Assembly: GCA_050506795.1 (NCBI GenBank) | Contig: JBJHCF010000001.1 | Span: 192,001 to 256,000 of the forward strand | DNA: 64,000 bases | Source of the DNA: Opitutia bacterium | Lineage (GTDB): Bacteria; Verrucomicrobiota; Verrucomicrobiia; Opitutales; T3Sed10-336 | Direction: 5' to 3' | Shown: positions 1-64,000 of the stretch, piece by piece | Position numbering within the stretch: the stretch's first letter is position 1 | How the letters are laid out: every line of letters begins with the position of its first letter | Notes under the pieces: generated by a model | Databases searched by the model: none | Seen by the model: only the letters and a program-made list of their open reading frames with translations | What the model was told of the DNA's origin: nothing | Position numbers and translations under genes: made by a program

Positions 1-109
1 GCCAGCTCCCAGAATGAATTGAAATTTATTGTGACGTGATGATCTGGCAGGTTCGTTGGTCATGTGAATATAGAAAACCGGCCGGGACCGAGGGTTCCGG
101 TGGAACGAC

Positions 110-712
110 ATGAAAGAGCAGGATTACGAACCGGGAGCAGTCGAAAAAGCGCATGCCGCGGTGCTTGATTCGTTGTTCGAGGGGGCGGTCGCGTTGGACG
201 CCACTGCCGGAAACGGACGCGACACCGTGTTCCTGTCACGGTTGGTGGGGCCGGGCGGCAAGGTTTATGCGCTTGATATTCAGTCCGAAGCCGTGACCCG
301 GACCCGCGCCCTTTTGGAGGGCGAGGGACTGTCCGACCGGGTGATCCTGCGAAGGGGAAGCCACGCCGATCTTCGCGACCGCTGGCCGGAACTGCGGCCG
401 GGAAGCGTGCAAGCGATCATGTTCAACCTGGGGTATCTTCCGGGGGGCGAAAAATCGCTGATCACTCGTCCGGAAAGCACTCTGGCCGGCCTGGAGCAAG
501 CGTTGCCGCTGATTGCTCCGGCAGGCGTGCTGACCGTTGTCTGCTACCCGGGACATCCGGGAGGCGAGGCGGAAAGCGAAGCGGTTTGCTCCTGGGCCGA
601 AGCGTTGCCGGAGCAGACGTTTTCATCCCGCATTGAGCGATTGGCGGGCCGGTCCGAAAAGGCGCCGTTTCTGGTGCTGGTGAGACGTCTTACTCCTGAT
701 GAAGGCGGCTGA
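110..712 (+). CDS. Class I SAM-dependent methyltransferase, YtqB/MnmM-like (putative RNA methylase)
   Basis: Motifs ALDATAGNGRDT, VYALDIQ, AIMFNLGYLPGG and VVCYPGHPGG are typical of the YtqB family. Confidence 0.8.
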   Translation: MKEQDYEPGAVEKAHAAVLDSLFEGAVALDATAGNGRDTVFLSRLVGPGGKVYALDIQSEAVTRTRALLEGEGLSDRVILRRGSHADLRDRWPELRPGSVQAIMFNLGYLPGGEKSLITRPESTLAGLEQALPLIAPAGVLTVVCYPGHPGGEAESEAVCSWAEALPEQTFSSRIERLAGRSEKAPFLVLVRRLTPDEGG

Positions 713-2108
713 CGATGGTGGTGATCGATTGTGGCGCCAACTCGACGACGATGTTATTGCCGGAGACCCGGGCGACTTCCGCCGGGGCGACTGCTTCCTC
801 GCCGGCCGTGCGATAAACTCGCGGATCGCCTTCGAGCCCTTCGATGCCTTCGAGAGTGATGACTTGATGCCGCACCTCCTGATCCGGGTTCACCAGGACC
901 AGCACCACTTCGTTTCGGCTGTCCGAGATCGCCGCCAGAAGCCGCGCGGAACCCGAGGGGACGATGGTATCGCCGGGGCGGATGAAGCGGGTGAATTGAC
1001 GAAGCATGTGAGTGTTGGGGTGCGGGGCAATGGTCTGGTTCTCATAGTCCACCTCGTAGTGGCGCCAGTGACGATGGGTGTCGAGTACCTGCCAAATGTT
1101 CCAAACGATCGGTTGCAGTTCGTTTAGATCCCGGATGAGGCGTTCGGCCATGATCAAGGTGATTTCACGGGTATTGCCGCTGACATTCAGCGGACCGGTT
1201 TCCGACTGCCACAACGGGAGGCCGAGTTCGGCGGTAAGTTGCCGAATGGGTTCCCGTTCGTTCCCGAAATAGGAATGGACGTTGAACTGTCCCAGGTGCC
1301 GGAGTGTTTCCTCGTCGTAAGAACGAAGGTTCCTCAGGCCGGCGCCCAGACTGCTGGCGTCGGAAGCGCTGACCACCGTCGGCAGGTCGGTTTTGGCCAG
1401 GGCTTCGCCCGCCAGGCGAATCAGGCGGGCCTGCTGGTCTTGCGGGATATGGCAACCTTCCTGGCTGCCGTTGGCCCGCCACCAGTTGGCGTTGGGTTCG
1501 TTCATCGGCTCCAGTGTCTGAAAGGTGATTCCTTCTTCGTCATGCAAGTGCCGCACCACGTCAACCAGGTATTCGATAAACGCCGCTTCGTATTCGGTCT
1601 TCAGGTTTGGGCCGCCGTCCTCCGCTCCGGAAGCGCAACCGCTTACGGTCATCCACCACGGCGGACTATTGGAAAACGCTTCGAGAATCGGGTTGTCGGC
1701 GCGTTCGGCCAGCTTTTTGAGCACACGTACCTGGCCGGCGTCCGCGTCCCACTCGTAAGGGCCGTCCTCCGCCGGCCGGTATCCGGGGACATCACCGAAG
1801 GGGCGCATGTGATCGTGATCGGGATGGTCGCCGCCCCCGATGTTGTAGCGGAAAACGTTCAGGCCGAGGCCTTCCTCGGGGTCGACGACGGCCTCGATCA
1901 ACCGGTCGAGGTTTTCCTCTTCCCAATCTCCCACGCTGTACGCCCACCAAGCCAGCGAAGCGCCCCAACCCTCCAGGGTCTGCGCTCTTTGGCTCAGATC
2001 GAGAGTGGTCTCCTCAGCGCTGAACATTGCGGGCGCGGAAAGGAGACAAGCGTTAATCAGAAAGAGCTTTAAGGAACGGCGCAAAAGGTGGTGGAGACAG
2101 GTCGGCAT
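690..2108 (-). CDS. Secreted glycoside hydrolase family 30 (endo-beta-1,6-galactanase-like)
   Basis: Signal peptide; EGWGASLAWWA, FRYNIGGG, EAFSNSPPWWMT, acid/base PMNEP, nucleophile LWQSE. Confidence 0.8.
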   Translation of the reverse strand: MPTCLHHLLRRSLKLFLINACLLSAPAMFSAEETTLDLSQRAQTLEGWGASLAWWAYSVGDWEEENLDRLIEAVVDPEEGLGLNVFRYNIGGGDHPDHDHMRPFGDVPGYRPAEDGPYEWDADAGQVRVLKKLAERADNPILEAFSNSPPWWMTVSGCASGAEDGGPNLKTEYEAAFIEYLVDVVRHLHDEEGITFQTLEPMNEPNANWWRANGSQEGCHIPQDQQARLIRLAGEALAKTDLPTVVSASDASSLGAGLRNLRSYDEETLRHLGQFNVHSYFGNEREPIRQLTAELGLPLWQSETGPLNVSGNTREITLIMAERLIRDLNELQPIVWNIWQVLDTHRHWRHYEVDYENQTIAPHPNTHMLRQFTRFIRPGDTIVPSGSARLLAAISDSRNEVVLVLVNPDQEVRHQVITLEGIEGLEGDPRVYRTAGEEAVAPAEVARVSGNNIVVELAPQSITTIVSRLHQE

Positions 2109-2275
2109 CGCAGTGTTGTTGTGGGTTTGCGCTGATATGATTCCCGCGAATCAATGTTATGGGATAAGAAAAACGCCGTTTGGTTGGTGGAGGCAAGCCT
2201 AAGTGAAATAGGTGTCCCGGAAGGTCTTTTTGTTTTGCGGATTCGACGACTCACGGAGTAGGACTTAATTCTCTT

Positions 2276-2977
2276 ATGGAGTCATCTGAAGCTGAAAACC
2301 CGGCATCCGCTCTGCCTTTTGTCCTGACCCCCGAAGAAGCCCGTGTCCTGGGCTGTCTGCTGGAGAAGGAGATCGCCACGCCGGAATATTATCCTTTGAC
2401 CCTGAACGCGTTGACCAATGCCTGCAATCAGAAGTCCAATCGGCATCCGGTAATGGCGTTGGATGCGGATGACGTCAATGAGGCGCTGGATTCGCTGCGG
2501 GAAAAGAAGCTGGCCGTGATCGTCTCGGTCGCGGATTCGCGGGTGCCCAAGTTCAAGCGCCTTTCCGATATTCTTGGCGATCCCGGTTTGGCCCAGCGGG
2601 CGGTCTTGTGCGAACTCCTGGTGCGCGGTCCGCAAACAGCCGGGGAATTGCGCAACCGCTGCGAGCGTTTACGGCCCTTTGTCGATATCGCCGAGGTGGA
2701 AAAGGTCCTGCGGGAACTGGAAGAGGCTCCCCCGGGACCGTTGGTCAAAAAGCTTCCCCGGCAGCCCGGCCGCAAAGAGTGTCGCTATTGTCAACTCCTG
2801 ACCGGTGAGCCGGACCTGGCCGAGGAACCGGAGGAAACCGCGGAAACGGTGGTCGCCTCAACGCGGGCTTCGCTGCAAAGCCGGATCGAAAGCCTGGAGA
2901 AAGACGTCGCGGACCTGCGGACGGAAAACGCGGCTCTGAAGGAGGAATTCGAACGCTTCCGGCAGCAGTTCGAGTGA
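2276..2977 (+). CDS. yceH: YceH / DUF480 (UPF0502) family protein
   Basis: EARVLGCLLEKEIATPEYYPLTLNALTNACNQKSNRHPVM and LLVRGPQTAGELR; C-terminal coiled coil. Confidence 0.85.
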   Translation: MESSEAENPASALPFVLTPEEARVLGCLLEKEIATPEYYPLTLNALTNACNQKSNRHPVMALDADDVNEALDSLREKKLAVIVSVADSRVPKFKRLSDILGDPGLAQRAVLCELLVRGPQTAGELRNRCERLRPFVDIAEVEKVLRELEEAPPGPLVKKLPRQPGRKECRYCQLLTGEPDLAEEPEETAETVVASTRASLQSRIESLEKDVADLRTENAALKEEFERFRQQFE

Positions 2978-3079
2978 ATCGAGAGCCTCCGTCCGCTTAT
3001 TTCCCCTTCAAACTCGAGCCGATCCCTTCGGGAGCATACCGAATGATTTCTCTGCGACCTTCCAACCTCTGCGGTGCCA

Positions 3080-3224
3080 AAAAACTTGACTCAACTACAA
3101 CAACTTTTTCGGTTTTGGACTCTAGTGTGAATGGCGCTCGGTTAAGAATATTGCCCGATGCTGCGGGCTCTGGTCTATCAGGGGATTTCTGACCACAGAT
3201 TGCGCAGATGACACAGATTCAAAG
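3080..3224. repeat. Copy 1 of a ~145-160 bp dispersed intergenic repeat (copy 2 at 19551-19711)
   Basis: Shared blocks AACTACAACAACTTT, GAATGGCG(C/T)TCGGTTA, GCGGGCTCTGGTCT, TGACCACAGA, ATTGCGCAGA and GACACAGATTCAAAG in the same order. Confidence 0.85.
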
Positions 3225-3387
3225 ACAGTAGTGAAGATTAGTGGTAAAACCAACCCCGGAATTAAGGTTCCCAGTTCCTCTTTTTTCTCACTGCCCGAAA
3301 TCTGTGGTTAAAGATCGATTTTTGGTTCCGGGTCATCCCTCGAGACGAGATGCCACGATCGAGCGCCTTAACCGAGTAGCATTCGTC

Positions 3388-6360
3388 TTAGGGGTCATTT
3401 TTTATGGGTGGGCTGCACTCGGCCAAGGCTTCGCGCAGGATCTCCACCGGATGCCGGGCTTGCCGGCCGACGGCGTCACGGATCTGGTGGCGGCAACTGG
3501 TTCCGGGAGCGGCGATGGTTTCGCCTTCCGGGATGTCGCGAATTTTGGGGAAGAGAACCAGTTCTCCAATCTGTTGCGACAGCGCGTAGTGCTCTTTCTC
3601 ATAGCCGAACGAGCCGGCCATGCCGCAGCATCCCGAAGGAATCAGACGTACCTGGTGACCGGCTGGCAGTTCCAGCATGCGCACGGTGGGGGTTTGCGAG
3701 GCGAGGGCTTTCTGATGACAGTGCCCGTGCAGGTGAATAATTTTTTCGGAGGGGGCGAACGCGTTCCGGTCGATGCGGCCGGCGTCGATTTCCCGCGCGA
3801 TGAACTCGTCGATCAGGAGGCAGTGCGCCCCCAGGGATCGAGCCCTTTTTTGCTCCTCCCCGCGTAGAAGATCGGGGTACTCGTCACGGAACGAGAGCAG
3901 GGCGGAGGGTTCGATTCCCATCAGGGGGGCTTCTTCGGAAACCAACGGCGCCAAACATTCGACGTTCTTTCGTGCCAGGTCTCTGGCGCGACGCAGCAGG
4001 CCTTTGGACAAGGCTGAGCGACCGCTTTCTGTGTGGGCCGGAAGATCGACCTCATAACCGAGGCCCTCCAGCAACTCGACCGCGGCGATCCCGATCTCGA
4101 CGTCTTGATGGGCGGTGAATTCGTCGGCGAAAAGGTGAACCCGCCGTCCGTTGCCCGGATGCCGGGAAGAGGGGCGTTCGGCGAACCAGCGGCGCAGGGT
4201 GGTTCTGGCCGCCAGTGGAACGGTTCGATCCGGATGAAATCCCACCATGCGATTGGCCAGGCGGCGGAGGGTCGGGGTTCCGAATACGGCGTTCCAAAGC
4301 CACGGTGCTTTGGCCGCCAGGGAAGCCGTTTGCGCGAATCGTCCGATTAATCGCGAGCGCAATGGGACGCCGTGCGCGTCCTGATAATGCTGGAGGAATT
4401 CGGCTTTGAGTTTCGCCATATCCACGTTGGAAGGACACTCGGATTTGCAGCCTTTGCAGGAAAGGCAAAGGTCCATGACCTCGTGGATCTCGTGGCTGGC
4501 GAACGGACGGCGGGGGTCCGGGGGGCGGGTGAGGTGGTGCCGGAGGATGTTGGCCCGCGCCCGGGTGGTGTCGGTCTCGTCGCGGGTGGCCATGTAGCTC
4601 GGGCACATGGTCCCTCCGGCCAGTTCGGTTTTGCGGCAGTCTCCGGAACCATTGCATTTTTCCGCGGCCCGCAGCACACCCATGACCGGTGAAAAGTCGA
4701 ATACCGTTTCGTAGTCCGGGGTCGGGTGTCCGGGGCCGTAACGGTGGGCGGAATCCATCGGCGGGGTGTCGATGATTTTTCCCGGGTTGAAGATGCCGTC
4801 GGGATCGAAAAGCTCTTTGACCCGCCGCATGAGACCGTAGCAGTGGTCGCCGGTCATGAAGCGAATGAACTCACCGCGCAGACGGCCGTCTCCATGTTCG
4901 CCGCTGAGCGATCCGCGGTACTTTTTTACCAGGGCGGCGATGTCCTGCGCGATGGCGCGGAACATCCGGTGACCTTCCTTGCTTTTGAGGTTGATCAGCG
5001 GACGGGTGTGTAGTTCTCCGCTGCCGGCGTGGGCGTAATAAACGCAGGCGATGCTGTATTTGTCGCGCATCAGGGCGTCGAATTCATCTATATAGTCCGG
5101 GAGGTCCTCGACGTCGACCGCGGTGTCCTCGACTACCTCGGCCGGACGGGTGTCGCCCACCACGTTGGTCATCACTCCCTGGCCGGCGCGGCGCAATTCC
5201 CACACGCGGTCGCCGTCCGCCCCCCAGAGCACCGGGAAAGCGTAACCCAGTCCGGCCTCGCGCAAGGCGGATTCCAGTTTCGTCATCTCGGCGGCGATTT
5301 CCTCGGTCCGGGATCGGCGGATTTCGATCACCAGGATGGCGCCGGGATCGCCCTGCACAAAAAACCGGTTTCGCCGCTGTTCGATATTCGCTTTGGTGCA
5401 GTCCAGGATGTGTTTATCGATCAGTTCACAAGCGCTGGGGCCGTGCCGGACTGCGATTTGGGTGGCCCGAAGCGATTCCGGAACCGAGTTGAAATGAGCG
5501 CACATGAGGGCGCCGGCGGGCGGCAGGGGTTCGCAGTTGAATACGTACTCCACGCCGAAAAACAAGGTGCCTTCGGAACCGGCGATCAGTCGGCAAAGGT
5601 TGAACGGGTGAGGGGAGGCGGGGTCGAAGACATCGGCATCCATCAGGAGATCCAAAGCGTACCCGGTGTTGCGGCGTTTGATGGATTTCTTGGGGAAATT
5701 CTCATCGATGGCCCGGCGATTGTCGGGATCGGCCAGCAGGTCGCGCAGACCCCGGTAGATTCGGGTTTCGAGGGTGTCCGGACCCTCGCATTTTTGCCGG
5801 AAAGCTTCGGGGGAAAGGGGACCGAAAACGGTTTCAGTGCCGTCGCTGAGGAAGCCGCGCACCGAGATCAGGTGATCGCGGGTGCTGCCGTAAACGATGG
5901 AGTTGGAACCGCAGGAGTTGTTGCCGGCCATTCCGCCCATCATGGCCCGGTTGGCGGTTGACGTTTCCGGTCCGAAAAACAGGCCGTGAGGGGCGAGTTG
6001 ACGGTTGAGTTCGTTGCGAATGACACCTGGTTGAACCCGGACCCGGCGCCGCTGGCCATCGATCTCGATCACTTGATTCAGGTGGCGTCCGACATCCACC
6101 ACGATTCCGCCGCCGACCACCTGACCGGCCAACGAAGTCCCCGCGGTTCGTGGAATCAAACCGATACCCAACTGTCTTGCGAGGGCGATCAATCGAACGA
6201 TATCGCGTTCGGAATCGGGAAAGGCTACCGCGAACGGCTCTTCCTGATATTCGGATGCGTCGGTACTGTAGAGTTTGCGAGCGACCGGGTTGGTCCGGAG
6301 TTCTCCATCCAGGGAGGCCTTTGCCGCCTCGAGCCGATTCATCCGTTCCGCCCCGTTCAT
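3388..6360 (-). CDS. FAD-binding and (Fe-S)-binding oxidoreductase (GlcD/GlcF fusion, D-lactate dehydrogenase-like)
   Basis: PRTAGTSLAGQ FAD loop, SGEHGDG, ferredoxin motifs CNGSGDC and CLSCKGC, C-terminal CCG domain (HGHCHQK, GCCGMAGSFG). Confidence 0.9.
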   Translation of the reverse strand: MNGAERMNRLEAAKASLDGELRTNPVARKLYSTDASEYQEEPFAVAFPDSERDIVRLIALARQLGIGLIPRTAGTSLAGQVVGGGIVVDVGRHLNQVIEIDGQRRRVRVQPGVIRNELNRQLAPHGLFFGPETSTANRAMMGGMAGNNSCGSNSIVYGSTRDHLISVRGFLSDGTETVFGPLSPEAFRQKCEGPDTLETRIYRGLRDLLADPDNRRAIDENFPKKSIKRRNTGYALDLLMDADVFDPASPHPFNLCRLIAGSEGTLFFGVEYVFNCEPLPPAGALMCAHFNSVPESLRATQIAVRHGPSACELIDKHILDCTKANIEQRRNRFFVQGDPGAILVIEIRRSRTEEIAAEMTKLESALREAGLGYAFPVLWGADGDRVWELRRAGQGVMTNVVGDTRPAEVVEDTAVDVEDLPDYIDEFDALMRDKYSIACVYYAHAGSGELHTRPLINLKSKEGHRMFRAIAQDIAALVKKYRGSLSGEHGDGRLRGEFIRFMTGDHCYGLMRRVKELFDPDGIFNPGKIIDTPPMDSAHRYGPGHPTPDYETVFDFSPVMGVLRAAEKCNGSGDCRKTELAGGTMCPSYMATRDETDTTRARANILRHHLTRPPDPRRPFASHEIHEVMDLCLSCKGCKSECPSNVDMAKLKAEFLQHYQDAHGVPLRSRLIGRFAQTASLAAKAPWLWNAVFGTPTLRRLANRMVGFHPDRTVPLAARTTLRRWFAERPSSRHPGNGRRVHLFADEFTAHQDVEIGIAAVELLEGLGYEVDLPAHTESGRSALSKGLLRRARDLARKNVECLAPLVSEEAPLMGIEPSALLSFRDEYPDLLRGEEQKRARSLGAHCLLIDEFIAREIDAGRIDRNAFAPSEKIIHLHGHCHQKALASQTPTVRMLELPAGHQVRLIPSGCCGMAGSFGYEKEHYALSQQIGELVLFPKIRDIPEGETIAAPGTSCRHQIRDAVGRQARHPVEILREALAECSPPIKNDP

Positions 6361-6421
6361 CGGCAGTCAGCTTACCGGAGTCGGGGGACGAAACGGAATA
6401 ATGAAATTGGGAAAATCGCGA

Positions 6422-7354
6422 TTACCGATCAGAGGTCAGAAACCACTTATCGTAGAAGGCCCCTCGATTATCCTGGAAAATAATGCGCCGGTCTTCGACT
6501 TCCCAAAGGGTCAACGGAAGGTTCGCTCCCACTGCCTCTCCCTGTTTTACCAGGGTCAATCCGACCAGAATGCGATTCTGCCGAGGATTGATTCCGGTAA
6601 TGGTGAGCTGACCGACCGATCGGCTGATCTCCGGATCGCGATCCACCGCGACAATCCGGCGAACCTCGTTGCTGATTCGCTCCTCCAGGGACTCCCTTTC
6701 CCGGGCGGCAATCAATTCCGCCGGCTCCGGGTCAACCGGCTCAGCCTCCCGCGCAATTTCCACTGCGAGCTCAGGCTCGGGGTCCGGTTCTGGTTCAGGA
6801 GTTGGCTCTCTGGGAGTTTCGGGCGGACGAGTTGATTGCTGACGGGTCCCCCCGCCGGTGGCGGCCACCTGCATTTGGTTACTGGAGGCATCGAGATTAA
6901 CCGCCACCAATTCCGACATGATCTGGTGATTGACCAGGCGAATGGGCTGTTGGGTGGTACTGAAGGTCAACTGTTCGATCGCTTCCTGGTCGCCGTAGTT
7001 GACCCGGTACATGAGCACGGTGTAAACCTCCCCGGGATTTTCCGCCGGTCCGAAGGTCTGTTGCCGGGCCTGAATCAGGGAATGGCGCTCGTAAGCGCCC
7101 AGAGTGTTTTCGACCTGCTGCAGGGTTTGGATCCATTGATCGCGGGAGACCCGCTGAAAGAACGGTTCCCCGTACAGCTCCGCGGCGGCGGGAAAATCGC
7201 CCGTTCCGATACGGTCGTAGAGGCGATCGGCCAGATCGGTGGTTTCCTTCTGATGGTCGATACCGCATCCGGCGAACAGAGTGACGAATAGCCAGGAAAC
7301 GAGAGCCGAGCGAAGCCACCCCGCCCGGCGAAAAATGAATGATTTCTTATGCAT
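6422..7354 (-). CDS. Hypothetical lipoprotein (lipobox LFAGC, Pro/Glu-rich linker, small C-terminal beta domain)
   Basis: Long ORF co-oriented with neighbours; lipoprotein signal peptide. Confidence 0.65.
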   Translation of the reverse strand: MHKKSFIFRRAGWLRSALVSWLFVTLFAGCGIDHQKETTDLADRLYDRIGTGDFPAAAELYGEPFFQRVSRDQWIQTLQQVENTLGAYERHSLIQARQQTFGPAENPGEVYTVLMYRVNYGDQEAIEQLTFSTTQQPIRLVNHQIMSELVAVNLDASSNQMQVAATGGGTRQQSTRPPETPREPTPEPEPDPEPELAVEIAREAEPVDPEPAELIAARERESLEERISNEVRRIVAVDRDPEISRSVGQLTITGINPRQNRILVGLTLVKQGEAVGANLPLTLWEVEDRRIIFQDNRGAFYDKWFLTSDR

Positions 7355-7389
7355 GGATTCTCCGATGTTTTCGCGGCCGATGGTGGCGT

Positions 7390-7872
7390 CTATTCACTGA
7401 GGACCCATACCAGGTTCTGCGGTCCGCCCTCCAGCCGGAAACGACCGGAAAACAGGTCGCCGTTGTCAATCCGCTCGGCGATGGCTTGATAAAGCACAAT
7501 TTCGCGGTCGGTGGCGCCGTATTCGACCGCCAGGCCGACCACCCCGGAGTTATACCACCTCCAGGCACCTCCGACGGCGTTGGTTTGCCCGAAGGTTCCC
7601 TGGCTGACATAACCGTCCACTTCCGGAGGAAGCTGTCCGGCCGGAGAGTTTGCGGGCCACCGGGCATTGGCGAAATGGTAACCTTCAAACTGGCCGGACA
7701 TGCTGCGCAGATCGCTGACAAACTTGCTGATGTTTGCCTGGCGTCGCACTTGCTGGAACGCCGGGATGGCGATCCCGGCGAGAATTCCGACAATGACGAC
7801 GGCCAGCATGACTTCTATCAGGCTGAAGCCCTTGCGTTTATGGGCGTATCGAACGGCCGCGCAGGGAATCAT
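7390..7872 (-). CDS. Type IV pilin / pseudopilin (prepilin N-terminal cleavage/methylation domain)
   Basis: KGFSLIEVMLAVVIVGILAGIAIP class III signal; start could also be 7923. Confidence 0.85.
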   Translation of the reverse strand: MIPCAAVRYAHKRKGFSLIEVMLAVVIVGILAGIAIPAFQQVRRQANISKFVSDLRSMSGQFEGYHFANARWPANSPAGQLPPEVDGYVSQGTFGQTNAVGGAWRWYNSGVVGLAVEYGATDREIVLYQAIAERIDNGDLFSGRFRLEGGPQNLVWVLSE

Positions 7873-8128
7873 TGCCTGGTCGGATTGGTTGGAGGACGGG
7901 AAAAAGTGTCGGTTTGGTTTCATCGGAAAATTCTTGCGTAATGGAACTGGCGGAGGTTGCTGACCGCGGAAGACACATGCCGCGAGGCATGATCAGGATG
8001 CAAAGATGTGGTGAAGGTCGAAATCCGGCCCACAAAGAGTTGTCGCTTGCCGTTGAACGGCGCACCATACGATTCAAGAACTGCCGAAACCTGGGGGGAG
8101 GCAGAGGAAATACGCGCGTGCCCCGGCC

Positions 8129-8398
8129 TTAAAAGAGGGCCTGCAGCGTTCCGGGAAGCAGCGGTGCGACCCGCTCGACGATAAACGTCATGAACTCCGG
8201 TTCGTTGCGGTTGGCCGCCCATGACACCGTTTTGATGAAAAAGGCGAGGACGCAGGTCAAAGGGAAGAAAACGCGGTTGAAGCGATTGGATCCCTTGAAA
8301 TACATGTAGAGGCAGAAGATGAGCAGTATGAAAAGTGCCAAGTGCTCAACGACGTCGAGGACGGTAAGTTGTGAGAGATGTTTGATGAGCATATCCAT
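8129..8398 (-). CDS. Small hypothetical membrane protein
   Basis: 89 aa ORF with two hydrophobic segments and an AT-rich upstream region. Confidence 0.5.
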   Translation of the reverse strand: MDMLIKHLSQLTVLDVVEHLALFILLIFCLYMYFKGSNRFNRVFFPLTCVLAFFIKTVSWAANRNEPEFMTFIVERVAPLLPGTLQALF

Positions 8399-8580
8399 AG
8401 CGACCTTTGGTTTGTTGGTGCCGAGTATAGGGAATTCGCCGCTTAAAATCTACCCCCCGGGCCCAAATATGTGTCAAAAAAGGTTAAAACCCGGATTATG
8501 GAAGCTGCTAGTTTTCACGGTTTTATAGGTTTTTTAAGAATTGATCGACGCTTGGCGGTTTCCGGTTGAAATCGAAACAA

Positions 8581-8618
8581 AAAAAGCCGCCCGCGGTTAC
8601 CCGAGGACGGCTTTTTTG
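8581..8618 (-). terminator. Intrinsic (probably bidirectional) terminator after the porin gene
   Basis: AAAAAAGCCG...CGGCTTTTTT hairpin flanked by A/T runs, about 20 bp after the stop codon. Confidence 0.7.
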
Positions 8619-8635
8619 TCCGAAAAATCCGGATA

Positions 8636-9847
8636 CTAGAATAAGACGCGCCAGGCACCGTAAACCGTGGTGGCTTCCAGGTCGCCATGCTCGGTGTCGT
8701 CGAGTTTAGACAGCTCCACCCCCGCCATGAGCTTGTTGGCGTCGCCGGCAAAGTAATAGTTGGCGCCGGCGTAAACCGCCCGGTAGGTGTCGCCCCGGTC
8801 GCTTTGGAGTCCCGGCGCCCGGCGAGCGTAGCGGGACGAGGCCCGAATGCCTGTGGCGTTGTCGGAGTGAGCCTCTTCGTAACGAATGACGCCCTGAAGT
8901 TTGTCGGTGATGAAGTAGGACGGCATGATGTACCACCCGTAGGTATCGTCTTCATTGCGGTCTTCCAGGAGGATGAACTCGGCCCGGAGATCGAAAGGCC
9001 CGCGCTGGTAGTGGCCGCTGATGGCGCCGCCGTTTTTAAAGGAACCGCCAAAAGCACCGCCGGCATCGTCTGACACCAGAACGTCCACCCGGAAGTCCAG
9101 ATCATGACCGTTTCCGATCACGTCGCCGAGATCGATCCCGCCGGTAAGGTTGTACATGTAGCGGGCGGGCGTGTTGCTCGGGTTTACATTGGCGCGGTCG
9201 GTGTAGATACCGGCGCCGTAGGAAAAGATGTGCTGGGATCCTTCCATTGATACCCCGAGCTGAGCGCCGGGGGCGGCGATGTTGGTGATCATGCTTCGTT
9301 CCACCGTGAGAATTGAGGCCGACGAAGTGTTTTCCTCATGGCCGAATGTGGGTTTGTCCACCCCGACCTTGATGTGAGCCTCGTCGTATTCGCGCCATTG
9401 CAGGAATGCGGTTCGCATGGACAAACCGCTGCCCGGGACCAGGTTGGCTTCGAGTTGGGCCCTGACGTTCTGCAGGAGGTGCCCTCGAACCCCCAGCCGA
9501 ACGCGGCGCATTTCGAGGGTGCTCCAGTCTTCGCTCACGTCGTCGTTACTGACGTTGGTGTATCCGAACTGGGTCTGGATGCGGCCGCGGATCCGAAAAT
9601 CCCGGAAGTTGATCCCGGCCGGCTCGGCGGCGGGGCGGGCACGATCGATGCGTTCGCGCAACTCCCGCGCCTGTTCGGCGGAGATGGCGTCGTTTTCGAC
9701 CAGTACATTGATGAGATCGGTCATCTGCGCTTGCGCGGAGCTGGCGGCGGCCAGCAACGCGAACATACCCAGGAGGTGGCGCCACCGTTTGGGTGTGAAT
9801 CGTCTTTTTTTAACAGTGTTCATTTTGTTGTTTTCAGGTGAACTCAA
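8636..9847 (-). CDS. Phosphate-selective porin O/P family outer-membrane protein
   Basis: Signal peptide, RIRGRIQTQF, EMRRVRLGVRG, FGHEENTSS..ILTVERS, C-terminal Phe. Confidence 0.75.
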   Translation of the reverse strand: MSSPENNKMNTVKKRRFTPKRWRHLLGMFALLAAASSAQAQMTDLINVLVENDAISAEQARELRERIDRARPAAEPAGINFRDFRIRGRIQTQFGYTNVSNDDVSEDWSTLEMRRVRLGVRGHLLQNVRAQLEANLVPGSGLSMRTAFLQWREYDEAHIKVGVDKPTFGHEENTSSASILTVERSMITNIAAPGAQLGVSMEGSQHIFSYGAGIYTDRANVNPSNTPARYMYNLTGGIDLGDVIGNGHDLDFRVDVLVSDDAGGAFGGSFKNGGAISGHYQRGPFDLRAEFILLEDRNEDDTYGWYIMPSYFITDKLQGVIRYEEAHSDNATGIRASSRYARRAPGLQSDRGDTYRAVYAGANYYFAGDANKLMAGVELSKLDDTEHGDLEATTVYGAWRVLF

Positions 9848-9905
9848 GTTTGCTGAGTGCCAACTGCATTTCCCGAGTCGGCGGGTACTCTTTTAGCTCC
9901 CGAAT

Positions 9906-9932
9906 GTTACAGGGTGATGGCGGTTGGGTGAC
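9906..9932 (-). promoter_or_regulatory. Putative PHO-box-like tandem repeats upstream of the porin
   Basis: On the minus strand GTCAC, GCCAT and GTAAC recur at exact 11-bp spacing (plus positions 9928, 9917, 9906); a second GCAAC/GTAAC pair at 11-bp spacing lies at 10017-10032. Confidence 0.5.
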
Positions 9933-10314
9933 GATTCCGAAGCAATCGTCATGCGCCGATGTTCGGCCGGGCCGACGACGCCGGAAATCGTGACCGAAAC
10001 GGTTGCCGGGGGTAATGTTACGGGAACGTTGCGGTGTTGTCTCCGCGGCGTAACAAAGCATTGGCATCGTGAGCTATTAAATGGTTGACGGTGTTGACAG
10101 TGAAAACTCCGACCTGCCCGGCCGGCCGACGGTTCGCCACCCGAAGGCGTCACGGCTTGTTTCCAGCCAGCGAACGGGGGGCTTCGGGTCGACCGGGAGT
10201 TCGCGGGCGGGCAAAGGTTTTCGCTTTCAACAGAGTATCCGCCGTTTGATCCGATTCGCCCTGCGGCGCCCCGGGGAAATCTGCGACCTGGACGGCATGA
10301 TCGGGCACGGCTCC

Positions 10315-10770
10315 ATGCCTCTGAATCTGTGCGCCGCTCTGGTCGGAGCATTGGATTTTGTCAGTGACGAGGATGGCCTGTTGACGGGAGCCGATTTGGC
10401 GATTCTCGGGGTTCAACCGGCATTGCCATCACTTGCCCGCGTGGTCCTGAAGCAGGGGCGACAGCGGTTGCCGATGAGTGGCCGGGATGTGGCATCGTCG
10501 AAGAATTTCCGTGAAGCGTCAGTTCTTTTGCTCAAAGCCGAAGGTCTGGGCAGGGGAGAGCTCTTCCTTAAATGTTGGGCGCCGGAATCGGGAGACTTCG
10601 GTTCGGTCCGGGTCGGGGGGATCGATCCCTTTTGGCTGGCAGGGGAGAACCCGGGGCGGGTGTCTCAGGATACCATCCTGTTTGACCTCGATTCCATTGT
10701 GGCGTTTCCCCGTTTCGCTGCCTTGGAATGGGAGCTGCGAGCTGACAACGGACAGAACGACAAGGCGTGA
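10315..10770 (+). CDS. Hypothetical protein
   Basis: Distal part of ORF 10081-10770; protein-like composition and fills the gap; start uncertain. Confidence 0.4.
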   Translation: MPLNLCAALVGALDFVSDEDGLLTGADLAILGVQPALPSLARVVLKQGRQRLPMSGRDVASSKNFREASVLLLKAEGLGRGELFLKCWAPESGDFGSVRVGGIDPFWLAGENPGRVSQDTILFDLDSIVAFPRFAALEWELRADNGQNDKA

Positions 10771-10820
10771 AGCCGGGTTTTTCCTTGCCATCCGGCGGGT
10801 ACCGGTGATGGCTTGATTCG

Positions 10821-11015
10821 ATGACCAAGCGAAAAATGAAGTTTATTCTCGCCGGGGTTCTGGCAGCCCTGGTGTTGGTGTTGGTCTTGCAGAACAGTCA
10901 CAATACCCCGGTGAGTTTTCTCTTCTGGAGTCGCTCGATGCCAACGCTGGTGGTGATCCTGGGCCCTTTTGTGATCGGATTTTTCGTTGGTCGTTTGCTT
11001 GCCTGGAGGCGTTGA
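10821..11015 (+). CDS. LapA / DUF1049 family small membrane protein
   Basis: TM helix - LQN...V.FLFW - TM helix pattern. Confidence 0.7.
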   Translation: MTKRKMKFILAGVLAALVLVLVLQNSHNTPVSFLFWSRSMPTLVVILGPFVIGFFVGRLLAWRR

Positions 11016-11051
11016 ATCGGTCCGTCTCGATCGCGTTTTGTTCTTACTCCG

Positions 11052-11465
11052 ATTAAAGGGACACTCCTTCGACTGGCGTTTATATCCCTTTCTCTGGTTT
11101 TTACGGCCTGTAAAGCCGGCCTGAATTCGGAATCGCCTCCGGTTCGGACGGTTCCGATCAACGAGGGTTGGTCGCGTAATTCGGTGAACGCTGTTATTTT
11201 TCGCGCCCACGCCGTGACCACTCACGAAGAAACCCAATACGCTTCCTGCTGCGACGATGACGGCCGCGTGATTCTCGCCCGCAGGACATTGGGAGACAGC
11301 GATTGGGAGGTGCACGATACCGGGTTTCGCGGTAATACTCGCGATGCGCACAACGCAATATCCATCGCCGTGGACGGCGCCGGGTACGTCCACCTGTCAT
11401 GGGACCATCGCGGGCACCCGTTGACTTTCCGTCCCGGAGTTCCCGAGTCTCCAATCTCCGCCTGA
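11052..11465 (+). pseudogene. Truncated BNR-repeat (BNR_4 family) lipoprotein remnant
   Basis: GWSRNSVNAVIFR...DAHNAISIAVDGAGYVHLSWDH is the family N-terminus; the frame begins ATT-AAA-GGG with lipobox VFTAC but has no ATG, and stops after ~137 codons. Confidence 0.7.
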
Positions 11466-11475
11466 GTAAACCGAT

Positions 11476-12870
11476 TTAGTCTTCGGTCTTGTGATGTTTC
11501 CCAATGCCGAAGGCCTCGAACCCGATTTCACGCAGGACTTTCAGATCGAGGATATTGCGGCCGTCAAAAAGAAAAGCCGGTTTCCGCATGCTCTCGTGGA
11601 TTCGCCGGTAGTCCAGTTCGCGAAAGACGTCCCATTCGGTGAGCACCAGAATGGCGTGGGCGTCTCTGGCGGCCTCGTAAGGATCATTGCAAATTTCGAT
11701 GCGGGCATTCCCCTTGGCCTCCTGAGCGGATTCGGGTGGGTGGTTCAGCGTGCGTCGAATTTCCTCGGGCGCGACTTTCGGATCGTAAATGGCGAGTGCG
11801 GCATGTTCGTCCAGGAGATCGCGACAGACGTATATCGCGGCGGATTCGCGGGTGTCGTTGGTGTCCTTCTTGAAAGCATAACCCAGAACCGCGATTTTCT
11901 TCCCGGAAACCGTGTTGAAGAGGGTTTTGACCACCTTTTCGGAGAAGCGCTTTTTCTGGTGATCGTTCATAAAAACCACCTGCTCCCAGTAGTCCGCGAC
12001 CTCGGGCAGTCCAAAATGTCGGCACAGGTAAACCAGATTCAGAATATCCTTCTGGAAACACGAACCTCCGAACCCGACGGACGCCTTGAGAAAACGTGGC
12101 CCAATACGTTGGTCCCGGCCGATTGAGGCCGCGACCTCGTCCACGTCGGCGCCCGTGGCTTCGCAAAGCTCGGAAATGGCGTTGATGGAGGAGATGCGTT
12201 GAGCCAGAAACGCGTTGGCCGTCAGTTTGGAAAGCTCCGACGACCAGAGATTGGTGGTGACGATCTTTTCGCGCGGCACCCAGTTGGCGTAGACGGAGAC
12301 CAGGGCCTGCACCGCCTCCTGTCCCTCGGGGGATTCGTCGCCGCCAATCAGCACCCGATCCGGGTTGTGCAGGTCGTTAACCGCGGTTCCTTCCGCCAGG
12401 AATTCCGGGTTGGAGAGGACCTGGAACCGGTGGCCGTTTGGATTGGCGCTGAGGATCCTTTTGATGGATTCGGCGGTGCGCACCGGCAGCGTCGATTTCT
12501 CCACCACGATTTTAGGGCCGTTGGCGACTTCGGCGATCCGGCGCGCGCAAAGCTCCACATAGCGAAGGTCCGCGGCCTTTCCGGCTCCGATGCCGTAGGT
12601 TTTGGTCGGGGTGTTGACACTGACAAAAATCAGATCGGCGTCCCGAATACCCTGGTCGACGTTAGTGGAGAAATACAGGTTGCGTCCGCGGCACTCACGA
12701 ACCACCTCATCGAGACCCGGCTCGTAAACCGGCAGGTCGTCGGAATTCCAGGCCGCAACCCGTTCCTCGTTGATATCAACTACGGTTACTTGAATTCCCG
12801 GGGCCTTTTGGGCGATGACCGCCATGGTGGGGCCGCCGACGTAACCGGCACCTATACAGCAGATTTTCAT
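11476..12870 (-). CDS. ugd: UDP-glucose 6-dehydrogenase
   Basis: [51 protein letters not shown]. Confidence 0.95.
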
Positions 12871-13066
12871 TAGGGATATGACAGTGACGATTTATTTGCT
12901 GAGGAAAAGGCAAAAATCGGCGCCCGATCGAAACGCGATCCTTAGCGAAAGAGCGGCTTTCGGATCGCGGAGCAAGCGAGTCGGCTTGTTTCCATATCCC
13001 CAATGATTTTGAGTTTACTCCCGCAAGCGAAGGGTTAATGTCGGCGTTAAATCCATCCATAATCCC

Positions 13067-14686
13067 ATGCGAAACCTTCTCCGTTCCCTCGTGCTTTATT
13101 CACTGGCAGCCTGCTGTGCGGCTGTTCCCGCCAACCGTTCCGGAGCGGCGGAAGCTTCCGGTGCCTTGCCCCGGGATGTAATCGCGGCGGTTAAGGCCGC
13201 CTCACTGAAAGAGCTTACCGACGATATCGTCGCGGTGGCCCGGCGAGTGGCCCCCGGCCCCCAGGTGGAAGCGATGCCGTTTTTGCTCGGGGCCATGCTG
13301 GGCGACCCCATGTTGCAGGGGTTGGAGGCGGGCCAGAATATCGGCGCGGCCATGGTGCGGGTGGAAGGCGATTATCAGCCGGTGGTCTTCGCCCGGTTGA
13401 GCGAGCAGAGCCCCTACCGCGATGCCTTGCGGGGCTACGGGATGGAACCCGGGGATCACCAGGGTTGGACCTTTGCCACCGTGTCGCCGCTGGAGCCTTC
13501 GGTCCTGGGTGACTTGCGCGATCACCTGGTCGAATGGGTGCAGGCGCCCCGGGTTCATGATTTGGAATTATACGTTAATGGTCCCGAAGCGGCCCGGTTG
13601 GTGGCGGAGAACGAGGACCTTCTTCGTTCGGAGATCCGCGGGATGGGTGCGGCGGAATACGAGGAGCCGATTTGGGCCCTGGTACAGACCGTAACGGGTG
13701 AGCTTAGAATCCTGGCTTCCGCCGGTATCGGCCTGGAAATCAGCGGCGAGGAAATTGTTCAACACGCCCACCTTCAAGCCCAGAACGATACCGCCCTCGG
13801 CCGGTTCCTGTCAGCCGACCACGCCGCCTCGCTGGCCCCGGCGGAGTGGTTTTCTCCCGAGGCTCCCATCGTTTACGTCAGTCGCATGAACCTGGGTGCG
13901 TTGATGGATTATTTCAGATATTTTCAGGCCAAAGCGGAAGTGGCCGGCGGGGACACGATTCGCAGTTGGTTCGAACCTGTCGTAGACATGATGGAACTTT
14001 TCACCCGCGACACCGAGGGTAACAATTCCGGCTATGTCGTTTTTTCCGATGCCATGCCGTCGATCGTTCAGATCTCCGATAGCACGGCGGACGATGATTC
14101 TTTGCGCGGGACACTGGAGGCCATGCTCGAAATTATGTCCCATCCGATACTGGCCCAATTTGGCGAAATGCCATCCACCGAGCTGGTTTCCGGCGAACAC
14201 ACCGTGGCGGACCAGCCGGTTTACACTTTGACCACCCGGGTGGGAGATGAGAACGATGTCTTTTTCGGCGAACCATTCTCATCCGAATCGCATTACGTGC
14301 GAGTGGGCGACTATCTGGTTGTGGCCGACCAGCTGGACGTCCTGAATACCATAGCCGGCGCCATCGTCGCCGACGAAAAACCCTCTCCCAATGCGGCGGA
14401 ATTGTTCGATCGCGATTCCGGGGCAGCCTCGCAGGTGCGCATCGACGGCGGATTGCTCCTTGGGTATCTCGGGCAGATGATGGCTCCAGGTCACTCTATC
14501 GAAGCCAATCTGCCTCCCGCCCGAGGAGAACTCCAGGTCAGGGACAATGCGGCGCGGTGGCGATTTGAGATTCCGACGGATCTGATCGCCGGAATCTATC
14601 GCGAGATCCAGGCAATGTCCGAACAGATGGAGTCCCAGTTTTACATTGAGGAAGAATACGATTTTGGTGAAGACCACCCGGAGTGA
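13067..14686 (+). CDS. Secreted acidic hypothetical protein
   Basis: 539 aa ORF with signal peptide; GTGA overlap with the next gene. Confidence 0.7.
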   Translation: MRNLLRSLVLYSLAACCAAVPANRSGAAEASGALPRDVIAAVKAASLKELTDDIVAVARRVAPGPQVEAMPFLLGAMLGDPMLQGLEAGQNIGAAMVRVEGDYQPVVFARLSEQSPYRDALRGYGMEPGDHQGWTFATVSPLEPSVLGDLRDHLVEWVQAPRVHDLELYVNGPEAARLVAENEDLLRSEIRGMGAAEYEEPIWALVQTVTGELRILASAGIGLEISGEEIVQHAHLQAQNDTALGRFLSADHAASLAPAEWFSPEAPIVYVSRMNLGALMDYFRYFQAKAEVAGGDTIRSWFEPVVDMMELFTRDTEGNNSGYVVFSDAMPSIVQISDSTADDDSLRGTLEAMLEIMSHPILAQFGEMPSTELVSGEHTVADQPVYTLTTRVGDENDVFFGEPFSSESHYVRVGDYLVVADQLDVLNTIAGAIVADEKPSPNAAELFDRDSGAASQVRIDGGLLLGYLGQMMAPGHSIEANLPPARGELQVRDNAARWRFEIPTDLIAGIYREIQAMSEQMESQFYIEEEYDFGEDHPE

Positions 14687-16272
14687 CCGCCGAACCTCGC
14701 TCGAATGACTTCGATGTCATTGTGGTCGGATCCGGTCACAATGGCTTGATATCCGCCGCTTACCTGGCACGGGCTGGAATGCGGGTGGCGGTCTTTGAGC
14801 GCCGTCAAATCGTTGGCGGAGCGGTTTGCACTGAGGATGATCTCATTCCGGGGTACCGGATTGATACCGGCAGTTCCGCCCATGTCATGATTCATCAGAC
14901 TCCGGTTTTGCGCGAACTGGAACTGGATAAGTACGGGCTCGAATATATCGAGATGGATCCCTTCGCGTTCTACCCGGGAAACGACGGTCATCCTTCGCTG
15001 TACTTTTATCGGGATGTGGAGAAAACGGTGGAAAGCATCGCCCGTATCAGTCCCCGCGACGCGGAGAGTTACCGCCGGTTCGTTCAAGCCTGGGGGGAGC
15101 TTAACGAGAAGGTTTTTCAGGTTTTTCTCAACTCCCCCACGCCGTTCAATATCATGACCAGACTCGCTCGCGGATCCCTGCGGGGTACAGACCGGGTGGA
15201 AATGGTGCGGCAACTGATGAGCCCCTACGGCCAACTGGTCACCGAATGGTTTGAGCATGAGTCGGTTCGCACCGCCATTCTCTGGCTGGCGGCCCAGTCG
15301 GGACCGCCTCCCGGAGAGGTGGCCAGCGGTGATTTTGCCGGTTGGCATTCCATGTACCACCGGAGCGGCATGCATCGTGCCCGGGGAGGCAGCGGAGCGC
15401 TTACCCAGGCGCTGAAACGGCGTATCCTGGCGGACGGCGGGTCGATTTTCGAAGGAGCGCCCGTCGATCGTATTCTGACAGAAAACGGGCGGGCGACGGG
15501 AGTCGAACTGGAGAAGGGCGACCGTTACGGTGCCCGCGCCGTCCTGGCCGCCTGTCACGTGCAGACCACGGTGAGCCGGTTGTTGCGCGACGCCGAACTG
15601 CCGTCGGCTTTGCGACAGCGGGTAGGTAATCTTCGGGTGGGCAACGGGTTCGGTATGATCGTGCGTTGTGCCATGTCCGGATTACCGATCTATCCGGACG
15701 AACCGGTCGACGCCGAGGGGGTGAGTCCGGCCCACCGGGGATTGCAACTCCTTTGTCCCTCGCGTCAGGCCATCGACGATGCCTATGCCGATTACGCCCG
15801 GGGGCGGCCTCCCACCCGCCCGGTACCCCTGGCCATGACTTTCAGTGCGATCGATTCCACCCTCGCCCCAAAGGGGAAACACACCCTTTTTGTCTGGGGG
15901 CAATATCATCCTTATGAACTCCGGAATGGAGAGGACTGGGACTCAATCGCGGAACGTGAGGCCGATAAATTGCTGGCTTCGGTGGACCGTTTCGCGCCGG
16001 GCACCCGGGAAAAAGTGATCGACCGCGTCATCCAGACCCCGCTGGACATCGAGCGCCGGTTCGGCATGTTGCGCGGCAATGTCATGCACCTGGAAATGAG
16101 TCTCGATCAAATGTTTACCTTTCGTCCGACACCTGAACTGTCCGGGTACCGGATGCCCCTGCTCGGTCTGTACCTGACCGGCGCCAGCACTCATCCCGGA
16201 GGCGGCGTCTGGGGGGCCAGCGGCTACAACGCAGCCCGGGTCATGCTTCGAGACCGCCGAAAGTGGAAGTAG
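14683..16272 (+). CDS. Phytoene desaturase-family FAD oxidoreductase, CrtO (carotenoid ketolase)-like
   Basis: VVGSGHNGL Rossmann motif, AAQSGPPP, RVGNGFGMI, GNVMHLEMSLDQMF and LYLTGASTHPGGG, as recalled from Deinococcus-type CrtO. Confidence 0.75.
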   Translation: MTAEPRSNDFDVIVVGSGHNGLISAAYLARAGMRVAVFERRQIVGGAVCTEDDLIPGYRIDTGSSAHVMIHQTPVLRELELDKYGLEYIEMDPFAFYPGNDGHPSLYFYRDVEKTVESIARISPRDAESYRRFVQAWGELNEKVFQVFLNSPTPFNIMTRLARGSLRGTDRVEMVRQLMSPYGQLVTEWFEHESVRTAILWLAAQSGPPPGEVASGDFAGWHSMYHRSGMHRARGGSGALTQALKRRILADGGSIFEGAPVDRILTENGRATGVELEKGDRYGARAVLAACHVQTTVSRLLRDAELPSALRQRVGNLRVGNGFGMIVRCAMSGLPIYPDEPVDAEGVSPAHRGLQLLCPSRQAIDDAYADYARGRPPTRPVPLAMTFSAIDSTLAPKGKHTLFVWGQYHPYELRNGEDWDSIAEREADKLLASVDRFAPGTREKVIDRVIQTPLDIERRFGMLRGNVMHLEMSLDQMFTFRPTPELSGYRMPLLGLYLTGASTHPGGGVWGASGYNAARVMLRDRRKWK

Positions 16273-16282
16273 GCGACGAAAT

Positions 16283-17458
16283 CTAGTACCGCAAAATCGC
16301 GGCGATGGGGGATTCTTCCGGCATGTTCTCCGGAGCGACCAGAAAAACCCTTCCATTGTGCTGCAGAGTGCGCAGGGCGGCATAATCCAGCAGATCTTTG
16401 CGGTCGGGACCATTGGAGACATCCGTTTCCACATCGAAACTCGTTTCGTCAAAGGTGCCCCATTGCTGGTGGTCCCGCAGGGCGAAGAGAGTGTCGATCC
16501 GGCCCTGATAGGCGGCAGGCAGAACGTCCTCGAATTGATCGAAGGTCTTGTTCTTGCCGTTGCCGCTTTGGCCCAAGGCAAGCTCCCGGTATCGCTCCGC
16601 GGCCCGATTCTGCTCCTTGCGGAAGTGGGGTTCGAGAATCTTCCATCCCTCGGCGTGCAGATCCTTTTCGTTGAGACTCCCGGGAGACCGTTTTATACCG
16701 CCATGCACAAGGTGAGGGTAGTCGCTGACTTCCTGGTAGATAGGGAAATAGGATTCGATTGCCGCCAGCAGAAGAGGTTTTTTCGATTCGCGGAGATATT
16801 CGTGCAGCGCTTTGTCGATCTGACGGAAGAAACGCAACAATTGATCGTGCCGTTGATCCTTTTCCCCGCCCTGTCCGTGGTAGACCGCGCTGTGCTGTTG
16901 CGCGCCGCTTCCGGTCGGACCCGCGACGTGGAAGTTGATCAGATTTTCGTAGTCGTCGTACTGAAGGGCCTCCGCCAGGGATTTGGGGAGCTCCGGTACC
17001 GTTTTCTTGCGAATACTGTATCGGTTTCCTTCGTACAGACTCACGTTTTTCTGTTCCAGCGCCAGGACGAAAAACTGATCGTCGCGGGTGTAGAGCGGCA
17101 TCAACGGCTTAAGATGGTAATTCCGCGCCGCCAGAGCAAAATCCTTGACCGGGTAGGGGAGTTGGTAGTGGCGGAAGTCCCCGGAGGAGAAGAAAATCGC
17201 CAGGCCTTCGGACTGGTGCTGCCAGAAATCGTAATCGTCGATCAATTTGCGAACCGGTTGCAGCAACTTGTCCCTCTCCGCGTCGCTCATCTCGAAAGCG
17301 TCGAGTTGCTTCTCCACCTCTTTGAGGAGATTCTTCAACTTGGTTGGATTCTGCAGCGTTTCCGATCCCGCACGATGGGTGCTCATGAAAAGTGAAACGC
17401 AAGGCGGGGCCACATCTTTAAGGAAGTGGTCGATTTCGTTTTTAAAGACGATTTTCAT
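16283..17458 (-). CDS. Bacterial archaeo-eukaryotic release-factor-like protein (baeRF3/7 type; Balon-like ribosome factor)
   Basis: CVSLFMSTHRAG..QNPTKLKNLL, GLAIFFS, FFVLAL, AAYQGRIDTL, C-terminal IAAILRY; start taken at MKIVF. Confidence 0.75.
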   Translation of the reverse strand: MKIVFKNEIDHFLKDVAPPCVSLFMSTHRAGSETLQNPTKLKNLLKEVEKQLDAFEMSDAERDKLLQPVRKLIDDYDFWQHQSEGLAIFFSSGDFRHYQLPYPVKDFALAARNYHLKPLMPLYTRDDQFFVLALEQKNVSLYEGNRYSIRKKTVPELPKSLAEALQYDDYENLINFHVAGPTGSGAQQHSAVYHGQGGEKDQRHDQLLRFFRQIDKALHEYLRESKKPLLLAAIESYFPIYQEVSDYPHLVHGGIKRSPGSLNEKDLHAEGWKILEPHFRKEQNRAAERYRELALGQSGNGKNKTFDQFEDVLPAAYQGRIDTLFALRDHQQWGTFDETSFDVETDVSNGPDRKDLLDYAALRTLQHNGRVFLVAPENMPEESPIAAILRY

Positions 17459-17514
17459 AGTATTGCTATACCAGGGTTCTATTCGGAGCAAAGGCGTTCG
17501 GCAAGCACCGCCGA

Positions 17515-18393
17515 TCAGTTTTTCCAGCAATTATCGAGGGTCACGATTTCCTCAAGCGAAAGGCGAACCCCACTCGCAGTCACGGAATCACGAATGCTTG
17601 CTTCCCGGCTTGCTCCCGGAATGGGAATAATATTGGGCGCTTTGCTCAGCAGCCAGGCCAGGACCAGCGCCTGCGGGCTCACTTCGTGACGAGCGGCGAT
17701 ATCTTTGATCTCGGCATGGCTTTCCCCGATCGACTTCGCTCCGTCCATGCCGTTGAGCGGGCTCCAGGGAAGGAAAGCGATGTTACGGGCCAGGCAAATG
17801 GCCAGGGAGCCGTCGGTCTCCGGTTCTCGGTGGGCCGGAGAGAAACGGTTTTGCACGCTGACGATTTCCACCAGTTTTTCCGCGTTTTCGATCTCGCTCA
17901 TGGTGACGTTGCTCAGGCCGATATGTAAAATTTTGCCTTCCGCCTGCAGATTTTTCAACTCGCCCAGGCTTTCGGCCAGGGGCACATTCGGGTCCGGGCG
18001 ATGGAATTGATAAAGGGGAATCGCCTCCAGTCGCAGATTCGTCAGGGAGGCTTCGCAGGCCTCCCGCAAATGCTCCGGACGGCCGTCTTTCTCCCAACGC
18101 CCTTCCGGCCGGACGAGTCCCCCTTTGGTCGCCACCAGCACTTTTTCGCGTGCCTCTGGAGCGGCCTCGGCAAGGGCTTTCCCGATAAGCCGTTCATTGT
18201 GTCCGGTTTCGGTATCGTCGAGGCAATAGGCGTCCGCGGTATCGATGAGATTCACCCCGGCATCCATGGCGGCATGGATCACCCGGATGGCCGCTTTCTC
18301 GTCCGGACGGTCTTCTTTGACCGAAAGAGGCATTGCTCCAAGCCCGATCGGGAAGAGTTCAATTTGCGTTCTGCCGAGTTTTCTAAAATCCAT
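17515..18393 (-). CDS. Aldo/keto reductase
   Basis: IGLGAM, IDTADAY, VATKGG, LYQFHRPD, GKILHIGLSN, WSPL, IPIPGA. Confidence 0.92.
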   Translation of the reverse strand: MDFRKLGRTQIELFPIGLGAMPLSVKEDRPDEKAAIRVIHAAMDAGVNLIDTADAYCLDDTETGHNERLIGKALAEAAPEAREKVLVATKGGLVRPEGRWEKDGRPEHLREACEASLTNLRLEAIPLYQFHRPDPNVPLAESLGELKNLQAEGKILHIGLSNVTMSEIENAEKLVEIVSVQNRFSPAHREPETDGSLAICLARNIAFLPWSPLNGMDGAKSIGESHAEIKDIAARHEVSPQALVLAWLLSKAPNIIPIPGASREASIRDSVTASGVRLSLEEIVTLDNCWKN

Positions 18394-18484
18394 GTCGACA
18401 CACTAATCGCTGAGGGAAAGCGAGGTCAAACATTGGGCGAATACGTCGTGGCGATTGGGAAACCGGTTCCGCCAAACCCCGCCA

Positions 18485-18943
18485 TTAAAGGGCCGGACCG
18501 GGTTGAGGCCGCCGGCTGAGCCGGTCCCGGACGAATCCCGGACGATCCAACACGAATGCCGCCGCCAAACCCAGGAAGATAAGAATATCGCGCGTAAGCC
18601 ACCAGAGGTAATTGGTTCCTTCCGTATCGGAGACGCCGAAGCAGCCGCAGGAAATGTTGAGTCCGCGAGCCCAGGCGGAGGTGATAAGCACGGCGAAAAC
18701 AACGGTCAGCCCAATGAGGATCAAAAGCGAGCCGGTCCGGGTACGCCGGTTCCAAAGGCCCGCCCCGCAGAGAATTTCCAGCCAGGGCAGATAAAAAGCG
18801 GTGGCGACCGCCAATACGTACGGCAGCAACCGGTACGATTCGATGTCTATCAGGAACTGGGCGGGATCCAGCACCTTGACCACCCCGGCGTATACAAAAA
18901 GACCGCCCAGAAACAGGCGAAGCGCCCAGTTAATGGCGGTCAT
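18485..18943 (-). CDS. MauE/DoxX family redox-associated membrane protein
   Basis: LRLFLGGLFVYAGVVK, LPWLEILCG, ARGLNISCGCFG. Confidence 0.85.
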   Translation of the reverse strand: MTAINWALRLFLGGLFVYAGVVKVLDPAQFLIDIESYRLLPYVLAVATAFYLPWLEILCGAGLWNRRTRTGSLLILIGLTVVFAVLITSAWARGLNISCGCFGVSDTEGTNYLWWLTRDILIFLGLAAAFVLDRPGFVRDRLSRRPQPGPAL

Positions 18944-19407
18944 CGTGAAGCCTCCGTCCAGGTTTCCCAACCGCCTCTCAGGACATGAACGTCCGGCGAT
19001 CCGATTTCCTCTCTGAGCCGCTCCGCCACCAGGTGACTCGCCCGGCACCCGCGACTGCCGCAGTAGACCACCACCGCGGGTTCATCAGCCATTATCCAGT
19101 GGTCCAGGAATTCAAAGAACAGATCTTCCCAATCATCCTCATTCAGCAGAATGGCTCCGGGAATGTGGTCTGCCTCAAACTCCTCGCGCGACCGGGCATC
19201 CACCCAAAGGGGACTCTGTCCCCATGCATCGACCATGGCCAGGGTCACTTCGCCATCGGTGGGCGTGTCCTCCGACCAGGACGGCGCCCCCGGATGCAAC
19301 AGTGCGGTTGCCGCCGCCGGGAGGAGGGGCAAAAGAAGGAGCAGCAGGATTTGCTTCCAGGGGAAATCTCTTCGGTTTTGCCACGGTTTTTCGGGTGCCG
19401 GCTGCAT
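18940..19407 (-). CDS. Rhodanese-like domain protein
   Basis: WVDARS..EF...HIPGA, VVVYCGSRGC, VLRGGW; N-terminal TM segment; ATGA overlap with mauE. Confidence 0.85.
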   Translation of the reverse strand: MQPAPEKPWQNRRDFPWKQILLLLLLPLLPAAATALLHPGAPSWSEDTPTDGEVTLAMVDAWGQSPLWVDARSREEFEADHIPGAILLNEDDWEDLFFEFLDHWIMADEPAVVVYCGSRGCRASHLVAERLREEIGSPDVHVLRGGWETWTEASR

Positions 19408-19481
19408 TGCTGAACCAAATCTGGTTGAATTCAGGCCGGAATGCAAGATTGGGTCTAGCGAGGCGTAGCCTCAGACCCGAA

Positions 19482-19530
19482 GTAGTGCACGCATCTTGCG
19501 TGCGAAATTCACGCTGGAAGCGTGAGCTAC
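19482..19530. repeat. GTAG-family REP-like inverted doublet
   Basis: GTAGTGCACGCATCTTGCGTGC and, on the opposite strand, GTAGCTCACGCTTCCAGCGTGA; each is GTAG plus a hairpin. Confidence 0.6.
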
Positions 19531-19550
19531 TGTTTCTCCGCATCCATTTG

Positions 19551-19711
19551 AAAAACCTGACTTAACTACAACAACTTTCGAGGTTTTAGGATTCTAGCCG
19601 GAATGGCGTTCGGTTATGGAAATTGTCCGAAGCCGCGGGCTCTGGTCTTTTGACCACAGACGAAGCGGAGCGTAGATGGCGGAGCATTGCGCAGAAGACA
19701 CAGATTCAAAG
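19551..19711. repeat. Copy 2 of the dispersed intergenic repeat (copy 1 at 3080-3224), abutting the distal end of the CRISPR array
   Basis: Colinear similarity to copy 1, with an extra ~25-bp insert CGAAGCGGAGCGTAGATGGCGGAGC. Confidence 0.85.
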
Positions 19712-19723
19712 GAAGTCCGCGTG

Positions 19724-20339
19724 GCTTCAATCGGGCCGCGCTCCGAGGAGCGCGGATACAACTATTTTCCATCCGGCCCCATCCTCATATTCTTGCTTCA
19801 ATGGGGCCGCGCTCCGAGGAGCGCGGATACGAGCCCGATGCCACAAGGAGGACTTTCTCCTGTATCCGCTTCAATGGGGCCGCGCTCCGAGGAGCGCGGA
19901 TACATCGCCAGCGGCATCCAAAGCGCCCTGCAGCGTTCGCTTCAATGGGGCCGCGCTCCGAGGAGCGCGGATACGTTTTTTCCATCACCCTCTACTACCC
20001 CCTCCCAACCTGCTTCAATGGGGCCGCGCTCCGAGGAGCGCGGATACGTTGCCTCCGGCGCCTGGTTCAGCCCTCCGGACCGCCGCTTCAATGGGGCCGC
20101 GCTCCGAGGAGCGCGGATACTGCCGAGCTTTATTCTTGGAGATAACAAACCAACCAACGCTTCAATGGGGCCGCGCTCCGAGGAGCGCGGATACTCGTCC
20201 GAATTCGGCGCTTATGCTACAAAGAAAACGGCTTCAATGGGGCCGCGCTCCGAGGAGCGCGGATACCCAAAAACAGCCCAAGACACAGTCCCACAACAAA
20301 GTAGCTTCAATGGGGCCGCGCTCCGAGGAGCGCGGATAC
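19724..20339 (-). CRISPR. CRISPR array: 9 repeats of 36 bp (GTATCCGCGCTCCTCGGAGCGCGGCCCCATTGAAGC) and 8 unique spacers of 35-38 bp
   Basis: Repeats start at plus positions 19724, 19795, 19868, 19939, 20012, 20085, 20159, 20231 and 20304; internal palindrome CCGCGCTCC..GGAGCGCGG; 3' ATTGAAGC handle; the only variant repeat is the distal one at 19724. Confidence 0.99.
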
Positions 20340-20560
20340 GGCAACTTCTTAAGTTGTTGAAAAGGAGGCGGATTCTCAAGCGTTTTCGCGCGGGGCTGGA
20401 AGCTGGATAGAGTATCGGTGATTTTGGGTGGATTTATGTCCAGGTTTAGGTTCGTCAAATAATTGAATGGCAATGATTGCGAGTGCCCACGGGGGCATTT
20501 TCACCACCAGGGCTCTCGCGGTTGCTGCAATCAATCTGTCAAAGAACGGCGAGGGCTTTT
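20340..20560 (-). promoter_or_regulatory. CRISPR leader
   Basis: Lower-GC non-coding region between cas2 and the first repeat, with GCGAG...CTCGC and TGTCAAAGAAC motifs often seen in type I leaders. Confidence 0.75.
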
Positions 20561-20851
20561 CTATACGACGTAGCAGGGGAGGTCCATCTTTGAATAGGTC
20601 ACGCCGATCGCGGTGATCGTTCGTTCTCCGCGGACGTGGCTGGGGCCGAGATCGACGAAAAGAACCTGATCTTCATCGTGGTTGATAAGGCTGTGCAGTT
20701 TTTCTTCAAACTCGGCCTTCTCCTTTGCTGTGAGGTCGCATTCGAAGACCGAAAGCTGAAGATGAACGCCATAGCCCTTGCAGGTCTTGAAAACTTTTCT
20801 CAACCGCTTGGGGTCGCAGATGTCGTAGGTGACGAAGAAATTTCGGCGCAT
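20561..20851 (-). CDS. cas2: CRISPR-associated endonuclease Cas2
   Basis: FVTYDICDPKRLRKV...GYGVHLQLSVFEC; adjacent to the leader. Confidence 0.95.
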   Translation of the reverse strand: MRRNFFVTYDICDPKRLRKVFKTCKGYGVHLQLSVFECDLTAKEKAEFEEKLHSLINHDEDQVLFVDLGPSHVRGERTITAIGVTYSKMDLPCYVV

Positions 20852-20868
20852 GGGTGTTGGTGGATTTG

Positions 20869-22650
20869 TTACCTATTCACAAACGGAATATACTGTTCGA
20901 TTTCTCCGGTAAGCACGCGGGCCAGAAGGCGGAACTGGAGTTCGAGGGCTCGGCGGTAGCTGACTTGATAGCCGAAAACGGGATGAGTGATCGGGCTGTT
21001 GATCCGTTTTTCGTAGGCCAGAAAGAACGTTTTCCTTCCGTTGGCGGACAGTGTGACCGAATCGCCGGCTCGGATGAAATCGGATTGGCGAAGCATGCTG
21101 TTGTTGATCAGGGTCAGGACCACGGAATCGGCTATGAGGGCGCGGAACTCCTCGAGGATATCCAGCGCGAGGGCGGGACGCCCAAAGCGCGGCTGATGGT
21201 AGAACCCCACGTAGGGATCGAAGCCGGCGGAGAATGCCGCCAGTGTGGCATCGCGGGCCAGGAGGCTGTAGGCGAGAGACAGCAGCGCGTTGACCGGATC
21301 GCGGGGAGGACGCCGGTTCCGGCCCTGGAAATCGAAAGGGAACTCGAGTTGACTTGCCTCGTCCTGCTCCTTTTGGGTCGGAGACTCTTTGCGGCTCTTG
21401 ATCATGCCCGCGAAATGCCCGAAATACAGGTTGGCCGCCGCGCCTTCGATTCCCAGGAGACTGCCGTTGCTGCTGGTGGCCAGGGCAGATCGGGCGAGAT
21501 TCTTCATTTGCCTGAGAACGTCCCTCGGAGCTTCAGTATGGTTGCGCATCAAAAGTGTGCGCTGATTGCGGATCTTTCCGTGAACGAAAAGCCGGGCGTG
21601 GCCGACCGCCAGTTCCGGGTCGGCCGCGTGCCGGAACTGTTCGATGCGGGTGAAGACGTTTTTGAGGCTGTGACCACGGGTCATTCCGTAGAACCAGCCG
21701 CCCATGGAGAAATAGGTTATGGGGATGTCGCGTTCACAGAGCGCCTGGATGGCGCCGGTGGAGACCTGGATCGGACCGAAGACCGCCAAGTGGTGAATGT
21801 CTTTGAGGCGGAATTCGCCGACCGTTTTAATTTTTTCTTTGGCGACGAGGGTTTCGTCCTTCTTACCGAGAAATAGACCGGGTGTCTGGAGGTACAACGC
21901 GCGGGTGTCATCGGCCGGAGCGATCAGGCGCCTGATGTCCTGACCGTTTTTTAATGAAGGCATCCGGATCTCCGGGATGCTGACGAATGGCCCCTGGGAA
22001 AGTCGATCCAGAGGGTCATCAATCGGCATATCGAAGGAGAGCTGCTCCGGTTCGGGGGTTTCGAGTGGGCGAATGTGTTCGGCGAGGAGCCGGGTTTCAT
22101 CCGGCAGACAAACACCGACCAGCGAGCACCGCGGACATTTCGGGGAATCATTCAAGGGTTCCGGAATCGATCCCCGCATGCATTGGCGAGCGGCCTCGAT
22201 TCGGTCGTAAATCCAAACTTCGGCTTTTTCATCCAGTTCGAAAGTCACCCGCTGCCGGGTTTCCCGGTAAAAAACAATCCCCCGGGCGCACGTGTAGCCG
22301 TTTTCGCGCAGGAGAAGAATTTGTACACCAAGCTGAATTTTATCGGCGTCCCAGAGTTCTTTTCCATCGTCACTTTCTCGGGGGCGGCCCTTTTTGTATC
22401 CGACTGGCTGATACTCGATGCTGCCGGATTCTCCGACGGCGCCCTCAACCAGATCCAGTTTCGCCGAGACACCCATGATGTCCGAGAAAAGCGAAACAGA
22501 GCGGGAGTAGATGGTTTCGGGGGGTGGTGGAGTAGGGGAGTGGTGGAGTTGTGGAGTGGGGGAGTCGGCGACCTCGGGTGTGGGAGACTCGGGGGATGCC
22601 AGGTTGGCGGGATCGGACTTCGACGGAGTTTTGGCTACCTCATAAGCCAA
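20869..22650 (-). CDS. cas1: Cas4-Cas1 fusion (type I-G); Cas1 looks intact, Cas4 domain 5'-truncated and motif-mutated
   Basis: Cas1 motifs LLGIEG, RRPPRDPVNALLSLAY, GFYH, LALDILEEFR; Cas4 keeps AKLDLVE and CPRCSLVGVC but lacks the first Fe-S Cys segment and has PVGYK instead of PV(D/E)YK. Confidence 0.9.
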   Translation of the reverse strand: MAYEVAKTPSKSDPANLASPESPTPEVADSPTPQLHHSPTPPPPETIYSRSVSLFSDIMGVSAKLDLVEGAVGESGSIEYQPVGYKKGRPRESDDGKELWDADKIQLGVQILLLRENGYTCARGIVFYRETRQRVTFELDEKAEVWIYDRIEAARQCMRGSIPEPLNDSPKCPRCSLVGVCLPDETRLLAEHIRPLETPEPEQLSFDMPIDDPLDRLSQGPFVSIPEIRMPSLKNGQDIRRLIAPADDTRALYLQTPGLFLGKKDETLVAKEKIKTVGEFRLKDIHHLAVFGPIQVSTGAIQALCERDIPITYFSMGGWFYGMTRGHSLKNVFTRIEQFRHAADPELAVGHARLFVHGKIRNQRTLLMRNHTEAPRDVLRQMKNLARSALATSSNGSLLGIEGAAANLYFGHFAGMIKSRKESPTQKEQDEASQLEFPFDFQGRNRRPPRDPVNALLSLAYSLLARDATLAAFSAGFDPYVGFYHQPRFGRPALALDILEEFRALIADSVVLTLINNSMLRQSDFIRAGDSVTLSANGRKTFFLAYEKRINSPITHPVFGYQVSYRRALELQFRLLARVLTGEIEQYIPFVNR

Positions 22651-22690
22651 TCATTTGCCGGGGTGGTCGCGGGCGTTTTCCGGGAATGGT

Positions 22691-22897
22691 TTACAATTTC
22701 CACTGCGAGCCACCGAAGCGCACGGGCTTCTTTCCTTTAAAAAACCTGGCGGCGTCGCTCGCCCACTGGCAATAACGCTTCCGGGCCTCGGCGGTTTGTT
22801 CAACGACGCGCGGACTGCGTTCCACAGGCGATTGTTTCCATCCGCGTTCGGTCAGTTCGCGGAAGGCGTTCCGATCATTGTTTGTCAGACGCTTCAT
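22691..22897 (-). CDS. Small basic hypothetical protein, likely partner of the nucleotidyltransferase
   Basis: 68 aa ORF overlapping the 3' end of the nucleotidyltransferase gene. Confidence 0.55.
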   Translation of the reverse strand: MKRLTNNDRNAFRELTERGWKQSPVERSPRVVEQTAEARKRYCQWASDAARFFKGKKPVRFGGSQWKL

Positions 22898-23438
22898 ACC
22901 ATTCCTTCATAGCGTCGAGCTTAGCCTCCAGTTGGAAGATTTTCAAATAGTCTGAGATCAAGTCCCAGTTTGGTTGACGATTCTCCTCGTAGCAATGTTC
23001 GAGGAGCAGACGAATATCCGCCCAGTCGGAAGTATTTCGCTTAGGGTCGTTGACAGTGGCTTGAATTTTCAGGCCGATGATATCTTCGATCGCAACTACG
23101 GGAACGCGTAGGGATTCGGTGATTTCGAGGCGTTCCGCCCTGTCGAGCATACTGAGTGTCGGACTGCGAAAGGCGTGAAGAAGATCGATGCGTCCCAGGT
23201 TCGCATCGTCGGAGACATAGTGGGAAACATTCTCGCTTTTGAATCCGCGACGGTACCCAAATTTTTCCAGAACGGCATGTGTTTTATCCAGATCCTTCAG
23301 CAACAGGATAAAGTCCAGGTCCACAGTCGCTCGCTGTACGCCCCTCAAGGCCATAGCGAAGCCACCGATGAGGGCGTATCGGGCTCCTTCTTCATCAAGC
23401 GCGCGGGTGAGCTGGTCGAGGACAGTGATGAAATTCAT
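22875..23438 (-). CDS. Nucleotidyltransferase-family protein (AbiEii/DUF6036-like, putative TA component)
   Basis: YALIGGFAM...RATVDLDF polymerase-beta motif, IIGLK, D.ADI. Confidence 0.8.
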   Translation of the reverse strand: MNFITVLDQLTRALDEEGARYALIGGFAMALRGVQRATVDLDFILLLKDLDKTHAVLEKFGYRRGFKSENVSHYVSDDANLGRIDLLHAFRSPTLSMLDRAERLEITESLRVPVVAIEDIIGLKIQATVNDPKRNTSDWADIRLLLEHCYEENRQPNWDLISDYLKIFQLEAKLDAMKEWYEASDKQ

Positions 23439-23529
23439 TGGTATCAGGAATGCTTGACGGACATCTTCATTCCAATCGATTTACCGGAAGATTCGCTCGC
23501 CTGTCGAGTTCGGCTTTAGGCTACGGCCT

Positions 23530-23958
23530 TTACTTCAGCGGATTCACTCGCCTGATGCCTTGAAAGCGATCGAAGTCGCGATCATTGCTGAAAACCGTGG
23601 CGGAATGCTCCATCGCGTGGAGAGTGATCAGGGCGTCAGTGGAAAGGTTGCCTCCTGTCCCCGCTTCCTCCAACAAATCAAAGAATCGTTCGGTCGCGTT
23701 TTCAGAAGGATTGAGCGTGCGGACGTGGGGACAGGACCACCAGACCGTTGTGATGGCGCGAACCTGATTCGTCGAAAGGGGATCCTCGCAAAGCTGGGGG
23801 TGAGTCATCAATCGTGTGAACGCCAGCAGCACGACCCAGGGAATGCCTATGGATTCGCCGCCTGACAAGGCGCCTTCCCACCAGGCCCTTGCTTTTTTAT
23901 GGTACGGCGAGGTTTCGTCGTAGGCGTAAATGAGAATGTTGGCGTCCGGGAGGATCAT
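23530..23958 (-). CDS. vapC: VapC family PIN-domain toxin
   Basis: MILPDANILIYA, GGNLSTDALI, SNDRDFDRF. Confidence 0.9.
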   Translation of the reverse strand: MILPDANILIYAYDETSPYHKKARAWWEGALSGGESIGIPWVVLLAFTRLMTHPQLCEDPLSTNQVRAITTVWWSCPHVRTLNPSENATERFFDLLEEAGTGGNLSTDALITLHAMEHSATVFSNDRDFDRFQGIRRVNPLK

Positions 23959-24209
23959 GGTTCCGCCACCCTCTGATTGGCTTCAGCCTCCACTTGGTCG
24001 TAAAGCTGATTCATGCTCATTCCCCGGTAGGCGGGTTTGATGCCGACTTTATGGGTTTGAATTCGGATTCGCTTGCGGGGCTGAGGGTCGGCGGCCAGTC
24101 CGCGTTGCAGGGTTTCCTCAAGAATCTCGCGCAGAGGCCGATTCCTCTCTTCCGCTCTGGCTCGCAAATCGCGTAGAATACCATCACTGATGTTGATTGT
24201 TGTCCGCAT
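23955..24209 (-). CDS. vapB: VapB-type ribbon-helix-helix antitoxin
   Basis: MRTTINISDGILRDLRARA; ATGA overlap with vapC. Confidence 0.85.
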   Translation of the reverse strand: MRTTINISDGILRDLRARAEERNRPLREILEETLQRGLAADPQPRKRIRIQTHKVGIKPAYRGMSMNQLYDQVEAEANQRVAEP

Positions 24210-24330
24210 AATAGACATCATGATGCCTAAACGCGAAAGGTCAAGACGCTCGTGCCTTTTCCCGGGTCGATCATTTCCGATCAGGGTCGTCTCGTGGAGA
24301 ATCCGTGGGTGGAGCGCTTGCCGCTTCGTT

Positions 24331-25527
24331 TCAGGAACGCGACGAGCGGTCTTCACCGGACGGGGGAAGGCGGAGTGATGCCTCTTTCGCCGAGGACTGC
24401 TGCAGCGAACCGGACGCCGTTCCGGAGCCGCCGGTCCTCGCTTCCCTTTTTCGGATTTTCGAACGAAACAGCAGGTAATGCTTTTTCAGTCGCTCGACAT
24501 AGGCGGCGTCTTGCAGGACTACGGCTTCAAAGAGACGCAGGAGAGCGCCGGCGTACTCGGATTGCGGATTCAGCGGATCGAGGGTGGCGCCGGCCATATC
24601 ATGAGCGTCGTTCGAATTACCTCCGAGCCAACGCGTGTAGAACGCCTCGTCCTCCCAACCGTAGTTGATTGTCGCCAGAACCGTCTCCGGTCGCTCGCTC
24701 GACCGTACCTGGATAAGGACGCGGCGGCAGTCGCATTCCGGATCGACGCAGTACAGTTCGATGAAACCGTAATCCCCGGCGGGCAGACCCGATTGCGGTT
24801 TCTGAAGCCTGACACCCCGCGTCTCGTTCGCGGCGAGTTCCGGAAATTCGCTCGCAAACGAAGCCATCGCCGCCATCGGCCTTTCCTCGGGGAATGCATC
24901 GTTTGTTTTCGGATCCGACTCGAATGAATCGTCCGTCTCGTCGGCCGGAAGGGGGAGATCGAGATTGAAGAAGAGGTCTCCGACGGCCTCCATGTTCTCG
25001 GTGGAGAGCGTATAATAAAAACCTTCCCAGCCGAAGCGACGGAAGAGACGGAGAATCGTGCGCGCGACAACTTCGGGAGGGTCATCCGGGTCTTCCCGAT
25101 AGTGCGGTTTGCCGTCGCAACCGAATGTGAACTCCTCGGAACAATCCGATGCGCGCACACCTCCGAAGACGCGCATGGCTTTCTTGAGGTTCCGATTTGG
25201 AGCAAAGCCCAACGCGCGGGCGTACTCAACGGCGCCCTCGATGATCTTTCGCGCGCACGCCGGATCGATCTCCGGGCACTCTCCGATTTCTTGGATCTCG
25301 CCTCGCCGCTGCTCGTCGAACTCTTCCTCAGAGATGACCCGGTAGACCGCGCTCATGACGCCCCGGCAGTGAACGTCGACAAAAACGATCCCGACCTCCA
25401 CCATGCCGCCTGATTTGCGCCGCGCTCCCAAAATACGTCCCCAGCCAATCTCGAACAGGTCGGCGTTCATATCGGCGATAAGTCGCTTCTTTTCGGACGA
25501 TGCCTTGTTCCCGGTCATGAAGGACAT
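24331..25527 (-). CDS. Two-domain hypothetical protein with Cys-rich ELYCVDPECDCRRV motif (domains typically seen in SEC-C-associated proteins)
   Basis: Long ORF; the TTG start at 25620 falls inside a degenerate CRISPR repeat, so ATG 25527 or 25518 is preferred. Confidence 0.65.
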   Translation of the reverse strand: MSFMTGNKASSEKKRLIADMNADLFEIGWGRILGARRKSGGMVEVGIVFVDVHCRGVMSAVYRVISEEEFDEQRRGEIQEIGECPEIDPACARKIIEGAVEYARALGFAPNRNLKKAMRVFGGVRASDCSEEFTFGCDGKPHYREDPDDPPEVVARTILRLFRRFGWEGFYYTLSTENMEAVGDLFFNLDLPLPADETDDSFESDPKTNDAFPEERPMAAMASFASEFPELAANETRGVRLQKPQSGLPAGDYGFIELYCVDPECDCRRVLIQVRSSERPETVLATINYGWEDEAFYTRWLGGNSNDAHDMAGATLDPLNPQSEYAGALLRLFEAVVLQDAAYVERLKKHYLLFRSKIRKREARTGGSGTASGSLQQSSAKEASLRLPPSGEDRSSRS

Positions 25528-25613
25528 TAGGACAAAATCACCCCCGAGACGGCAAGACCGGACGACTGACCGCAGCCATTTTGTCCGGTCGAGGGGCGTG
25601 GGACGAGAGGGGT

Positions 25614-25649
25614 ACTTCAATGAGGCAGCGCTCCGATGAGTGCGGATGT
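25614..25649 (-). repeat. Solitary degenerate CRISPR repeat
   Basis: Plus-strand ACTTCAATGAGGCAGCGCTCCGATGAGTGCGGATGT matches the array repeat at 29 of 36 positions in the same orientation. Confidence 0.85.
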
Positions 25650-25657
25650 TGCCGTCC

Positions 25658-25749
25658 GTAGCGCCGTGCTTCAGCCGGCGTCGGGATCGGGGTTGCAGCT
25701 GAAACGGACTCTCGAAACACCGGGAGATCCCGCTGAGGCGGGGACCTAC
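25658..25749. repeat. GTAG-family REP-like inverted doublet
   Basis: GTAGCGCCGTGCTTCAGCCGGCG and, on the minus strand, GTAGGTCCCCGCCTCAGCGGGA. Confidence 0.55.
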
Positions 25750-25767
25750 GCGAGAACCCGTAGCTTG

Positions 25768-26157
25768 TTACCTCCAAATGGTATCGATTCCGAAGGAAGC
25801 GAAAGCGCCGTCACGAGTGATCAGCGGGAGGTTTTCCGACTTTGACTGGGCGGCGAGCAGGCGATCGAAGGGGTCGCGGTGATCGTTCTCTATCAAGCCG
25901 GCGCGTTGCGCGTGAATGACGTCGAGGGGGAGGTGCAGCCAGCTTTCTTCGCGGGCGTTGCCCGCCAGATCCTGGATGAGACGTTCGGGAAGAGAAAGGC
26001 GGCCCAAGCGGTGTTTGTAGGTGATCTCGTAGGCCGAAACCGCGCTGAAGAAAATGCGGTTTCGCGGATCCCGGATCAGTCGTTGTGCTTTGCGGCTCAG
26101 GCGCTTTGGCGCACACCACCACCAGACCGCGGCGTGGGTATCGAGGAGGAAATTCAT
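25768..26157 (-). CDS. vapC: VapC family PIN-domain toxin
   Basis: FLLDTHAAVWW, FFSAVSAYEI, HRDPFDRLLAAQ, LITRD. Confidence 0.92.
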   Translation of the reverse strand: MNFLLDTHAAVWWWCAPKRLSRKAQRLIRDPRNRIFFSAVSAYEITYKHRLGRLSLPERLIQDLAGNAREESWLHLPLDVIHAQRAGLIENDHRDPFDRLLAAQSKSENLPLITRDGAFASFGIDTIWR

Positions 26158-26405
26158 TTCTCCGGGTCAATCGGCTGTTCCCATCGCGCCTGTTGGTCGT
26201 CATCGAGGGGCTCAAAGAACGCCTTGTCCGAAACGGGAGGCGCATCCGCGAACCGGCCGGGCGTGCGCTCCCGGGGAATTTCGGGGCTCAAACGGGCCAC
26301 CGGCTTGCCGTGGTTGGCAATGACGAACTCTTCCCCCTGTGCCACTCGCTTGAGAAGTTTGCTGAGCTGGGTCTTGGCCGCATGGATGTTGATCGTTTCC
26401 GCCAT
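26154..26405 (-). CDS. Phd/YefM family antitoxin
   Basis: INIHAAKTQLSKLLKRVAQGEEFVIANHGKPVARL; ATGA overlap with vapC. Confidence 0.92.
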   Translation of the reverse strand: MAETINIHAAKTQLSKLLKRVAQGEEFVIANHGKPVARLSPEIPRERTPGRFADAPPVSDKAFFEPLDDDQQARWEQPIDPEK

Positions 26406-26433
26406 ACCCTAAACAGTTAGTTTAAAAATCGGA

Positions 26434-26547
26434 CTAGGTCAAGCGTTGAGCCGGTCATTCTGGCTAGTCGGTTTTTGGAATGACTTCCCAAACAATAACT
26501 CCGTCAGTTTGCCCAGGCTTAATGGTCCGGCTCAACGACGGACCTAC
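26434..26547. repeat. GTAG-family REP-like inverted doublet
   Basis: Minus-strand GTAGGTCCGTCGTTGAGCCGGACC (26524-26547) and a degenerate plus-strand partner CTAGGTCAAGCGTTGAGCCGGTC (26434-26456). Confidence 0.55.
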
Positions 26548-26672
26548 ACGGCGAAGGACAGACTTAAGAACTCCCGGTGCTGTGCGAACCGGTGGCCCTT
26601 CCATGTTGCCGCTGCCCACACCTCGTCTCCGGGGGTCATTCTTCGCGGTCATAGCTCTCTTTTTTCATGGAT

Positions 26673-27587
26673 TCAGACCGCTTGTGACGGAGTGAAGTTG
26701 CGGAATTTGCCGGTGGTGATGCGCTGGCTGCGGAAGACGGCGGCGATGCCGCGGGCGTGGAGTTCGGCGGGATCGGGTGAACCGGGCTGTATGTCTCGCA
26801 GGGCGAGGAGGGAACGTCCGGTGTCGAGGGTGATGGAGGGCATCCAGATCGGCCAGGTCCAGAATGTGTCGTTGCTGCGGTGTCCGGTGAATCCGGTGGT
26901 TTTGAGGTGAGTGCCAACCGGAAAAGTCGGCAGCAAGGGAAGGGCTTCGATGGCGAGGCGGTTCGCGCCGTGTTGGGTGCGGGTGGGGTCTTGACTGGGA
27001 TTTTTCCATGCCAGCGCATAGCGTTTGTCTTCGGCGGGATCCCAGCGAAGGCCGATTTTTTCATCGGGGTAGGTCCAGGTCTCAAACAAGGTGTTCCGGA
27101 GTTGCTCCTCGGTGGTGATTTCCGCGAGGTCGTTCATGGTCTTGAGGAAGTGTTGGTGTCCCGCTCCGCTCATAGTGCGCAGGGCGGTGTCCTCAATGTC
27201 GCCTTGCTCGTTGATCGCCACAGAGGAGCCGAAAGCGGCGAAAAAGGCGGCGGAAATCCGGTCATCCTCATCAAACCAACGCTCCATTGCCGCCTTGGCT
27301 TCCTTTTCGAATTCGCCGGGTTTGAGTTTGAGGTTTTGTGAGAAGGTGAAGACCCGGTGTTGGTGCATTTTCGCCAGCTCCGTGTGGAGTTGTGCAATGA
27401 AGGCGTCGCGTTCCAAGGGCTGGTGAAGGGAAAGCACCGGCGCCCAGTGCCCGGCGTGGGGTTTCCAGTGGAGTTTGGTGCCGGACTGAATCTGGTCGGC
27501 GATGCGCCACGTGCCGAGGACGGCGAGAAAGCCGAGTGGGTTGGCGCCGTCGAGGCCGGGAAGGGGAAGCGGGTGGAGGTCGTTCAT
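26673..27587 (-). CDS. csb3: Type I-G (I-U) Cas8g2/Csb3-type large subunit
   Basis: LPGLDGANPLGFLAVLG N-terminus, LRWDP.ED.RYAL, GANRLAIEALPLLP, WTWPIW; ATGA overlap with cas3. Confidence 0.75.
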   Translation of the reverse strand: MNDLHPLPLPGLDGANPLGFLAVLGTWRIADQIQSGTKLHWKPHAGHWAPVLSLHQPLERDAFIAQLHTELAKMHQHRVFTFSQNLKLKPGEFEKEAKAAMERWFDEDDRISAAFFAAFGSSVAINEQGDIEDTALRTMSGAGHQHFLKTMNDLAEITTEEQLRNTLFETWTYPDEKIGLRWDPAEDKRYALAWKNPSQDPTRTQHGANRLAIEALPLLPTFPVGTHLKTTGFTGHRSNDTFWTWPIWMPSITLDTGRSLLALRDIQPGSPDPAELHARGIAAVFRSQRITTGKFRNFTPSQAV

Positions 27588-30371
27588 GATGCGGCGGTGG
27601 TTTCGAGATTGGCGGTGTCATCGGTATACCATCCTTCGGCCTCGGCTTCGCTGGCCTGCTGGTCCGCGAGGCGCAGGATGGCTTCGAGGAAGGAGAGTCC
27701 CCAAGGTCCGTGTTGGCGGAGCAATCTCCAGAAACGGTCGGGGATACCTGAGTCGAGGCGGTGGGCGGGTTTGTCCTTGCGCTCGCTTCCGGAGATGGAG
27801 ATGGCGGGTGCGCCGGGCAGACTTTGGGTGCCAAGCGGTGGCGGATCGGGATCGTCGATGACCGGGGCGAAGGGGCGGGCGTGTCCGTGGTGGGCGGCGA
27901 TGAGGTGGAACGCGAGATCGCGAAGGCCGGCGGCATCGGGCAGAAGGTCCGCCGCGTCCGGGTGGGTGGCAAGCGGGAGCGAGCTGAATTCGTGTCGGAA
28001 GCCTTTGGGCAATGCGGAACGTCGGTGCGCGAGTTCCCGTTCGCGGAGGCTGGCGGAGAGGCGGTCGGATTTGGCCAGGGGCTCCGGAAGGGCGTAGGCG
28101 GCGTGTGGGTTGCCGCCGAGGAGCAAGGCCTGAAAGCGCGGATCGAGTTTGCCCCAGTCGTGCAGATCAGCGGCGGCGGCGAGGCAATTCCGGATGTCTT
28201 CGCTCAGTCCGAGAGCCCGGGCACTGGCGACGACGAGATCCCTGACGTGATCGGTGTGTGCACACAGGGTCACCGGACCGGTGCCGGTGGCGCGGCTCCA
28301 TTCGTCGGCTTCGTCTTCGGCTTGAGTGATAACTTGATTCTGGCGGAGGCGATCACGGAGGCGGCGGCGGGTGGTGAGAACGATGCCGCGTTCGTCGGCA
28401 TAGCGTGCTTGGGTGAATCCGAGTTTGTGCAGGGAAATCAGTAATTCCTTTAGATGCTGAAAACGGGCTTCCTCCTGCGAAGCTTCTTTAAGTAGGTTTC
28501 GCAGCTCTCTCTGGTTCAGACTTGCGTCCGGATCGTCGGCATACTGGATGAGTTCCTGCCAGGCTTCCCTGCCGCTTACGCCGGGAAACAAGTCAGCGCG
28601 GAGGCGAAGCAAGGCCCGGTCGTGGGTGATGCGGAAGGCCTCTTCCGCACGGTCGATGGGAAGAAGTTGGTCCAATGGGAGCGGCTCTTCTTTTTCTTTA
28701 AGACTCCCCGGATCGGTTGGGGCACCTGGAATGTGTCCGAGCTGGCTCCAGCCGCCAAGGGTGAGGGGAAGGACAATGGTGTCGCCGGGGTAAAGGTCTC
28801 CCGGTCGCTCGATCACTTTGCTTTCGGAAGCTCCTCTCCACAGGAGCGCGGTGCCGATTGGCTCTTTTGGGTCGTTTCGACCTGCCGGTGCGTCGGCGGA
28901 GGCGGCCGCGTCGAGCACGTCGCCGGTGTCGGCGAGGACGGCGGTCTTCGCGTTCGACTTGAAAAACCAGTTCTGGAAAACGTGCAGGGGAACGGGGAGG
29001 GCTTCGACTTGCGAGGGCGGGCAAAGGCTGAGGTTCTGAATCGCGGCATCAGGATCGGCATTCTCCGGAAGGTCGGCCCGCCAGAGAACGAGAACATCCG
29101 GGCGGGCGGTCTGCTTACCGTGGAGGAAAAGCGCGGGATCGGGATCTGGCCAGGGGGCGGGATTGGTTTGCGCCCAGGCGTCGAGGTAGGCGGGGAAGAG
29201 GGGCGGCGCGGACGAGGTCGGAGCTTGGAGGCGGTTGAGTTCCTCCTCGGGAAGATTCTTCACGAGCTCGCCCATGTGGGTGAGTCCGAAGTCGACCGAG
29301 TTCCCGGAGGCGACGGATTGGAGCCAGTTCCAGGTTTCCGACAAGGCGTTGCCGTAGATGGGGTCGAGCGGTTGGCCGTCGGCGGCGAGTTTGTCCAATT
29401 TCTTGCGATCGGTTTCGATCAGGTGGCCCGGCATAACGATGCACCCGGTGGCCGGGATGTCGCGTCCGGCACGGTTGAGGCGGCCGAAGCGTCGGCGGAG
29501 GGCGTCGAGGCTGGCGCATTCCGTGACGAGGCCGTCGAAGTCGAGGTCGGCGCCGACCTCAAGGCACTGAGTGGCCACGACAACTTCCACTGGGGGCGGT
29601 GTTTCGCCGTCGGGGATTGGTTCGCGCCGGGCGGCGGTTTTGAGGGCGGCCTGGATGCGTTGGGTTTCGGCGTCGCGGTCGATGGGGCGCATCCGCCCGA
29701 TCAGGAGAGAGGTGTTCGCCTGAAAGCGGGCCTTTTTTGATTTGGATTCCTTTGCGACCAAGTCGGCGACCAGGCGGGCGGTGGCCACGCGGTTAACCAT
29801 GATGGCGAGCGAACGCGGCGTGGTTTCGGCAATGATGGCGGCCGCTTGGTCGAGGAGGTCGGCGGCGAGGGTTTCCTGCTCCCTGGCCTTGGTTTTTGCC
29901 GAAGAGATTGTCAGGCGAACCGGCTTGGTGGCGTTCAGGCGTTTGGTCAGCACCGGGTGCTCGCGGTCGGCGTCGGTGAGGGCGATCGTGTTTGTGGCAC
30001 CCTTTGGAGGCGTGGCGGTCATCTGCACCCAGCGCAGTGGCGGCGGCTTTATGGAGTCCGGGTTTTGGGCGATATGGTGTTCGCGAAAGCGTTGGAGCGC
30101 GGCCACGGTTTCGGCGAAGGGGCGGCTGATGTGGGCTTCGTCGAGAATCCACAGCGCATCCGTTGCGACCAAGGCGGCGTGGATGGGCCTGGGCGGCAAG
30201 CGCATAGACCGTCATTTCGAGACAGGCAGTCTTGCCGCTGCCCGTAGGCGCGGCGATGAAATCGGGCCAGTCCCCGGCAACCGCGCGTTCGGCAAGCTTG
30301 CGTTGCCAGGGGAAGAGAGTGTGGCTGTCGTTAAGTTCGGCGAAAAATTCAGCGAAGGTGGGGAGGGTCAT
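27584..30371 (-). pseudogene. cas3: Type I-G Cas3 (SF2 helicase with C-terminal HD nuclease), disrupted by an internal deletion and frameshift at ~30182-30190
   Basis: N-terminal piece MTLPTFAEFF..FPWQ..APTGSGKT..LAAQAH is in one frame and RPIHAALVATDALWILDEAH..QMTATP..ATQCLEVGADLD..HDWGK..RHE..HHG..RLAD in another; the expected VVDRR and STVDQ/SRLLFRGYG motifs are absent. Confidence 0.85.
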
Positions 30372-30415
30372 GACGATGGAGAGTTGAAAATGAAAGAAGA
30401 ACATCAGCAAAACCG

Positions 30416-30441
30416 GCTGACTCGCATGCGCTCGCCGACGC
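30416..30441 (+). repeat. Left copy of a 26-bp imperfect inverted repeat flanking the HEAT-nuclease gene
   Basis: GCTGACTCGCATGCGCTCGCCGACGC versus the reverse complement of 31400-31425, GCTAACTCACTTTCGTTCGCCGACGC (21/26 identical). Confidence 0.65.
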
Positions 30442-30483
30442 CTTCCGGCAGATCGCCTGATGCAGATTATGGGTCATGTGTGA

Positions 30484-31380
30484 TCAGGACAGGTGGTAGC
30501 CGAAGAGCGAGAGTTTGTTTCGGAGGATCCTGTCGAGGTTTGGTTTGTCGCGAGGGGAGATTGAGATGAGGCGTTTGCCTTCCTGTTGATAGAGTTGCTG
30601 TTTCTTCAGCATGCCGATCTTGTAGTCGGCGGTATCAAGTCCCCAATATTCGATGTAGATGTCTAGTTCCGGGAGATAGAAGTCGGGTCGGATCGCATGA
30701 CCGTTGAGGATGCGGTAACGTTCGTCGTAGCGGTAGGCGATATTGTTGGCGCTGAGCCAATCCGCGATTTTCCGTTCGCCGTCGGACTGCACCAGAGTTC
30801 CGGCCTTGGCGGTGATTTGTTTGTTGAGTTCGACTTTGGTTTCAAAATTGCGTCGTGCGAGGAAGACCTCATCAAAGCACGGATCGCAGTAGTTGCGTTG
30901 GAATGCCTGTTGGCTTTTTGTATGCTCTTCCGGGGAAATCTCGCGTCGGCAGCGAATGCATTTGTGGCGAGCGTTTTCCTGCTCTAGACGGATGGCTTCA
31001 CGAATCGCTTCGGCGGCGGAATGGGCGGCCCGGCGGACGTAGTCCTTGATCTGTTCGTTAGAGGAGAGATCGTCGAGGTCGGCGAGGTGGTCTCTTGCGA
31101 ACGCGCCGAAGGATTTCATGGCCTTGAGGGCGTATTGTTGGACTTGGGGGTGAGGGTCGCGTAGGGCGATGGGCAACAACGCGGGAATCGCCGTGGAGCC
31201 ATCGGCTCCGAAGGGAGCGAGCTTGGCGATGGCGGATGCGGCGAGCCGGCGGACTTCGGCGGACGGGCTGCGAAGAAAACGGATCAGTTCATCCAGTGCA
31301 TCAGGATCGGCGCTGCGTCCAAGTTCAAGAGTGCGCTGAACGTGTTCATGATGTTGCCGGCGATCCATGTGAGTCTTCAT
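30484..31380 (-). CDS. HEAT-repeat / C4 zinc-ribbon / PD-(D/E)XK-like (DUF559/Vsr-like) nuclease-domain protein inside the cas operon
   Basis: HEAT-like units (SPSAEVRRLAASAIAKL; DPHPQVQQYALKAM), CIRC...CDPC, then SDGERKIADWL..IAYRYD..RPDFYLPELDIYIEYWG. Confidence 0.75.
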   Translation of the reverse strand: MKTHMDRRQHHEHVQRTLELGRSADPDALDELIRFLRSPSAEVRRLAASAIAKLAPFGADGSTAIPALLPIALRDPHPQVQQYALKAMKSFGAFARDHLADLDDLSSNEQIKDYVRRAAHSAAEAIREAIRLEQENARHKCIRCRREISPEEHTKSQQAFQRNYCDPCFDEVFLARRNFETKVELNKQITAKAGTLVQSDGERKIADWLSANNIAYRYDERYRILNGHAIRPDFYLPELDIYIEYWGLDTADYKIGMLKKQQLYQQEGKRLISISPRDKPNLDRILRNKLSLFGYHLS

Positions 31381-31399
31381 TATTGAGCCTTGAAATATA

Positions 31400-31425
31400 G
31401 CGTCGGCGAACGAAAGTGAGTTAGC
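31400..31425 (-). repeat. Right copy of the 26-bp imperfect inverted repeat
   Basis: See 30416-30441. Confidence 0.65.
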
Positions 31426-31449
31426 GGATATCGGTGCAGCAGGTTTGTT

Positions 31450-32652
31450 TCACTCGGGCACTCCCTTCCTCCAGGGTTTGCACAAGCCATACCCACGGTA
31501 GCGGCCGGCTCCAAGGAGTACCGGACCGAGGACGGGGCGGTCGAAGCGTAGCCAGACGTGGGCCTGGCGGCGGTTGGGGCCGCCGGGGCGGGTGGGCATG
31601 AGGGGATAGCCGTCAGGGCCGGGCTTGGTGCGCGGTGCGCCGCGGTGCGGGTGTTCCGAAGGTTTGCCGTCAGATTGGTGGCCGTTGACCCATTCCGGGG
31701 TGGGGGCGGTATGTTTTTCAATGGCACCGCGCAGGGCGGTGAGCAGTTGCCAGGTGGATTCGAGTCCAAGGTTGGGGCCTTCCCGTTTGTCGAGAATGAG
31801 GAGGGCGTCGTCGAATACGGTGGAGACGGGTAATGCTTCGTCCGGGTTGTTGGAGAGGCGTTGGTAGGCTTGGGTCATGCTGAGGACGGGGCGACGGGAA
31901 CCGGGTGCGGCGAGGCTTGCCTTCCACGGAACTCCGAATTCGGCTTCAAACTCGGCCTTAACCGTTTTTTGCTCTTTCCCTTTGGTTGATTGGATGCGGG
32001 TGTAGAAATCGTAGAACCGATCCACCGCTTCGCCGTTGTATTGTTCGCGGAGGTAGTCGAGGCAGCCGGGGCCGGGCATGCGGAATCGCTCTAGAGATCT
32101 GGTCCCGCTTTCTTCCTGAGTGGGCACCCAGCCGGATGGTTCGTCCGGGGGATTCTCGCTCAACCACATGCGGACCAGGGACGAGGAATGCCCGATGCGG
32201 ATGACTTTCGCGCAGATCCGCTCCAATGCGTCGCGTTGCGTATCGGTCGGTTCCGCCGCAGGCCAATGAAGATAGAGCATCGACTGGTGGGGACGGACTT
32301 TCGGGAAGGTGCGTGGCTGGCGGTTGGTGCGGTAGGCCGGAATGATCGTCCGTTTGGTCGGCCCCATGTCGTTGGGCGGAACAAATACGTCCACGACATC
32401 GCGACGGTCAATGGTCTCCGAACCGAAGATCAGCGGTGCTTCGAGCTTTTCCAGCCAGCGCAACGCCTCTTCCTCATGTTGCCATGACTGAATGGCAGCC
32501 GTTTCCGAAGGGGTTGGACGGGATTCGAAATAAGCCGCCGCCATGGCCATGAAGACGCGCCCGGGGTGGGGCGGCCACTCCGCCACCGCACGGTCGCCCG
32601 TGGATGTGGCGACCGCGTAACCGGTGAGATATTCGATGCCGAGGGTGAGCAT
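31450..32652 (-). CDS. csb2: Type I-G Csb2 (Cas5/Cas6 fusion), probably with an in-frame deletion in the Cas6-like half
   Basis: AEWPPHPGRVFMAMAAA, ALRWLE, IGHSSSLV, C-terminal GPVLLGAGRYRGYGLC; PSEHPH runs directly into RGAPR without the usual LP..GH.ADG and W.TVTP blocks. Confidence 0.85.
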   Translation of the reverse strand: MLTLGIEYLTGYAVATSTGDRAVAEWPPHPGRVFMAMAAAYFESRPTPSETAAIQSWQHEEEALRWLEKLEAPLIFGSETIDRRDVVDVFVPPNDMGPTKRTIIPAYRTNRQPRTFPKVRPHQSMLYLHWPAAEPTDTQRDALERICAKVIRIGHSSSLVRMWLSENPPDEPSGWVPTQEESGTRSLERFRMPGPGCLDYLREQYNGEAVDRFYDFYTRIQSTKGKEQKTVKAEFEAEFGVPWKASLAAPGSRRPVLSMTQAYQRLSNNPDEALPVSTVFDDALLILDKREGPNLGLESTWQLLTALRGAIEKHTAPTPEWVNGHQSDGKPSEHPHRGAPRTKPGPDGYPLMPTRPGGPNRRQAHVWLRFDRPVLGPVLLGAGRYRGYGLCKPWRKGVPE

Positions 32653-32655
32653 GGA

Positions 32656-33867
32656 TCAGTCTCCGTCTTCGTCGGTGGCTTCGGCGGCGGCGATTTCCTG
32701 ACTGCGCTGGAGAAGCTCGACCAACTGAGGAGCTGGTGTGAGTTTGAGGGGTTCCTTGCGCCATGTAAGGCCAACCTTTTCGGCAGCGGCGACGGCCGAC
32801 TTCAGCGTCCGGATGGCGGAGTCGGCATCAATGGTCAGAACGGAAGGTTTCGCGCCCGGCTTTTCGAGAAGCTCCCATTGAAGTTCTGCTTCTGGCCAGA
32901 GGAGACAGCGGGAGCGAAGATCGTAACCGTTTTCGGCGGCGAGGGCCGAAGCGGTCAGAGCGAGGGCCGCAAGGACGGTTCGCCCGGCGGCATCGGATTC
33001 GGTGGTGGGAGCGCCACCATTGATGGGGAAGCGTAGACGGCGCAACGCAGGGAGGGAAAGGACCGTGGTCTGCTCGGCGTAGTCGATGGTGACGCCGCCT
33101 GTCTTTCGATCCACATCCGGAGGAATATTGCCGTGGTTGACTTCCGAGGGCGACACCGCGCTCTTGGCGGAATCGCTTTTCGCCAAAGTATATCCATCTT
33201 TCGATTTCATGACCTTGGCAGCGGCACGAATTTGCATTGGGTCGATACGGCTGCTGGTTTTGGCGCCGGTTTGTGCGTTGATGCCCACAATCTCCGAAAC
33301 CAGCGCCCGCTGGAACTTCGCGCCCAAGCCGCCCTTCGGGCCGGTGGAATCCCAGATCCCGAAGATCAGGGCCGTCGGGCAGATTTCGTAAAGCGGGGTG
33401 GCGTTGTTGAGACTGGCGTAGTCGAGCTTTTTGCCAATGTCGGATTTGCGGAAGGGAGTGTTGTCGAGGAGACTGTCGCGCAGAATGGCATCCGCCGCGC
33501 GGTGGGGGGCCTGCAGACTCGTGATCCGCCCGATTTCGTCGATGAGTTTAAGGCCCGAGAAATCGACTTCGATGAGTGGAATCGGGCAATCGTCGAAGCG
33601 TCCGGCATCGATGGCCAGTTGGAGCGCTTCTTCGAGGCGGTTGGCCTGCGACTGAACGGAGTCCATGAGGACGCACGGGATGGTAGCGCAAGAGCCGTCC
33701 GGTTGTTTTACGCGACGTTCTTCGGTGGCATAGACCGCGCCGGCATAGGTAGGCGGAAAGGCTTTGTCGCCTTCGCCCCCCGCGGGTTGGAGGCGCGTGC
33801 GGGCGCGGAATGCCGCAGCGGAGCCTGAGACGGCGGATTGGAGAGTCTGGAGGTCGATTAATTTCAT
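32656..33867 (-). CDS. csb1: Type I-G Csb1 / Cas7u backbone protein
   Basis: LQPAGGEGDKAFPPTY, DSVQSQANRLE, APHRAADAILRDS, PTALIFGIWDS, PSEVNHGNIPP, YDLRSRCLL. Confidence 0.92.
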   Translation of the reverse strand: MKLIDLQTLQSAVSGSAAAFRARTRLQPAGGEGDKAFPPTYAGAVYATEERRVKQPDGSCATIPCVLMDSVQSQANRLEEALQLAIDAGRFDDCPIPLIEVDFSGLKLIDEIGRITSLQAPHRAADAILRDSLLDNTPFRKSDIGKKLDYASLNNATPLYEICPTALIFGIWDSTGPKGGLGAKFQRALVSEIVGINAQTGAKTSSRIDPMQIRAAAKVMKSKDGYTLAKSDSAKSAVSPSEVNHGNIPPDVDRKTGGVTIDYAEQTTVLSLPALRRLRFPINGGAPTTESDAAGRTVLAALALTASALAAENGYDLRSRCLLWPEAELQWELLEKPGAKPSVLTIDADSAIRTLKSAVAAAEKVGLTWRKEPLKLTPAPQLVELLQRSQEIAAAEATDEDGD

Positions 33868-33933
33868 AGCTTTTGTATTTGGTGTATTTATTATTTGTTG
33901 AGGGATTTCTAAACCGAAGGGGGGATAGATTCT

Positions 33934-34182
33934 TCAAGCGTTGTTCAACCCGGCCTGACTCTTAATTGTGGCGAATCCGCCTGAATTAAAAGGGGGATTT
34001 AAGACGGTTTCCCGAATGCTGAGCCAGGCGAGGACCACGCCGGCGGTTTTGCCGAGGCCGGTGGGGATGTCGATGAGGCGGGACTGGCAGGCAGGGTCTT
34101 CCGCGAGGCGGCGTTGCCAGTCGTAGGGTTCCGGCGCGCCGGAAGCGGCGGCTTGAAAAAAGCCCGGGTAGGAAAGCTTCAT
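33934..34182 (-). pseudogene. cas3: 5' stub of a second, different Cas3 (copy B), truncated after ..GVVLAWL
   Basis: FFQAA..PYDWQRRLA..LIDIPTGLGKTAGVVLAWL (Q motif plus Walker A) followed by unrelated AT-rich sequence. Confidence 0.8.
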
Positions 34183-34191
34183 TGTTCGTTC

Positions 34192-34220
34192 AGGAAAATG
34201 GCCGGGTTCTTTTTTGGCAA
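34192..34220 (-). promoter_or_regulatory. Putative sigma70-type cas promoter, duplicated at 36617-36645
   Basis: TTGCCA-N17-TTTCCT ending 9 nt before the ATG, conserved in both stub copies. Confidence 0.45.
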
Positions 34221-34509
34221 GTTGGTTCGACTGCGTGGCTTGGGTATTTAATTTGGAGGGGCGGCATCATGCTGCCCCTTCGACTTGGCAGTCTGGCTGT
34301 TGTTTTTCATTCATTTTGAGGACAGTGTAACCGCTGAGGTCAGACATTTACGGTCCTACGTCTGGAGAAGGTTTTTAGACGGGCAGTATTATTTCTTCCC
34401 ACGCTGAATGCACCACACACTGTGGCTCTCGTAGTGTCCGTGCCTCGCCGTAAGCCCCTTGGGAAAGTTGATCGGATGAGTCGGGTTGCAGCCGTTTATG
34501 GGAATTATG

Positions 34510-34814
34510 TCATCGCGAAGAGGGTGTCAGGCGGTCTTTCCAGATTTCCACCAGAGGTTGCCAGTCCGAATGATCGGCCGCTTCAAGTGCGCGAAAATAC
34601 ACTTCTCGCTTTTCTTCTGTCCGGGGAGCCAGTACGACTCGTGGCAGGTAGAGACGGCGGTGAAGGTCGAGGAGAAGCGCTTCGTCGAGCGAGGCATCCC
34701 GGAAAACCTCCTCCTCATACAACACGAGCTCGGTTTTGGCGACCCGTTCTGCGAGGAGCGGGGCCAACTCCGTATAGCTCAGGACGCCTTGCGTCGTTTC
34801 GACGTAGCGGGTCG
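34510..34814 (-). pseudogene. Fic-family toxin remnant with the catalytic core deleted in frame
   Basis: TRYVETTQGVLSYTELAPLLAERV..LDEALLLDLHRR joined to LYLPRV..YFRALEAADHSDWQPL; no HPFxDxNGR motif; lies downstream of an SxxxE antitoxin-like gene. Confidence 0.65.
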
Positions 34815-34976
34815 CTCTGTCCGGTCGAGTATCTCGCGAATCTTCTCCACCGGAACCAGTTCCCTCTCGAAGGCCATGCTATCGGCCACGTCGTGCGGGA
34901 TCGCTTCCTTCCGAATCCGTAGCTTGCGCTCGGATGGCAGGGACCGCCAATCTCGAATGTTCTCCAGCCAGTTCAT
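34779..34976 (-). CDS. VbhA-like antitoxin of the Fic module
   Basis: 65 aa, with VADSMAFER resembling the (S/T)xxxE(G/N) Fic-inhibitory motif; overlaps the Fic remnant. Confidence 0.6.
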   Translation of the reverse strand: MNWLENIRDWRSLPSERKLRIRKEAIPHDVADSMAFERELVPVEKIREILDRTERPATSKRRKAS

Positions 34977-35092
34977 TTCCGGCAATATGCTCGTGAATCG
35001 ACTGTGAAGCAAGCCCAGAGGCGCGACCATCCGCGCTACAAAGACCTGTTTTGGTATTGCGTTATGTCGGGATAGGTAATACTTTGTGCCCC

Positions 35093-35338
35093 ATGAAAAC
35101 GATGACCGTGAAGTTACCCGACGAGCTGGCTGTCCGCTTGGAAAAGCGGGCGAAGCGGCTGGGTGTGTCGAAATCGGCGCTGCTACGGGAGTCGCTGGAG
35201 AGGGGGTTGCACGAGGCGGATTCCGTGGAGGAGGAGCCGTCGATGTATGATTTGGTTAAAGACGATCTTGGTTGTTTCGACAGTGGATTAGGCGATTTAT
35301 CCACAAATCCCAAACACATGGAAGGCTTTGGGCGGTGA
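35093..35338 (+). CDS. CopG/ribbon-helix-helix antitoxin
   Basis: MKTMTVKLPDELAVRLEKRAKRLGVSKSALLRESL; C-terminal DLSTNPKHMEGFG. Confidence 0.85.
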   Translation: MKTMTVKLPDELAVRLEKRAKRLGVSKSALLRESLERGLHEADSVEEEPSMYDLVKDDLGCFDSGLGDLSTNPKHMEGFGR

Positions 35339-35751
35339 GGGAGCGCGTTATCGTCGATACGGGTATTTTGGTGGCGGCTTTCGATCGAGGCGATGCCTGG
35401 ACGGAATGGGTCGCTGATGCGATGAAGCAGGTGCGTCCTCCGATGGTCACCTGCGAGGCGGTGTTGGCGGAAACGTGGTTTTTGCTTCAACACCGACCCG
35501 ATGGATGGAGTAAAGTCGTTAACTGGCTTGAATTGGGATTCCTTAAAGTGGATTTTTCCTTGGTGAAGAACCAAAACGGGGTAATCGGCTTCATGGAAAA
35601 ATACCGTGCCCTTCCCATGTCCCTGGCCGATGCCTGCCTGGTGACGATGGTGGAACAAGGGATCGGCGCCCGCGTTTTCACCCTGGATAGCCATTTTCGA
35701 ATCTACCGCCAAAGTCGCCGGCGCGTGGTGCCGGTGCTCATGCCGGAGTGA
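35335..35751 (+). CDS. vapC: VapC family PIN-domain toxin
   Basis: VIVDTGILVA, TCEAVLAE, MSLADACLV, VFTLDSHFRIYR; GTGA overlap. Confidence 0.9.
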   Translation: MRERVIVDTGILVAAFDRGDAWTEWVADAMKQVRPPMVTCEAVLAETWFLLQHRPDGWSKVVNWLELGFLKVDFSLVKNQNGVIGFMEKYRALPMSLADACLVTMVEQGIGARVFTLDSHFRIYRQSRRRVVPVLMPE

Positions 35752-35785
35752 GGGTTGGAACGCTTGGTTCATACCGATTGCCGAC

Positions 35786-36319
35786 TCATTCTCCGTCTCC
35801 TTTCGCGTGAAAACCGATGGATCTTTTTGGCTTTTCGGGCGGAGGCTGGAGCAGGGGCAGGAGTTTCTGGTAGAGGTCCCAGAGGGCTTGGTCGTGTTGC
35901 ATGAGGGTTTTGTCGATTTCAGCCAAGCGTTTGAGGATGGTGGTATTGGCCATGAGTTCCTCGCGCATCTTCACAAATGCCCGGATGACGTAAACGCTCA
36001 TCGCAACCGCCCGCTCGGAGTTCAGGGTTGTCGAGGCCATGAGCGCGCCGTGCTCGGTGAAGACCCAAGGGAGTGTGCGTCGTCCTCCATGGGAACTTGA
36101 AATCACAGATTGTGATATCAAGTTTGTAAACTCCTCTCGATTAAGCTGAAAGGCGAATTCTTCAGGAAAGCGTTTTCGGTTGCGCTTAAATGCTTGGTTG
36201 AAAACCCGGGTCTCTACGTCGTAAGCGGAGGCGAGGTCGCTATCCACGATAACGTGAGTTCCGCGAATGTAGTGGATCCGAGGGTTTTCAAGCATGGGGG
36301 AAGAAGGTTTGTCGTTCAT
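35786..36319 (-). CDS. ORF6N (KilA-N-like) DNA-binding domain protein
   Basis: IRGTHVIVDSDLASAYDVETRVFNQAFKRN..RFPEEFAFQL, PWVFTEHGALM, VIRAFVKMR, C-terminal IGF. Confidence 0.9.
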   Translation of the reverse strand: MNDKPSSPMLENPRIHYIRGTHVIVDSDLASAYDVETRVFNQAFKRNRKRFPEEFAFQLNREEFTNLISQSVISSSHGGRRTLPWVFTEHGALMASTTLNSERAVAMSVYVIRAFVKMREELMANTTILKRLAEIDKTLMQHDQALWDLYQKLLPLLQPPPEKPKRSIGFHAKGDGE

Positions 36320-36607
36320 TGTTTATGTTCGGGCCAGGGTTTGCAGAGGCCATACCCACGGTAGAGCGGCCGGCTCCGAAGAGAACCCGAGGCCGGGGCG
36401 GTCGAAGCGCAGCCAGACGAGGACCAAGCCGACGGTTTTCCCGAGGCCGGTGGGGATCCTCCGCCACGCTTTGCCTGCTTTGGAGGACAACTTGCCGATG
36501 GGGCGGGATTGGCAAGACGGGTCTTCCGCGAGACGGCGTTGGCAGCCGCAGGGTTTCGGCGCGCTGGAAGTGGCGGCATTAAAGAAGTCCGGGTAGGAAG
36601 GCTTCAT
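36316..36607 (-). pseudogene. Chimeric remnant: Cas3 5' stub (copy A) fused to the extreme 3' end of a csb2 gene
   Basis: 36411-36607 is homologous to 34022-34182; 36335-36419 is homologous to the csb2 end at ~31472-31559 (VWLRFDRP..GAGR..YRGYGLCKPW), with frameshifts. Confidence 0.85.
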
Positions 36608-36769
36608 TGTTCGTTCAGGAAAAAGTCCGGGTTCATTTTTGGCAAGTTGTTTCCGTTGCGTGGTTTGGGCTCTTTGCGGATTCGGCCTGATTTTCACGGT
36701 TGACAGAAGGGGGGCGATGGGTTGCGATTGCCTGTTTGCCATTTTGACTTAACCGCAGAATCGTAAGCC

Positions 36770-36940
36770 ATGCCTAGAGAAACCGTCATTATCGAATGCA
36801 CCGAAGCGCGCAAAGAGGGTAAATCGCCTTCCCGCTACATGACTTGCCGCAACAAGCGAACCCAGCCGGACCGGGTGGAAAAGAAAAAGTACAACCCGGC
36901 CCTGAAGCGTCGCACGGTTCACCGCGAGATCAAGTCCTGA
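36770..36940 (+). CDS. rpmG: 50S ribosomal protein L33
   Basis: Translated by hand (below the ORF track cut-off): [62 protein letters not shown] at 36700 upstream. Confidence 0.95.
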
Positions 36941-36974
36941 GCGCCGCCGGCGCCAGGGATTGATTTTGTATTTC

Positions 36975-37003
36975 GAACGCCTCTCAGCAGGCGTTCTTCT
37001 TTG
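36975..37003 (+). terminator. Intrinsic terminator after rpmG
   Basis: GAACGCCT-CTCAGC-AGGCGTTC hairpin followed by TTCTTT. Confidence 0.6.
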
Positions 37004-37031
37004 TTGTGTCCTTTGGGCCTCCCCTGCGCGC

Positions 37032-38489
37032 TCAGGATGGGGGGAGGATCGATGACAGCGAGTTGGCGATGGTCTCTAGAAACAGTCCCGGAACCGTGCC
37101 GAGGCCGATGATGGCCGCGATGAGCAAAAGGCAGAGAACGCGGGCGGTGGGATCGAGGTGAATGGGCGAGGTATCCGCGTCCTCCGGCGGGTCCGCCAGA
37201 AAGGCGGCGTGAACCACCCGCAGATAATAATACACCGCGATGACAGTGTTGAGGACCGCAATCAGGACGAGCCAGAGAAAACCTTGCTGCAGGGCCGAGG
37301 TGAGAAGGGAGAATTTGCCCATGAAGCCGACAAAGGGCGGTATTCCGGCGAGGGAGAAGACCCCGACCAGCAGGGTCGCGGCGAGTAGCGGGGAACGTTT
37401 GTGGAGTCCGGCGAGAGCGCTTATCTGGAGATTCGCCCCGTCCCGGGATACCCGGGTGATGACCGTGAAACAGGCAAGGATCATGAAGAGATAGCCGGTC
37501 ACGTAATACAGGGAGGCGGTGAAGCCGGCTTCCTCGAGGGCCACCAGTCCGATGAGGGTGTAGCCGGCGTGGGCGATGGCGGAAAACCCAAGCAGGCGCT
37601 TGAAATCGGTCTGGGCCAGGGCGAGGAGGTTGCCGTAGAACATCGAGCCGACCGCCAGCGCGGCGAGCACGACGGCGAGGGCTTGGGCCTCGGGAGTGGC
37701 GGCCCCGGCAAAGCGCAACAATAGGAGGACGGCGGCGACTTTGGGGAGGGAAGCAATGATGGCGGCGGTTTCATTGGAGGCGCCCTGATACACGTCGGGG
37801 GTCCAGAAGTGGAACGGGAAGACCGCCAACTTGTAGAAAAAGGCGGCCATGGTCAGGATGATTCCGGTGATGGCGAGCGGGGTGTGCATTACCGGTTGAA
37901 GCCGTTCGACCAGGATCGGCAGGGAGGTCGTGCCGGTCAGTCCGTATAGGTAGCCCATTCCAAATAGCATGATTCCGCTGGCGGCGATTCCGAACATCAT
38001 GTACTTGATGGCGGACTCCATCTGGGAGCGCCGGCCATTGGTTTCCCGGCGCATGGCGATGAGCAGGAAGAGCGGGAATGAGGAGAGTTCGAGGGCGACG
38101 ACCAGGGTGATGAGATCGACGCTGCTTGCCAGTAGAATCAACCCGGTGACGCTGGTTGCGAGGAGGAAGAAATACTCGGGGCGGATGTCCGCGCGGATGT
38201 CCTTCAGGTGGTTTCCGATGACAGCGCAGCCCAGGTAGCCGAGCGCAAGGACGAGTTTCAGCCATTGGGAGAAGGCGTCCACGCGGTAGGCGCCGTCGAA
38301 TAGGACGGCTTCGGTTTTTAGAGTGACCGCGCAGGCGAGCGCCACCGCGATCGCGGTGGCCAGGGAGAGGTTCCGGGCCGCGCGAACCCGGTTCGTTCCG
38401 AGGGTGACGCCGAAAAGCGCGAGGATCCCGAGAAGGAGGATCCCTTCCGGAAGAAAGGCGATGAAACTGGTGGTTTGCGCTTCGGACAT
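37032..38489 (-). CDS. nuoN: NADH-quinone oxidoreductase subunit N
   Basis: ESAIKYMMFG, YKLAVFPFHFWTPDVYQGA, FKRLLGFSAIAHAGY, SLAGIPPFVGFMGK. Confidence 0.9.
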   Translation of the reverse strand: MSEAQTTSFIAFLPEGILLLGILALFGVTLGTNRVRAARNLSLATAIAVALACAVTLKTEAVLFDGAYRVDAFSQWLKLVLALGYLGCAVIGNHLKDIRADIRPEYFFLLATSVTGLILLASSVDLITLVVALELSSFPLFLLIAMRRETNGRRSQMESAIKYMMFGIAASGIMLFGMGYLYGLTGTTSLPILVERLQPVMHTPLAITGIILTMAAFFYKLAVFPFHFWTPDVYQGASNETAAIIASLPKVAAVLLLLRFAGAATPEAQALAVVLAALAVGSMFYGNLLALAQTDFKRLLGFSAIAHAGYTLIGLVALEEAGFTASLYYVTGYLFMILACFTVITRVSRDGANLQISALAGLHKRSPLLAATLLVGVFSLAGIPPFVGFMGKFSLLTSALQQGFLWLVLIAVLNTVIAVYYYLRVVHAAFLADPPEDADTSPIHLDPTARVLCLLLIAAIIGLGTVPGLFLETIANSLSSILPPS

Positions 38490-38524
38490 GAGTGCGTGCG
38501 GAAAAGATCTGATCATTCAGTGCG

Positions 38525-40024
38525 TCAGGGCCTCAAAGCGCCCGTGGAGCGCGCGACGATGTCGAGGATGTTCTGGATGCTGGCTTCCATCAGACCTATG
38601 AACGGGCCGGGCTGGAGACCGATCCACAGAATGAATACGAGAAACGGCGTCAGGAGAAGGATCTCCCGCGCCCCGAGATCGGCCATACCCGAGTGATCCG
38701 GGTTTTTGGTGCCGCCGTAGGCCACGCGCTGGAGGATGCGCAAGTTGTAGGCCGCCGCGACGACAATGCCCGGAACGATCGCCAGGGCGAGGATCAGTGA
38801 ACTCTCGAAGGCTCCGGCGAGGACGAGGAACTCGCCGATGAACGTGTTGGTGCCGGGGAAGGCGAGTGAGGACAGGCAGAAGATGCCGAGGAAAAACGCG
38901 AAGATGGGCATCTGCCGGCCCAGACCGGCGGCGCGTGCGAGGTCGCGCGAGTGGACGCGCTCGTAAACGATGCCGACCGCGATGAAGAGCGCGCCGGTGG
39001 TCACGCCGTGGTTGATCATCACCAGGGCGCCCCCGATGGTTCCGTTGTGGACCAGGGAGAAAATGCCCAGGGTGGCGAATCCCATGTGGGCGACGCTGGA
39101 ATAGGCGACGATCTTCTTGAGATCCGACTGCGCGAGCGCGGTCAGGCCCCCGTAGAGGATGGCCGCGACCGAGAGCCAGAGAATCGCGGGCGCGAAGTGG
39201 ATCGTGGCCAGCGGCGTAATGGGCAGGCAAAAGCGAAGAAAGCCGTAGGCCCCCATCTTCAGGAGGATGCTGGCCAGGAGCACACTCCCGGCGGTAGGGG
39301 CTTCCACGTGCGCGGCGGGCAGCCAGGTGTGGAAGGGGAACATCGGCACCTTGATGGCAAAGGAGATGAAAAACGCGCCGAAGATCCAGAGCTGGAAATT
39401 GCGGTCGTAGGGCTGGTCCATCAGGCCCGGTATGCTGAAGGTGCCCGTTTCCAAACGCAGGGCGATGATCGCCACGATGAGCAGGACCGATCCCGCCATG
39501 GTGTAGATGAAGAACTTTAGCGCCGCATAGACGCGCCCCGGTCCGCCCCAGACGCCGATGAGGATGCTCATCGGAATCAACATGGCCTCCCAGAAGATAA
39601 AGAAGAGGACGAAGTCGAGGGCGGTGAAAACGCCGGTCATGGCCGTTTGCATGATCAGCAGGCAGATCATGAACTCTTTCGAGCGGAGTTTTACGACGGT
39701 CCACGAGGCGATCACGCAGAACGGTGTGATGAGTGTCGTGAGGAGGACCAGGAGGAGGCTGATTCCGTCGATTCCTAGCGTATAGTACATCCCGAGGTGG
39801 GGAATCCATTCGCGGTGCTCGACGAACTGGAACTCCGCCGTGGAGGCGTCGAAACCGCGAAGGAGGAACAGGGAAAAAACGCCGATGGCCGCGGTTGCCA
39901 GGAGGGTCCATTGGCGCACCTGCCGTTCATCCCGCAGCGCCAGGGCGATCGCCGCCGCCACGAGGGGCGCGAAAACCAGGAGGCTGAGGAAGGGAAACGC
40001 GGTGCTGGATTCGGACAGGTTCAT
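38525..40024 (-). CDS. nuoM: NADH-quinone oxidoreductase subunit M
   Basis: LGIDGISL, FFIFWEAMLIP, AALKFFIYT, IKVPMFPFHTWLPAAHVEAP, LLKMGAYG. Confidence 0.92.
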   Translation of the reverse strand: MNLSESSTAFPFLSLLVFAPLVAAAIALALRDERQVRQWTLLATAAIGVFSLFLLRGFDASTAEFQFVEHREWIPHLGMYYTLGIDGISLLLVLLTTLITPFCVIASWTVVKLRSKEFMICLLIMQTAMTGVFTALDFVLFFIFWEAMLIPMSILIGVWGGPGRVYAALKFFIYTMAGSVLLIVAIIALRLETGTFSIPGLMDQPYDRNFQLWIFGAFFISFAIKVPMFPFHTWLPAAHVEAPTAGSVLLASILLKMGAYGFLRFCLPITPLATIHFAPAILWLSVAAILYGGLTALAQSDLKKIVAYSSVAHMGFATLGIFSLVHNGTIGGALVMINHGVTTGALFIAVGIVYERVHSRDLARAAGLGRQMPIFAFFLGIFCLSSLAFPGTNTFIGEFLVLAGAFESSLILALAIVPGIVVAAAYNLRILQRVAYGGTKNPDHSGMADLGAREILLLTPFLVFILWIGLQPGPFIGLMEASIQNILDIVARSTGALRP

Positions 40025-40034
40025 CGAGTTTCGG

Positions 40035-41819
40035 TCATCGGGCGAAGAGGAAAAACACCAGGAGCATTACCGCCAGGGCGGCGAAAACCAGGGTGAGGCT
40101 TTGCTGCAGGGAGCCCCGCTGGAGCGGGCGCAGGCGGGATCCGAGGTCGCGCACGGAGTGGGCGGTGCCGTCCACGGCGCGATCGATCACGTGGCTGTCG
40201 AAGACGGCCATGAGCAGGGCGGAGCGCATAAGCGGGAGGAGGCCGCCCTTCTCGTGGAGATTGCCCCAGGCGCGGTCGAAGAGCTGGAGCGGGGTCCGGG
40301 CGAAACGCAGGATGGCGTTTCCGGTCACCCGGTAGAACCGGTCCAGGTCGAGCGTGACCGAGGCCGTCGGCGCCAGCTTGTTCCGCAGCAGAGCGAAACC
40401 AAGGGCGGCGGAGAGCAGGAGCAGGAACGTCTCCGAAAGATGGTAGGAGGTGTAGGGCTGGTAATCGACTGTGTAGGGGAGCAGCCGATACAGCGATCCC
40501 GGAAAGATTCCCATGAAGAAACAGAGGAACGCCGTGGCGCCCATCGCGGCGTTCATGTTCCAGCCCGGGTCGGCGGCCTTCCTCCAGGTTTCCTCCGACG
40601 CGCGGCGCTCGCCGAACCAGGTGAAGTAGATGAGCTTGAGCCCGGTGTGAAGGAACGTGCCCACGGACGCGATCATGAGCAGGTAAACCGCCCAGTAGTG
40701 GTGCGCCTCGTAGCCCGCGGCGATGGTCATCGATTTGCTGATGAAGCCGCTGAAGAACGGGAAGGCCGAAATGGATAGCCCTCCGATGAGGGTGAAGAAC
40801 ATCGTCCACGGCATCCTGGCGTACAGCCCGCCGAGTTCTGTGAACTTGCTCTTGCCGGTCATGAACAGGACGGCGCCCGTTCCCATGAAGAGCAGTCCTT
40901 TGTAGAGAATATGCGTGAAGGCGTGGGCGATGGTTCCGTTGATCGCCATCGCCGTGCCGATACCGACGCCGGCCACCATGAAACCCACCTGGCTGACGAT
41001 GTGGTAGGAGAGCAGGCGCCGGGGGTCGTTGGCGAGAAAGGCGTAAACGACGCCGTAAAGCGCCATGATGACTCCGAGGACGATGAGAATCTCAAACCCG
41101 GCGAATCCCCGGCAGAGGGCGTACACCGCTGTCTTGGTCGTAAAGGCGCACAGAAAGACCGAGCCGCTGAAGGTGGCGGCGGAATAGGCGTCGGGCAGCC
41201 ACGCATGCAGCGGGGGCACCGCCGCGTTGAGGAGGAATCCGACCAGGATCAGCCACACCGCGAGCGAGGGGTCCTCGGGGGAGAACGCGTTGAAACTGAA
41301 ATCGCCTCCCTGCGCGGCGCCATGGAGGACGATGCCGGCCAGGAGGATCACGCCGCCGGCGGTGTGGACGAGCAGATACCGGAAACCGGCCGCGAGGGAC
41401 GCCGGCGTTCGGCGCGCCCAGATGAGGAAAACCGACGAGATCGCCATCAGTTCCCAGAAGAGAAAGAGGACCAGCAGGTCGCCCGCGAAGATCACGCCCA
41501 GCGAGCCGGCCACGTAGGTCCAGGCTGCCACGTGTTCGCCGGTGTTTTCGACCTTCAGTGCGTACAGGGTGCCCAGTAGGCACATCAGCGCCATGATGAT
41601 GGCGAAGACCCGGCTGATCGCGTCCACCCGTCCGAACTCGAGGGTCCAGTCCAGGAAGCGCACGTTCCCGAACTCGCCCATCGGCATGGTCGCAACGAGT
41701 GCGAAAACGCCCGCGGGCACGGCAAGCAGCCAGACCTTTCGGAACGCCTTCGGCAGGATCGGCAGCAGGGCGGCGCCCAGGAGGAGAAGGAGCGAGGGAT
41801 GCAGCCAGAGTTCATTCAT
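40035..41819 (-). CDS. Antiporter-like membrane subunit (Na+/H+ antiporter subunit D family; occupies the NuoL position)
   Basis: LFWELMA, NAAVPPLHAWLPDAY, AFTTKTAVY, RRLLSYHIVSQVG, HILYKGLLFM; long C-terminal amphipathic region. Confidence 0.85.
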   Translation of the reverse strand: MNELWLHPSLLLLLGAALLPILPKAFRKVWLLAVPAGVFALVATMPMGEFGNVRFLDWTLEFGRVDAISRVFAIIMALMCLLGTLYALKVENTGEHVAAWTYVAGSLGVIFAGDLLVLFLFWELMAISSVFLIWARRTPASLAAGFRYLLVHTAGGVILLAGIVLHGAAQGGDFSFNAFSPEDPSLAVWLILVGFLLNAAVPPLHAWLPDAYSAATFSGSVFLCAFTTKTAVYALCRGFAGFEILIVLGVIMALYGVVYAFLANDPRRLLSYHIVSQVGFMVAGVGIGTAMAINGTIAHAFTHILYKGLLFMGTGAVLFMTGKSKFTELGGLYARMPWTMFFTLIGGLSISAFPFFSGFISKSMTIAAGYEAHHYWAVYLLMIASVGTFLHTGLKLIYFTWFGERRASEETWRKAADPGWNMNAAMGATAFLCFFMGIFPGSLYRLLPYTVDYQPYTSYHLSETFLLLLSAALGFALLRNKLAPTASVTLDLDRFYRVTGNAILRFARTPLQLFDRAWGNLHEKGGLLPLMRSALLMAVFDSHVIDRAVDGTAHSVRDLGSRLRPLQRGSLQQSLTLVFAALAVMLLVFFLFAR

Positions 41820-42072
41820 CGAACTTGTCCTCCGGCTGTTGGATGCCGAGATTACCGGCGGTTTTGGCGAAGATCACAAGCAGGGCGCTCGCGGCGAGTC
41901 CGTAAACGGCCCAGAATCCGGGCAGCCGTTCGGCGGCGGTGTGGGCCTCCGATTTGTCCACCAGAAAAGGGAGGGCGTCGAGCACGACAAACAGCACCAG
42001 CAATCCCCACCCGGCCTTCAGGAGGAGGCTGGAACGCGCGCGCAGGAATTCTATGATGCGGAGAAGAATCAT
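41812..42072 (-). CDS. Small two-TM accessory subunit
   Basis: MILLRIIEFL...HTAAERLPGFWAVYGL...LGIQQPED; overlaps both neighbours. Confidence 0.75.
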   Translation of the reverse strand: MILLRIIEFLRARSSLLLKAGWGLLVLFVVLDALPFLVDKSEAHTAAERLPGFWAVYGLAASALLVIFAKTAGNLGIQQPEDKFDE

Positions 42073-43544
42073 GGCAGGACGAGATGGACGAATTGCATGA
42101 AGAAACCGGGAAAGATCCCGATGGCGACGGACAGCAGGGCCGTGATCATGAGCGGAACCACGATCAGAGCGGAGGCGTCCCGCACGGGGCCGTCCTTTGT
42201 TTCGGCGGAGCGCTCTCCGAAAAAGCCTTGATAGACGATCGGGCCGAAGTAGGCCGCGTTGAGCACTGTGCTGGTGAGGAGGATCAGGATCACGGTCATC
42301 GATCCCGCGTCCCACGCTCCCAGCAGGAGGTGCCACTTGCTGATGAATCCGGCCACCCCGGGAACGCCGATCATGCTCAGCGAGGCGATGGCAAAGGCGG
42401 CGAACGTCCACGGCATCGCCCGCCCCAGGCCCCCCATCTCCGAGATCTTTTTGCGGCGGGCGACCACGTAGATGGCGCCGGCGCAGAAGAACAGGGTGAT
42501 TTTGGCGAACGCGTGATTGGCGATATGGATCAACCCGCCGGCGATCCCGTAGGGTGTCAGCAAGGCCACACCGAGCACGATGTAGGCGAGTTGACTGACC
42601 GTGGAAAAGGCGAGCCGCGCCTTAAGATCATCTTTGCCCAGGGCGATGAGCGACGCCGCGATGATCGTGATCGACACGAACCACGCCGTCGGCAGACCGA
42701 GATTGAGGTCGGCCATGGTCTCCGTGCCGAAGACATAGAGCATGACCCGCACCGTGGCGAAGACCCCCACCTTGACGACGGCGACCGCGTGCAGGAGGGC
42801 GCTCACCGGGGTGGGCGCCACCATGGCGCCCGGCAGCCAGTGGTGGAGCGGCATGAGGCCGTTTTTCGCGAAACCGATGAGGAAGGCGATGTAGAGCCCG
42901 ATCACGAGCCAGCGGTGCGCGCCTTCCGAAAATACCCCGGCGGCGGCGTCGTGGGCGAAGTCCAGGTTGCCGTTGAGAACGTAAAGGAGAACCATCGCCG
43001 GCAGGACCAGCGCCTTGGCAGTGACCGTGAGGTAGGCGAGGTACTTTCGCCCGCCGGCGTAGCCCTCGCGATCCTGGTGGTGCGCGACGAGCGGATAGGT
43101 CGTGATGCTGACGATCTCGTAAAAGAGATAGAGCGTGAGGAGATTGTCGGAAAAGGCGCAACCGATGGCGCCGAAAAGGGCGAGGGCGAAACAGGTATTG
43201 AAGCGCGTCTGCGATTTCTCGCCGAGACCCCGCATGTATCCGGCCGAGTAAAACACCGCGAGAATCCAGAGAGCGGCGGCCGTGAGCGCGAAGACCATCG
43301 ACAGCGGGTCGGCCCGCAGGGTGAAGCTCAGTCCGGGCAACAGTTCGAAGATCGTCCATTTGAAGGTACGCCCTTCCAGGATGTCGGGGATGAAGGAAAC
43401 CACGGTTCCGAGGAGCGCCACCGCGGCGAGCAGTGAGACCGCCTCGCGCAGGTTGGGGCGCTTGCCCGCGACCATAATCAGGCCCGCCCCGAGGAGCGGA
43501 ATGAGGATTGCGATCAGCAGGCGCGGTTCGGCGATCGGCTCCAT
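42069..43544 (-). CDS. MrpD-like monovalent cation/H+ antiporter subunit
   Basis: RPNLRE, YLFYEIVSITTYPLVAH, KNGLMPLHHWLPGAMVAPTPVSALLHAVAVVK, HAFAKITLFFCAG. Confidence 0.88.
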   Translation of the reverse strand: MEPIAEPRLLIAILIPLLGAGLIMVAGKRPNLREAVSLLAAVALLGTVVSFIPDILEGRTFKWTIFELLPGLSFTLRADPLSMVFALTAAALWILAVFYSAGYMRGLGEKSQTRFNTCFALALFGAIGCAFSDNLLTLYLFYEIVSITTYPLVAHHQDREGYAGGRKYLAYLTVTAKALVLPAMVLLYVLNGNLDFAHDAAAGVFSEGAHRWLVIGLYIAFLIGFAKNGLMPLHHWLPGAMVAPTPVSALLHAVAVVKVGVFATVRVMLYVFGTETMADLNLGLPTAWFVSITIIAASLIALGKDDLKARLAFSTVSQLAYIVLGVALLTPYGIAGGLIHIANHAFAKITLFFCAGAIYVVARRKKISEMGGLGRAMPWTFAAFAIASLSMIGVPGVAGFISKWHLLLGAWDAGSMTVILILLTSTVLNAAYFGPIVYQGFFGERSAETKDGPVRDASALIVVPLMITALLSVAIGIFPGFFMQFVHLVLP

Positions 43545-43548
43545 CGTC

Positions 43549-43875
43549 TCAGCCCTCCATCTCCGAAAGCTCAGCGGTCCGGATGGACCGGTAATTGCGG
43601 TAAACCGCGATGATGATGCTCAAGGCGATCGCCGCCTCCGCCGCTGAAAGCCCGATGATAAAGAGCACGAAGACTTGACCGGTCGCGGGCTCGGTCACAA
43701 AAAACCGGCTCACCGCCAGGAGGTTGAGCATGGCGGCTCCGAAGATGAGTTCACCGGAGATAAGCATTCCGACCAGCGTGTGACGCCGGAGCAGACCGAA
43801 GAGGCCGATGGCGAAAAGCAGGGCCGCCAGGACGAGATAGACGGAAGGATTCTGATGCAGTTCGAACAGGTTCAT
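43549..43875 (-). CDS. nuoK: NADH-quinone oxidoreductase subunit K
   Basis: LISGELI, GQVFVLFII.LSAAEAAIALSIII. Confidence 0.9.
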   Translation of the reverse strand: MNLFELHQNPSVYLVLAALLFAIGLFGLLRRHTLVGMLISGELIFGAAMLNLLAVSRFFVTEPATGQVFVLFIIGLSAAEAAIALSIIIAVYRNYRSIRTAELSEMEG

Positions 43876-44402
43876 TCCATGTGCCTTCCTTTCCGGGCGA
43901 TGGCGATGGCTCCCAGGATCGAGACGAGAAGGACGAGGGCGATTGTAATGAAAGCGAGACTGTGCGTGGTGAGAAGGGCGACACCGATCTGTTCGACGGA
44001 TCCGCTGTTCGCCTGTGCGACCGGCGCGGGCCAGTCACTCGACACACCGATCCAGGCGAGCCCGAGAAAAACCCCGCCGGCCGCGACTGCCGCACCCAGT
44101 GTCCAGGAGACGGTGTGCCCGCCGTCGGCATCCGCCGGTTCGTCGGGCTCGGCTAGCATGATGGCGAAAATAATGGTGATACAGACCGCCCCGATGTAGA
44201 TGAGGATGTGGATCATCGCCAAAAAGGGGCTGCCAAGAAAGTAGAACATACCCGCCAGGCCCACCGAGGCCAGGGCCAGACCGCAGACGCTGCGGATGAT
44301 CCACTTTGTGAATACGGCAAGGAGCGCCCCGGAGACCGCTGCTCCGAGAAAGAAAAGAAAGACGAGCGCGATGATCAAATCCGCGGCGGGAAACGGGCTC
44401 AT
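43872..44402 (-). CDS. nuoJ: NADH-quinone oxidoreductase subunit J
   Basis: SPFLAMIHILIYIGAV, LLVSILGAIAIAR; ATGA overlap. Confidence 0.88.
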   Translation of the reverse strand: MSPFPAADLIIALVFLFFLGAAVSGALLAVFTKWIIRSVCGLALASVGLAGMFYFLGSPFLAMIHILIYIGAVCITIIFAIMLAEPDEPADADGGHTVSWTLGAAVAAGGVFLGLAWIGVSSDWPAPVAQANSGSVEQIGVALLTTHSLAFITIALVLLVSILGAIAIARKGRHME

Positions 44403-44848
44403 TCTTTTCCAGTCCTTTCGTCGAGATCCTTGCAAAGGTCGATTCGGCGGAATCGTTCCTTGTCGCCGGAGGCCAGGTTGTAGCGTTTGGAGAATTCGAT
44501 CGCGTCGGTCGGACAGACTTCCACACACGCCCCGCAGAGACTGCACTGGGTGAAGTTGAGCTCGTAGCTGGTGACCAATTTTTTTCGCGCTCCCTCCTTT
44601 TTCTCGCCTTCAACGAGAATGCAGGCGCTCGGGCAGGCGTTGGCGCACATATTGCAGGCAATGCACTTTGAGGCACCGTTTTCGTCGGGGACAAAGATGA
44701 TGTGCGAGCGGTATCGGGGCGCCATTTTCAGGCTTTCGCGGGGGTAGTGAACGGTGACCGGCTTGCGGAAAAACTGCTTCAGAGTGATGCCCATTCCGAT
44801 CATGAGACTGAGGAATCCACCGACGACGTCTTTGAAGATGTTTTTCAT
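44399..44848 (-). CDS. nuoI: NADH-quinone oxidoreductase subunit I (2x[4Fe-4S])
   Basis: CIACNMCANACP and CSLCGACVEVCP. Confidence 0.92.
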   Translation of the reverse strand: MKNIFKDVVGGFLSLMIGMGITLKQFFRKPVTVHYPRESLKMAPRYRSHIIFVPDENGASKCIACNMCANACPSACILVEGEKKEGARKKLVTSYELNFTQCSLCGACVEVCPTDAIEFSKRYNLASGDKERFRRIDLCKDLDERTGKE

Positions 44849-44854
44849 GGCAGT

Positions 44855-45844
44855 TCAGAAGATTTTGATCATGACACTGGTGAGTAGGAGGGTGACCAGC
44901 GATACGGGGATGAGAATTTTCCAGGAAAGGTTGAGCAGCCCGTAAAACTGGGTGCGCGGGAAGGTCCAGCGGACCCAGATGACGACAAAAATCAGGAGGT
45001 AGAGCTTGAGGAGGAACCAGACGACTCCCGGGAAGATACCGATCGGGCTGTGCCAGCCGCCGAAGAAGAGGATGACTGCGAGGGCGCAGCCGATGATGAT
45101 GTTGGCGTATTCCGCCATAAAAAACACACCGAAGCCCATACCTGCGTACTCGGTGTAGGCGCCGGCCACCAGTTCGCTTTCCGCTTCCGCCATGTCAAAA
45201 GGGGCGCGGTTGGTTTCGGAGAGCATGCAGACGAAGAAAATGATGAACGTCACCGGCATGAGGGGATTCGCCGCCAACTGGAAAAGGTTCCAGTTCCAGA
45301 ACACCCCGGCCTGTTGGTCCACGATAGCGTTGAGGCTGAGCGTTCCGGTGATCAGGAGCATGGTGATGATGACAAGCATCATCGGAATCTCGTAGGCGAC
45401 GTTCTGCGAGACGACGCGCGCGGCGGAAATGATGCCGTATTTATTGCGCGAGGACCAGCCGGCGAGCATGACGGCGATGACGTTGAACGAACTGAAGGCG
45501 AAGAGGGCGATGAGGCCGACATTGAAATCGATGGCCGAGAGCTGTTCGCTGAAGGGAAGAATGGCAAAGGCCATGATCGCCGGCGGCATCATCATGATCG
45601 GGGCCATGCGGAAGAGGAACCGGTCGGCTCCCGGCGGCACGATGAGCTGCTTCGACATCAGCTTGAGTGCGTCGGCGATCGGTTGCAGCAGACCGGCGTA
45701 GCCGACCTCGGTCGGTCCGGCCCGGCGTTGAAAACGTCCCGCGCTCTTGCGCTCGACCCATACCAGATAGGCCGCGTTGAGTCCGACGAATGCGGCCGTA
45801 CCGAGGACGAAAAGAAGGAGTCGAAGTGGTTCGGCGGCGGTCAT
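44855..45844 (-). CDS. nuoH: NADH-quinone oxidoreductase subunit H
   Basis: ERK..GRFQRRAGP, GLLQPIADALKL, ETNRAPFDMAEAESELVAG. Confidence 0.95.
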   Translation of the reverse strand: MTAAEPLRLLLFVLGTAAFVGLNAAYLVWVERKSAGRFQRRAGPTEVGYAGLLQPIADALKLMSKQLIVPPGADRFLFRMAPIMMMPPAIMAFAILPFSEQLSAIDFNVGLIALFAFSSFNVIAVMLAGWSSRNKYGIISAARVVSQNVAYEIPMMLVIITMLLITGTLSLNAIVDQQAGVFWNWNLFQLAANPLMPVTFIIFFVCMLSETNRAPFDMAEAESELVAGAYTEYAGMGFGVFFMAEYANIIIGCALAVILFFGGWHSPIGIFPGVVWFLLKLYLLIFVVIWVRWTFPRTQFYGLLNLSWKILIPVSLVTLLLTSVMIKIF

Positions 45845-46968
45845 CGGTCGACGTCGGGTATCACCAGGTCGAGGCTGCCCATCATGGCGATGCCGTCGGC
45901 CAGCATCATCCCGCGGGCGGCTTCCTCGAAGAGGCTGAGGTTGGCGAAACTGGGAGTACGGAGGCGAATTCGGTGGGGAATGGGCTTGCCGTTGCTCACG
46001 ATGCGGACTTCGAAGCGCCCGCGCGCGGCCTCGGTGGCGAAGCAGTACTCCCCGGCGGGAACCTTGATCACCCGCGGCACCTTAGCCATCACGGGTCCGT
46101 CCGGCAACCGCTCCAGCGCCTGCTCGATGATGCGCAGGCTCTGCTCCATCTCCTCCATGCGCACCTTGTAGCGGCCCATGCTGTCGGCCGCGGGATCGGT
46201 CGCGACGTCGAAATCGAACTCGGGGTAAGCCGAGTATGGCTCGGCCCGCCGCACATCGTAGGGAATGCCCGCGCCGCGGATCATCGGGCCGGTGGCCCCG
46301 TATTTTCGGCACATCTCTGCGTCGATGATCCCGATTTCTTCCACGCGTTTGCGGAAGATAATGTTCTCCGAAACCAGGCGCCGGAACATTTTCAGGCGCG
46401 GACGGAACTCTTTTACAAAGGCGTGGGCGCCGGCGATAAAATCGTCGTCGACGTCTTCGAGCACCCCGCCGAACCGGTAATAACAGTATGTCAGGCGGGC
46501 GCCCGTGAGGGCTTCGAGGAGGTCGAGAATTTTTTCGCGGTCGTCGAAGGCATACAGGAGCGGCGTCATTCCGCCGAGGTCGAGCAGGTAGGCCCCCCAC
46601 CAGACGAGGTGGCTGGAAATCCGGTTCAACTCGGACGTGATTACGCGAATATATTCGGCGCGCGGCGGTGGTTCGATCCCGCAGGCCCGCTCGACCGCGC
46701 CCACGTAGGCGTGCGTGTACATCATCGCCGAAAGGTAATCGATCCGGCCGGTATTGGGCAGGAATTGAGCCCAGGTCCGGTTTTCGCCCATCTTCTCGTG
46801 CTCGCGGTGCACATAGCCGGCCACCACCACGGCGTCCCTGATGAACTCGCCGTCCATGGTCAGCTTGATCCGCAGCACGCCGTGAGTGGCGGGATGCTGA
46901 GGGCCCAGGTTGAGAACGAACGTTTCCTGGGGGCCGGTGGCGTGAACGGGCTGCAGGTCCAGCTTCAT
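45841..46968 (-). CDS. nuoD: NADH-quinone oxidoreductase subunit D
   Basis: NLGPQHPATHGVLR, GRIDYL, ELNRISSHL, GSLDLVIPDVDR; no NiFe CxxC motifs. Confidence 0.93.
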   Translation of the reverse strand: MKLDLQPVHATGPQETFVLNLGPQHPATHGVLRIKLTMDGEFIRDAVVVAGYVHREHEKMGENRTWAQFLPNTGRIDYLSAMMYTHAYVGAVERACGIEPPPRAEYIRVITSELNRISSHLVWWGAYLLDLGGMTPLLYAFDDREKILDLLEALTGARLTYCYYRFGGVLEDVDDDFIAGAHAFVKEFRPRLKMFRRLVSENIIFRKRVEEIGIIDAEMCRKYGATGPMIRGAGIPYDVRRAEPYSAYPEFDFDVATDPAADSMGRYKVRMEEMEQSLRIIEQALERLPDGPVMAKVPRVIKVPAGEYCFATEAARGRFEVRIVSNGKPIPHRIRLRTPSFANLSLFEEAARGMMLADGIAMMGSLDLVIPDVDR

Positions 46969-47516
46969 GAGGATTCGGGCTCCGGTTCGGGTTTGAAGTC
47001 CTTGCGCAGGGGATAGCCCTGGAAATCCTCCGGCAGGAGGAGATGAATCGGGTTTGGATGGCCGGTGAATTCGATCCCGAAAAACTCGGCTGTTTCCCGC
47101 TCGTGCCAGTTGGCTCCGGGGAAAACGGCGGAAAGGCTGGGGATGACGGGCCGGTCCCTCGGTATCCGGGTGCGCACAACGACGCGGGCCGGATTCAGGA
47201 AGTGGAGAAAATCGTAGATCAATTCGAACTGGTTCTCATCCGGCCAATCGATCGCGGTGACCATGTCGATGGCAAAACCTTCGTTGTCGAGAATCCCGGC
47301 TGCTTCGAGCACATCGTGCGGCTCGACGGTCAGGTCGAGGTCGTAACCCACTTTGGCGTGTTCCATTCGGCGGCAGGGTTCCGGTGCCACCGCTTCGGGT
47401 CCGGCTTCCTCGTTTGCCTCCGTGCCGGCTTCGGTTGCCGGGGATGGATTCTCAGTTCTCATTGCCGGAAAGCGTTTGGCGAAAAGCCCTTGAAGATTTT
47501 CGATCGGCGGGCTCAT
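46965..47516 (-). CDS. nuoC: NADH-quinone oxidoreductase subunit C
   Basis: [27 protein letters not shown]. Confidence 0.92.
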
Positions 47517-48043
47517 TCGGTTTCCACTCTGGGCCACCGCCGGTGGCCGGTTATTTTTTGTTCCAACTCAAGGATTCCTTCAATGAGCGCCTCCGGCCGC
47601 GGCGGGCAGCCCGGCACGTAGATGTCGACCGGAAAGAGTTCTTCTACCCCCATCACGACCGAATATTGGTCCGGATTGACGAAGGGGCCTCCCGAAATCG
47701 CGCAGTTGCCCATGGCGATGACCCATTTGGGTTCGGGCATTTGGTCGTAGAGGGTTTTGACCATATCGGCCATCTTCCGGTTGACTGTTCCGGCGACAAT
47801 CATGACGTCGGCCTGCCGCGGGGAGGGCCGAAACACCTCCGCTCCGAAACGGGAGATGTCGAAGCGCGAGGCGCCCGCCGCCATCATTTCAATGGCGCAG
47901 CAGGCCAGTCCGAAGGTCAACGGCCAAAGCGAGTTGGCTCGCCCCAAAGCGATCAGATCGTCGAGTTTGGCGAATTTGACGATGGAGGAAAGATCCGGTT
48001 GAGGAACTGACGGCCCGGAATCGTTGCTTCCTTCGTGATTCAT
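47513..48043 (-). CDS. nuoB: NADH-quinone oxidoreductase subunit B
   Basis: [40 protein letters not shown]. Confidence 0.95.
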
Positions 48044-48459
48044 AATTCCTCCTTCATGATTTTTGCGGGCGGCGGACGGTTGATCCATTCGAAGACGCCT
48101 TTGATCCAGGCATACACGACCACTAGAGACAGGATTCCGAGAAAAACCGCGAGGCCGATCAGGTCCCGGTAGGGGAACACACGGTCGTAGATGACTGCGA
48201 CCGGGATGAGAAAGATGACGGCCACGGCAAAGGCCACGAAGACCAGGGCGTAAAGGTAGTAAACCGCGCTGTAGCGAATCCAGGCGTCGCCAATGGGCTC
48301 AGCGCCGCACTCAACGAATTGCCCCACCCGGTTCATGGTCTGGCGGGAGCCCCGGGACATTAGCAGGTGGGCAATGAGAATAGGCGCGAGCGCGAAGACG
48401 AACCCGAGAAAACCGAAGGCGATCAGATAGATGATGTGGATCTGTAGCGGTTCGGTCAT
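48040..48459 (-). CDS. nuoA: NADH-quinone oxidoreductase subunit A
   Basis: [30 protein letters not shown]. Confidence 0.9.
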
Positions 48460-48608
48460 ACTGCGATTGTCTTTCCTATTCCTTCGGGTTCGATTGCCGG
48501 TCTGGCTCCTGCGGAAAATGCGACGTTTCTCAAAGGAGCATTGTCGCGGATTCCGCTCACTTCTTCTGTGCAGCGATTGCGTTTTACCGGTAGTTCATTG
48601 CTCCATCA

Positions 48609-49532
48609 TCAGGTCAATCTTTCGAGCGCCGAACGAAGTATCTCGGACGCCATCAAGCCCTTCGGTCGCGGCGCCAGCTTGCCGGCGATCTCGGCTTCGT
48701 TCTCGTTGAGGGTCGGGCGGCGCGATCTGTAATAGATCCCGAAATAACCTGGGAAAGCCTTTTTGGTCAGAGAGTAGGCCGCTTCCTCATCGGTAATATC
48801 GTGTCCTGCCGGAACCAGGGGAAACTCACCGCCTTTCCGGGGATTGGCGGCATCGTAGGAACCGCGGTTGAACTGGACGCATTCCGAAAGGCATTCCACC
48901 ACGGAGAAGCCTTCATGGTCGAAAGCCTCCTCAAACATGGCGAGCATATGGTTCGGTTCGGATGCGATCGTGCGGGCGACGAAGCTCGCGCCGCTGGAAA
49001 TCAGCTTCCTGGTGGGATTGAGCGGCGTGGTTTTGGAGCCCCACGGATCGGTTTTCGACCGAAAGCCTTCCGGCGAGGTGGGCGAGGTTTGTTTCTTGGT
49101 CAGACCGTACACCTGGTTGTCCATGACGATCACCGTCATGTGCACGTTCTTGCGGGCGCAGTGGTCGAAATGATTGCCGCCGATTGAGTAGGCGTCGCCG
49201 TCTCCGATAAACACGAAGGGATGGAGGTCGGGACGGGTGAGACTCACTCCGGTTGCGAATGGAAGAATACGTCCGTGGATGAAATGGACGCTGTGGGTGT
49301 TGACGAAGTAGGGAAATCTCGACGAACACCCGATACCGGAGAGGGTGACGATGGATTCCTGCGGCAGCATGCGTTTTTCCAGCAATTTCTGGTAGGTCGC
49401 AAGGACCGTGTAGTCCCCGCATCCCGGGCACCAGGTGGGTTTGTCGGCCTTCAACGAAGCGCGAGTGGCTATGCCGGAGGCCGGGCAGGCGGGGGGGCAT
49501 TCGGTCTTGATTGATGGGATGGATTGTTGCAT
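48609..49532 (-). CDS. korB: 2-oxoacid:ferredoxin oxidoreductase beta subunit (TPP-binding)
   Basis: TWCPGCGD, SGIGCSSRFP, IHGR, GDGD, DNQVYGLTK. Confidence 0.9.
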   Translation of the reverse strand: MQQSIPSIKTECPPACPASGIATRASLKADKPTWCPGCGDYTVLATYQKLLEKRMLPQESIVTLSGIGCSSRFPYFVNTHSVHFIHGRILPFATGVSLTRPDLHPFVFIGDGDAYSIGGNHFDHCARKNVHMTVIVMDNQVYGLTKKQTSPTSPEGFRSKTDPWGSKTTPLNPTRKLISSGASFVARTIASEPNHMLAMFEEAFDHEGFSVVECLSECVQFNRGSYDAANPRKGGEFPLVPAGHDITDEEAAYSLTKKAFPGYFGIYYRSRRPTLNENEAEIAGKLAPRPKGLMASEILRSALERLT

Positions 49533-49537
49533 GGGAA

Positions 49538-51373
49538 TTATTCTCTCTTTTTCGTCCCGGTCCCGGGTTCGGGCAGGCGTTCAAGGATCTCTCGGACCCG
49601 GAAGGACAAGCCGTCGCTCTTGGTGATGCCTTGAATTCGCTTCAGGCAGGTTTCGGCGCGAAGAATGCGCGCCAGTTGCCCGCATCCGTGGGAGTCGTGG
49701 TCGTTCAATTCCACCACCAGCACTTTCTCGAAGCGCCGGAATATATCCTCCAGGCCCAAGGGAAGCGGATTTAGGTGGCGAAGATGGAGGGCGCTGAGGG
49801 TGCGACCCTGGGTTTTGGCGCGATCCACGGCCTCTCGAATGGCCCCTTTGGTGGACCCCCAGCCGACCAGCAGAATTTCGCCTTCTCCGGGACCGTAGAC
49901 CTGGGGTGTTGGAAGTTTTGCCGCCAGGCGATCGAGCTTTACGCGCCGTTTGACGGTCATTGCCGCGTGGACTTTGGAATTTGCGGAAGGGTGGCCGTAC
50001 TCATTGTGCTCGAGGCCGGTGATGTTCGGGTAGTGGACGTCCTCTATGCGCGTTCCCGGGGGAACGTGCCGGGTAATGGAGTCGAAAGGATAAGGCTTGT
50101 GGTCTGGAACGGACTTCGGCCGACTGATCTGCGCGGGTTCGATGTCGGCAAGTTTCGGGAGATCGAAAGCTTCGATACGTGTGGCCAACGCCTGGTCGCT
50201 AAGGAAAACGACCGGAACGCTGTACTCGCAGGCGATGCGGACCGCTTCCACCATCAGGTAAAAGCAGTCCTCAACATTGGCCGGGGCCACGACGACCCGC
50301 GGGGCGTCCCCGTGTCCACCGTGCAGGGCGATGTTCAGATCGGACTGTTCAACATTTGTCGGCAGTCCGGTGGAAGGACCGCCGCGCTGAACATCGACGA
50401 CCAAAAGGGGAATCTCAGCCATGACCGCGTAGCTGATGGCCTCGCTTTTAAGCGATAGCCCGGGCCCGCTGGATCCCGTCATGGAGATTACTCCGGCGTA
50501 GGCCCCGCCGAGGGCGGCTGAGATGGCGGCCAGTTCGTCTTCCGTTTGGATAAAGGAACCCCCGTACTTGGGGAGATCCTGGCGGAGTTGCTCCATGACT
50601 TCCGTCCACGGAGTGATCGGATAGGCGGCCCCGAAGCGAACCCCCGCGGCGATGGCTCCGTACGCCAGCGCCTGGTTCCCGGTCATGGTCACTTTCGGTC
50701 GTCCGGTGGCCACCGGCTCTTCGAATGAATACAGCGACATCACGTCGCCGATGGAATAAGCGTATCCGCCGTTCAATGCCAGAAGGGCGTTGCGAACCAC
50801 CGAATCGTCCTTGCCGGTGAAGCGTTCCTTGATCAGCTTTCGGACCTTTTTCATGTTCAGGTCGAAAGCGCGGGCCAGCAGACCGAGCAGGAAGATGTTC
50901 TTTCCCTTCTGTTTGCCGGTGCCACCCAGAATTTCCACGGTCAGCGACGTCATGGGGACCGCGGCCGGAGTGATTCGCCGGGCACGGAGCAGATCGATAT
51001 CCGGAGTTACATGGATTGAGTCGTACAGCAGAATGCCGCCATCGCGCAAACTGTCGAGGTGGGTTTCGTAGGAATGCTGGTAGAAGGCGACCAGGATGTC
51101 TGCAGAGTCGCCGGCGCTCAACACCTCACCGCTGCCCATGTGCACCTGGAAAATCGACGGGCCTCCCGAGATGGTGGCGGGGATTGTCATGTAGGTCATG
51201 ACATCCATGTCGCTCCTTCCGGCCAGCCGGGCCAGCATGGCGCCGACCGATTGAATGCCGTCCTGGGAGTTGCCCGCGATGCGGATGACGGAGTCCCGGA
51301 TCGTTTCGGGCGTGGCTTCGGATTCTTCCACGTCGGGATTGTTTTTTTGAGCCTGTGTCGGCTGGCGGGTCAT
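49538..51373 (-). CDS. korA: 2-oxoacid:ferredoxin oxidoreductase alpha subunit (gamma-alpha fusion)
   Basis: IRIAGNSQDG, YPITP, QTEDELAAI, SGPGLSLK, VQRGGPSTGLPT. Confidence 0.9.
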   Translation of the reverse strand: MTRQPTQAQKNNPDVEESEATPETIRDSVIRIAGNSQDGIQSVGAMLARLAGRSDMDVMTYMTIPATISGGPSIFQVHMGSGEVLSAGDSADILVAFYQHSYETHLDSLRDGGILLYDSIHVTPDIDLLRARRITPAAVPMTSLTVEILGGTGKQKGKNIFLLGLLARAFDLNMKKVRKLIKERFTGKDDSVVRNALLALNGGYAYSIGDVMSLYSFEEPVATGRPKVTMTGNQALAYGAIAAGVRFGAAYPITPWTEVMEQLRQDLPKYGGSFIQTEDELAAISAALGGAYAGVISMTGSSGPGLSLKSEAISYAVMAEIPLLVVDVQRGGPSTGLPTNVEQSDLNIALHGGHGDAPRVVVAPANVEDCFYLMVEAVRIACEYSVPVVFLSDQALATRIEAFDLPKLADIEPAQISRPKSVPDHKPYPFDSITRHVPPGTRIEDVHYPNITGLEHNEYGHPSANSKVHAAMTVKRRVKLDRLAAKLPTPQVYGPGEGEILLVGWGSTKGAIREAVDRAKTQGRTLSALHLRHLNPLPLGLEDIFRRFEKVLVVELNDHDSHGCGQLARILRAETCLKRIQGITKSDGLSFRVREILERLPEPGTGTKKRE

Positions 51374-51397
51374 GGAGATCAATGTCTTGTGTGGCGT

Positions 51398-52156
51398 TTA
51401 AAGGGAACGGGCCGCGCGTCCGGCAGTGGAGGAGCGCCCCGTTTCCGGGTTGTCGTTTGGATCGGTTCGATCGATTTCGGCTTCGAAATGGAAATTGACT
51501 TTGAAGGCGTCGTGAGCGCGCAGCAGTCCGAAGAGGGCGGTGGGCGGTTCCATCTCGAACCAGTTCATCTTCAGAGCGAGTTCGCCTCGAATCTCGAAAC
51601 GTTTTCCGGGGATCTGACGAATCTCGACCTCATGCTCGACCTCGCGGGTGACCCCGGCGATTCTAAGGTCTCCGGTCACGGTCAGGAAAAGAGCCGGTTC
51701 GCCGTTCCCGGACGCGGCGCCGTCGCTCACCGATTTCAACTGGTACTCAATTATTGGATACTCTTCAAAGCGAATGGTTCTGCGGAGATCCCGCTGCATC
51801 CGGGAGCGGTCGCACTCGAGTGCTTCTATCGGCACTTCAACCCGAAGCGGGGATCCGCCGGTTTCGTCTTTCTCCTCGAAATCGATGGGGAAAGAGAGGG
51901 CTCCGGCCCAGGAGGCTTCCACCACCCGTTCGAACTGTTCTTCGGTCAGGTTCAGTTCCGCCGCCAGGTCGAGGCGGTCCCCGACGCACTCCCAGTCGTG
52001 CAGCGATGAAGTGCCCGCCACTCGCACATCCACCGGTGAAACGACCCGGAAACGAATCGTTTCACGTGTTTCCCCGATCACAGGTATCGCGCCGGCGACG
52101 GCGCCGAACGCGGCGAGCGCGGCGATCAGGGAGCGGATGGCGGGCGGCGGGTGCAT
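51398..52156 (-). CDS. YceI family (polyisoprenoid-binding) periplasmic protein
   Basis: Signal peptide, VAGTSSLHDW, GDLRIAGVTRE, MEPPTALFG. Confidence 0.8.
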   Translation of the reverse strand: MHPPPAIRSLIAALAAFGAVAGAIPVIGETRETIRFRVVSPVDVRVAGTSSLHDWECVGDRLDLAAELNLTEEQFERVVEASWAGALSFPIDFEEKDETGGSPLRVEVPIEALECDRSRMQRDLRRTIRFEEYPIIEYQLKSVSDGAASGNGEPALFLTVTGDLRIAGVTREVEHEVEIRQIPGKRFEIRGELALKMNWFEMEPPTALFGLLRAHDAFKVNFHFEAEIDRTDPNDNPETGRSSTAGRAARSL

Positions 52157-52194
52157 GGTTTCCTCACTGGTTGGAACTTCAGTTCGGTGGGAGT

Positions 52195-52839
52195 TTAATT
52201 GCTTCTTTGTTCGAGAACCCACTGAAACTCCACGGAGACTTCGTCCGCGGCCCGCATGGTTCCAAACATCAACCGCGGCGGGTCGATGCCGAAATCGGAC
52301 ATTTTGAGGGCGGCTTTGCCTTTCAGCATGATGAGGTTGTCCTCTACCGTCCATTCCACCGGAAAGGTTGTTTCGCTGCTGTTACCCGTTACGGTGAGCA
52401 CTCCTTTCACTTCGGTGGTGAAGGAATTCGCCGCGGTGTCGAAATCACCGTTCAACTCGATGGATTTCAGTTCGAATTCGATGTAGCGGTGGTCACTGAC
52501 CTTCAAGTAGTCGTGCATGTTCGAGGTGAGGCGCCGGCTGTCGCTTTCGAGGGAGTTGGCGGGAATCCGTACCTTGGCGCGAAAGGTTTGTGCCAGGAAG
52601 GCCTCGGGATCGAAGCTTGCCGGGTCAAAGGCGCCGTTGGATTCGATTTCGATCGTGCCCTCAATGTTGGACGATTCCGCGTCCCAGTCGCGAACGTTGG
52701 AGGTTCCTTCGATCATGACCGTGTTTCGGTCGTCGGTGGCCGGAACCAGGACCAGCGATTCCGCCTGGAGGGCGCCGAGAGTAAAGTACGCGAGTCCCGC
52801 GGCAGCGGCTGTTCTAAGTGTTTGTTGCAGGATATTCAT
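52195..52839 (-). CDS. YceI family (polyisoprenoid-binding) periplasmic protein
   Basis: Signal peptide, IEGTSNVRDW, GVLTVTG, KMSDFGIDPP. Confidence 0.85.
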   Translation of the reverse strand: MNILQQTLRTAAAAGLAYFTLGALQAESLVLVPATDDRNTVMIEGTSNVRDWDAESSNIEGTIEIESNGAFDPASFDPEAFLAQTFRAKVRIPANSLESDSRRLTSNMHDYLKVSDHRYIEFELKSIELNGDFDTAANSFTTEVKGVLTVTGNSSETTFPVEWTVEDNLIMLKGKAALKMSDFGIDPPRLMFGTMRAADEVSVEFQWVLEQRSN

Positions 52840-52925
52840 GGTTATCGTTTCGGTGAGGTGTTGATTTGATGGATGGACCCCCGCCCGTTTTGGGCGGTGC
52901 GGGAGTCGCTTATGGATTTGTCGCC

Positions 52926-54161
52926 TCAGAAGGAGAAGGAGAACTCGGCGATCACGCCTTGGAACTTGGGATCCTGGCTGAGTTCAACGCCGCTCATCGT
53001 TCCGTGATCGAAACCGCTGGTGGTCTGATAGACGTATTCGACCTTGAGGAGGAGACCGTCCAACACCCACGCTCCGAATCCGGCCTGGTAGCGATCGACA
53101 CGACCGTTATTAGAGGAGTCTCCCGCAAACCGTTGCGCGTCGGCCGCGCTGTAACGAGCCGCGGCGTAAACCGAATCCGGCAGAAGGTAAACCTGGCCGG
53201 TGGCCCCGTAGTAAAGCCAGGCTTCGCTGCCGCCCATATTGTTGTCATCGGCCCGACCGAAGAAGCCCGTGAAGTTCAGCCGGGCATCAGGCGTCCAGCC
53301 GGCGTCCAGTTGCCAGGCTTCGATATCCGTTCCGTTGCCGACCGTGACCTGTCCGGCGGCGCCGCCGTCATCCCAGATTCCGGCGTACTGGCTCCCAAGC
53401 CGTTCCGTGCGGAAAAGGTTGGCTCCGCGAACCACGCTGCTGCCGTGATTGGCACGGTAGTAGGAGGCGGCGACATCGACCGGGATCTGCGGCAGATCGG
53501 CCCAAATCTTGCCGCGGTAGGAGAACCGGGCGCCTTCACTGAAGTTTTCGGTCGCAACTCCGCTGCCGGTTCCGATCATGGCACCGAAACCCCGGTCGTT
53601 TTGATGGATGATTTCAATTCCGGCTTCGGTCGCGTGGGGGCTGACCACAGGGTTGCCGACCAGTGGATTGCGTTGGACGTCGGCGTTATTCGAACGTCGG
53701 TGAATTTCATTGCCGAAGTTGACCATAAAATGACCGGCCTTCACGTCGATGTGGTCGAAAATTGCGTTGGCGGCCGGCAAAAGGGAGTTCTCGGGCATTC
53801 GCTTGAGGAGAATGTAGCCCTGATGACCCCAGACTTTGTCCGAGTGCACCCGGCTGGCGAGAGTGACGTCAAAGAACACTTCGTAGTAGTCTTCGTAGAA
53901 GAGGCGCCATCCGAGATTGCCGATCGCGTGCTGCAGCCCCGCGTCGGAAAGCTCTTGCTTATCAAATCCCGCCGCTGATTTGTCGTCGGCGTTGTGGTCG
54001 AGCGCCTGGAGACGTCCCACGGTGTGCACCTCCATGTGAAGTTCATAACCGTCGATTTCCGTGAGGAGGATCGCCTCGGCTTCAGGCGCCGCGACCAGGC
54101 CCGCCAGGGACAAGCCGGCAACGGCTAATGCTTTTCTTGAGATGGAATTCACTGCATTCAT
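52926..54161 (-). CDS. Putative outer-membrane beta-barrel protein
   Basis: Signal peptide, alternating aromatic beta strands, LLKVEYV, C-terminal FSF. Confidence 0.7.
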   Translation of the reverse strand: MNAVNSISRKALAVAGLSLAGLVAAPEAEAILLTEIDGYELHMEVHTVGRLQALDHNADDKSAAGFDKQELSDAGLQHAIGNLGWRLFYEDYYEVFFDVTLASRVHSDKVWGHQGYILLKRMPENSLLPAANAIFDHIDVKAGHFMVNFGNEIHRRSNNADVQRNPLVGNPVVSPHATEAGIEIIHQNDRGFGAMIGTGSGVATENFSEGARFSYRGKIWADLPQIPVDVAASYYRANHGSSVVRGANLFRTERLGSQYAGIWDDGGAAGQVTVGNGTDIEAWQLDAGWTPDARLNFTGFFGRADDNNMGGSEAWLYYGATGQVYLLPDSVYAAARYSAADAQRFAGDSSNNGRVDRYQAGFGAWVLDGLLLKVEYVYQTTSGFDHGTMSGVELSQDPKFQGVIAEFSFSF

Positions 54162-54232
54162 ATTTTCCGGTGGTTTTTGGTGTTTTCCCGTTCCCGGCGT
54201 AGCATCCGGCATCGAGGGTTTGCCTATTTACC

Positions 54233-54247
54233 GCAGCAACCGTGCCG
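54233..54247 (-). promoter_or_regulatory. Sigma54 (-24/-12) promoter
   Basis: Minus-strand TCGGCACGGTTGCTGC = GG-N10-GC with a GGCAC core, about 70 bp upstream of the barrel gene ATG and next to a bEBP gene. Confidence 0.7.
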
Positions 54248-54413
54248 AATGGCAGAAGTCAGGGGAGTTTTTGTTTTGAGGAAACGAGTAAGGCGGAAGA
54301 TTCCAGCCCGTAACCCGTTTAAACAAAGGACGATTGGCATTCCTGAAGCCGCGAAAAAAACGCCACTTTTTTTTCGATTCGCCGTTGAAAGCTCTGGACC
54401 GAGCCTGGGTGTT

Positions 54414-54566
54414 CGTCACGCCGCCGTGACACGTCCGCCCCGGTGCCGGGCCAAGGAGGAGCTACGGGGAGGTCTGCCAACCCGGAGGACCTCATGTAAA
54501 GCGATTCTCAAGGCGGTGTCACAAAAACGAAACAGCGGAATTTACCGGTGTCACGGGAATGTGACA
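54414..54566. promoter_or_regulatory. Three putative enhancer (UAS) boxes TGTCAC-N6-GTGACA
   Basis: TGTCAC-GGGAAT-GTGACA (54549-54566), TGTCAC-AAAAAC-GAAACA (54517-54534), CGTCAC-GCCGCC-GTGACA (54414-54431). Confidence 0.65.
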
Positions 54567-54617
54567 TCCTTCGGGAAGGGTGGGTCCGGATTCCCCGGCT
54601 TCGGCGCACACGGGTTT

Positions 54618-56003
54618 TCAGCGATAATCCGCCGGATCGAGTTCGTGATTCTTGAGCAGGCGATACAGGGTTCCCCGGGGGAGTTGGGCGTCGCGGGCGG
54701 CCTGGGAGACATCGCCTGAGGTTCGGCTGAGGAGGCTGCTGAGGTATTCGCGCTCAAAAGCGGCGACCCGGCGTTCACGTTGGGCGAAGAAGCCGTTATC
54801 GCCCGCCGCCGGCAGGTGCCGGGCGGCGGCGACGACGTGATCCGGCAGATCGTCCGGGACGATGGTGTCGTGCCGCACCATGGCCAGGGTGCGCTTCAGC
54901 ACGTTTTGCAATTCACGGACATTTCCGGGCCAGGAGTAGGCGGAAAGCACTTCGATGGTCTCCGGACTCAGTTCGGTTTCCTGCCGCCCCATTTCAGATG
55001 CGTAGTTTTTCAGCAGGCGTTCGGCCAGAAGGGGAATGTCTCCTTCCCGTTCACGCAGCGGAGGGAGATCGATGCGAGCGACGTTGATCCGGTAATACAA
55101 GTCGAGGCGGAAGCGGCCGGCTTTGACTTCGGCATCGAGGTCCAGCGAGGTCGCCGCCACGATGCGCAAATCGATGTCGAGCTGTCGATTGCTCCCCAAC
55201 CGGCGTATGGTGCGTTCCTGCAAGGCGCGCAGAAGTTTCGCCTGAAGGGAGGAAGGCAGGTGGCCCACCTCGTCGAGGAAGAGGGTGCCCTGGTTGGCGT
55301 ATTCGAGCAATCCGAGATTCCGGTTCTGGGCGCCGGTGAAAGCACCCTTTTCATGACCGAAGAACTCGCTTTCCATCAGTTCTTTGGGAATCGCGCCACA
55401 ATCGACCGGAACAAATCTTCTGGCGGCCCGGCGGCTGCGCTGGTGGATGCCGCGGGCCACCAGTTCTTTGCCGGTGCCGGTTTCCCCCAGGACCAGCACG
55501 TCGACGTCGGTCTCCGACACCCTCCCAACAGTGTGAAAAATATTCTGCATGGCCTCGCTCTTACCCAACATTTCCCCAAAGGCGTAGGAGCGTTCGACCT
55601 GGCGACGCAGCAGTTGATTCTCATCCCGCAAACGCTGTTCCTCGATCAGCCGCTTCACGGTGGCGAGCAGGTCGTCGGTGTTAAAGGGTTTTACAATGTA
55701 GTCCGACGCGCCGAGCTTCATCGATTCGACGGCGGTTTCGACCGATGGATAGGCGGTGAGGATAAGCACCGGCAGGTTGGGGTCCTTTTCCCTGGCGATT
55801 CGCAGCAGCTCCATTCCGTCCACACCCGGCATCCGAATGTCGGTGAGAAGGAGATCGAATCCGTCGTCGGCCAAGCGTTTCGCCGCCGTTTTCGAGTCCG
55901 ATTCAACCTCGATCTCGACATCGGGAAGTACATTCAAAGTATCTTCGCAGACCTCAAGCATGCCGGGCTCGTCGTCGACGATAAAAATGCGGATGTTTCT
56001 CAT
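54618..56003 (-). CDS. NtrC-family sigma54-dependent response regulator (REC-AAA+-HTH)
   Basis: IVDDE, LLTDIRMP, GETGTGKE, GAFTGA, LFLDE, WPGNVREL, Fis-type HTH. Confidence 0.95.
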   Translation of the reverse strand: MRNIRIFIVDDEPGMLEVCEDTLNVLPDVEIEVESDSKTAAKRLADDGFDLLLTDIRMPGVDGMELLRIAREKDPNLPVLILTAYPSVETAVESMKLGASDYIVKPFNTDDLLATVKRLIEEQRLRDENQLLRRQVERSYAFGEMLGKSEAMQNIFHTVGRVSETDVDVLVLGETGTGKELVARGIHQRSRRAARRFVPVDCGAIPKELMESEFFGHEKGAFTGAQNRNLGLLEYANQGTLFLDEVGHLPSSLQAKLLRALQERTIRRLGSNRQLDIDLRIVAATSLDLDAEVKAGRFRLDLYYRINVARIDLPPLREREGDIPLLAERLLKNYASEMGRQETELSPETIEVLSAYSWPGNVRELQNVLKRTLAMVRHDTIVPDDLPDHVVAAARHLPAAGDNGFFAQRERRVAAFEREYLSSLLSRTSGDVSQAARDAQLPRGTLYRLLKNHELDPADYR

Positions 56004-56049
56004 GGCAGCCTGTGTTTGTTCCCTGGCCGGGTGTTTTGAAAGGATGGTA

Positions 56050-58056
56050 TCATTCCGAGGGCAGTCGTACCACAAAACGGGCCCCGCCTCCGGGAGCGTC
56101 CTCAATGACTATTTCACCCTGATGACTGCGGAGCAGACCCTGGCAAATGGAGAGTCCGAGTCCCGTGCCGTGGTTATCCTGTTTGGTGGTGAAAAACGGC
56201 TCGAAGACCCGTTCACGAATCTCGGGAGGAATCCCGCCTCCGGTATCGTCGACGGCGATGGCCAGAGTACTGTTAGAGGATTCTTTGCCCGGAAACGAAA
56301 CCAGCGAAATCGTCATACGGCCTCCTTTCTCCATTGCCTGGATCGCATTGATGAAAAGGTTGAGGAAAACCTGCTCCATTTCCGCGGCGTTGGCTTTGGC
56401 CGTTATTGGAGTGTCGGGAAGTTTGTCTTCGATGGTGATTTCCCGGTTTAGCGCGCGGTGTTCGATCATCGAGATCGACTTTCGAATCGGCGCGCGCAGA
56501 TCAACCGGACGGCGAACGGTCGGCGAAGGCATTGAATAGGAGAGCAGGCCCTGGGCTATGCGTGCGACCCGCTCGGTGTAATCCATTATTTTACCCAGAT
56601 CCTCGGCGATTTTATCGGACATCTCCCTCCGCTGGTTTTTCAGCAGCAGACTGGCCTTGGCATTGATTACAGCGATCGGGTTGTTGACTTCATGGGCGAT
56701 TTGTCCCGCGAGTTCACCGACGGCAGCCATCTGTCCGGCCCGCATCATCCGGTCGTGCGCCCGCTTTTGCGCGGTAATGTCGTGTGCGAGCTGCACCACG
56801 CCGCTAAGGGCGCCGCGAGAGTCGAGTACCGGGGCGCTGGCAAGGTGAAAATGCTGGCGGCGATTATCCGCTGCGGTGCGTTCGAATTCGAGCGAATCCA
56901 GCTCGCCTTTCAGCAAGCATTCACGTGCCGGACAGCCAATGTTGGGGAGGTCGGGAGAGATCTGGCATGCCTGGCCGATTTCGCCAAACCAGTCCTTCCA
57001 TCTTTGGTTAGCTGAAACCGGAACCAGCGAGGGGGTAAGAATTCTCATGCCGGTGCGCGTGCTTTCGAGCGCCTGTTCCAGCAACTGCCGATCAGCCAAG
57101 GCCCGATCAGCCAGGGCGATCACCCGTCGCTCGTTACGGCGAAGGCGTTCGGCGAGGGTGGTGACAAAAAAGGCGACAAGGAAAAGAATTGCCCAATGCA
57201 CACCGACCACCGGAAGCACGTAGGCGGGTTCATGCACCGGACTGCCACCCGAATCGTGAGAGAACGTCATGAATGGATGATGGGGGAGTATCTCCAACAG
57301 TTCACCGAACGCGACCGCGGCGAACAACAGACTTCCCGCGGCGGCCAAACGGTAGCACTCGGCCTTCGACAGCAGGATGCCGCCGATAATGACATGGAAG
57401 AGCATAAACACCGCCAGGGGGTTTTGCGTCCCGCCTGAAAAATGCAGCAGAACGGCGAGAATTACGAGGTCGGCATAGGCCTGCGATATCAAGAGGCTGC
57501 GGGGATGCACCGACCGGTGAACCATCAGGGAATAAAGGATGTTCGATGCCGCGAGCGCACCCACGGTGCCCACCAGCGGCCACCAGGTGCTCCACGGCAA
57601 CAGTTCGAAGACTTTAACGCCCAAAAAAACCAGGTTTCCCGCCACCAGCACCGCGATCCAGCGCATGGCAATGAACCATTGCACGTAAAGGCGAATACGC
57701 TGCTCGCGCACGCGTTCCGCCTGCAGGTCCTCCTCCACCGCGGTGGCGGTCAGCAAGGCCGGGGAGGAGCGAATCACAATCCAGCCGACCGTAACGCCGA
57801 CCAATAGCGCGGTAAGCACACCACGAATTCTGTGAAGGTTGTTCCGCGCTTCTTCGCTGATGTCGCTCAGCCAGATTCGTTCGACAATCTCGTAACCCCC
57901 GAACATGAGTACCACAACACCCAAGGCCCCCATCGCCGCCGGAAGAAACGGGTGCAGCGGAGAGACCCGTCGCGGAGAAGGATCGATCTTGCCGCCGGCG
58001 GCGTTCTCCTTTTCGCTTGGCGGTTCCGGCAGGTTCGATTGAAGATGGGAAGGCAT
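56050..58056 (-). CDS. Multi-TM sensor histidine kinase with RegB-like membrane domain and PAS-like linker
   Basis: [22 protein letters not shown]-box, [30 protein letters not shown]. Confidence 0.9.
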
Positions 58057-58222
58057 TCCAGGTGTCCTGTACAATAATTCGGGTGGGAGCCAAACATCAA
58101 GCCCGCGAATCCCTGATTCGGGTTCGTGTCGCCCGTCGCGCCCATACGGGTGTTTTGTGCGGTGGCAACTATTGCCGCGACAAGCGGACATTTCTATTCT
58201 ATGTTTTTCTTTTCAAGTCTCA

Positions 58223-59338
58223 ATGGAAACGACAGATCATATCATTGAAGCAACCGGCATCAGCACCGGGGATTCGTTCGACCACATCGACAACACCCGG
58301 ATCAAAGCCCTGCGGCCCCTGGTGCCGCCCGCCATTCTGATCGAGGAATTGCCGTTAACGGCTCAGGATGCGGAGTTTGTGCGACGTAACCGCGAGGAAA
58401 TCGCCCGGATCATGGGGGGGCATGACGATCGCCTGGTGGTGGTGGTGGGCCCCTGTTCGATCCACGACCCGGCGGCTGCGCTGGAGTATGCCCGCGAGAT
58501 GCGGAGGCTGACCGAGCCGCTCTCCGGGGAACTGCTGGTGGTGATGCGGGTGTACTTTGAAAAACCGCGCACCGTGGTGGGCTGGAAGGGGTTGATCAAC
58601 GACCCCTACCTTGACGGCAGTTTTCAGATCAACGCCGGCCTGAGGATGGCCCGTAAACTGTTGTTGGACGTGATCGAAACCGGTTTACCCACCGGGACCG
58701 AATTCCTCGACACCATCATTCCGCAGTTCGTGGCCGACCTGGTGACCTGGGCGGCTATCGGAGCCCGCACCACCGAAAGCCAGGTGCACCGCGAGCTTGC
58801 CTCCGGCCTTTCCATGCCGGTGGGATTCAAAAACGGGACTGGCGGAAACGTCCAGATGGGCGTCGACGCCATTCGTTCGGCGCAGTGTTCGCACTGGTTT
58901 CCTTCCGTCACCAAACAAGGTGTGACCGCAATTTTCTGCACGACCGGCAACGACACCGGGCACCTGATCCTGCGCGGCGGCGCGCGGACGGGACCCAATT
59001 ACGACGCAGGCAGTGTGGCTGAGGCGGTAGACGCGTTGACGAAAGTCGGATTGCCTCCCCACCTGATGGTCGATTGCAGTCACGCCAACAGTGGCAAGGA
59101 TTACCGGCGCCAGCCTGAGGTTGCTGCCAATATCGCGGAGCAGATCGCGGGCGGTGGCCGGGCGATTCAGGGGGTGATGCTGGAGAGTTTTTTGCGTGAA
59201 GGACGCCAGGACTACGTGAAAGGCAGGGAATCGGTTTACGGCCAAAGCATCACCGACGCCTGCATGTCGCTGGAAACGACCGCAGAAGTCCTTGCCGGTC
59301 TGGCGGCCGCGGTGACAAAGCGTCGCCGCGGTGCATAA
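58223..59338 (+). CDS. aroG: 3-deoxy-D-arabino-heptulosonate 7-phosphate synthase, class I alpha
   Basis: VGPCSIHD, MRVYFEKPRT, IGARTTESQVHRE, GFKNGT, VDCSHANS, YGQSITDAC; feedback isotype (aroF/G/H) cannot be determined. Confidence 0.93.
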   Translation: METTDHIIEATGISTGDSFDHIDNTRIKALRPLVPPAILIEELPLTAQDAEFVRRNREEIARIMGGHDDRLVVVVGPCSIHDPAAALEYAREMRRLTEPLSGELLVVMRVYFEKPRTVVGWKGLINDPYLDGSFQINAGLRMARKLLLDVIETGLPTGTEFLDTIIPQFVADLVTWAAIGARTTESQVHRELASGLSMPVGFKNGTGGNVQMGVDAIRSAQCSHWFPSVTKQGVTAIFCTTGNDTGHLILRGGARTGPNYDAGSVAEAVDALTKVGLPPHLMVDCSHANSGKDYRRQPEVAANIAEQIAGGGRAIQGVMLESFLREGRQDYVKGRESVYGQSITDACMSLETTAEVLAGLAAAVTKRRRGA

Positions 59339-59356
59339 TCATGACTGCCCTCCGGT

Positions 59357-60241
59357 CTACTCGTTTTCCTCGTCGTCGATTTTCTGATACACCCTTACCC
59401 AGTCGACCTTGAATCGGGCCGGGAACTCGGTCTCGGACGGATCCCCCCCGTTGCTGCCAATGGCCAGGTTGAGCAGCATGTAATGCGGCTGGTGGAAAGG
59501 GTTGGATCCGTCGGCATTCAGGGTTCCCGAAAGATCGGTTTCATTGAGCAGGCGGTCGTTTACGTATAGCCGAATGTAATCCTCGGTCCAATCCATGCGC
59601 CAGACATGGAAATCGTCCGCCCAGTCTTCGCCGCCCAGTTCGGAAAGCGGAGTGGCCACGGCATCCCAGGCTGCGGTCCAGCGGCGGTCGGTGCCCCACG
59701 CCACGTTGGCGTAGAGGTTGCCGCTGTAATATTCCATGATGTCGATTTCTCCGTTGGAGGGCCATTCCCGTTCGACCCCGAGGGTCCACCAGGCCGGCCA
59801 CATACCCTGGCGCACGTCGATGCGCCCGCGCATCTCGAAACGGCCATACTGCCAACTCTGCTGCCCCATGGTCCGGATGCTGGATGAAGTGTACTCGGCG
59901 TACTCGCGCGAACTGCGCCAATCGCCGCTGTCCGGGTTATACCGGGGATTGGGCACCCGTTCGCGGCGCCCTTCGATGATCAGCAGACCATCCTCGCACC
60001 AGACATTTTGGGGTTGGTAGAACTGCAACTCCTGGTTGCGGACAAAACCGTGCTCGTAATTCCAGTTCTCCGGATTGGGCGGGCCGTCCACGTCGAACTC
60101 ATCGGCCCAGACCAGCTTGTAACCCGGATGGGCATTCTCCGGATCCTCCGCGGACGCCGCGCCGGCCATGAAAACAGCCGCTCCGGCGACCAGGGAGAAA
60201 AGAGCTCGATCGGCAGAGAAGAAGATAAGGGCTTTCGTCAT
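59357..60241 (-). CDS. Secreted glycoside hydrolase family 16 (laminarinase-like)
   Basis: LVWADEF, YGRFE, WPAWW, catalytic GEIDIME, LLNLAIG. Confidence 0.92.
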   Translation of the reverse strand: MTKALIFFSADRALFSLVAGAAVFMAGAASAEDPENAHPGYKLVWADEFDVDGPPNPENWNYEHGFVRNQELQFYQPQNVWCEDGLLIIEGRRERVPNPRYNPDSGDWRSSREYAEYTSSSIRTMGQQSWQYGRFEMRGRIDVRQGMWPAWWTLGVEREWPSNGEIDIMEYYSGNLYANVAWGTDRRWTAAWDAVATPLSELGGEDWADDFHVWRMDWTEDYIRLYVNDRLLNETDLSGTLNADGSNPFHQPHYMLLNLAIGSNGGDPSETEFPARFKVDWVRVYQKIDDEENE

Positions 60242-60546
60242 CGGAATGGAATCAGTTGAAGGTGGAATTCGGTACTTTAGGACGCGTTGCTAAGTGCGTA
60301 CCGTAGCAGGATCTCCGGACACAGATCGTCGAGAAAGGTACACCGCGGTTCGTTTGCCTGACAAACCAAATCGACCGTCCGCCTAAGCCATCCCGGCCAT
60401 CGCGTTTTTTGCCAGGGCCGTGCGTTTCACCGACGCCTATTGCACTGCTTCGACCTGCACTCCAGGCCCGCCGATCGAATTCGGCGACCACTTTGTCTTG
60501 CGAAGGCTTGAGAAGCGTATTGGAGCATCTTATTCGGCGCCAATTT

Positions 60547-61770
60547 CTAGTCGCAGATGTTACCCTCAGCCACAGATCCCTCGGCGTTGGAGATAAGGCA
60601 GTCGACGTTTCCGCGCAAATCGTTGTTAAGGAATCGATTGCTGTGGCTGCGGTCTCCGCGCTCATAAATCGCCGCCCCATCCGATCCTTTGATGCGCACA
60701 TTCTGAATCAGGATGTTGTTGGCAGGTTCGAATTCTTCCTGCCATCGGGAGGAAATGAATATGCCGGCGCCGTTCGAGTCGACAATGGAGCCGCCGTTGA
60801 GCACGAAATCCGGTGTGTTTTCAATCCATATCCCCATGCCTGTGGAGCGGCGGATGTCAACTTCCTCAAATGCGACATCTTTGGTGTGGGATAGGGTGAA
60901 TATCCCGCGACCGCATTCAACGGCAATGAGTTTTCCCACTCGCACATTGGGACCGCAACCATTGGCGGCGCGCAAACCGGCATAACCTCCTCCATGGCAG
61001 GCCCGGTAGGCATCCACGAGGTCAAAGCTGGCGTTGCGCGTCTGATTGAGCTGGAGTCCGCTCCCTCCGGTGTTGCGAGTGGTGATGGTTGTCGCTTTCA
61101 CTCCGTCCGTCCGCCAAAGCTCGACGCCGTGGTGGTTGCTGTCGGCGACAAAGATGTTTTCGAGCGTTAGATTCTTGTTCCAGTCTCCGCTCCAGGGCTC
61201 CTCGCCCCCCTCCGTTCGAATTCCCGAGTGTCCACGTTCCTCCGAATAGATGGGAGCCATCGAAATATGGATGTTCGAAAGAATCGCGTCCTCGAAACCT
61301 TTCAGGAAGATGCCGTATTCCGCGTTGCCGGTAATTCGAAGATTCCGCACTTCGATCTGTTTGGCATCCTGGGCGCGCACCGCGCTCACCTTGGCGTCTC
61401 CCCTCTGTCGCACATGGATCGTGTTGTCCCCGAAGTCGAGAACCGTATAGGACGGCAAATTGATTTTCACGATTCCCTCCGCGGAATCCTCGTCGGTCGC
61501 GATGACTCCGGAATCCCGAATCAGAACGGTTTCCTTTGAAACCCGGTCCGGGGTCAGTCCATCGATCGCCGCCTGAATGGCTGTCCGCATATCCAGACCG
61601 GAATGCACGGTTTCGTCTCCTACGAGAGCTTGCCACTCATCACCGGCCCTAAAGACCTCCGCGGCAAAAGCCGGAGACTCGCCGGCGTTGGTTTCAGTGT
61701 CGGCGCCAAAGCCGGAAATGCTCAGCGCAAGCACGAGAGAAGCTGTACATGCAAGGACGGATTGTTTCAT
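60547..61770 (-). CDS. Secreted right-handed parallel beta-helix protein (pectin lyase-like fold)
   Basis: Signal peptide, AIQAAID, repeated xxGIxxx beta-helix units. Confidence 0.75.
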   Translation of the reverse strand: MKQSVLACTASLVLALSISGFGADTETNAGESPAFAAEVFRAGDEWQALVGDETVHSGLDMRTAIQAAIDGLTPDRVSKETVLIRDSGVIATDEDSAEGIVKINLPSYTVLDFGDNTIHVRQRGDAKVSAVRAQDAKQIEVRNLRITGNAEYGIFLKGFEDAILSNIHISMAPIYSEERGHSGIRTEGGEEPWSGDWNKNLTLENIFVADSNHHGVELWRTDGVKATTITTRNTGGSGLQLNQTRNASFDLVDAYRACHGGGYAGLRAANGCGPNVRVGKLIAVECGRGIFTLSHTKDVAFEEVDIRRSTGMGIWIENTPDFVLNGGSIVDSNGAGIFISSRWQEEFEPANNILIQNVRIKGSDGAAIYERGDRSHSNRFLNNDLRGNVDCLISNAEGSVAEGNICD

Positions 61771-61805
61771 AAGATTAGTTCCTGTGTGTTGTTTGTTAAA
61801 AGCGA

Positions 61806-64000
61806 TTAGAAGGTTTCCGCTCCAATTATCACCCGGAAAAACCTCTTCGGCTCTCCCGAATCAGAGATCTCGAACACCGCCTCCTTCTTCGTCTCGGGCG
61901 CCAAAAATGCGTCGGGCACGTCGCTCCAGTCCGGGTCCGACAGTTCATAAGTCTTTTGCAGTTGGTAGGTATGGCCCGGGTAGGCATGAAATCGGATACG
62001 GACGGTAGCGTCGGAGGCTTTTTCCATGCTCGTCCTCACATCGCCGGCTCGCAAAATACGTCCGTTGTTCTGAAATCCGTCCGGCGGTGTCCATGTGCTT
62101 CTGATCAGGTCAAGGACTCCGTTGTTAACGAAGGGGCCGTCCACATCCAGTTCCGGCGAGCCGTGAATTCGGAGCACCCCGTCATTGGTCAACGATTCTC
62201 CCGCGGCGATGCTCCCGCTTTCGGTCAGCACCAACTCGGCCCCTTCGTCGATGCTCAATTCACGCCCGATCTCCACCGCTCCGGACACCACCAGACGGCC
62301 CTGCTCCACGATCATGGAGCCGTTCCACGCGTTCTCTCCACTCAGTATCCAGGTGCCCGTTCCAGTCTTGATGATCGACATGTTGGTGAAGCTCGACTCC
62401 TCCGTTTCCCGGATATCCCCGGCGAAAACCGCATCGGTATCGAGTCCACCCACGCGGTAGGTGAGCGGCCGGCCGCCGGAGCCGGTCGGGCCGCCCAGCA
62501 ATCGGGATCCCTGCTCTCCGGACAACGCTCCGATCGGCACTGTCGTGCCTCCAGGATTGAGCGTGCCGGTGTAGTAAAGTGACACGCCGGCGGCGAGATC
62601 GACCGCGGTGTCGGGGAATCCCGGAAAGTCATAGTTTCTCGCCATCCGCAAGTGCCCCGATCCTTCCTCTATGGGAAACAATTCAAGCCGACCCTCGAAG
62701 GCGGACCAATCGGCGTGGAGGTCGGTGCGTATCCACGGCACCCGCATGCGTAGCGTGCCGCCGCCGGAGAGCGTGCCGTGAATGGCGCAGCGCGCATCGG
62801 CGTGAAGGACGCCTGTCTCGCCGTCAGGGACTACCAGATGGTAGGTCTGGCTGTTGTGGACCTGGTGACGATCCCACATGGCCAGGGTCCCGCCGCGGAG
62901 TGTGATCTGACCGCTGCCAAAAGAGACGAAGTCCGCCGTGCCCCACGCCTGGGCAAGAGTGCCGCCGGCGACAATGGTTCCGCCGGAATAACTGTTCTCC
63001 CGGTGCATGGTCAGCGTGCCGGGACCGGTCTTGACCAACGTGGCGGCACCGCCGATCTCGCCGGGTCCCTCAAACGCGTAATTCTGCGAAGCATCGACCA
63101 AGACTTCTTCCGGACGAAGCGTCCCTTGAAGCATCACATTCGACACATAACTGCTGTCGTCGAACCGCACTTGCACCCCCTCCGGCCAAAACCAGGCCGG
63201 ACCTTCATCGGTGGCCCAGTTGGGCGTGCTTTGGTCCCAGTGGGCGTTACTCGCTCCCGTCCACGTCAAGGTGCTCCCTTCTGTCCACGGCAGGAGATCC
63301 GCTAGCCACAATCCCGCAAATCTCGAATGCCGAGTCACGCCCAGGTCCGGATTTACGACTTTACAGTAGTAGAATCCCTGGTGACTTGACTGAACACTGC
63401 TTATCGAGAGTGTGGGCCCGGTTCCCACCAGCGTGTCGGAATCCCGGACCGTAAGATCGTTCGAAAAATACCATTCGAGACCGAGGCCTTCCGGATCTAC
63501 GGTGGAAACTTGAAAAACCGCCTCCTCGCCCTGAACGACCACCTGACTGGAGGGATGCGTCACGAACTCATGTGGCGGAGGCTCCTCTTTGATTTCAATG
63601 AAGCTTCCCTCCCCGCCAACCGAATACGGCGCCCCATTGTCCCAGAGATAGCCGCTGAGAACCCGCGTGTCGGGGGTGTCCTCAATCCAGATCCCGAGGC
63701 CTGAACATCCGAATATCTCAACGAAATCCACAGTGGTTCCCTGGCTCCCCGACAAGCTGAAAAAGCCCCTGCCGCACTCTCTGGCAAAAAGCTTTTCCAC
63801 ATGAATATTCGGACCGCTTCCGTTCGCCACTCTCAGTCCGGCGTACCCGCCTCCATAGGCGGCTCTGTAGGCGTCGATTGTTCCGATTCGCGCATTTCGC
63901 ACGCCATTGAGTTGCAGACCGGAACCAGCACTGTATCGCGTCGTAATCCGCTCGATCTCAACGCCATCGATGCCGGATATTTCGACGGCGTGATGCCTGG
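61806..64000 (-). CDS. Large modular secreted protein (5' end beyond window): beta-helix + Ig-like + autotransporter-associated beta-strand repeats + C-terminal sorting-like domain
   Basis: Frame is open to the window edge; Ig motif HQGFYYCKV; LVKTGPGTLTM..NSYSGGT and IIKTGTGTWILSG repeats; ends KRFFRV. Confidence 0.8.
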   Translation of the reverse strand, partial: RHHAVEISGIDGVEIERITTRYSAGSGLQLNGVRNARIGTIDAYRAAYGGGYAGLRVANGSGPNIHVEKLFARECGRGFFSLSGSQGTTVDFVEIFGCSGLGIWIEDTPDTRVLSGYLWDNGAPYSVGGEGSFIEIKEEPPPHEFVTHPSSQVVVQGEEAVFQVSTVDPEGLGLEWYFSNDLTVRDSDTLVGTGPTLSISSVQSSHQGFYYCKVVNPDLGVTRHSRFAGLWLADLLPWTEGSTLTWTGASNAHWDQSTPNWATDEGPAWFWPEGVQVRFDDSSYVSNVMLQGTLRPEEVLVDASQNYAFEGPGEIGGAATLVKTGPGTLTMHRENSYSGGTIVAGGTLAQAWGTADFVSFGSGQITLRGGTLAMWDRHQVHNSQTYHLVVPDGETGVLHADARCAIHGTLSGGGTLRMRVPWIRTDLHADWSAFEGRLELFPIEEGSGHLRMARNYDFPGFPDTAVDLAAGVSLYYTGTLNPGGTTVPIGALSGEQGSRLLGGPTGSGGRPLTYRVGGLDTDAVFAGDIRETEESSFTNMSIIKTGTGTWILSGENAWNGSMIVEQGRLVVSGAVEIGRELSIDEGAELVLTESGSIAAGESLTNDGVLRIHGSPELDVDGPFVNNGVLDLIRSTWTPPDGFQNNGRILRAGDVRTSMEKASDATVRIRFHAYPGHTYQLQKTYELSDPDWSDVPDAFLAPETKKEAVFEISDSGEPKRFFRVIIGAETF

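Follow-up and report, generated by a model that had tools for sequence, protein, structure and literature searches.

The type I-G CRISPR-Cas locus of this Opitutia bacterium carries, apart from its array, a solitary degenerate copy of the array repeat, here called psi-R, which lies among toxin–antitoxin genes. The question is whether this copy works as a regulatory RNA or a processing site, or is a relic. We followed it in the whole stretch of DNA analysed (the window, 64,000 nucleotides), in the rest of the genome and in related loci. Psi-R descends from the type I-G repeat of this locus and is probably a non-functional orphan in neutral decay.

The locus has csb1/cas7g, csb2 (cas5-cas6), cas3g, cas8g, cas4-cas1, cas2 and an array with a 36-nt repeat. 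In the order of minus-strand transcription, csb1/cas7g and csb2 are followed by a HEAT_CxxC_PD-DExK gene, cas3g, cas8g, a cargo block of 4.0 kb, cas4-cas1, cas2 and the array.

32656-33867, minus strand: csb1/cas7g
31450-32652, minus strand: csb2 (Cas5-Cas6 fusion), internal residues missing
30484-31380, minus strand: HEAT_CxxC_PD-DExK gene between csb2 and cas3g, in the same position in the related locus L012
27584-30371, minus strand: cas3g, disrupted
26673-27587, minus strand: cas8g, type I-G large subunit, 'Cas3-extension' family (NF049934, 2.7e-79; PADLOC Cas8g, 2.3e-99)
22651-26672, minus strand: cargo insertion of 4.0 kb between cas8g and cas4/1
26154-26405, minus strand: Phd/YefM antitoxin gene, upstream of psi-R (PF02604, 8e-10)
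25768-26157, minus strand: PIN/VapC toxin gene, upstream of psi-R (PF01850, 6.1e-15)
25614-25649, minus (crRNA) strand: psi-R, solitary degenerate CRISPR repeat, 29/36 to the array repeat, handle 7/8, two unpaired stem positions
24331-25527, minus strand: gene of a 398-aa protein, downstream of psi-R, no family match
20869-22650, minus strand: cas4-cas1 fusion, adaptation gene
20561-20851, minus strand: cas2, adaptation gene
19724-20339, minus strand: CRISPR array, nine repeats of 36 nt, the genome's only array with this repeat; a variant repeat stands at the trailer end (19724)

The cargo block consists of the Phd-VapC pair, a REP element, psi-R, the 398-aa gene, a 133-aa ORF with a PIN gene, and an AbiEii-like nucleotidyltransferase gene. 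The junction between cas8g and cas4/1 is a usual site for cargo, since the gaps of related loci at this point run from 0.3 to 6.3 kb. The 398-aa protein has no Pfam, NCBIfam or PADLOC family and a single full-length homologue (49% identity); the remaining matches span 27-45% of the query. We considered the gene as a cas-associated one and rejected this, as it has no cas family match and its homologues are DUF1186/SEC-C proteins that match in the C-terminal third only. A set of 62 metagenome loci found via this protein was uninformative on the repeat.

Descent and decay of the repeat copy

Psi-R shares 29 of 36 positions (81%) with the array repeat consensus (19868-19903), on the same strand. 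It begins 5310 nt from the start of the nearest array repeat (20304), with cas2, cas4/1 and five cargo genes in between. When all 82 contigs (4.94 Mb) were scanned on both strands, the nine array repeats were recovered, eight at 36/36 and one at 35/36, and besides these and psi-R no match above 24/36. From base composition, a match of at least 29/36 is expected 2.5e-6 times per window and 1.9e-4 times per genome, and one of at least 24/36 is expected 5.6 times per genome. As the genome background tops out at 24/36 and a 29/36 match is expected only 1.9e-4 times, psi-R descends from the resident repeat. The preliminary description had reported the 29/36 match on the array strand, the distance of about 5.3 kb, the place between a VapC toxin gene and a hypothetical gene (here the 398-aa gene), and a kept 3' handle with part of the hairpin (here 7/8 of the handle and six of eight stem pairs); all of these were reproduced, and the 36 nt that follow psi-R on the minus strand are the same as those it quoted.

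The seven changes in psi-R are at repeat positions 1, 2, 9, 13, 23, 27 and 36 (crRNA sense). As transcribed on the minus strand, the array repeat ends in ATTGAAGC; the 8-nt 3' handle of psi-R is ATTGAAGT, matching at 7/8. In the 8-bp stem six pairs are left, the mismatches arising from G to A at position 9 and G to T at position 23. These positions sit in opposite arms and are not partners, so two separate pairs are broken, uncompensated. The predicted hairpin of psi-R has an energy of -5.5 kcal/mol (z 0.31), and 120 of 200 shuffled sequences fold at least equally well. The hairpin of the array repeat reaches -17.4 kcal/mol, and the full repeats in the mini-arrays of the related loci L011 and L012 (described below) reach -17.2 and -14.8 kcal/mol. 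Set against the features by which CreR/CreA mini-arrays are processed and loaded, psi-R has 7/8 of the handle and a hairpin of -5.5 as compared with -17.4 kcal/mol.

By region, two changes fall in the 16 stem positions and one in the eight handle positions. If seven changes were placed at random over 36 positions, at most one would fall in the handle with P = 0.50 and at most two in the stem with P = 0.31. The kept handle is therefore no sign of selection, since random placement leaves at most one change there half the time. The spread of the changes is as random decay would give.

Partner, target and flanking DNA

Outside the array, a scan of the whole genome for a second repeat unit at 22/36 or better found none besides psi-R. 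The 10-nt handle motif (at most one mismatch) occurs elsewhere in the window only within the cas7g coding sequence and at one site 22 kb away, so that the window has no further intergenic copy of it. At the place where a second unit would be expected, the 36 nt match the repeat at about 11/36, by eye. An 8-bp hairpin within 25556-25590 was considered as a substitute for the second repeat and rejected; it begins 23 nt past the handle and is unlike the repeat stem, and the 128-nt region folds no better than shuffles (z -0.41). Both scans are thus empty at a suitable distance, in agreement with the earlier statement that psi-R has no second repeat.

The PAM of type I-G is TTN (10.1101/2022.08.08.503147). 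Candidate targets were scored over the first 18 nt of the guide minus every sixth position (15 scored positions), and TT was required two and three bases upstream. For the guide of psi-R, the best TTN-flanked match in the 20-kb cas locus is 10/15, a score reached by 285 of 300 shuffled spacers; in the whole window the best is again 10/15, reached by all 300. Shifting the guide through registers -4 to +4 gives at most 12/15, with none of these sites in the cas locus. The absence of a target in the window, claimed before, holds up: no TTN-flanked seed match exceeds the shuffles. The PAM-adjacent search that the preliminary description had suggested, with every sixth base free, yielded no cas-locus site above background (10/15 against 285/300 shuffles). 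Genome-wide, the best TTN-flanked site scores 14/15 (contig C20, near 2881, seed position 1 mismatched). It lies in a heptad tract of the kind described next, as one of the readings weighed below would have it.

The DNA on both sides of psi-R is of a kind dispersed through the genome.

25655-25750, no strand assigned: REP/MITE-like dispersed palindromic element of 96 nt, on the upstream side of psi-R (crRNA sense) and separated from it by 5 nt
25578-25613, minus strand: 'pseudo-spacer', containing a heptad tract of the CCCCTCG/CCCCACG family at 25590-25603

Copies of the REP-like element are found on contigs C2, C28, C13, C8, C4 and C5, with three tandem 86-nt units at C2:123964-124221, and its core motif has 219 matches in the genome. 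Heptad tracts of the CCCCTCG/CCCCACG family number 48 genome-wide, as against 3-11 in three shuffles; nine of the 48 are within 300 nt of a REP core. The order of a REP element followed by a heptad tract recurs at intergenic sites on C6, C10 (twice), C16 and C23. The best other full-length match of the pseudo-spacer in the genome (26/36) is within a heptad tract. Because REP elements and heptad tracts are dispersed throughout the genome, the pseudo-spacer resembles its common intergenic filler, not an acquired or selected spacer. We also tried the 36 nt upstream of psi-R as the spacer, with psi-R as the downstream unit, and rejected them since their strong matches are all other REP copies. Outside the REP element, only 22 nt are left between the VapC stop codon and psi-R. 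When the flanks of psi-R were compared with the array leader and trailer and with 26 related loci, similarity was confined to the repeat part. For either half of the pseudo-spacer, a protospacer search of viral contigs gave no exact match.

Rfam returned no family at gathering thresholds across the window, and none at E values up to 1 in 25300-26000 or 19400-19760. In 25300-26500 no promoter-like sites were found; the two terminator-like sites there are on the plus strand only and are at about shuffle level. An antisense transcript from the plus strand that pairs with pre-crRNA repeats was also considered, but type I systems are not known to rely on such a transcript. Read-through transcription across psi-R is plausible, as it is on the same strand as its neighbours and that strand has no promoter- or terminator-like site. 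A search for RNA runs that contain 24900-26400 gave none.

Mini-arrays and conservation in related loci

Cas8g was used to find 26 related loci, of which 14 have cas7g plus upstream sequence. The gene order cas7g-csb2-cas3g-cas8g is common to all 14 examined. The closest loci come from Opitutales metagenome-assembled genomes (Cas8g identity 90% for L011, 88% for L012 and 75% for L013), and the whole cargo block is absent from all three. In L013, cas8g directly abuts cas4-cas1. In L011 and L012 different genes follow cas8g, and the DNA shared with the cargo stretch amounts to one 106-nt match (72% identity).

Standalone repeat elements turned up in many of the 26 loci, and in nine of these 14. 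Detection did not use one threshold throughout: some scans required 23/36 or more to the window repeat, some a perfect copy of a 9-nt handle motif, and others 60% identity or more to the repeat of the locus concerned. In eight loci (L011, L012, L017, L020, L021, L022, L023 and L032) the element is upstream of cas7g, and in seven of these it runs against the strand of the cas genes; in L028 a standalone repeat directly follows cas8g and borders a cargo gap of 4 kb. L013, L025, L026, L029 and L036 showed no standalone element, and none of the 14 loci has a same-strand solitary repeat in the gap between cas8g and cas4/1. The typical mini-array consists of a handle-only upstream unit (CCCCATTGAAG plus one base), a spacer of about 36 nt and a full repeat with an intact stem. 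By inspection, the full copies keep a stem of 6-8 bp, often with compensatory differences from the stem in the window.

The mini-array spacers served as the positive control for the target score. Six of seven match a TTN-flanked site in their own locus at 13-15/15, a score reached by 0/300 shuffles in each case.

L011 mini-array: 14/15, PAM TTA
L012 mini-array: 13/15, PAM TTT
L021, first mini-array: 15/15, PAM TTT
L021, second mini-array: 14/15, PAM TTG
L022 mini-array: 14/15, PAM TTT
L032 mini-array: 13/15, PAM TTT

The seventh, in L020, reaches only 11/15. The matched sites are a few dozen to about 800 nt away, and mismatches tend to fall at every sixth position. In L011 the cas7g start codon comes 5 nt after the end of the site, and in L012 the site is 69 nt upstream of that codon; both mini-arrays abut toxin–antitoxin genes, with an antitoxin-like gene following at once. 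The target test is therefore able to detect functional-looking elements, and psi-R fails the same test. The general premise of the preliminary description, that type I cas loci carry guide-type mini-arrays, is borne out by these six of seven spacers.

In 60 relatives the REP part alone gave matches, and none extended across psi-R and its flanks; the five genomes with the closest loci had no spanning match either. Among 400 sampled genomes of the phylum there is likewise no match spanning psi-R, the only notable one being to another genome's CRISPR array. These 60, 400 and five genomes are samples, some of them incomplete, and none carries the cargo genes. The conservation expected of a functional element thus did not appear: no orthologue of psi-R was found in 465 other genomes, none with the cargo genes. 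This absence is weak evidence, because no available relative has the surrounding cargo genes; as judged from these comparisons, it shows an apparently recent or rare cargo block rather than psi-R having been lost elsewhere. Contigs from three DNA runs revealed a relative of about 92% identity in two soda-lake metagenomes; they cover 25419-25569 and 25644-25788, on either side of psi-R but not across it, stopping at 25569 and resuming at 25644.

The mini-arrays bear on where psi-R came from. Psi-R could be specifically a decayed regulatory mini-array, displaced or brought in with the cargo, a sub-case of the relic reading that differs only in origin; we regard this narrower origin as possible but doubtful. 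It is consistent with the frequency of standalone elements (nine of 14 loci, the one in L028 lying at the very edge of the cargo gap) and with the toxin–antitoxin genes that adjoin the L011 and L012 elements. The window also has no mini-array at the usual site upstream of cas7g (33868-34400), unlike its closest relatives, and its sequence there is unrelated to that of L011 or L012. The kept handle and lost hairpin of psi-R are like the upstream unit of the relatives' mini-arrays. However, the flanks of psi-R are unlike any relative's mini-array, leader or trailer, its orientation is opposite to that of eight of the nine relatives' elements, and the toxin–antitoxin proteins of the window have no relation to the ones next to the L011 and L012 mini-arrays. 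The 22 nt between the VapC stop codon and psi-R, with the REP element excluded, are moreover too short for a spacer and an upstream unit.

Readings of psi-R and comparison with known systems

The state of the host system also bears on what psi-R could do. The Cas6 domain of Csb2 binds the repeat hairpin and cuts 4 nt beyond the stem, leaving an 8-nt handle, and the Cas6 nuclease is the C-terminal domain, from about residue 260 in the protein described in that study (10.1101/2022.08.08.503147). The csb2 gene of the window is without residues 337-477 (141 residues): in tblastn, the 542-residue L011 orthologue aligns through residues 1-336 and residues 478-539, both in one frame. By position and on the domain boundary given in 10.1101/2022.08.08.503147, the deletion would fall inside the Cas6 half; no PDB sequence matched Csb2 to provide a solved structure. 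In cas3g, two parts of the L011 orthologue align in different frames, residues 1-77 at 30371-30156 and residues 187-1045 at 30190-27602, and residues 78-186 are missing. Both genes are whole in L012, where the cas3g orthologue is uninterrupted. The host type I-G system is itself decaying, as the damage to csb2 and cas3g makes plain. It may have been active recently, since the nine array repeats have hardly diverged from one another. Damage to Csb2 would not necessarily end all processing, because Csb1 is reported to be able to process pre-crRNA too (preprint 10.1101/2022.08.19.504415).

A working regulator of the CreA/CreR type would be cut to the ATTGAAGT handle, and its guide would direct Cascade to repress a cas or toxin promoter. 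For psi-R we think this unlikely. Its descent from the repeat, its place within a cas locus beside toxin–antitoxin genes and the 7/8 handle would suit such a role. So would the mini-arrays with strong seed and PAM matches in relatives of this type I-G variant, and control of toxin–antitoxin cargo genes is described in 10.1101/2023.03.10.532045 and 10.1101/2023.03.03.530964. Against it, psi-R has no downstream repeat to provide the 3' hairpin that Csb2 binds (10.1101/2022.08.08.503147), and the hairpin on which cutting depends is broken. In no register does a PAM-flanked seed match in the locus or the window rise above background, and the guide itself is a generic heptad tract. Csb2 has the internal deletion in its Cas6 half, cas3g is disrupted, there is no promoter-like site in 25300-26500, and psi-R is conserved in no relative. 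The suggestion that psi-R is a Cascade-loaded guide of this type accordingly loses its footing, with no second repeat, a seed score of 10/15, a broken hairpin, a generic heptad guide and no conservation. From these features we infer that psi-R is neither processed nor loaded.

Quite improbable is a role as a cutting or binding site for Csb2 (Cas6-type) in the operon transcript, at which the VapBC message would be split from the downstream gene or Csb2 would be titrated. Psi-R is on the strand of the flanking genes, in a 240-nt gap free of promoter- and terminator-like sites on that strand, as such a site would need. Yet the hairpin, to which the Cas6 domain binds (10.1101/2022.08.08.503147), is down to -5.5 kcal/mol with two mismatches, the genome's Csb2 is without residues 337-477, and no analogous same-strand site was seen among the 14 related loci. 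The broken hairpin and the incomplete Csb2 thus weaken the cleavage-site proposal of the preliminary description.

We give slightly less credence still to psi-R as a handle donor that remains in use. It resembles one, as the upstream units of the relatives' mini-arrays likewise keep only the handle. VapBC read-through RNA would be cut, perhaps by Csb1, and the guide would lead a Cascade with no working Cas3 to dozens of G-rich intergenic heptad tracts. If this were true, a decaying immune system would have turned into a multi-site transcriptional regulator. That psi-R serves as an RNA anti-CRISPR or a decoy, having arrived as a solitary repeat unit on a mobile element, is hardly credible: it does sit in inserted cargo DNA and solitary repeat units are described, but the described units are identical or nearly so to the host repeat (10.1101/2023.03.03.530964) whereas psi-R is 81% identical with a broken stem, the scanned ORFs of the cargo block include no integrase, transposase or phage gene, and neither the psi-R variant nor the resident repeat is present in the viral contigs searched.

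The reading of psi-R as a decaying relic fits the evidence best. CRISPR repeats are prone to recombination and related loci have repeats at cargo borders, so psi-R may be the remnant of a mini-array or of an array unit. The cargo (two toxin–antitoxin pairs, the nucleotidyltransferase gene and the 398-aa gene; 4 kb) was inserted between cas8g and cas4/1, and recombination at a repeat-containing unit during the insertion or an exchange of cargo is the likely way in which psi-R was stranded. The source unit could have been a regulatory mini-array as in the relatives or a terminal unit of the array. The space around psi-R was later filled by the REP-like element on one side and the heptad tract on the other, both of kinds common in this genome. 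Of the earlier proposal of a relic of a lost array, the relic part stands; a lost array is only one of its origins, and a decayed mini-array or the footprint of recombination at cargo insertion would fit equally.

Psi-R alone is of little weight, and the comparison with the relatives is more useful. A likeness to the repeat, even with a kept handle, is insufficient to call a regulatory RNA, and the scoring of targets is a control that separates working-looking elements from relics. With the mini-arrays of the relatives, self-regulation in type I-G has concrete candidates that can be tested; the literature consulted had no more than a one-line mention for this subtype.

Psi-R can be placed against three kinds of known element. 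A CRISPR array has at least two regularly spaced repeats and a leader, unlike psi-R with its single unit. Psi-R is like a degenerate terminal repeat or the remnant of an orphan array in having drifted, as a repeat does once spacer acquisition has ceased to renew it, while keeping the strand of the array, but it is 5.3 kb away from the array and its flanks have no similarity to leader or trailer.

For CreR/CreA, autorepression by CreR is described by Liu et al. (10.1101/2023.03.10.532045), where a manual search is stated to have identified creA-like elements in several subtypes, I-U (since renamed I-G) being one. As in those systems, the repeat is degenerate and lies close to toxin genes inside a type I cas locus. 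CreR/CreA elements have two repeat units around a PAM-adjacent spacer that matches a promoter, whereas psi-R has one unit, no match and no conservation (10.1101/2023.03.10.532045). The mini-arrays of L011, L012, L021, L022 and L032 fit the CreR/CreA description given there; psi-R does not.

Closest is the collection of Shmakov et al. (10.1101/2023.03.03.530964), who describe standalone repeat-like sequences, mini-arrays and single repeat units (SRUs) in cas loci, some of which control toxin–antitoxin cargo. Like these, psi-R is derived from the repeat and occupies intergenic DNA of a cas locus away from the array, beside toxin–antitoxin cargo. Unlike the SRUs, which are identical or nearly so to the array repeat, psi-R has seven changes, two of them stem-breaking, and it is unconserved in related loci, conservation being what that study takes to mark functional elements (10.1101/2023.03.03.530964). 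The same authors remark that partial degradation affects many standalone repeats, and they allow that a single unit may in some cases be a mini-array with a second repeat too decayed to be recognised (10.1101/2023.03.03.530964). Psi-R adds one more degraded example to the standalone repeats already known from cas loci.

Damage and cargo in the effector operon

The effector operon of the window carries two lesions. In csb2 (31450-32652), 141 residues, corresponding to 337-477 of the orthologue in L011, a closely related type I-G locus, are missing, with the sequences on either side aligning in a single frame; cas3g (27584-30371) is split and lacks residues 78-186. Both genes are whole in L012, another of the closest relatives. 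Judging from these genes, interference in this genome seems to be inactive, although the repeats of the window array remain nearly identical despite the damage. A HEAT_CxxC_PD-DExK gene separates csb2 from cas3g in the window (30484-31380) and in L012 (around 5700-6600); the corresponding interval in L011 (6133-6855) is occupied by an ORF whose DNA matches the ORF6N region of the window (35808-36425). Judged by this gene content, the interval is a second variable cargo slot, lying within the effector operon. In L012, cas4-cas1, cas2 and an array are all absent from the stretch of up to 10 kb that follows cas8g (10968-20912), which contains an AbiEii-like gene and Wadjet-like genes (DUF3375, DUF4194 and an SbcC-like ATPase); a mini-array, a standalone repeat element outside any main array, is the only repeat element in view at this locus.

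Upstream of cas7g lie two copies (33934-34182 and 36323-36742) of a cas3g 5' end that comes from a different gene than the one above; they are 85-91% alike across about 220-280 nt, and both include the Walker A motif. L011 holds the same fragment (2679-2790), ending just short of that motif. It may be that today's cas cassette lies within the remains of a type I-G locus that is older than itself.

Dispersed repeats and a handle motif in cas7g

The degenerate solitary repeat of the window is flanked by two dispersed elements. A REP/MITE-like palindromic element (25655-25750), with ends of the GCTGAAGC type, recurs at many other sites in the genome. A core motif of the element has 219 matches genome-wide; three tandem 86-nt units lie on contig C2 (C2:123964-124221), and two related genomes also contain short matches. 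The CCCCTCG/CCCCACG heptad tract (25590-25603) is found at 47 other places in the genome. Because the opposite strand of such tracts is G-rich, they might form G-quadruplexes. Many have REP elements and simple motifs of the TTCTTGG and ATCTGTG types close by, the whole having the look of mosaic intergenic elements. A sequence of about 100-150 nt just past the trailer end of the array (19551-19705) has a second copy 16.5 kb away (3080-3215); the copies align in two blocks that are 81-86% identical, and Rfam gives no match.

An exact copy of the 10-nt handle motif, CCCATTGAAG, lies on the plus strand at 32874-32883, antisense within the cas7g coding sequence; by chance, about 0.1 such copies would be expected per window. 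It is conserved in L011 (4475), most likely as a by-product of coding conservation.

Mini-arrays of related loci

In related type I-G loci, the mini-arrays consist of a handle-only unit, a spacer of about 36 nt and a full repeat.

Mini-arrays, their targets and the genes after them (coordinates of each locus)
L011, 3225-3340, minus: mini-array, target 3457-3474
L011, 3000-3225, minus: DUF433-like gene
L012, 2200-2290, minus: mini-array, target 2883-2900
L012, 1900-2200, minus: small gene, antitoxin-like or unknown
L021, 1727-1810, minus: first mini-array, target 1825
L021, 2781-2890, minus: second mini-array, target 3692
L021, downstream of 1727 and of 2781: small ORF after a TATAAT box
L022, 3350-3435: mini-array, target 3520
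L032, 3954-4040, plus: mini-array, target 3881

Each of these spacers has a TTN-flanked match at a distance of a few dozen to about 800 nt, agreeing at 13-15 of 15 seed positions, a level that 0 of 300 shuffles attained in each case; several of the mismatches fall at every sixth position. The mini-arrays of these five loci are candidates for type I-G autoregulation of a CreR-like kind. Small antitoxin-like or unknown genes directly follow those of L011, L012 and L021; in L021 the small ORF and its mini-array are present as a tandem duplication, and a gap of just about 24 nt lies between one mini-array and the site that its spacer targets. The adjoining genes and this close target suggest that mini-array and gene form a Cascade-repressed protein-gene module, a putative arrangement that loosely resembles CreTA.

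Follow-up and report, generated by a model that had tools for sequence, protein, structure and literature searches.

The gene described here belongs to HEAT_CxxC_PD-DEXK, a family that turns up time and again within CRISPR loci among bacteria of the Verrucomicrobia type. In the window (the whole stretch of 64,000 nucleotides that was analysed) it encodes a 298-residue protein, P0001, and forms an optional insert, a repeat-bounded unit of about 1 kb at positions 30417-31424, between csb2 and cas3g of a variant type I-G operon. With moderate confidence, the unit is read as an autonomous mobile nuclease cassette that colonises cas operons and is CRISPR-linked by location, rather than as a Cascade subunit or a replacement for Cas3. 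This reading is favoured because the nuclease domain most closely matches, in structure, the catalytic part of a homing endonuclease, because an inverted repeat pair tracks the gene (present in all seven filled I-G loci and in none of five unfilled ones), and because the family is patchy and optional (61 of 401 genomes; 3 of 23 Csb1-bearing genomes).

Domain architecture and family membership of P0001

The gene occupies positions 30484-31380 of the minus strand, translates without stops and is co-oriented with the flanking csb2 and cas3g, which confirms the intact ORF within a type I-G operon called in an earlier, sequence-only reading of this DNA. The architecture proposed there, HEAT repeats followed by a CxxC..CxxC pair and a C-terminal PDFYLP..IYIEYWG motif, was likewise recovered, through Pfam HEAT families and through cysteines and motif residues that are invariant among 64 members. 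The HEAT-repeat domain of seven helices (residues ~7-136; 30973-31362, minus strand) was detected by Pfam (HEAT_2, E 1.7e-11 at residues 19-88, plus HEAT, HEAT_EZ and Arm) and by profile matches to alphaRep and PBS-type HEAT proteins in the PDB (E 8e-38), and alphaRep was also matched by Foldseek with the AF2 model of the protein (pLDDT 92.3). This solenoid is likely a docking surface for protein or DNA. It is followed by a zinc-ribbon segment (residues ~138-170; 30871-30969, minus strand) with the pairs C141-x2-C144 and C165-x2-C168, all four cysteines being invariant in 64 of 64 aligned family sequences. Pfam zinc-ribbon matches are weak, with DUF1272 in 44 of the 64 members and Zn_ribbon_2 in 15. 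A scan for promoters and terminators around the gene gave no promoter-like site and one weak terminator-like hairpin, which did not rise above shuffled sequences.

Because a fold search with the full-length protein returned HEAT and alphaRep matches only, the C-terminal half was folded separately (pLDDT 86.8). On the basis of this model, residues ~186-291 (30508-30825, minus strand) are predicted to form a PD-(D/E)xK nuclease domain with a Vsr-like restriction fold. VIA-align gave I-Bth0305I (3r3p; Z 9.4, rmsd 3.3 over 92 residues), Vsr (1cw0; Z 8.7) and a DUF559-like protein (3hrl; Z 8.2), with unrelated folds next in the list at Z around 5-6, and Foldseek matched 3r3p at E 5e-3 with probability 1.0; the Vsr/DUF559-like fold suspected from the C-terminal motif is thus borne out by the per-domain structure check. 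The structural matches to restriction folds cover residues ~186-295. The same domain also matched endonuclease and resolvase families in PHROG (E 1e-6 to 1e-7) and the PADLOC models PDC-S69 (E 6e-21) and PDC-S68. When PDB chains were searched with a sequence profile of the C-terminal half, nothing matched at E <= 10, and Pfam Vsr (PF03852) stayed below threshold (best E 0.012), with 23 of 64 members at E <= 1 and the domain of P0001 itself not among them.

The C-terminal residues invariant in the 64-member alignment are E202, D219, R231-P232-D233-F234-Y235-L236-P237, Y242, E244, W246, G247, K260 and K269, and no histidine occurs in columns that are invariant or at least 90% conserved. Judged by position, invariant D233 ('RPDF') may correspond to Vsr D51 and invariant E202, in the first helix, to Vsr E25. 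The invariant acids E202, D233 and E244 and the lysines K260 and K269 predict an active metal-dependent DNA endonuclease, and P0001 is presumed to have nuclease activity; no sign supporting mismatch specificity was found.

I-Bth0305I, whose structure fits best, is likewise encoded by a selfish gene and combines a binding part with a nuclease part. It is described as intron-encoded, with NUMOD/HTH DNA-binding repeats and an E-D-x-H-D catalytic set, and a histidine general base is named in Vsr (His69, of the Vsr histidines His64 and His69) and in I-Bth0305I (His213) (PMC3239194). In contrast, the HEAT family carries HEAT repeats and a zinc ribbon, its genes stand alone between other genes with inverted repeats on either side, and its nuclease domain contains no invariant histidine. 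With Vsr and DUF559 proteins, P0001 shares the fold class and a strand pair of the form PD-F...(acidic)-x-x-G, whereas no invariant counterpart of Vsr His64 or His69 is found in the family. Cas4 resembles the family in having a restriction-fold nuclease and four cysteines and in residing in type I operons, where the family gene often adjoins cas4. However, the cysteines of P0001 make up a ribbon of their own on the N-terminal side of the nuclease domain, the family gene co-occurs with cas4 and does not replace it, and the Cas4 profiles of Pfam, NCBIfam and PADLOC gave no match to P0001.

By its sequence, P0001 belongs over its full length to HEAT_CxxC_PD-DEXK, a family that is catalogued but uncharacterised (PADLOC-DB v2.0.0, PDLC01150; E 2.4e-117, 389 bits). 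Its residues 5-291 cover model positions 1-285 of 288, and it has the model's order of HEAT repeats, two CxxC pairs and a PD-(D/E)xK-type domain, so that the term 'undescribed' effector used in the sequence-only reading has to be dropped. The PDLC01150 profile presumably stems from Koonin-group CRISPR-neighbourhood surveys. Full-text literature searches found no paper on the activity, structure, mobility or flanking repeats of the family, which the supplements of CRISPR-neighbourhood surveys may already list, and nothing relevant on its architecture in a CRISPR context or on Vsr-like cassettes with inverted repeats. The source genome holds a single copy (E 2.2e-116). In the 401-genome phylum sample the family occurs in 46 of 185 genera, with up to four copies per genome, the gene is Csb1-adjacent in only the 3 Csb1-bearing genomes mentioned above, and Cas1 was not detected in 20 of the 61 family-bearing genomes.

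Known plasmids and phages yielded only partial matches, confined to the C-terminal nuclease domain and many of them under UvrD-helicase genes, and no copy of full length. Eleven longer forms of the family are fused to esterase or nitroreductase genes, and none of the eleven to a Cas domain. A 526-aa 'Cas6e fusion' at locus L060 was rejected as an ORF-calling artefact, its N-terminal part being rich in Arg and Ala and without a Cas6e HMM match.

The surrounding type I-G operon and its decay

All cas genes of the operon lie on the minus strand. Upstream of the HEAT-nuclease gene are csb2 (cas5/6g; 31450-32652, 400 aa; NCBIfam TIGR02165, PADLOC Cas56g) and an intact csb1 (cas7g; 32656-33867, 403 aa; Pfam Cas_GSU0053, E 1.6e-54), whose product is 94% identical to Csb1 of the related locus L064. 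Downstream are the broken cas3g (27584-30371; NCBIfam TIGR02621 on both pieces), the gene of a 304-aa type I-G 'Cas3-extension' protein (26673-27587; NF049934, E 2.7e-79), which PADLOC names Cas8g (PDLC01514, E 2.3e-99), and an adaptation module (20561-22650). The latter comprises a cas4/1 fusion (20869-22650, 593 aa; Pfam Cas1 and Cas4) and a 96-aa ORF (20561-20851), read as cas2 from its size and position; Cas2 HMM matches fall somewhere within window positions 20001-42000 and are not tied to this ORF. A repeat search located a CRISPR array at 19718-20340, with nine repeats of family D1 spaced 71-74 nt. The locus also hosts an AbiEii gene and a PIN toxin gene with a small ORF upstream, which may be its antitoxin.

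The disruption of cas3 reported in the sequence-only reading was corroborated in detail. Compared with L064, 335 nt are missing at a junction near 30183-30195, which removes residues 66-178 and shifts the frame (tblastn, blastn), and the N-terminal 65 codons (30371 to ~30183) and the body (30205-27584, 873 aa) lie in different frames. A deletion in csb2 had been missed; it is in-frame, spans ~141 codons and has its junction near 31641-31648, and the 542-aa Csb2 of L064 aligns to the window at residues 1-336 and 478-542 only (tblastn). A separately assembled Logan contig spans both deletion junctions with no differences, although it comes from the probable source sample and is not independent evidence. 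Because csb2 is truncated, a functional Cascade at this locus is doubtful, and the window yielded no large subunit of the Csx17 type.

These observations bear on the proposal that the HEAT nuclease has replaced the disrupted Cas3 as the Cascade-linked nuclease. It is the sole intact nuclease gene adjoining the Cascade genes at the window locus, yet the replacement is hardly credible, given the doubtful Cascade and the lack of a large subunit in the window. Moreover, the same gene is kept directly beside a full-length cas3g in at least nine relatives, in the order of the window in L064, L103, L109, L110 and L114 and in the classical order in L122, L126, L107 and L116, and five I-G loci do without it.

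While cas3g and csb2 are broken, the P0001 gene is, as judged from codon comparison with L064, under purifying selection, with a dN/dS of 0.118 and of 0.06 for the nuclease half. The gene is intact in L112 as well, where only residues 1-78 of the adjoining cas3g are left. The dS against L064 is 0.93 for the HEAT-nuclease gene and 0.35-0.42 for the flanking cas genes, and this higher value fits an exchange of the cassette independent of its neighbours.

Flanking inverted repeats and filled or empty sites

Two 25-nt terminal inverted repeats bound the unit. The downstream arm (CTGACTCGCATGCGCTCGCCGACGC; 30417-30441, plus strand) lies 42 nt past the stop codon of the HEAT-nuclease gene and 45 nt before the ATG of cas3g, and the upstream arm (CTAACTCACTTTCGTTCGCCGACGC on the minus strand; 31400-31424) lies 19 nt before the ATG of the HEAT-nuclease gene. 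The sequence-only reading had drawn its outer coordinates, 30416-31425, at the same limits, and the repeat-bounded optional insert as such was not noticed in it. The arms are ~960 nt apart, are identical at 19 of 25 positions and have no counterpart as a pair elsewhere in the 4.94-Mb genome at <=5 mismatches, the next-best genomic matches to the repeat arm having 6 mismatches versus 5. Since the window repeats are only 19/25 identical and the next-best matches follow at 6 mismatches, the repeat case rests largely on the conservation of the pair in relatives. A REP-like dispersal of the motif was ruled out, as only two copies exist in the 4.94 Mb at the same cut-off.

The downstream arm has one mismatch to the clade consensus, and a search with that consensus found one inverted pair bracketing the gene in all seven gene-bearing variant I-G loci and no pair in the five I-G loci of the same operon type without the gene. 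The HEAT-nuclease gene occupies the csb2-cas3g spacer in the window, L064, L103, L109, L110, L112 and L114 and is missing from it in L182-L186, that is, in five of five fetched loci with the order csb1-csb2-cas3g-extension. In four of these five, csb2 and cas3g are about 10-60 nt apart, and in L185 the spacer holds a different, small ORF6N-like insert. One arm in relatives lies ~16-19 nt before the start codon and the other at or over the stop codon. When the upstream flank was compared with the reverse-complemented downstream flank, 32 of 132 family loci scored at least 13, a score that the maximum of 20 shuffles reached in only 4. The motif is confined to the flanks of the gene in four of five other genomes searched, and none was found in the fifth. 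The inverted pair is missing from most copies in I-C, I-E and I-B operons, and no short-range inverted repeats (within 60 nt) were found near the gene.

No clear target-site duplication was found, with at most CCG or CC flanking the insert, and the gene comes with no transposase, integrase, intron or intein; the nuclease alone cannot explain the need for inverted repeats in movement. The arrangement is reminiscent of RAYT/REP systems in that a single gene lies between inverted copies of a conserved short motif, with core-genome contexts in one clade. Unlike in those systems, the motif of the cassette is not dispersed, and in place of a Y1 transposase the cassette encodes a restriction-fold nuclease.

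Cas linkage and the origin of the gene

In the phylum sample, 21 of 72 family loci lie in cas operons (I-C 9, I-E 6, I-B 3, I-G 3), the same number having cas genes within 10 kb, as do 27 of the best 80 genome-collection loci of 452. The window's clade has 32 members, of which 21 are cas-linked and 7 of the other 11 lie on contigs of <10.3 kb; it is mostly I-G, and the gene usually adjoins cas3g. Homologue neighbourhoods, proposed earlier as a check, thus bear out the linkage. Cas-linkage labels cluster on the tree, with 20 changes versus 36.9 in shuffles and none of 500 shuffles reaching 20, and the linkage is stronger than simple hitch-hiking would predict. Beside cas3g, I-G loci show the arrangements csb2-H-cas3g, cas3g-H-csx17 and H-cas3g (H being the HEAT-nuclease gene), and the I-C and I-B copies adjoin cas4 at the boundary between interference and adaptation genes. 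Within cas operons the gene is always co-oriented and tightly spaced, with 18 nt to cas3g in L064. By neighbourhood, HEAT_CxxC_PD-DEXK is CRISPR-linked, embedded and co-oriented in cas operons far above chance.

Outside cas operons the picture differs. The sister clade, overlooked in the sequence-only reading, has 52 members with no cas genes within ~10 kb, and its Pfam-scanned neighbours are mostly housekeeping or metabolic: gyrase/topo IV, polA, uvrB, hisB, ribF, rho, glycoside hydrolases and similar genes. polA lies directly upstream at L032, L033 and L035; gyrase/topo IV is a neighbour at L048 and uvrB at L092, and ruvX occurs nearby. Some non-cas copies adjoin type IIG or type I R-M genes, Snf2/HKD, RmrA or PDC-S03, and 58 of 68 scanned immediate neighbours of non-cas copies (L064 excluded) have no PADLOC match.

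The intimate association with cas3g and cas4, the tight co-oriented spacing, the dominance of I-G loci in the window's clade, the listing in PADLOC-DB and the purifying selection all favour a true CRISPR ancillary nuclease. Its HEAT part would dock on Cas3g or on Cas4/Cas1-Cas2, and the enzyme would add a second interference cut or process Cas3-made DNA into prespacers, the repeats marking the route of acquisition. Such a Cas-coupled accessory role is entertained here as a tentative alternative. Against it, the gene is optional and is no core type I-G component, being missing where I-G effectors are present (20 of 23 Csb1-bearing genomes and all five fetched, otherwise identical operons). It also persists intact where cas3g and csb2 are deleted, the sister clade has no cas genes within ~10 kb, a third of the carrier genomes show no Cas1, and Cas domains are absent from the fusions among the eleven longer forms.

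A further reading, in which the gene provides innate defence by itself, encodes a nuclease of the restriction or abortive-infection kind with the HEAT part as sensor and gathers in defence islands including cas operons, would agree with the matches of the C-terminal domain to the phage-defence candidates PDC-S69 and PDC-S68, with the R-M and other defence neighbours of some non-cas copies, and with the PIN toxin and AbiEii genes at the window locus. It is nevertheless unlikely, since most neighbours of the non-cas copies match nothing in PADLOC and the large cas-free clade is flanked by housekeeping genes, not by a defence island. The core-genome contexts of that clade, several of them DNA-related, and a repeat motif that travels with the gene without being dispersed could instead point to a nuclease with a housekeeping role in DNA repair or DNA processing in PVC bacteria, with the repeats as cis-regulatory elements (operator, terminator or mRNA end-pairing) and the cas adjacency incidental. 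The restriction of the family to 61 of 401 genomes with multi-copy cases, the placement of the window's clade chiefly inside cas operons and the presence/absence polymorphism at a fixed intergenic site make this explanation very improbable.

The mobile cassette is therefore preferred. We infer that the HEAT nuclease is independent of Cas function, because the gene occupies different positions in four subtypes, because it is intact and constrained where cas3g or csb2 is deleted (the window; cas3g in L112), and because of the carrier genomes in which Cas1 was not detected. Near-identical family genes are part of a cas locus in one genome but not in another (L042/L043), and the 90% nucleotide identity of this pair ends ~35 nt upstream of the ORF and at the ORF end. 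A cassette of ~1 kb, with the HEAT-nuclease gene as sole cargo, would have inserted into the csb2-cas3g spacer of the variant type I-G operon and would move horizontally as an autonomous unit, its mobility presumably being driven by its own protein. The nuclease may serve the cassette by homing-like cleavage of empty sites, or may have some function useful on its own, and spacers between the genes of type I cas operons, as a rule those next to cas3 or cas4, would be favoured, well-expressed landing sites. More speculatively, and with low confidence, the unit could represent an unrecognised minimal mobile element of 25-nt TIRs and a single HEAT/zinc-ribbon/Vsr-like gene that homes into PVC type I cas spacers beside cas3/cas4 and either supplies the operon with an additional nuclease or acts as a CRISPR parasite that promotes deletion of adjacent cas sequence. 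The lost cas3g sequence in the window and in L112 begins 65-78 codons from the cassette.

To our knowledge, few accessory genes are known for type I CRISPR systems, and HEAT_CxxC_PD-DEXK is embedded in four of their subtypes (I-B, I-C, I-E and I-G). A nuclease that works together with Cas3 or the adaptation machinery would amount to a new type I ancillary activity; a selfish cassette aimed at cas operons would count as a new sort of mobile element and might drive the decay of CRISPR loci. Either outcome is testable with the natural filled, empty and decayed loci identified here. The split between cas-embedded and core-genome lineages offers a natural comparison for the recruitment of a nuclease to CRISPR loci.

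A catalogued family with a Vsr-like fold

P0001, the product of the gene here called H, is encoded by an uninterrupted 298-codon ORF on the minus strand (window 30484-31380). Pfam recognizes only its N-terminal half, with HEAT_2 at residues 19-88 (E 1.7e-11) in addition to HEAT, HEAT_EZ and Arm, and NCBIfam gave no match for the protein. A full-length match was obtained with the PADLOC-DB profile PDLC01150, 'HEAT_CxxC_PD-DEXK' (E 2.4e-117; model positions 1-285 of 288 align with residues 5-291). Because of this match, the HEAT, CxxC and nuclease architecture deduced in the sequence-only reading is right, but the protein is not undescribed as was thought there; P0001 is a new member of an already catalogued family. 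The profile name presumably comes from survey papers. The C-terminal third also matches the PADLOC phage-defence candidates PDC-S69 (E 6e-21) and PDC-S68, and PHROGs returned weak matches to endonuclease and resolvase families.

An AlphaFold2 model built from a 64-sequence alignment is confident (pLDDT 92.3) and consists of seven HEAT-type helices, a small ribbon and an alpha/beta domain, in this order. A structure search with the whole model retrieved alphaRep/HEAT proteins only, and the C-terminal 161 residues were folded alone (pLDDT 86.8). This separate domain came closest to the homing endonuclease I-Bth0305I, in its catalytic domain (VIA Z 9.4; Foldseek probability 1.0, E 5e-3), and the predicted resemblance to Vsr/DUF559-like nucleases was borne out by Escherichia coli Vsr (Z 8.7) and a DUF559-like protein (Z 8.2). 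Further matches were RAP-domain proteins, Bax1, VRR-NUC, TnsA and Hjc. A sequence-profile search with the C-terminal part found no solved relative, and Pfam Vsr stays below threshold for the family. Invariant throughout the family are four cysteines, E202, D219, D233, E244, W246, K260 and K269. According to the I-Bth0305I paper (PMC3239194), Vsr-type enzymes employ Glu25, Asp51, His64, His69 and Asp97. For Glu and Asp the P0001 family has plausible equivalents, but it lacks any conserved histidine; the Vsr fold is common to both, whereas the EDxHD catalytic signature is not. P0001 is predicted to be an active metal-dependent nuclease.

A decayed type I-G locus around an intact gene

The neighbours of P0001 form a type I-G locus, all on the minus strand like P0001 itself: csb1 (32656-33867), csb2 (31450-32652), a cas3g that adjoins P0001 and is split over two frames, a 'Cas3-extension' gene (26673-27587) and cas4/1 (20869-22650), then a 96-aa ORF read as cas2. 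The CRISPR array at 19718-20340 has nine repeats. The window yielded no large subunit of the Csx17 type. Compared with the closest relative, locus L064 of an Opitutales MAG, whose proteins are 82-94% identical to those of the window, cas3g is missing 335 nt, with residues 66-178 gone and the frame shifted, which confirms that cas3 is broken as first read. In csb2, approximately 141 codons are missing in frame, and the Cascade of this locus is probably damaged too. The alignment ends against L064 overlap by 8 nt at the csb2 deletion (31641-31648) and by 13 nt at the cas3g deletion (30183-30195), which suggests that both may have arisen via microhomology. A contig from an independent assembler crosses both junctions with zero differences; because it stems from what is probably the same source sample, it bears on the assembly only. 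It had been proposed that P0001 replaces the broken Cas3, but at least nine relatives carry the H gene beside a full-length cas3g, which contradicts such a substitution and leaves it highly improbable.

The dN/dS of P0001 against L064 is 0.118 (0.20 for the HEAT half and 0.06 for the nuclease half), and by this measure of sequence divergence the protein is constrained. Between window 30484-31380 and L064 9441-10373 dS is 0.93, whereas csb1, csb2 and cas3g show 0.35-0.42, i.e. less than half. The H gene has probably been swapped independently of its neighbours, and allele replacement by recombination would fit its higher dS. A second decayed I-G locus, L112 (VHCO01000156.1, ~10935-13437), likewise has an intact H gene; of cas3g only residues 1-78 are left there, the extension gene has lost its first 57 residues and cas4/1 is in fragments.

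Several other features of the locus were recorded. Between the effector genes and cas4/1 (22875-24356, minus strand) are genes for a PIN-domain toxin, with a small ORF upstream that may encode its antitoxin, and for an AbiEii nucleotidyltransferase; the cas locus of the window gathers other small defence or addiction genes as well. Two ORFs inside the locus, of 429 aa (24331-25620, minus) and 144 aa (25811-26245, minus), had no match in Pfam, NCBIfam, PADLOC or PHROGs. Upstream of csb1, an 82-aa ORF (33934-34182, minus) is an N-terminal cas3g stub; its best match is the other Cas3g subfamily, PDLC01770 (E 2.5e-12), rather than PDLC01769, the type to which the cas3g of the locus belongs. L064 lacks an equivalent of this ORF, which looks like a scar left when a second I-G locus recombined with this one or was replaced. 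Next to an ORF6N gene (35786-36319), 2.5 kb upstream of the operon, are short pieces of a csb2 C-terminus (36334-36424, minus), namely YRGYGLCKPW and another stretch of 13 residues, which likewise point to decay or rearrangement of a cas locus. The genome also has a second Cas1 gene (G000:C3:150891-151790, a 359-aa frame), and therefore probably another CRISPR-Cas locus. In L064, the cas3-extension gene is followed by a gene (2844-5285, minus) for an 813-aa protein, without counterpart in the window, with a 2OG-Fe(II) oxygenase domain that PADLOC lists as cas-associated.

Distribution and cas linkage of the family

Of 5597 candidates from a protein search with P0001, 2229 proved to be relatives; identity is 71-85% for the best 120, of which those with a name are from Verrucomicrobia/Opitutales. 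The family occurs in 61 of 401 genomes sampled from the phylum and in 46 of 185 genera, with at most four copies per genome; the genome of the window has one. A relative is encoded in 452 of the 577 candidate stretches from a species-representative collection; the best 80 are labelled Verrucomicrobiota, Opitutales, Kiritimatiellae and Lentisphaeria, besides two Planctomycetota bins and several unlabelled ones.

For a census of the context, ORFs were called within 10 kb on each side of 71 sample copies, neighbours were clustered and named by PADLOC, and HMMs built from the clusters were run on all ORFs. Scored for cas neighbours as the sequence-only reading had proposed, 21 of 72 sample loci (window included) and, with the same HMMs, 27 of the best 80 collection loci were cas-linked. 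The 21 sample loci are nine I-C loci, usually ordered cas7c-H-cas4, six I-E loci with H in three different positions, three I-B loci (cas4-H-cas1 or H-cas4) and three I-G loci. Eight of the collection loci, which at first seemed to contain Cas3 only, share one layout, and the four scanned (L122, L107, L116 and L126) are classical I-G with csx17 and csb2, in addition to csb1 in the first three and cas4/1 in L122. Cas1 was found in 41 of 61 carrier genomes versus 187 of 340 others (own tally in the 401-genome sample); a third of the carriers is therefore without a visible adaptation module.

A tree of 137 members was calculated by a quick method, leaving out fragments below 250 aa and same-genome duplicates; its starred nodes are to be read with caution. 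In a clade of 52 members, cas genes are absent for ~10 kb around the gene. The neighbours from this clade that were scanned with Pfam are mostly gyrase/topo IV subunits, uvrB, hisB, ribF, rsmB and the like, with aminotransferases, glycoside hydrolases and transport proteins as further ordinary neighbours; a few have no Pfam match or belong to Schlafen, dynamin or restriction-modification families. Elsewhere in the tree, I-B, I-C, I-E and I-G copies are intermixed with unlinked ones; among the latter, polA immediately precedes the gene in L032, L033 and L035, and L038, L047 and L059 have rho, coaE and ruvX nearby. A stand-alone defence role would fit parts of the family and is held to be unlikely; a housekeeping role, also fitting parts of it, is more doubtful still. 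Some ORFs of the cas-free clade read through into the gene behind them, for an esterase (AXE1/dienelactone hydrolase) or a nitroreductase, and encode proteins of 550-700 aa (L069, G392:C112; proteins P0123-P0131), and the run-on is recurrent because one cluster has 47 member sequences.

The window's clade is well supported and comprises 32 members: 20 I-G, one I-C and 11 unlinked, seven of the latter on contigs below 10.3 kb and four with long cas-free flanks. The gene adjoins cas3g in both I-G gene orders, as csb2-H-cas3g in seven loci, cas3g-H-csx17 in six and H-cas3g in two. That this clade holds to I-G and that its gene persistently adjoins cas3g speaks for a true accessory role coupled to Cas3 or adaptation, which is possible but not favoured.

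A repeat-bounded, optional insert

On either side of the window's H gene stands a 25-nt element in inverted orientation, the two copies being identical at 19 of 25 positions: the upstream arm (31400-31424) lies 19 nt before the ATG and the downstream arm (30417-30441) 42 nt after the stop. With up to five mismatches allowed, the 4.94-Mb genome has no copy besides these two arms. With a clade consensus, exactly one inverted pair was found around the gene in each of seven H-bearing variant I-G loci, bounding units of 961-1008 bp, and none in five I-G loci with the csb1-csb2-cas3g-extension order but without H. In four of these five, the csb2-cas3g gap is ~10-60 nt. The fifth, L185 (G174:C47), has a different insert of ~500 nt in this spacer with a small gene that is ORF6N/KilA-N-like by eye; the junction may be an insertion hot spot.

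Across the family, 32 of 132 loci reach an inverted-flank alignment score of at least 13, versus four loci for the maximum of 20 shuffles, and many genes of the cas-free clade have a related motif on both sides. In five other genomes the flanking motif was found in four, there only at the gene's own locus. At L077 (G287:C116), and only at this H locus, it forms a tandem-like series, six upstream and five downstream of the gene, spaced ~33-41 nt. Most I-C, I-E and I-B copies are without an inverted pair, and some have direct repeats of a hairpin-plus-leader instead. Near-identical genes may lie inside or outside a cas operon, depending on the genome, and between loci L042 and L043 homology extends from ~35 nt upstream of the ORF to its end. 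The full-text literature searched mentions neither the flanking repeats nor the filled/empty polymorphism nor the family's two-lineage structure.

The H gene is thus a discrete, optional, repeat-bounded insert encoding a predicted endonuclease, enriched in type I cas operons yet bound to no subtype, position or presence of Cas1. The best single explanation, held with middling confidence, is that it would be an autonomous mobile cassette.
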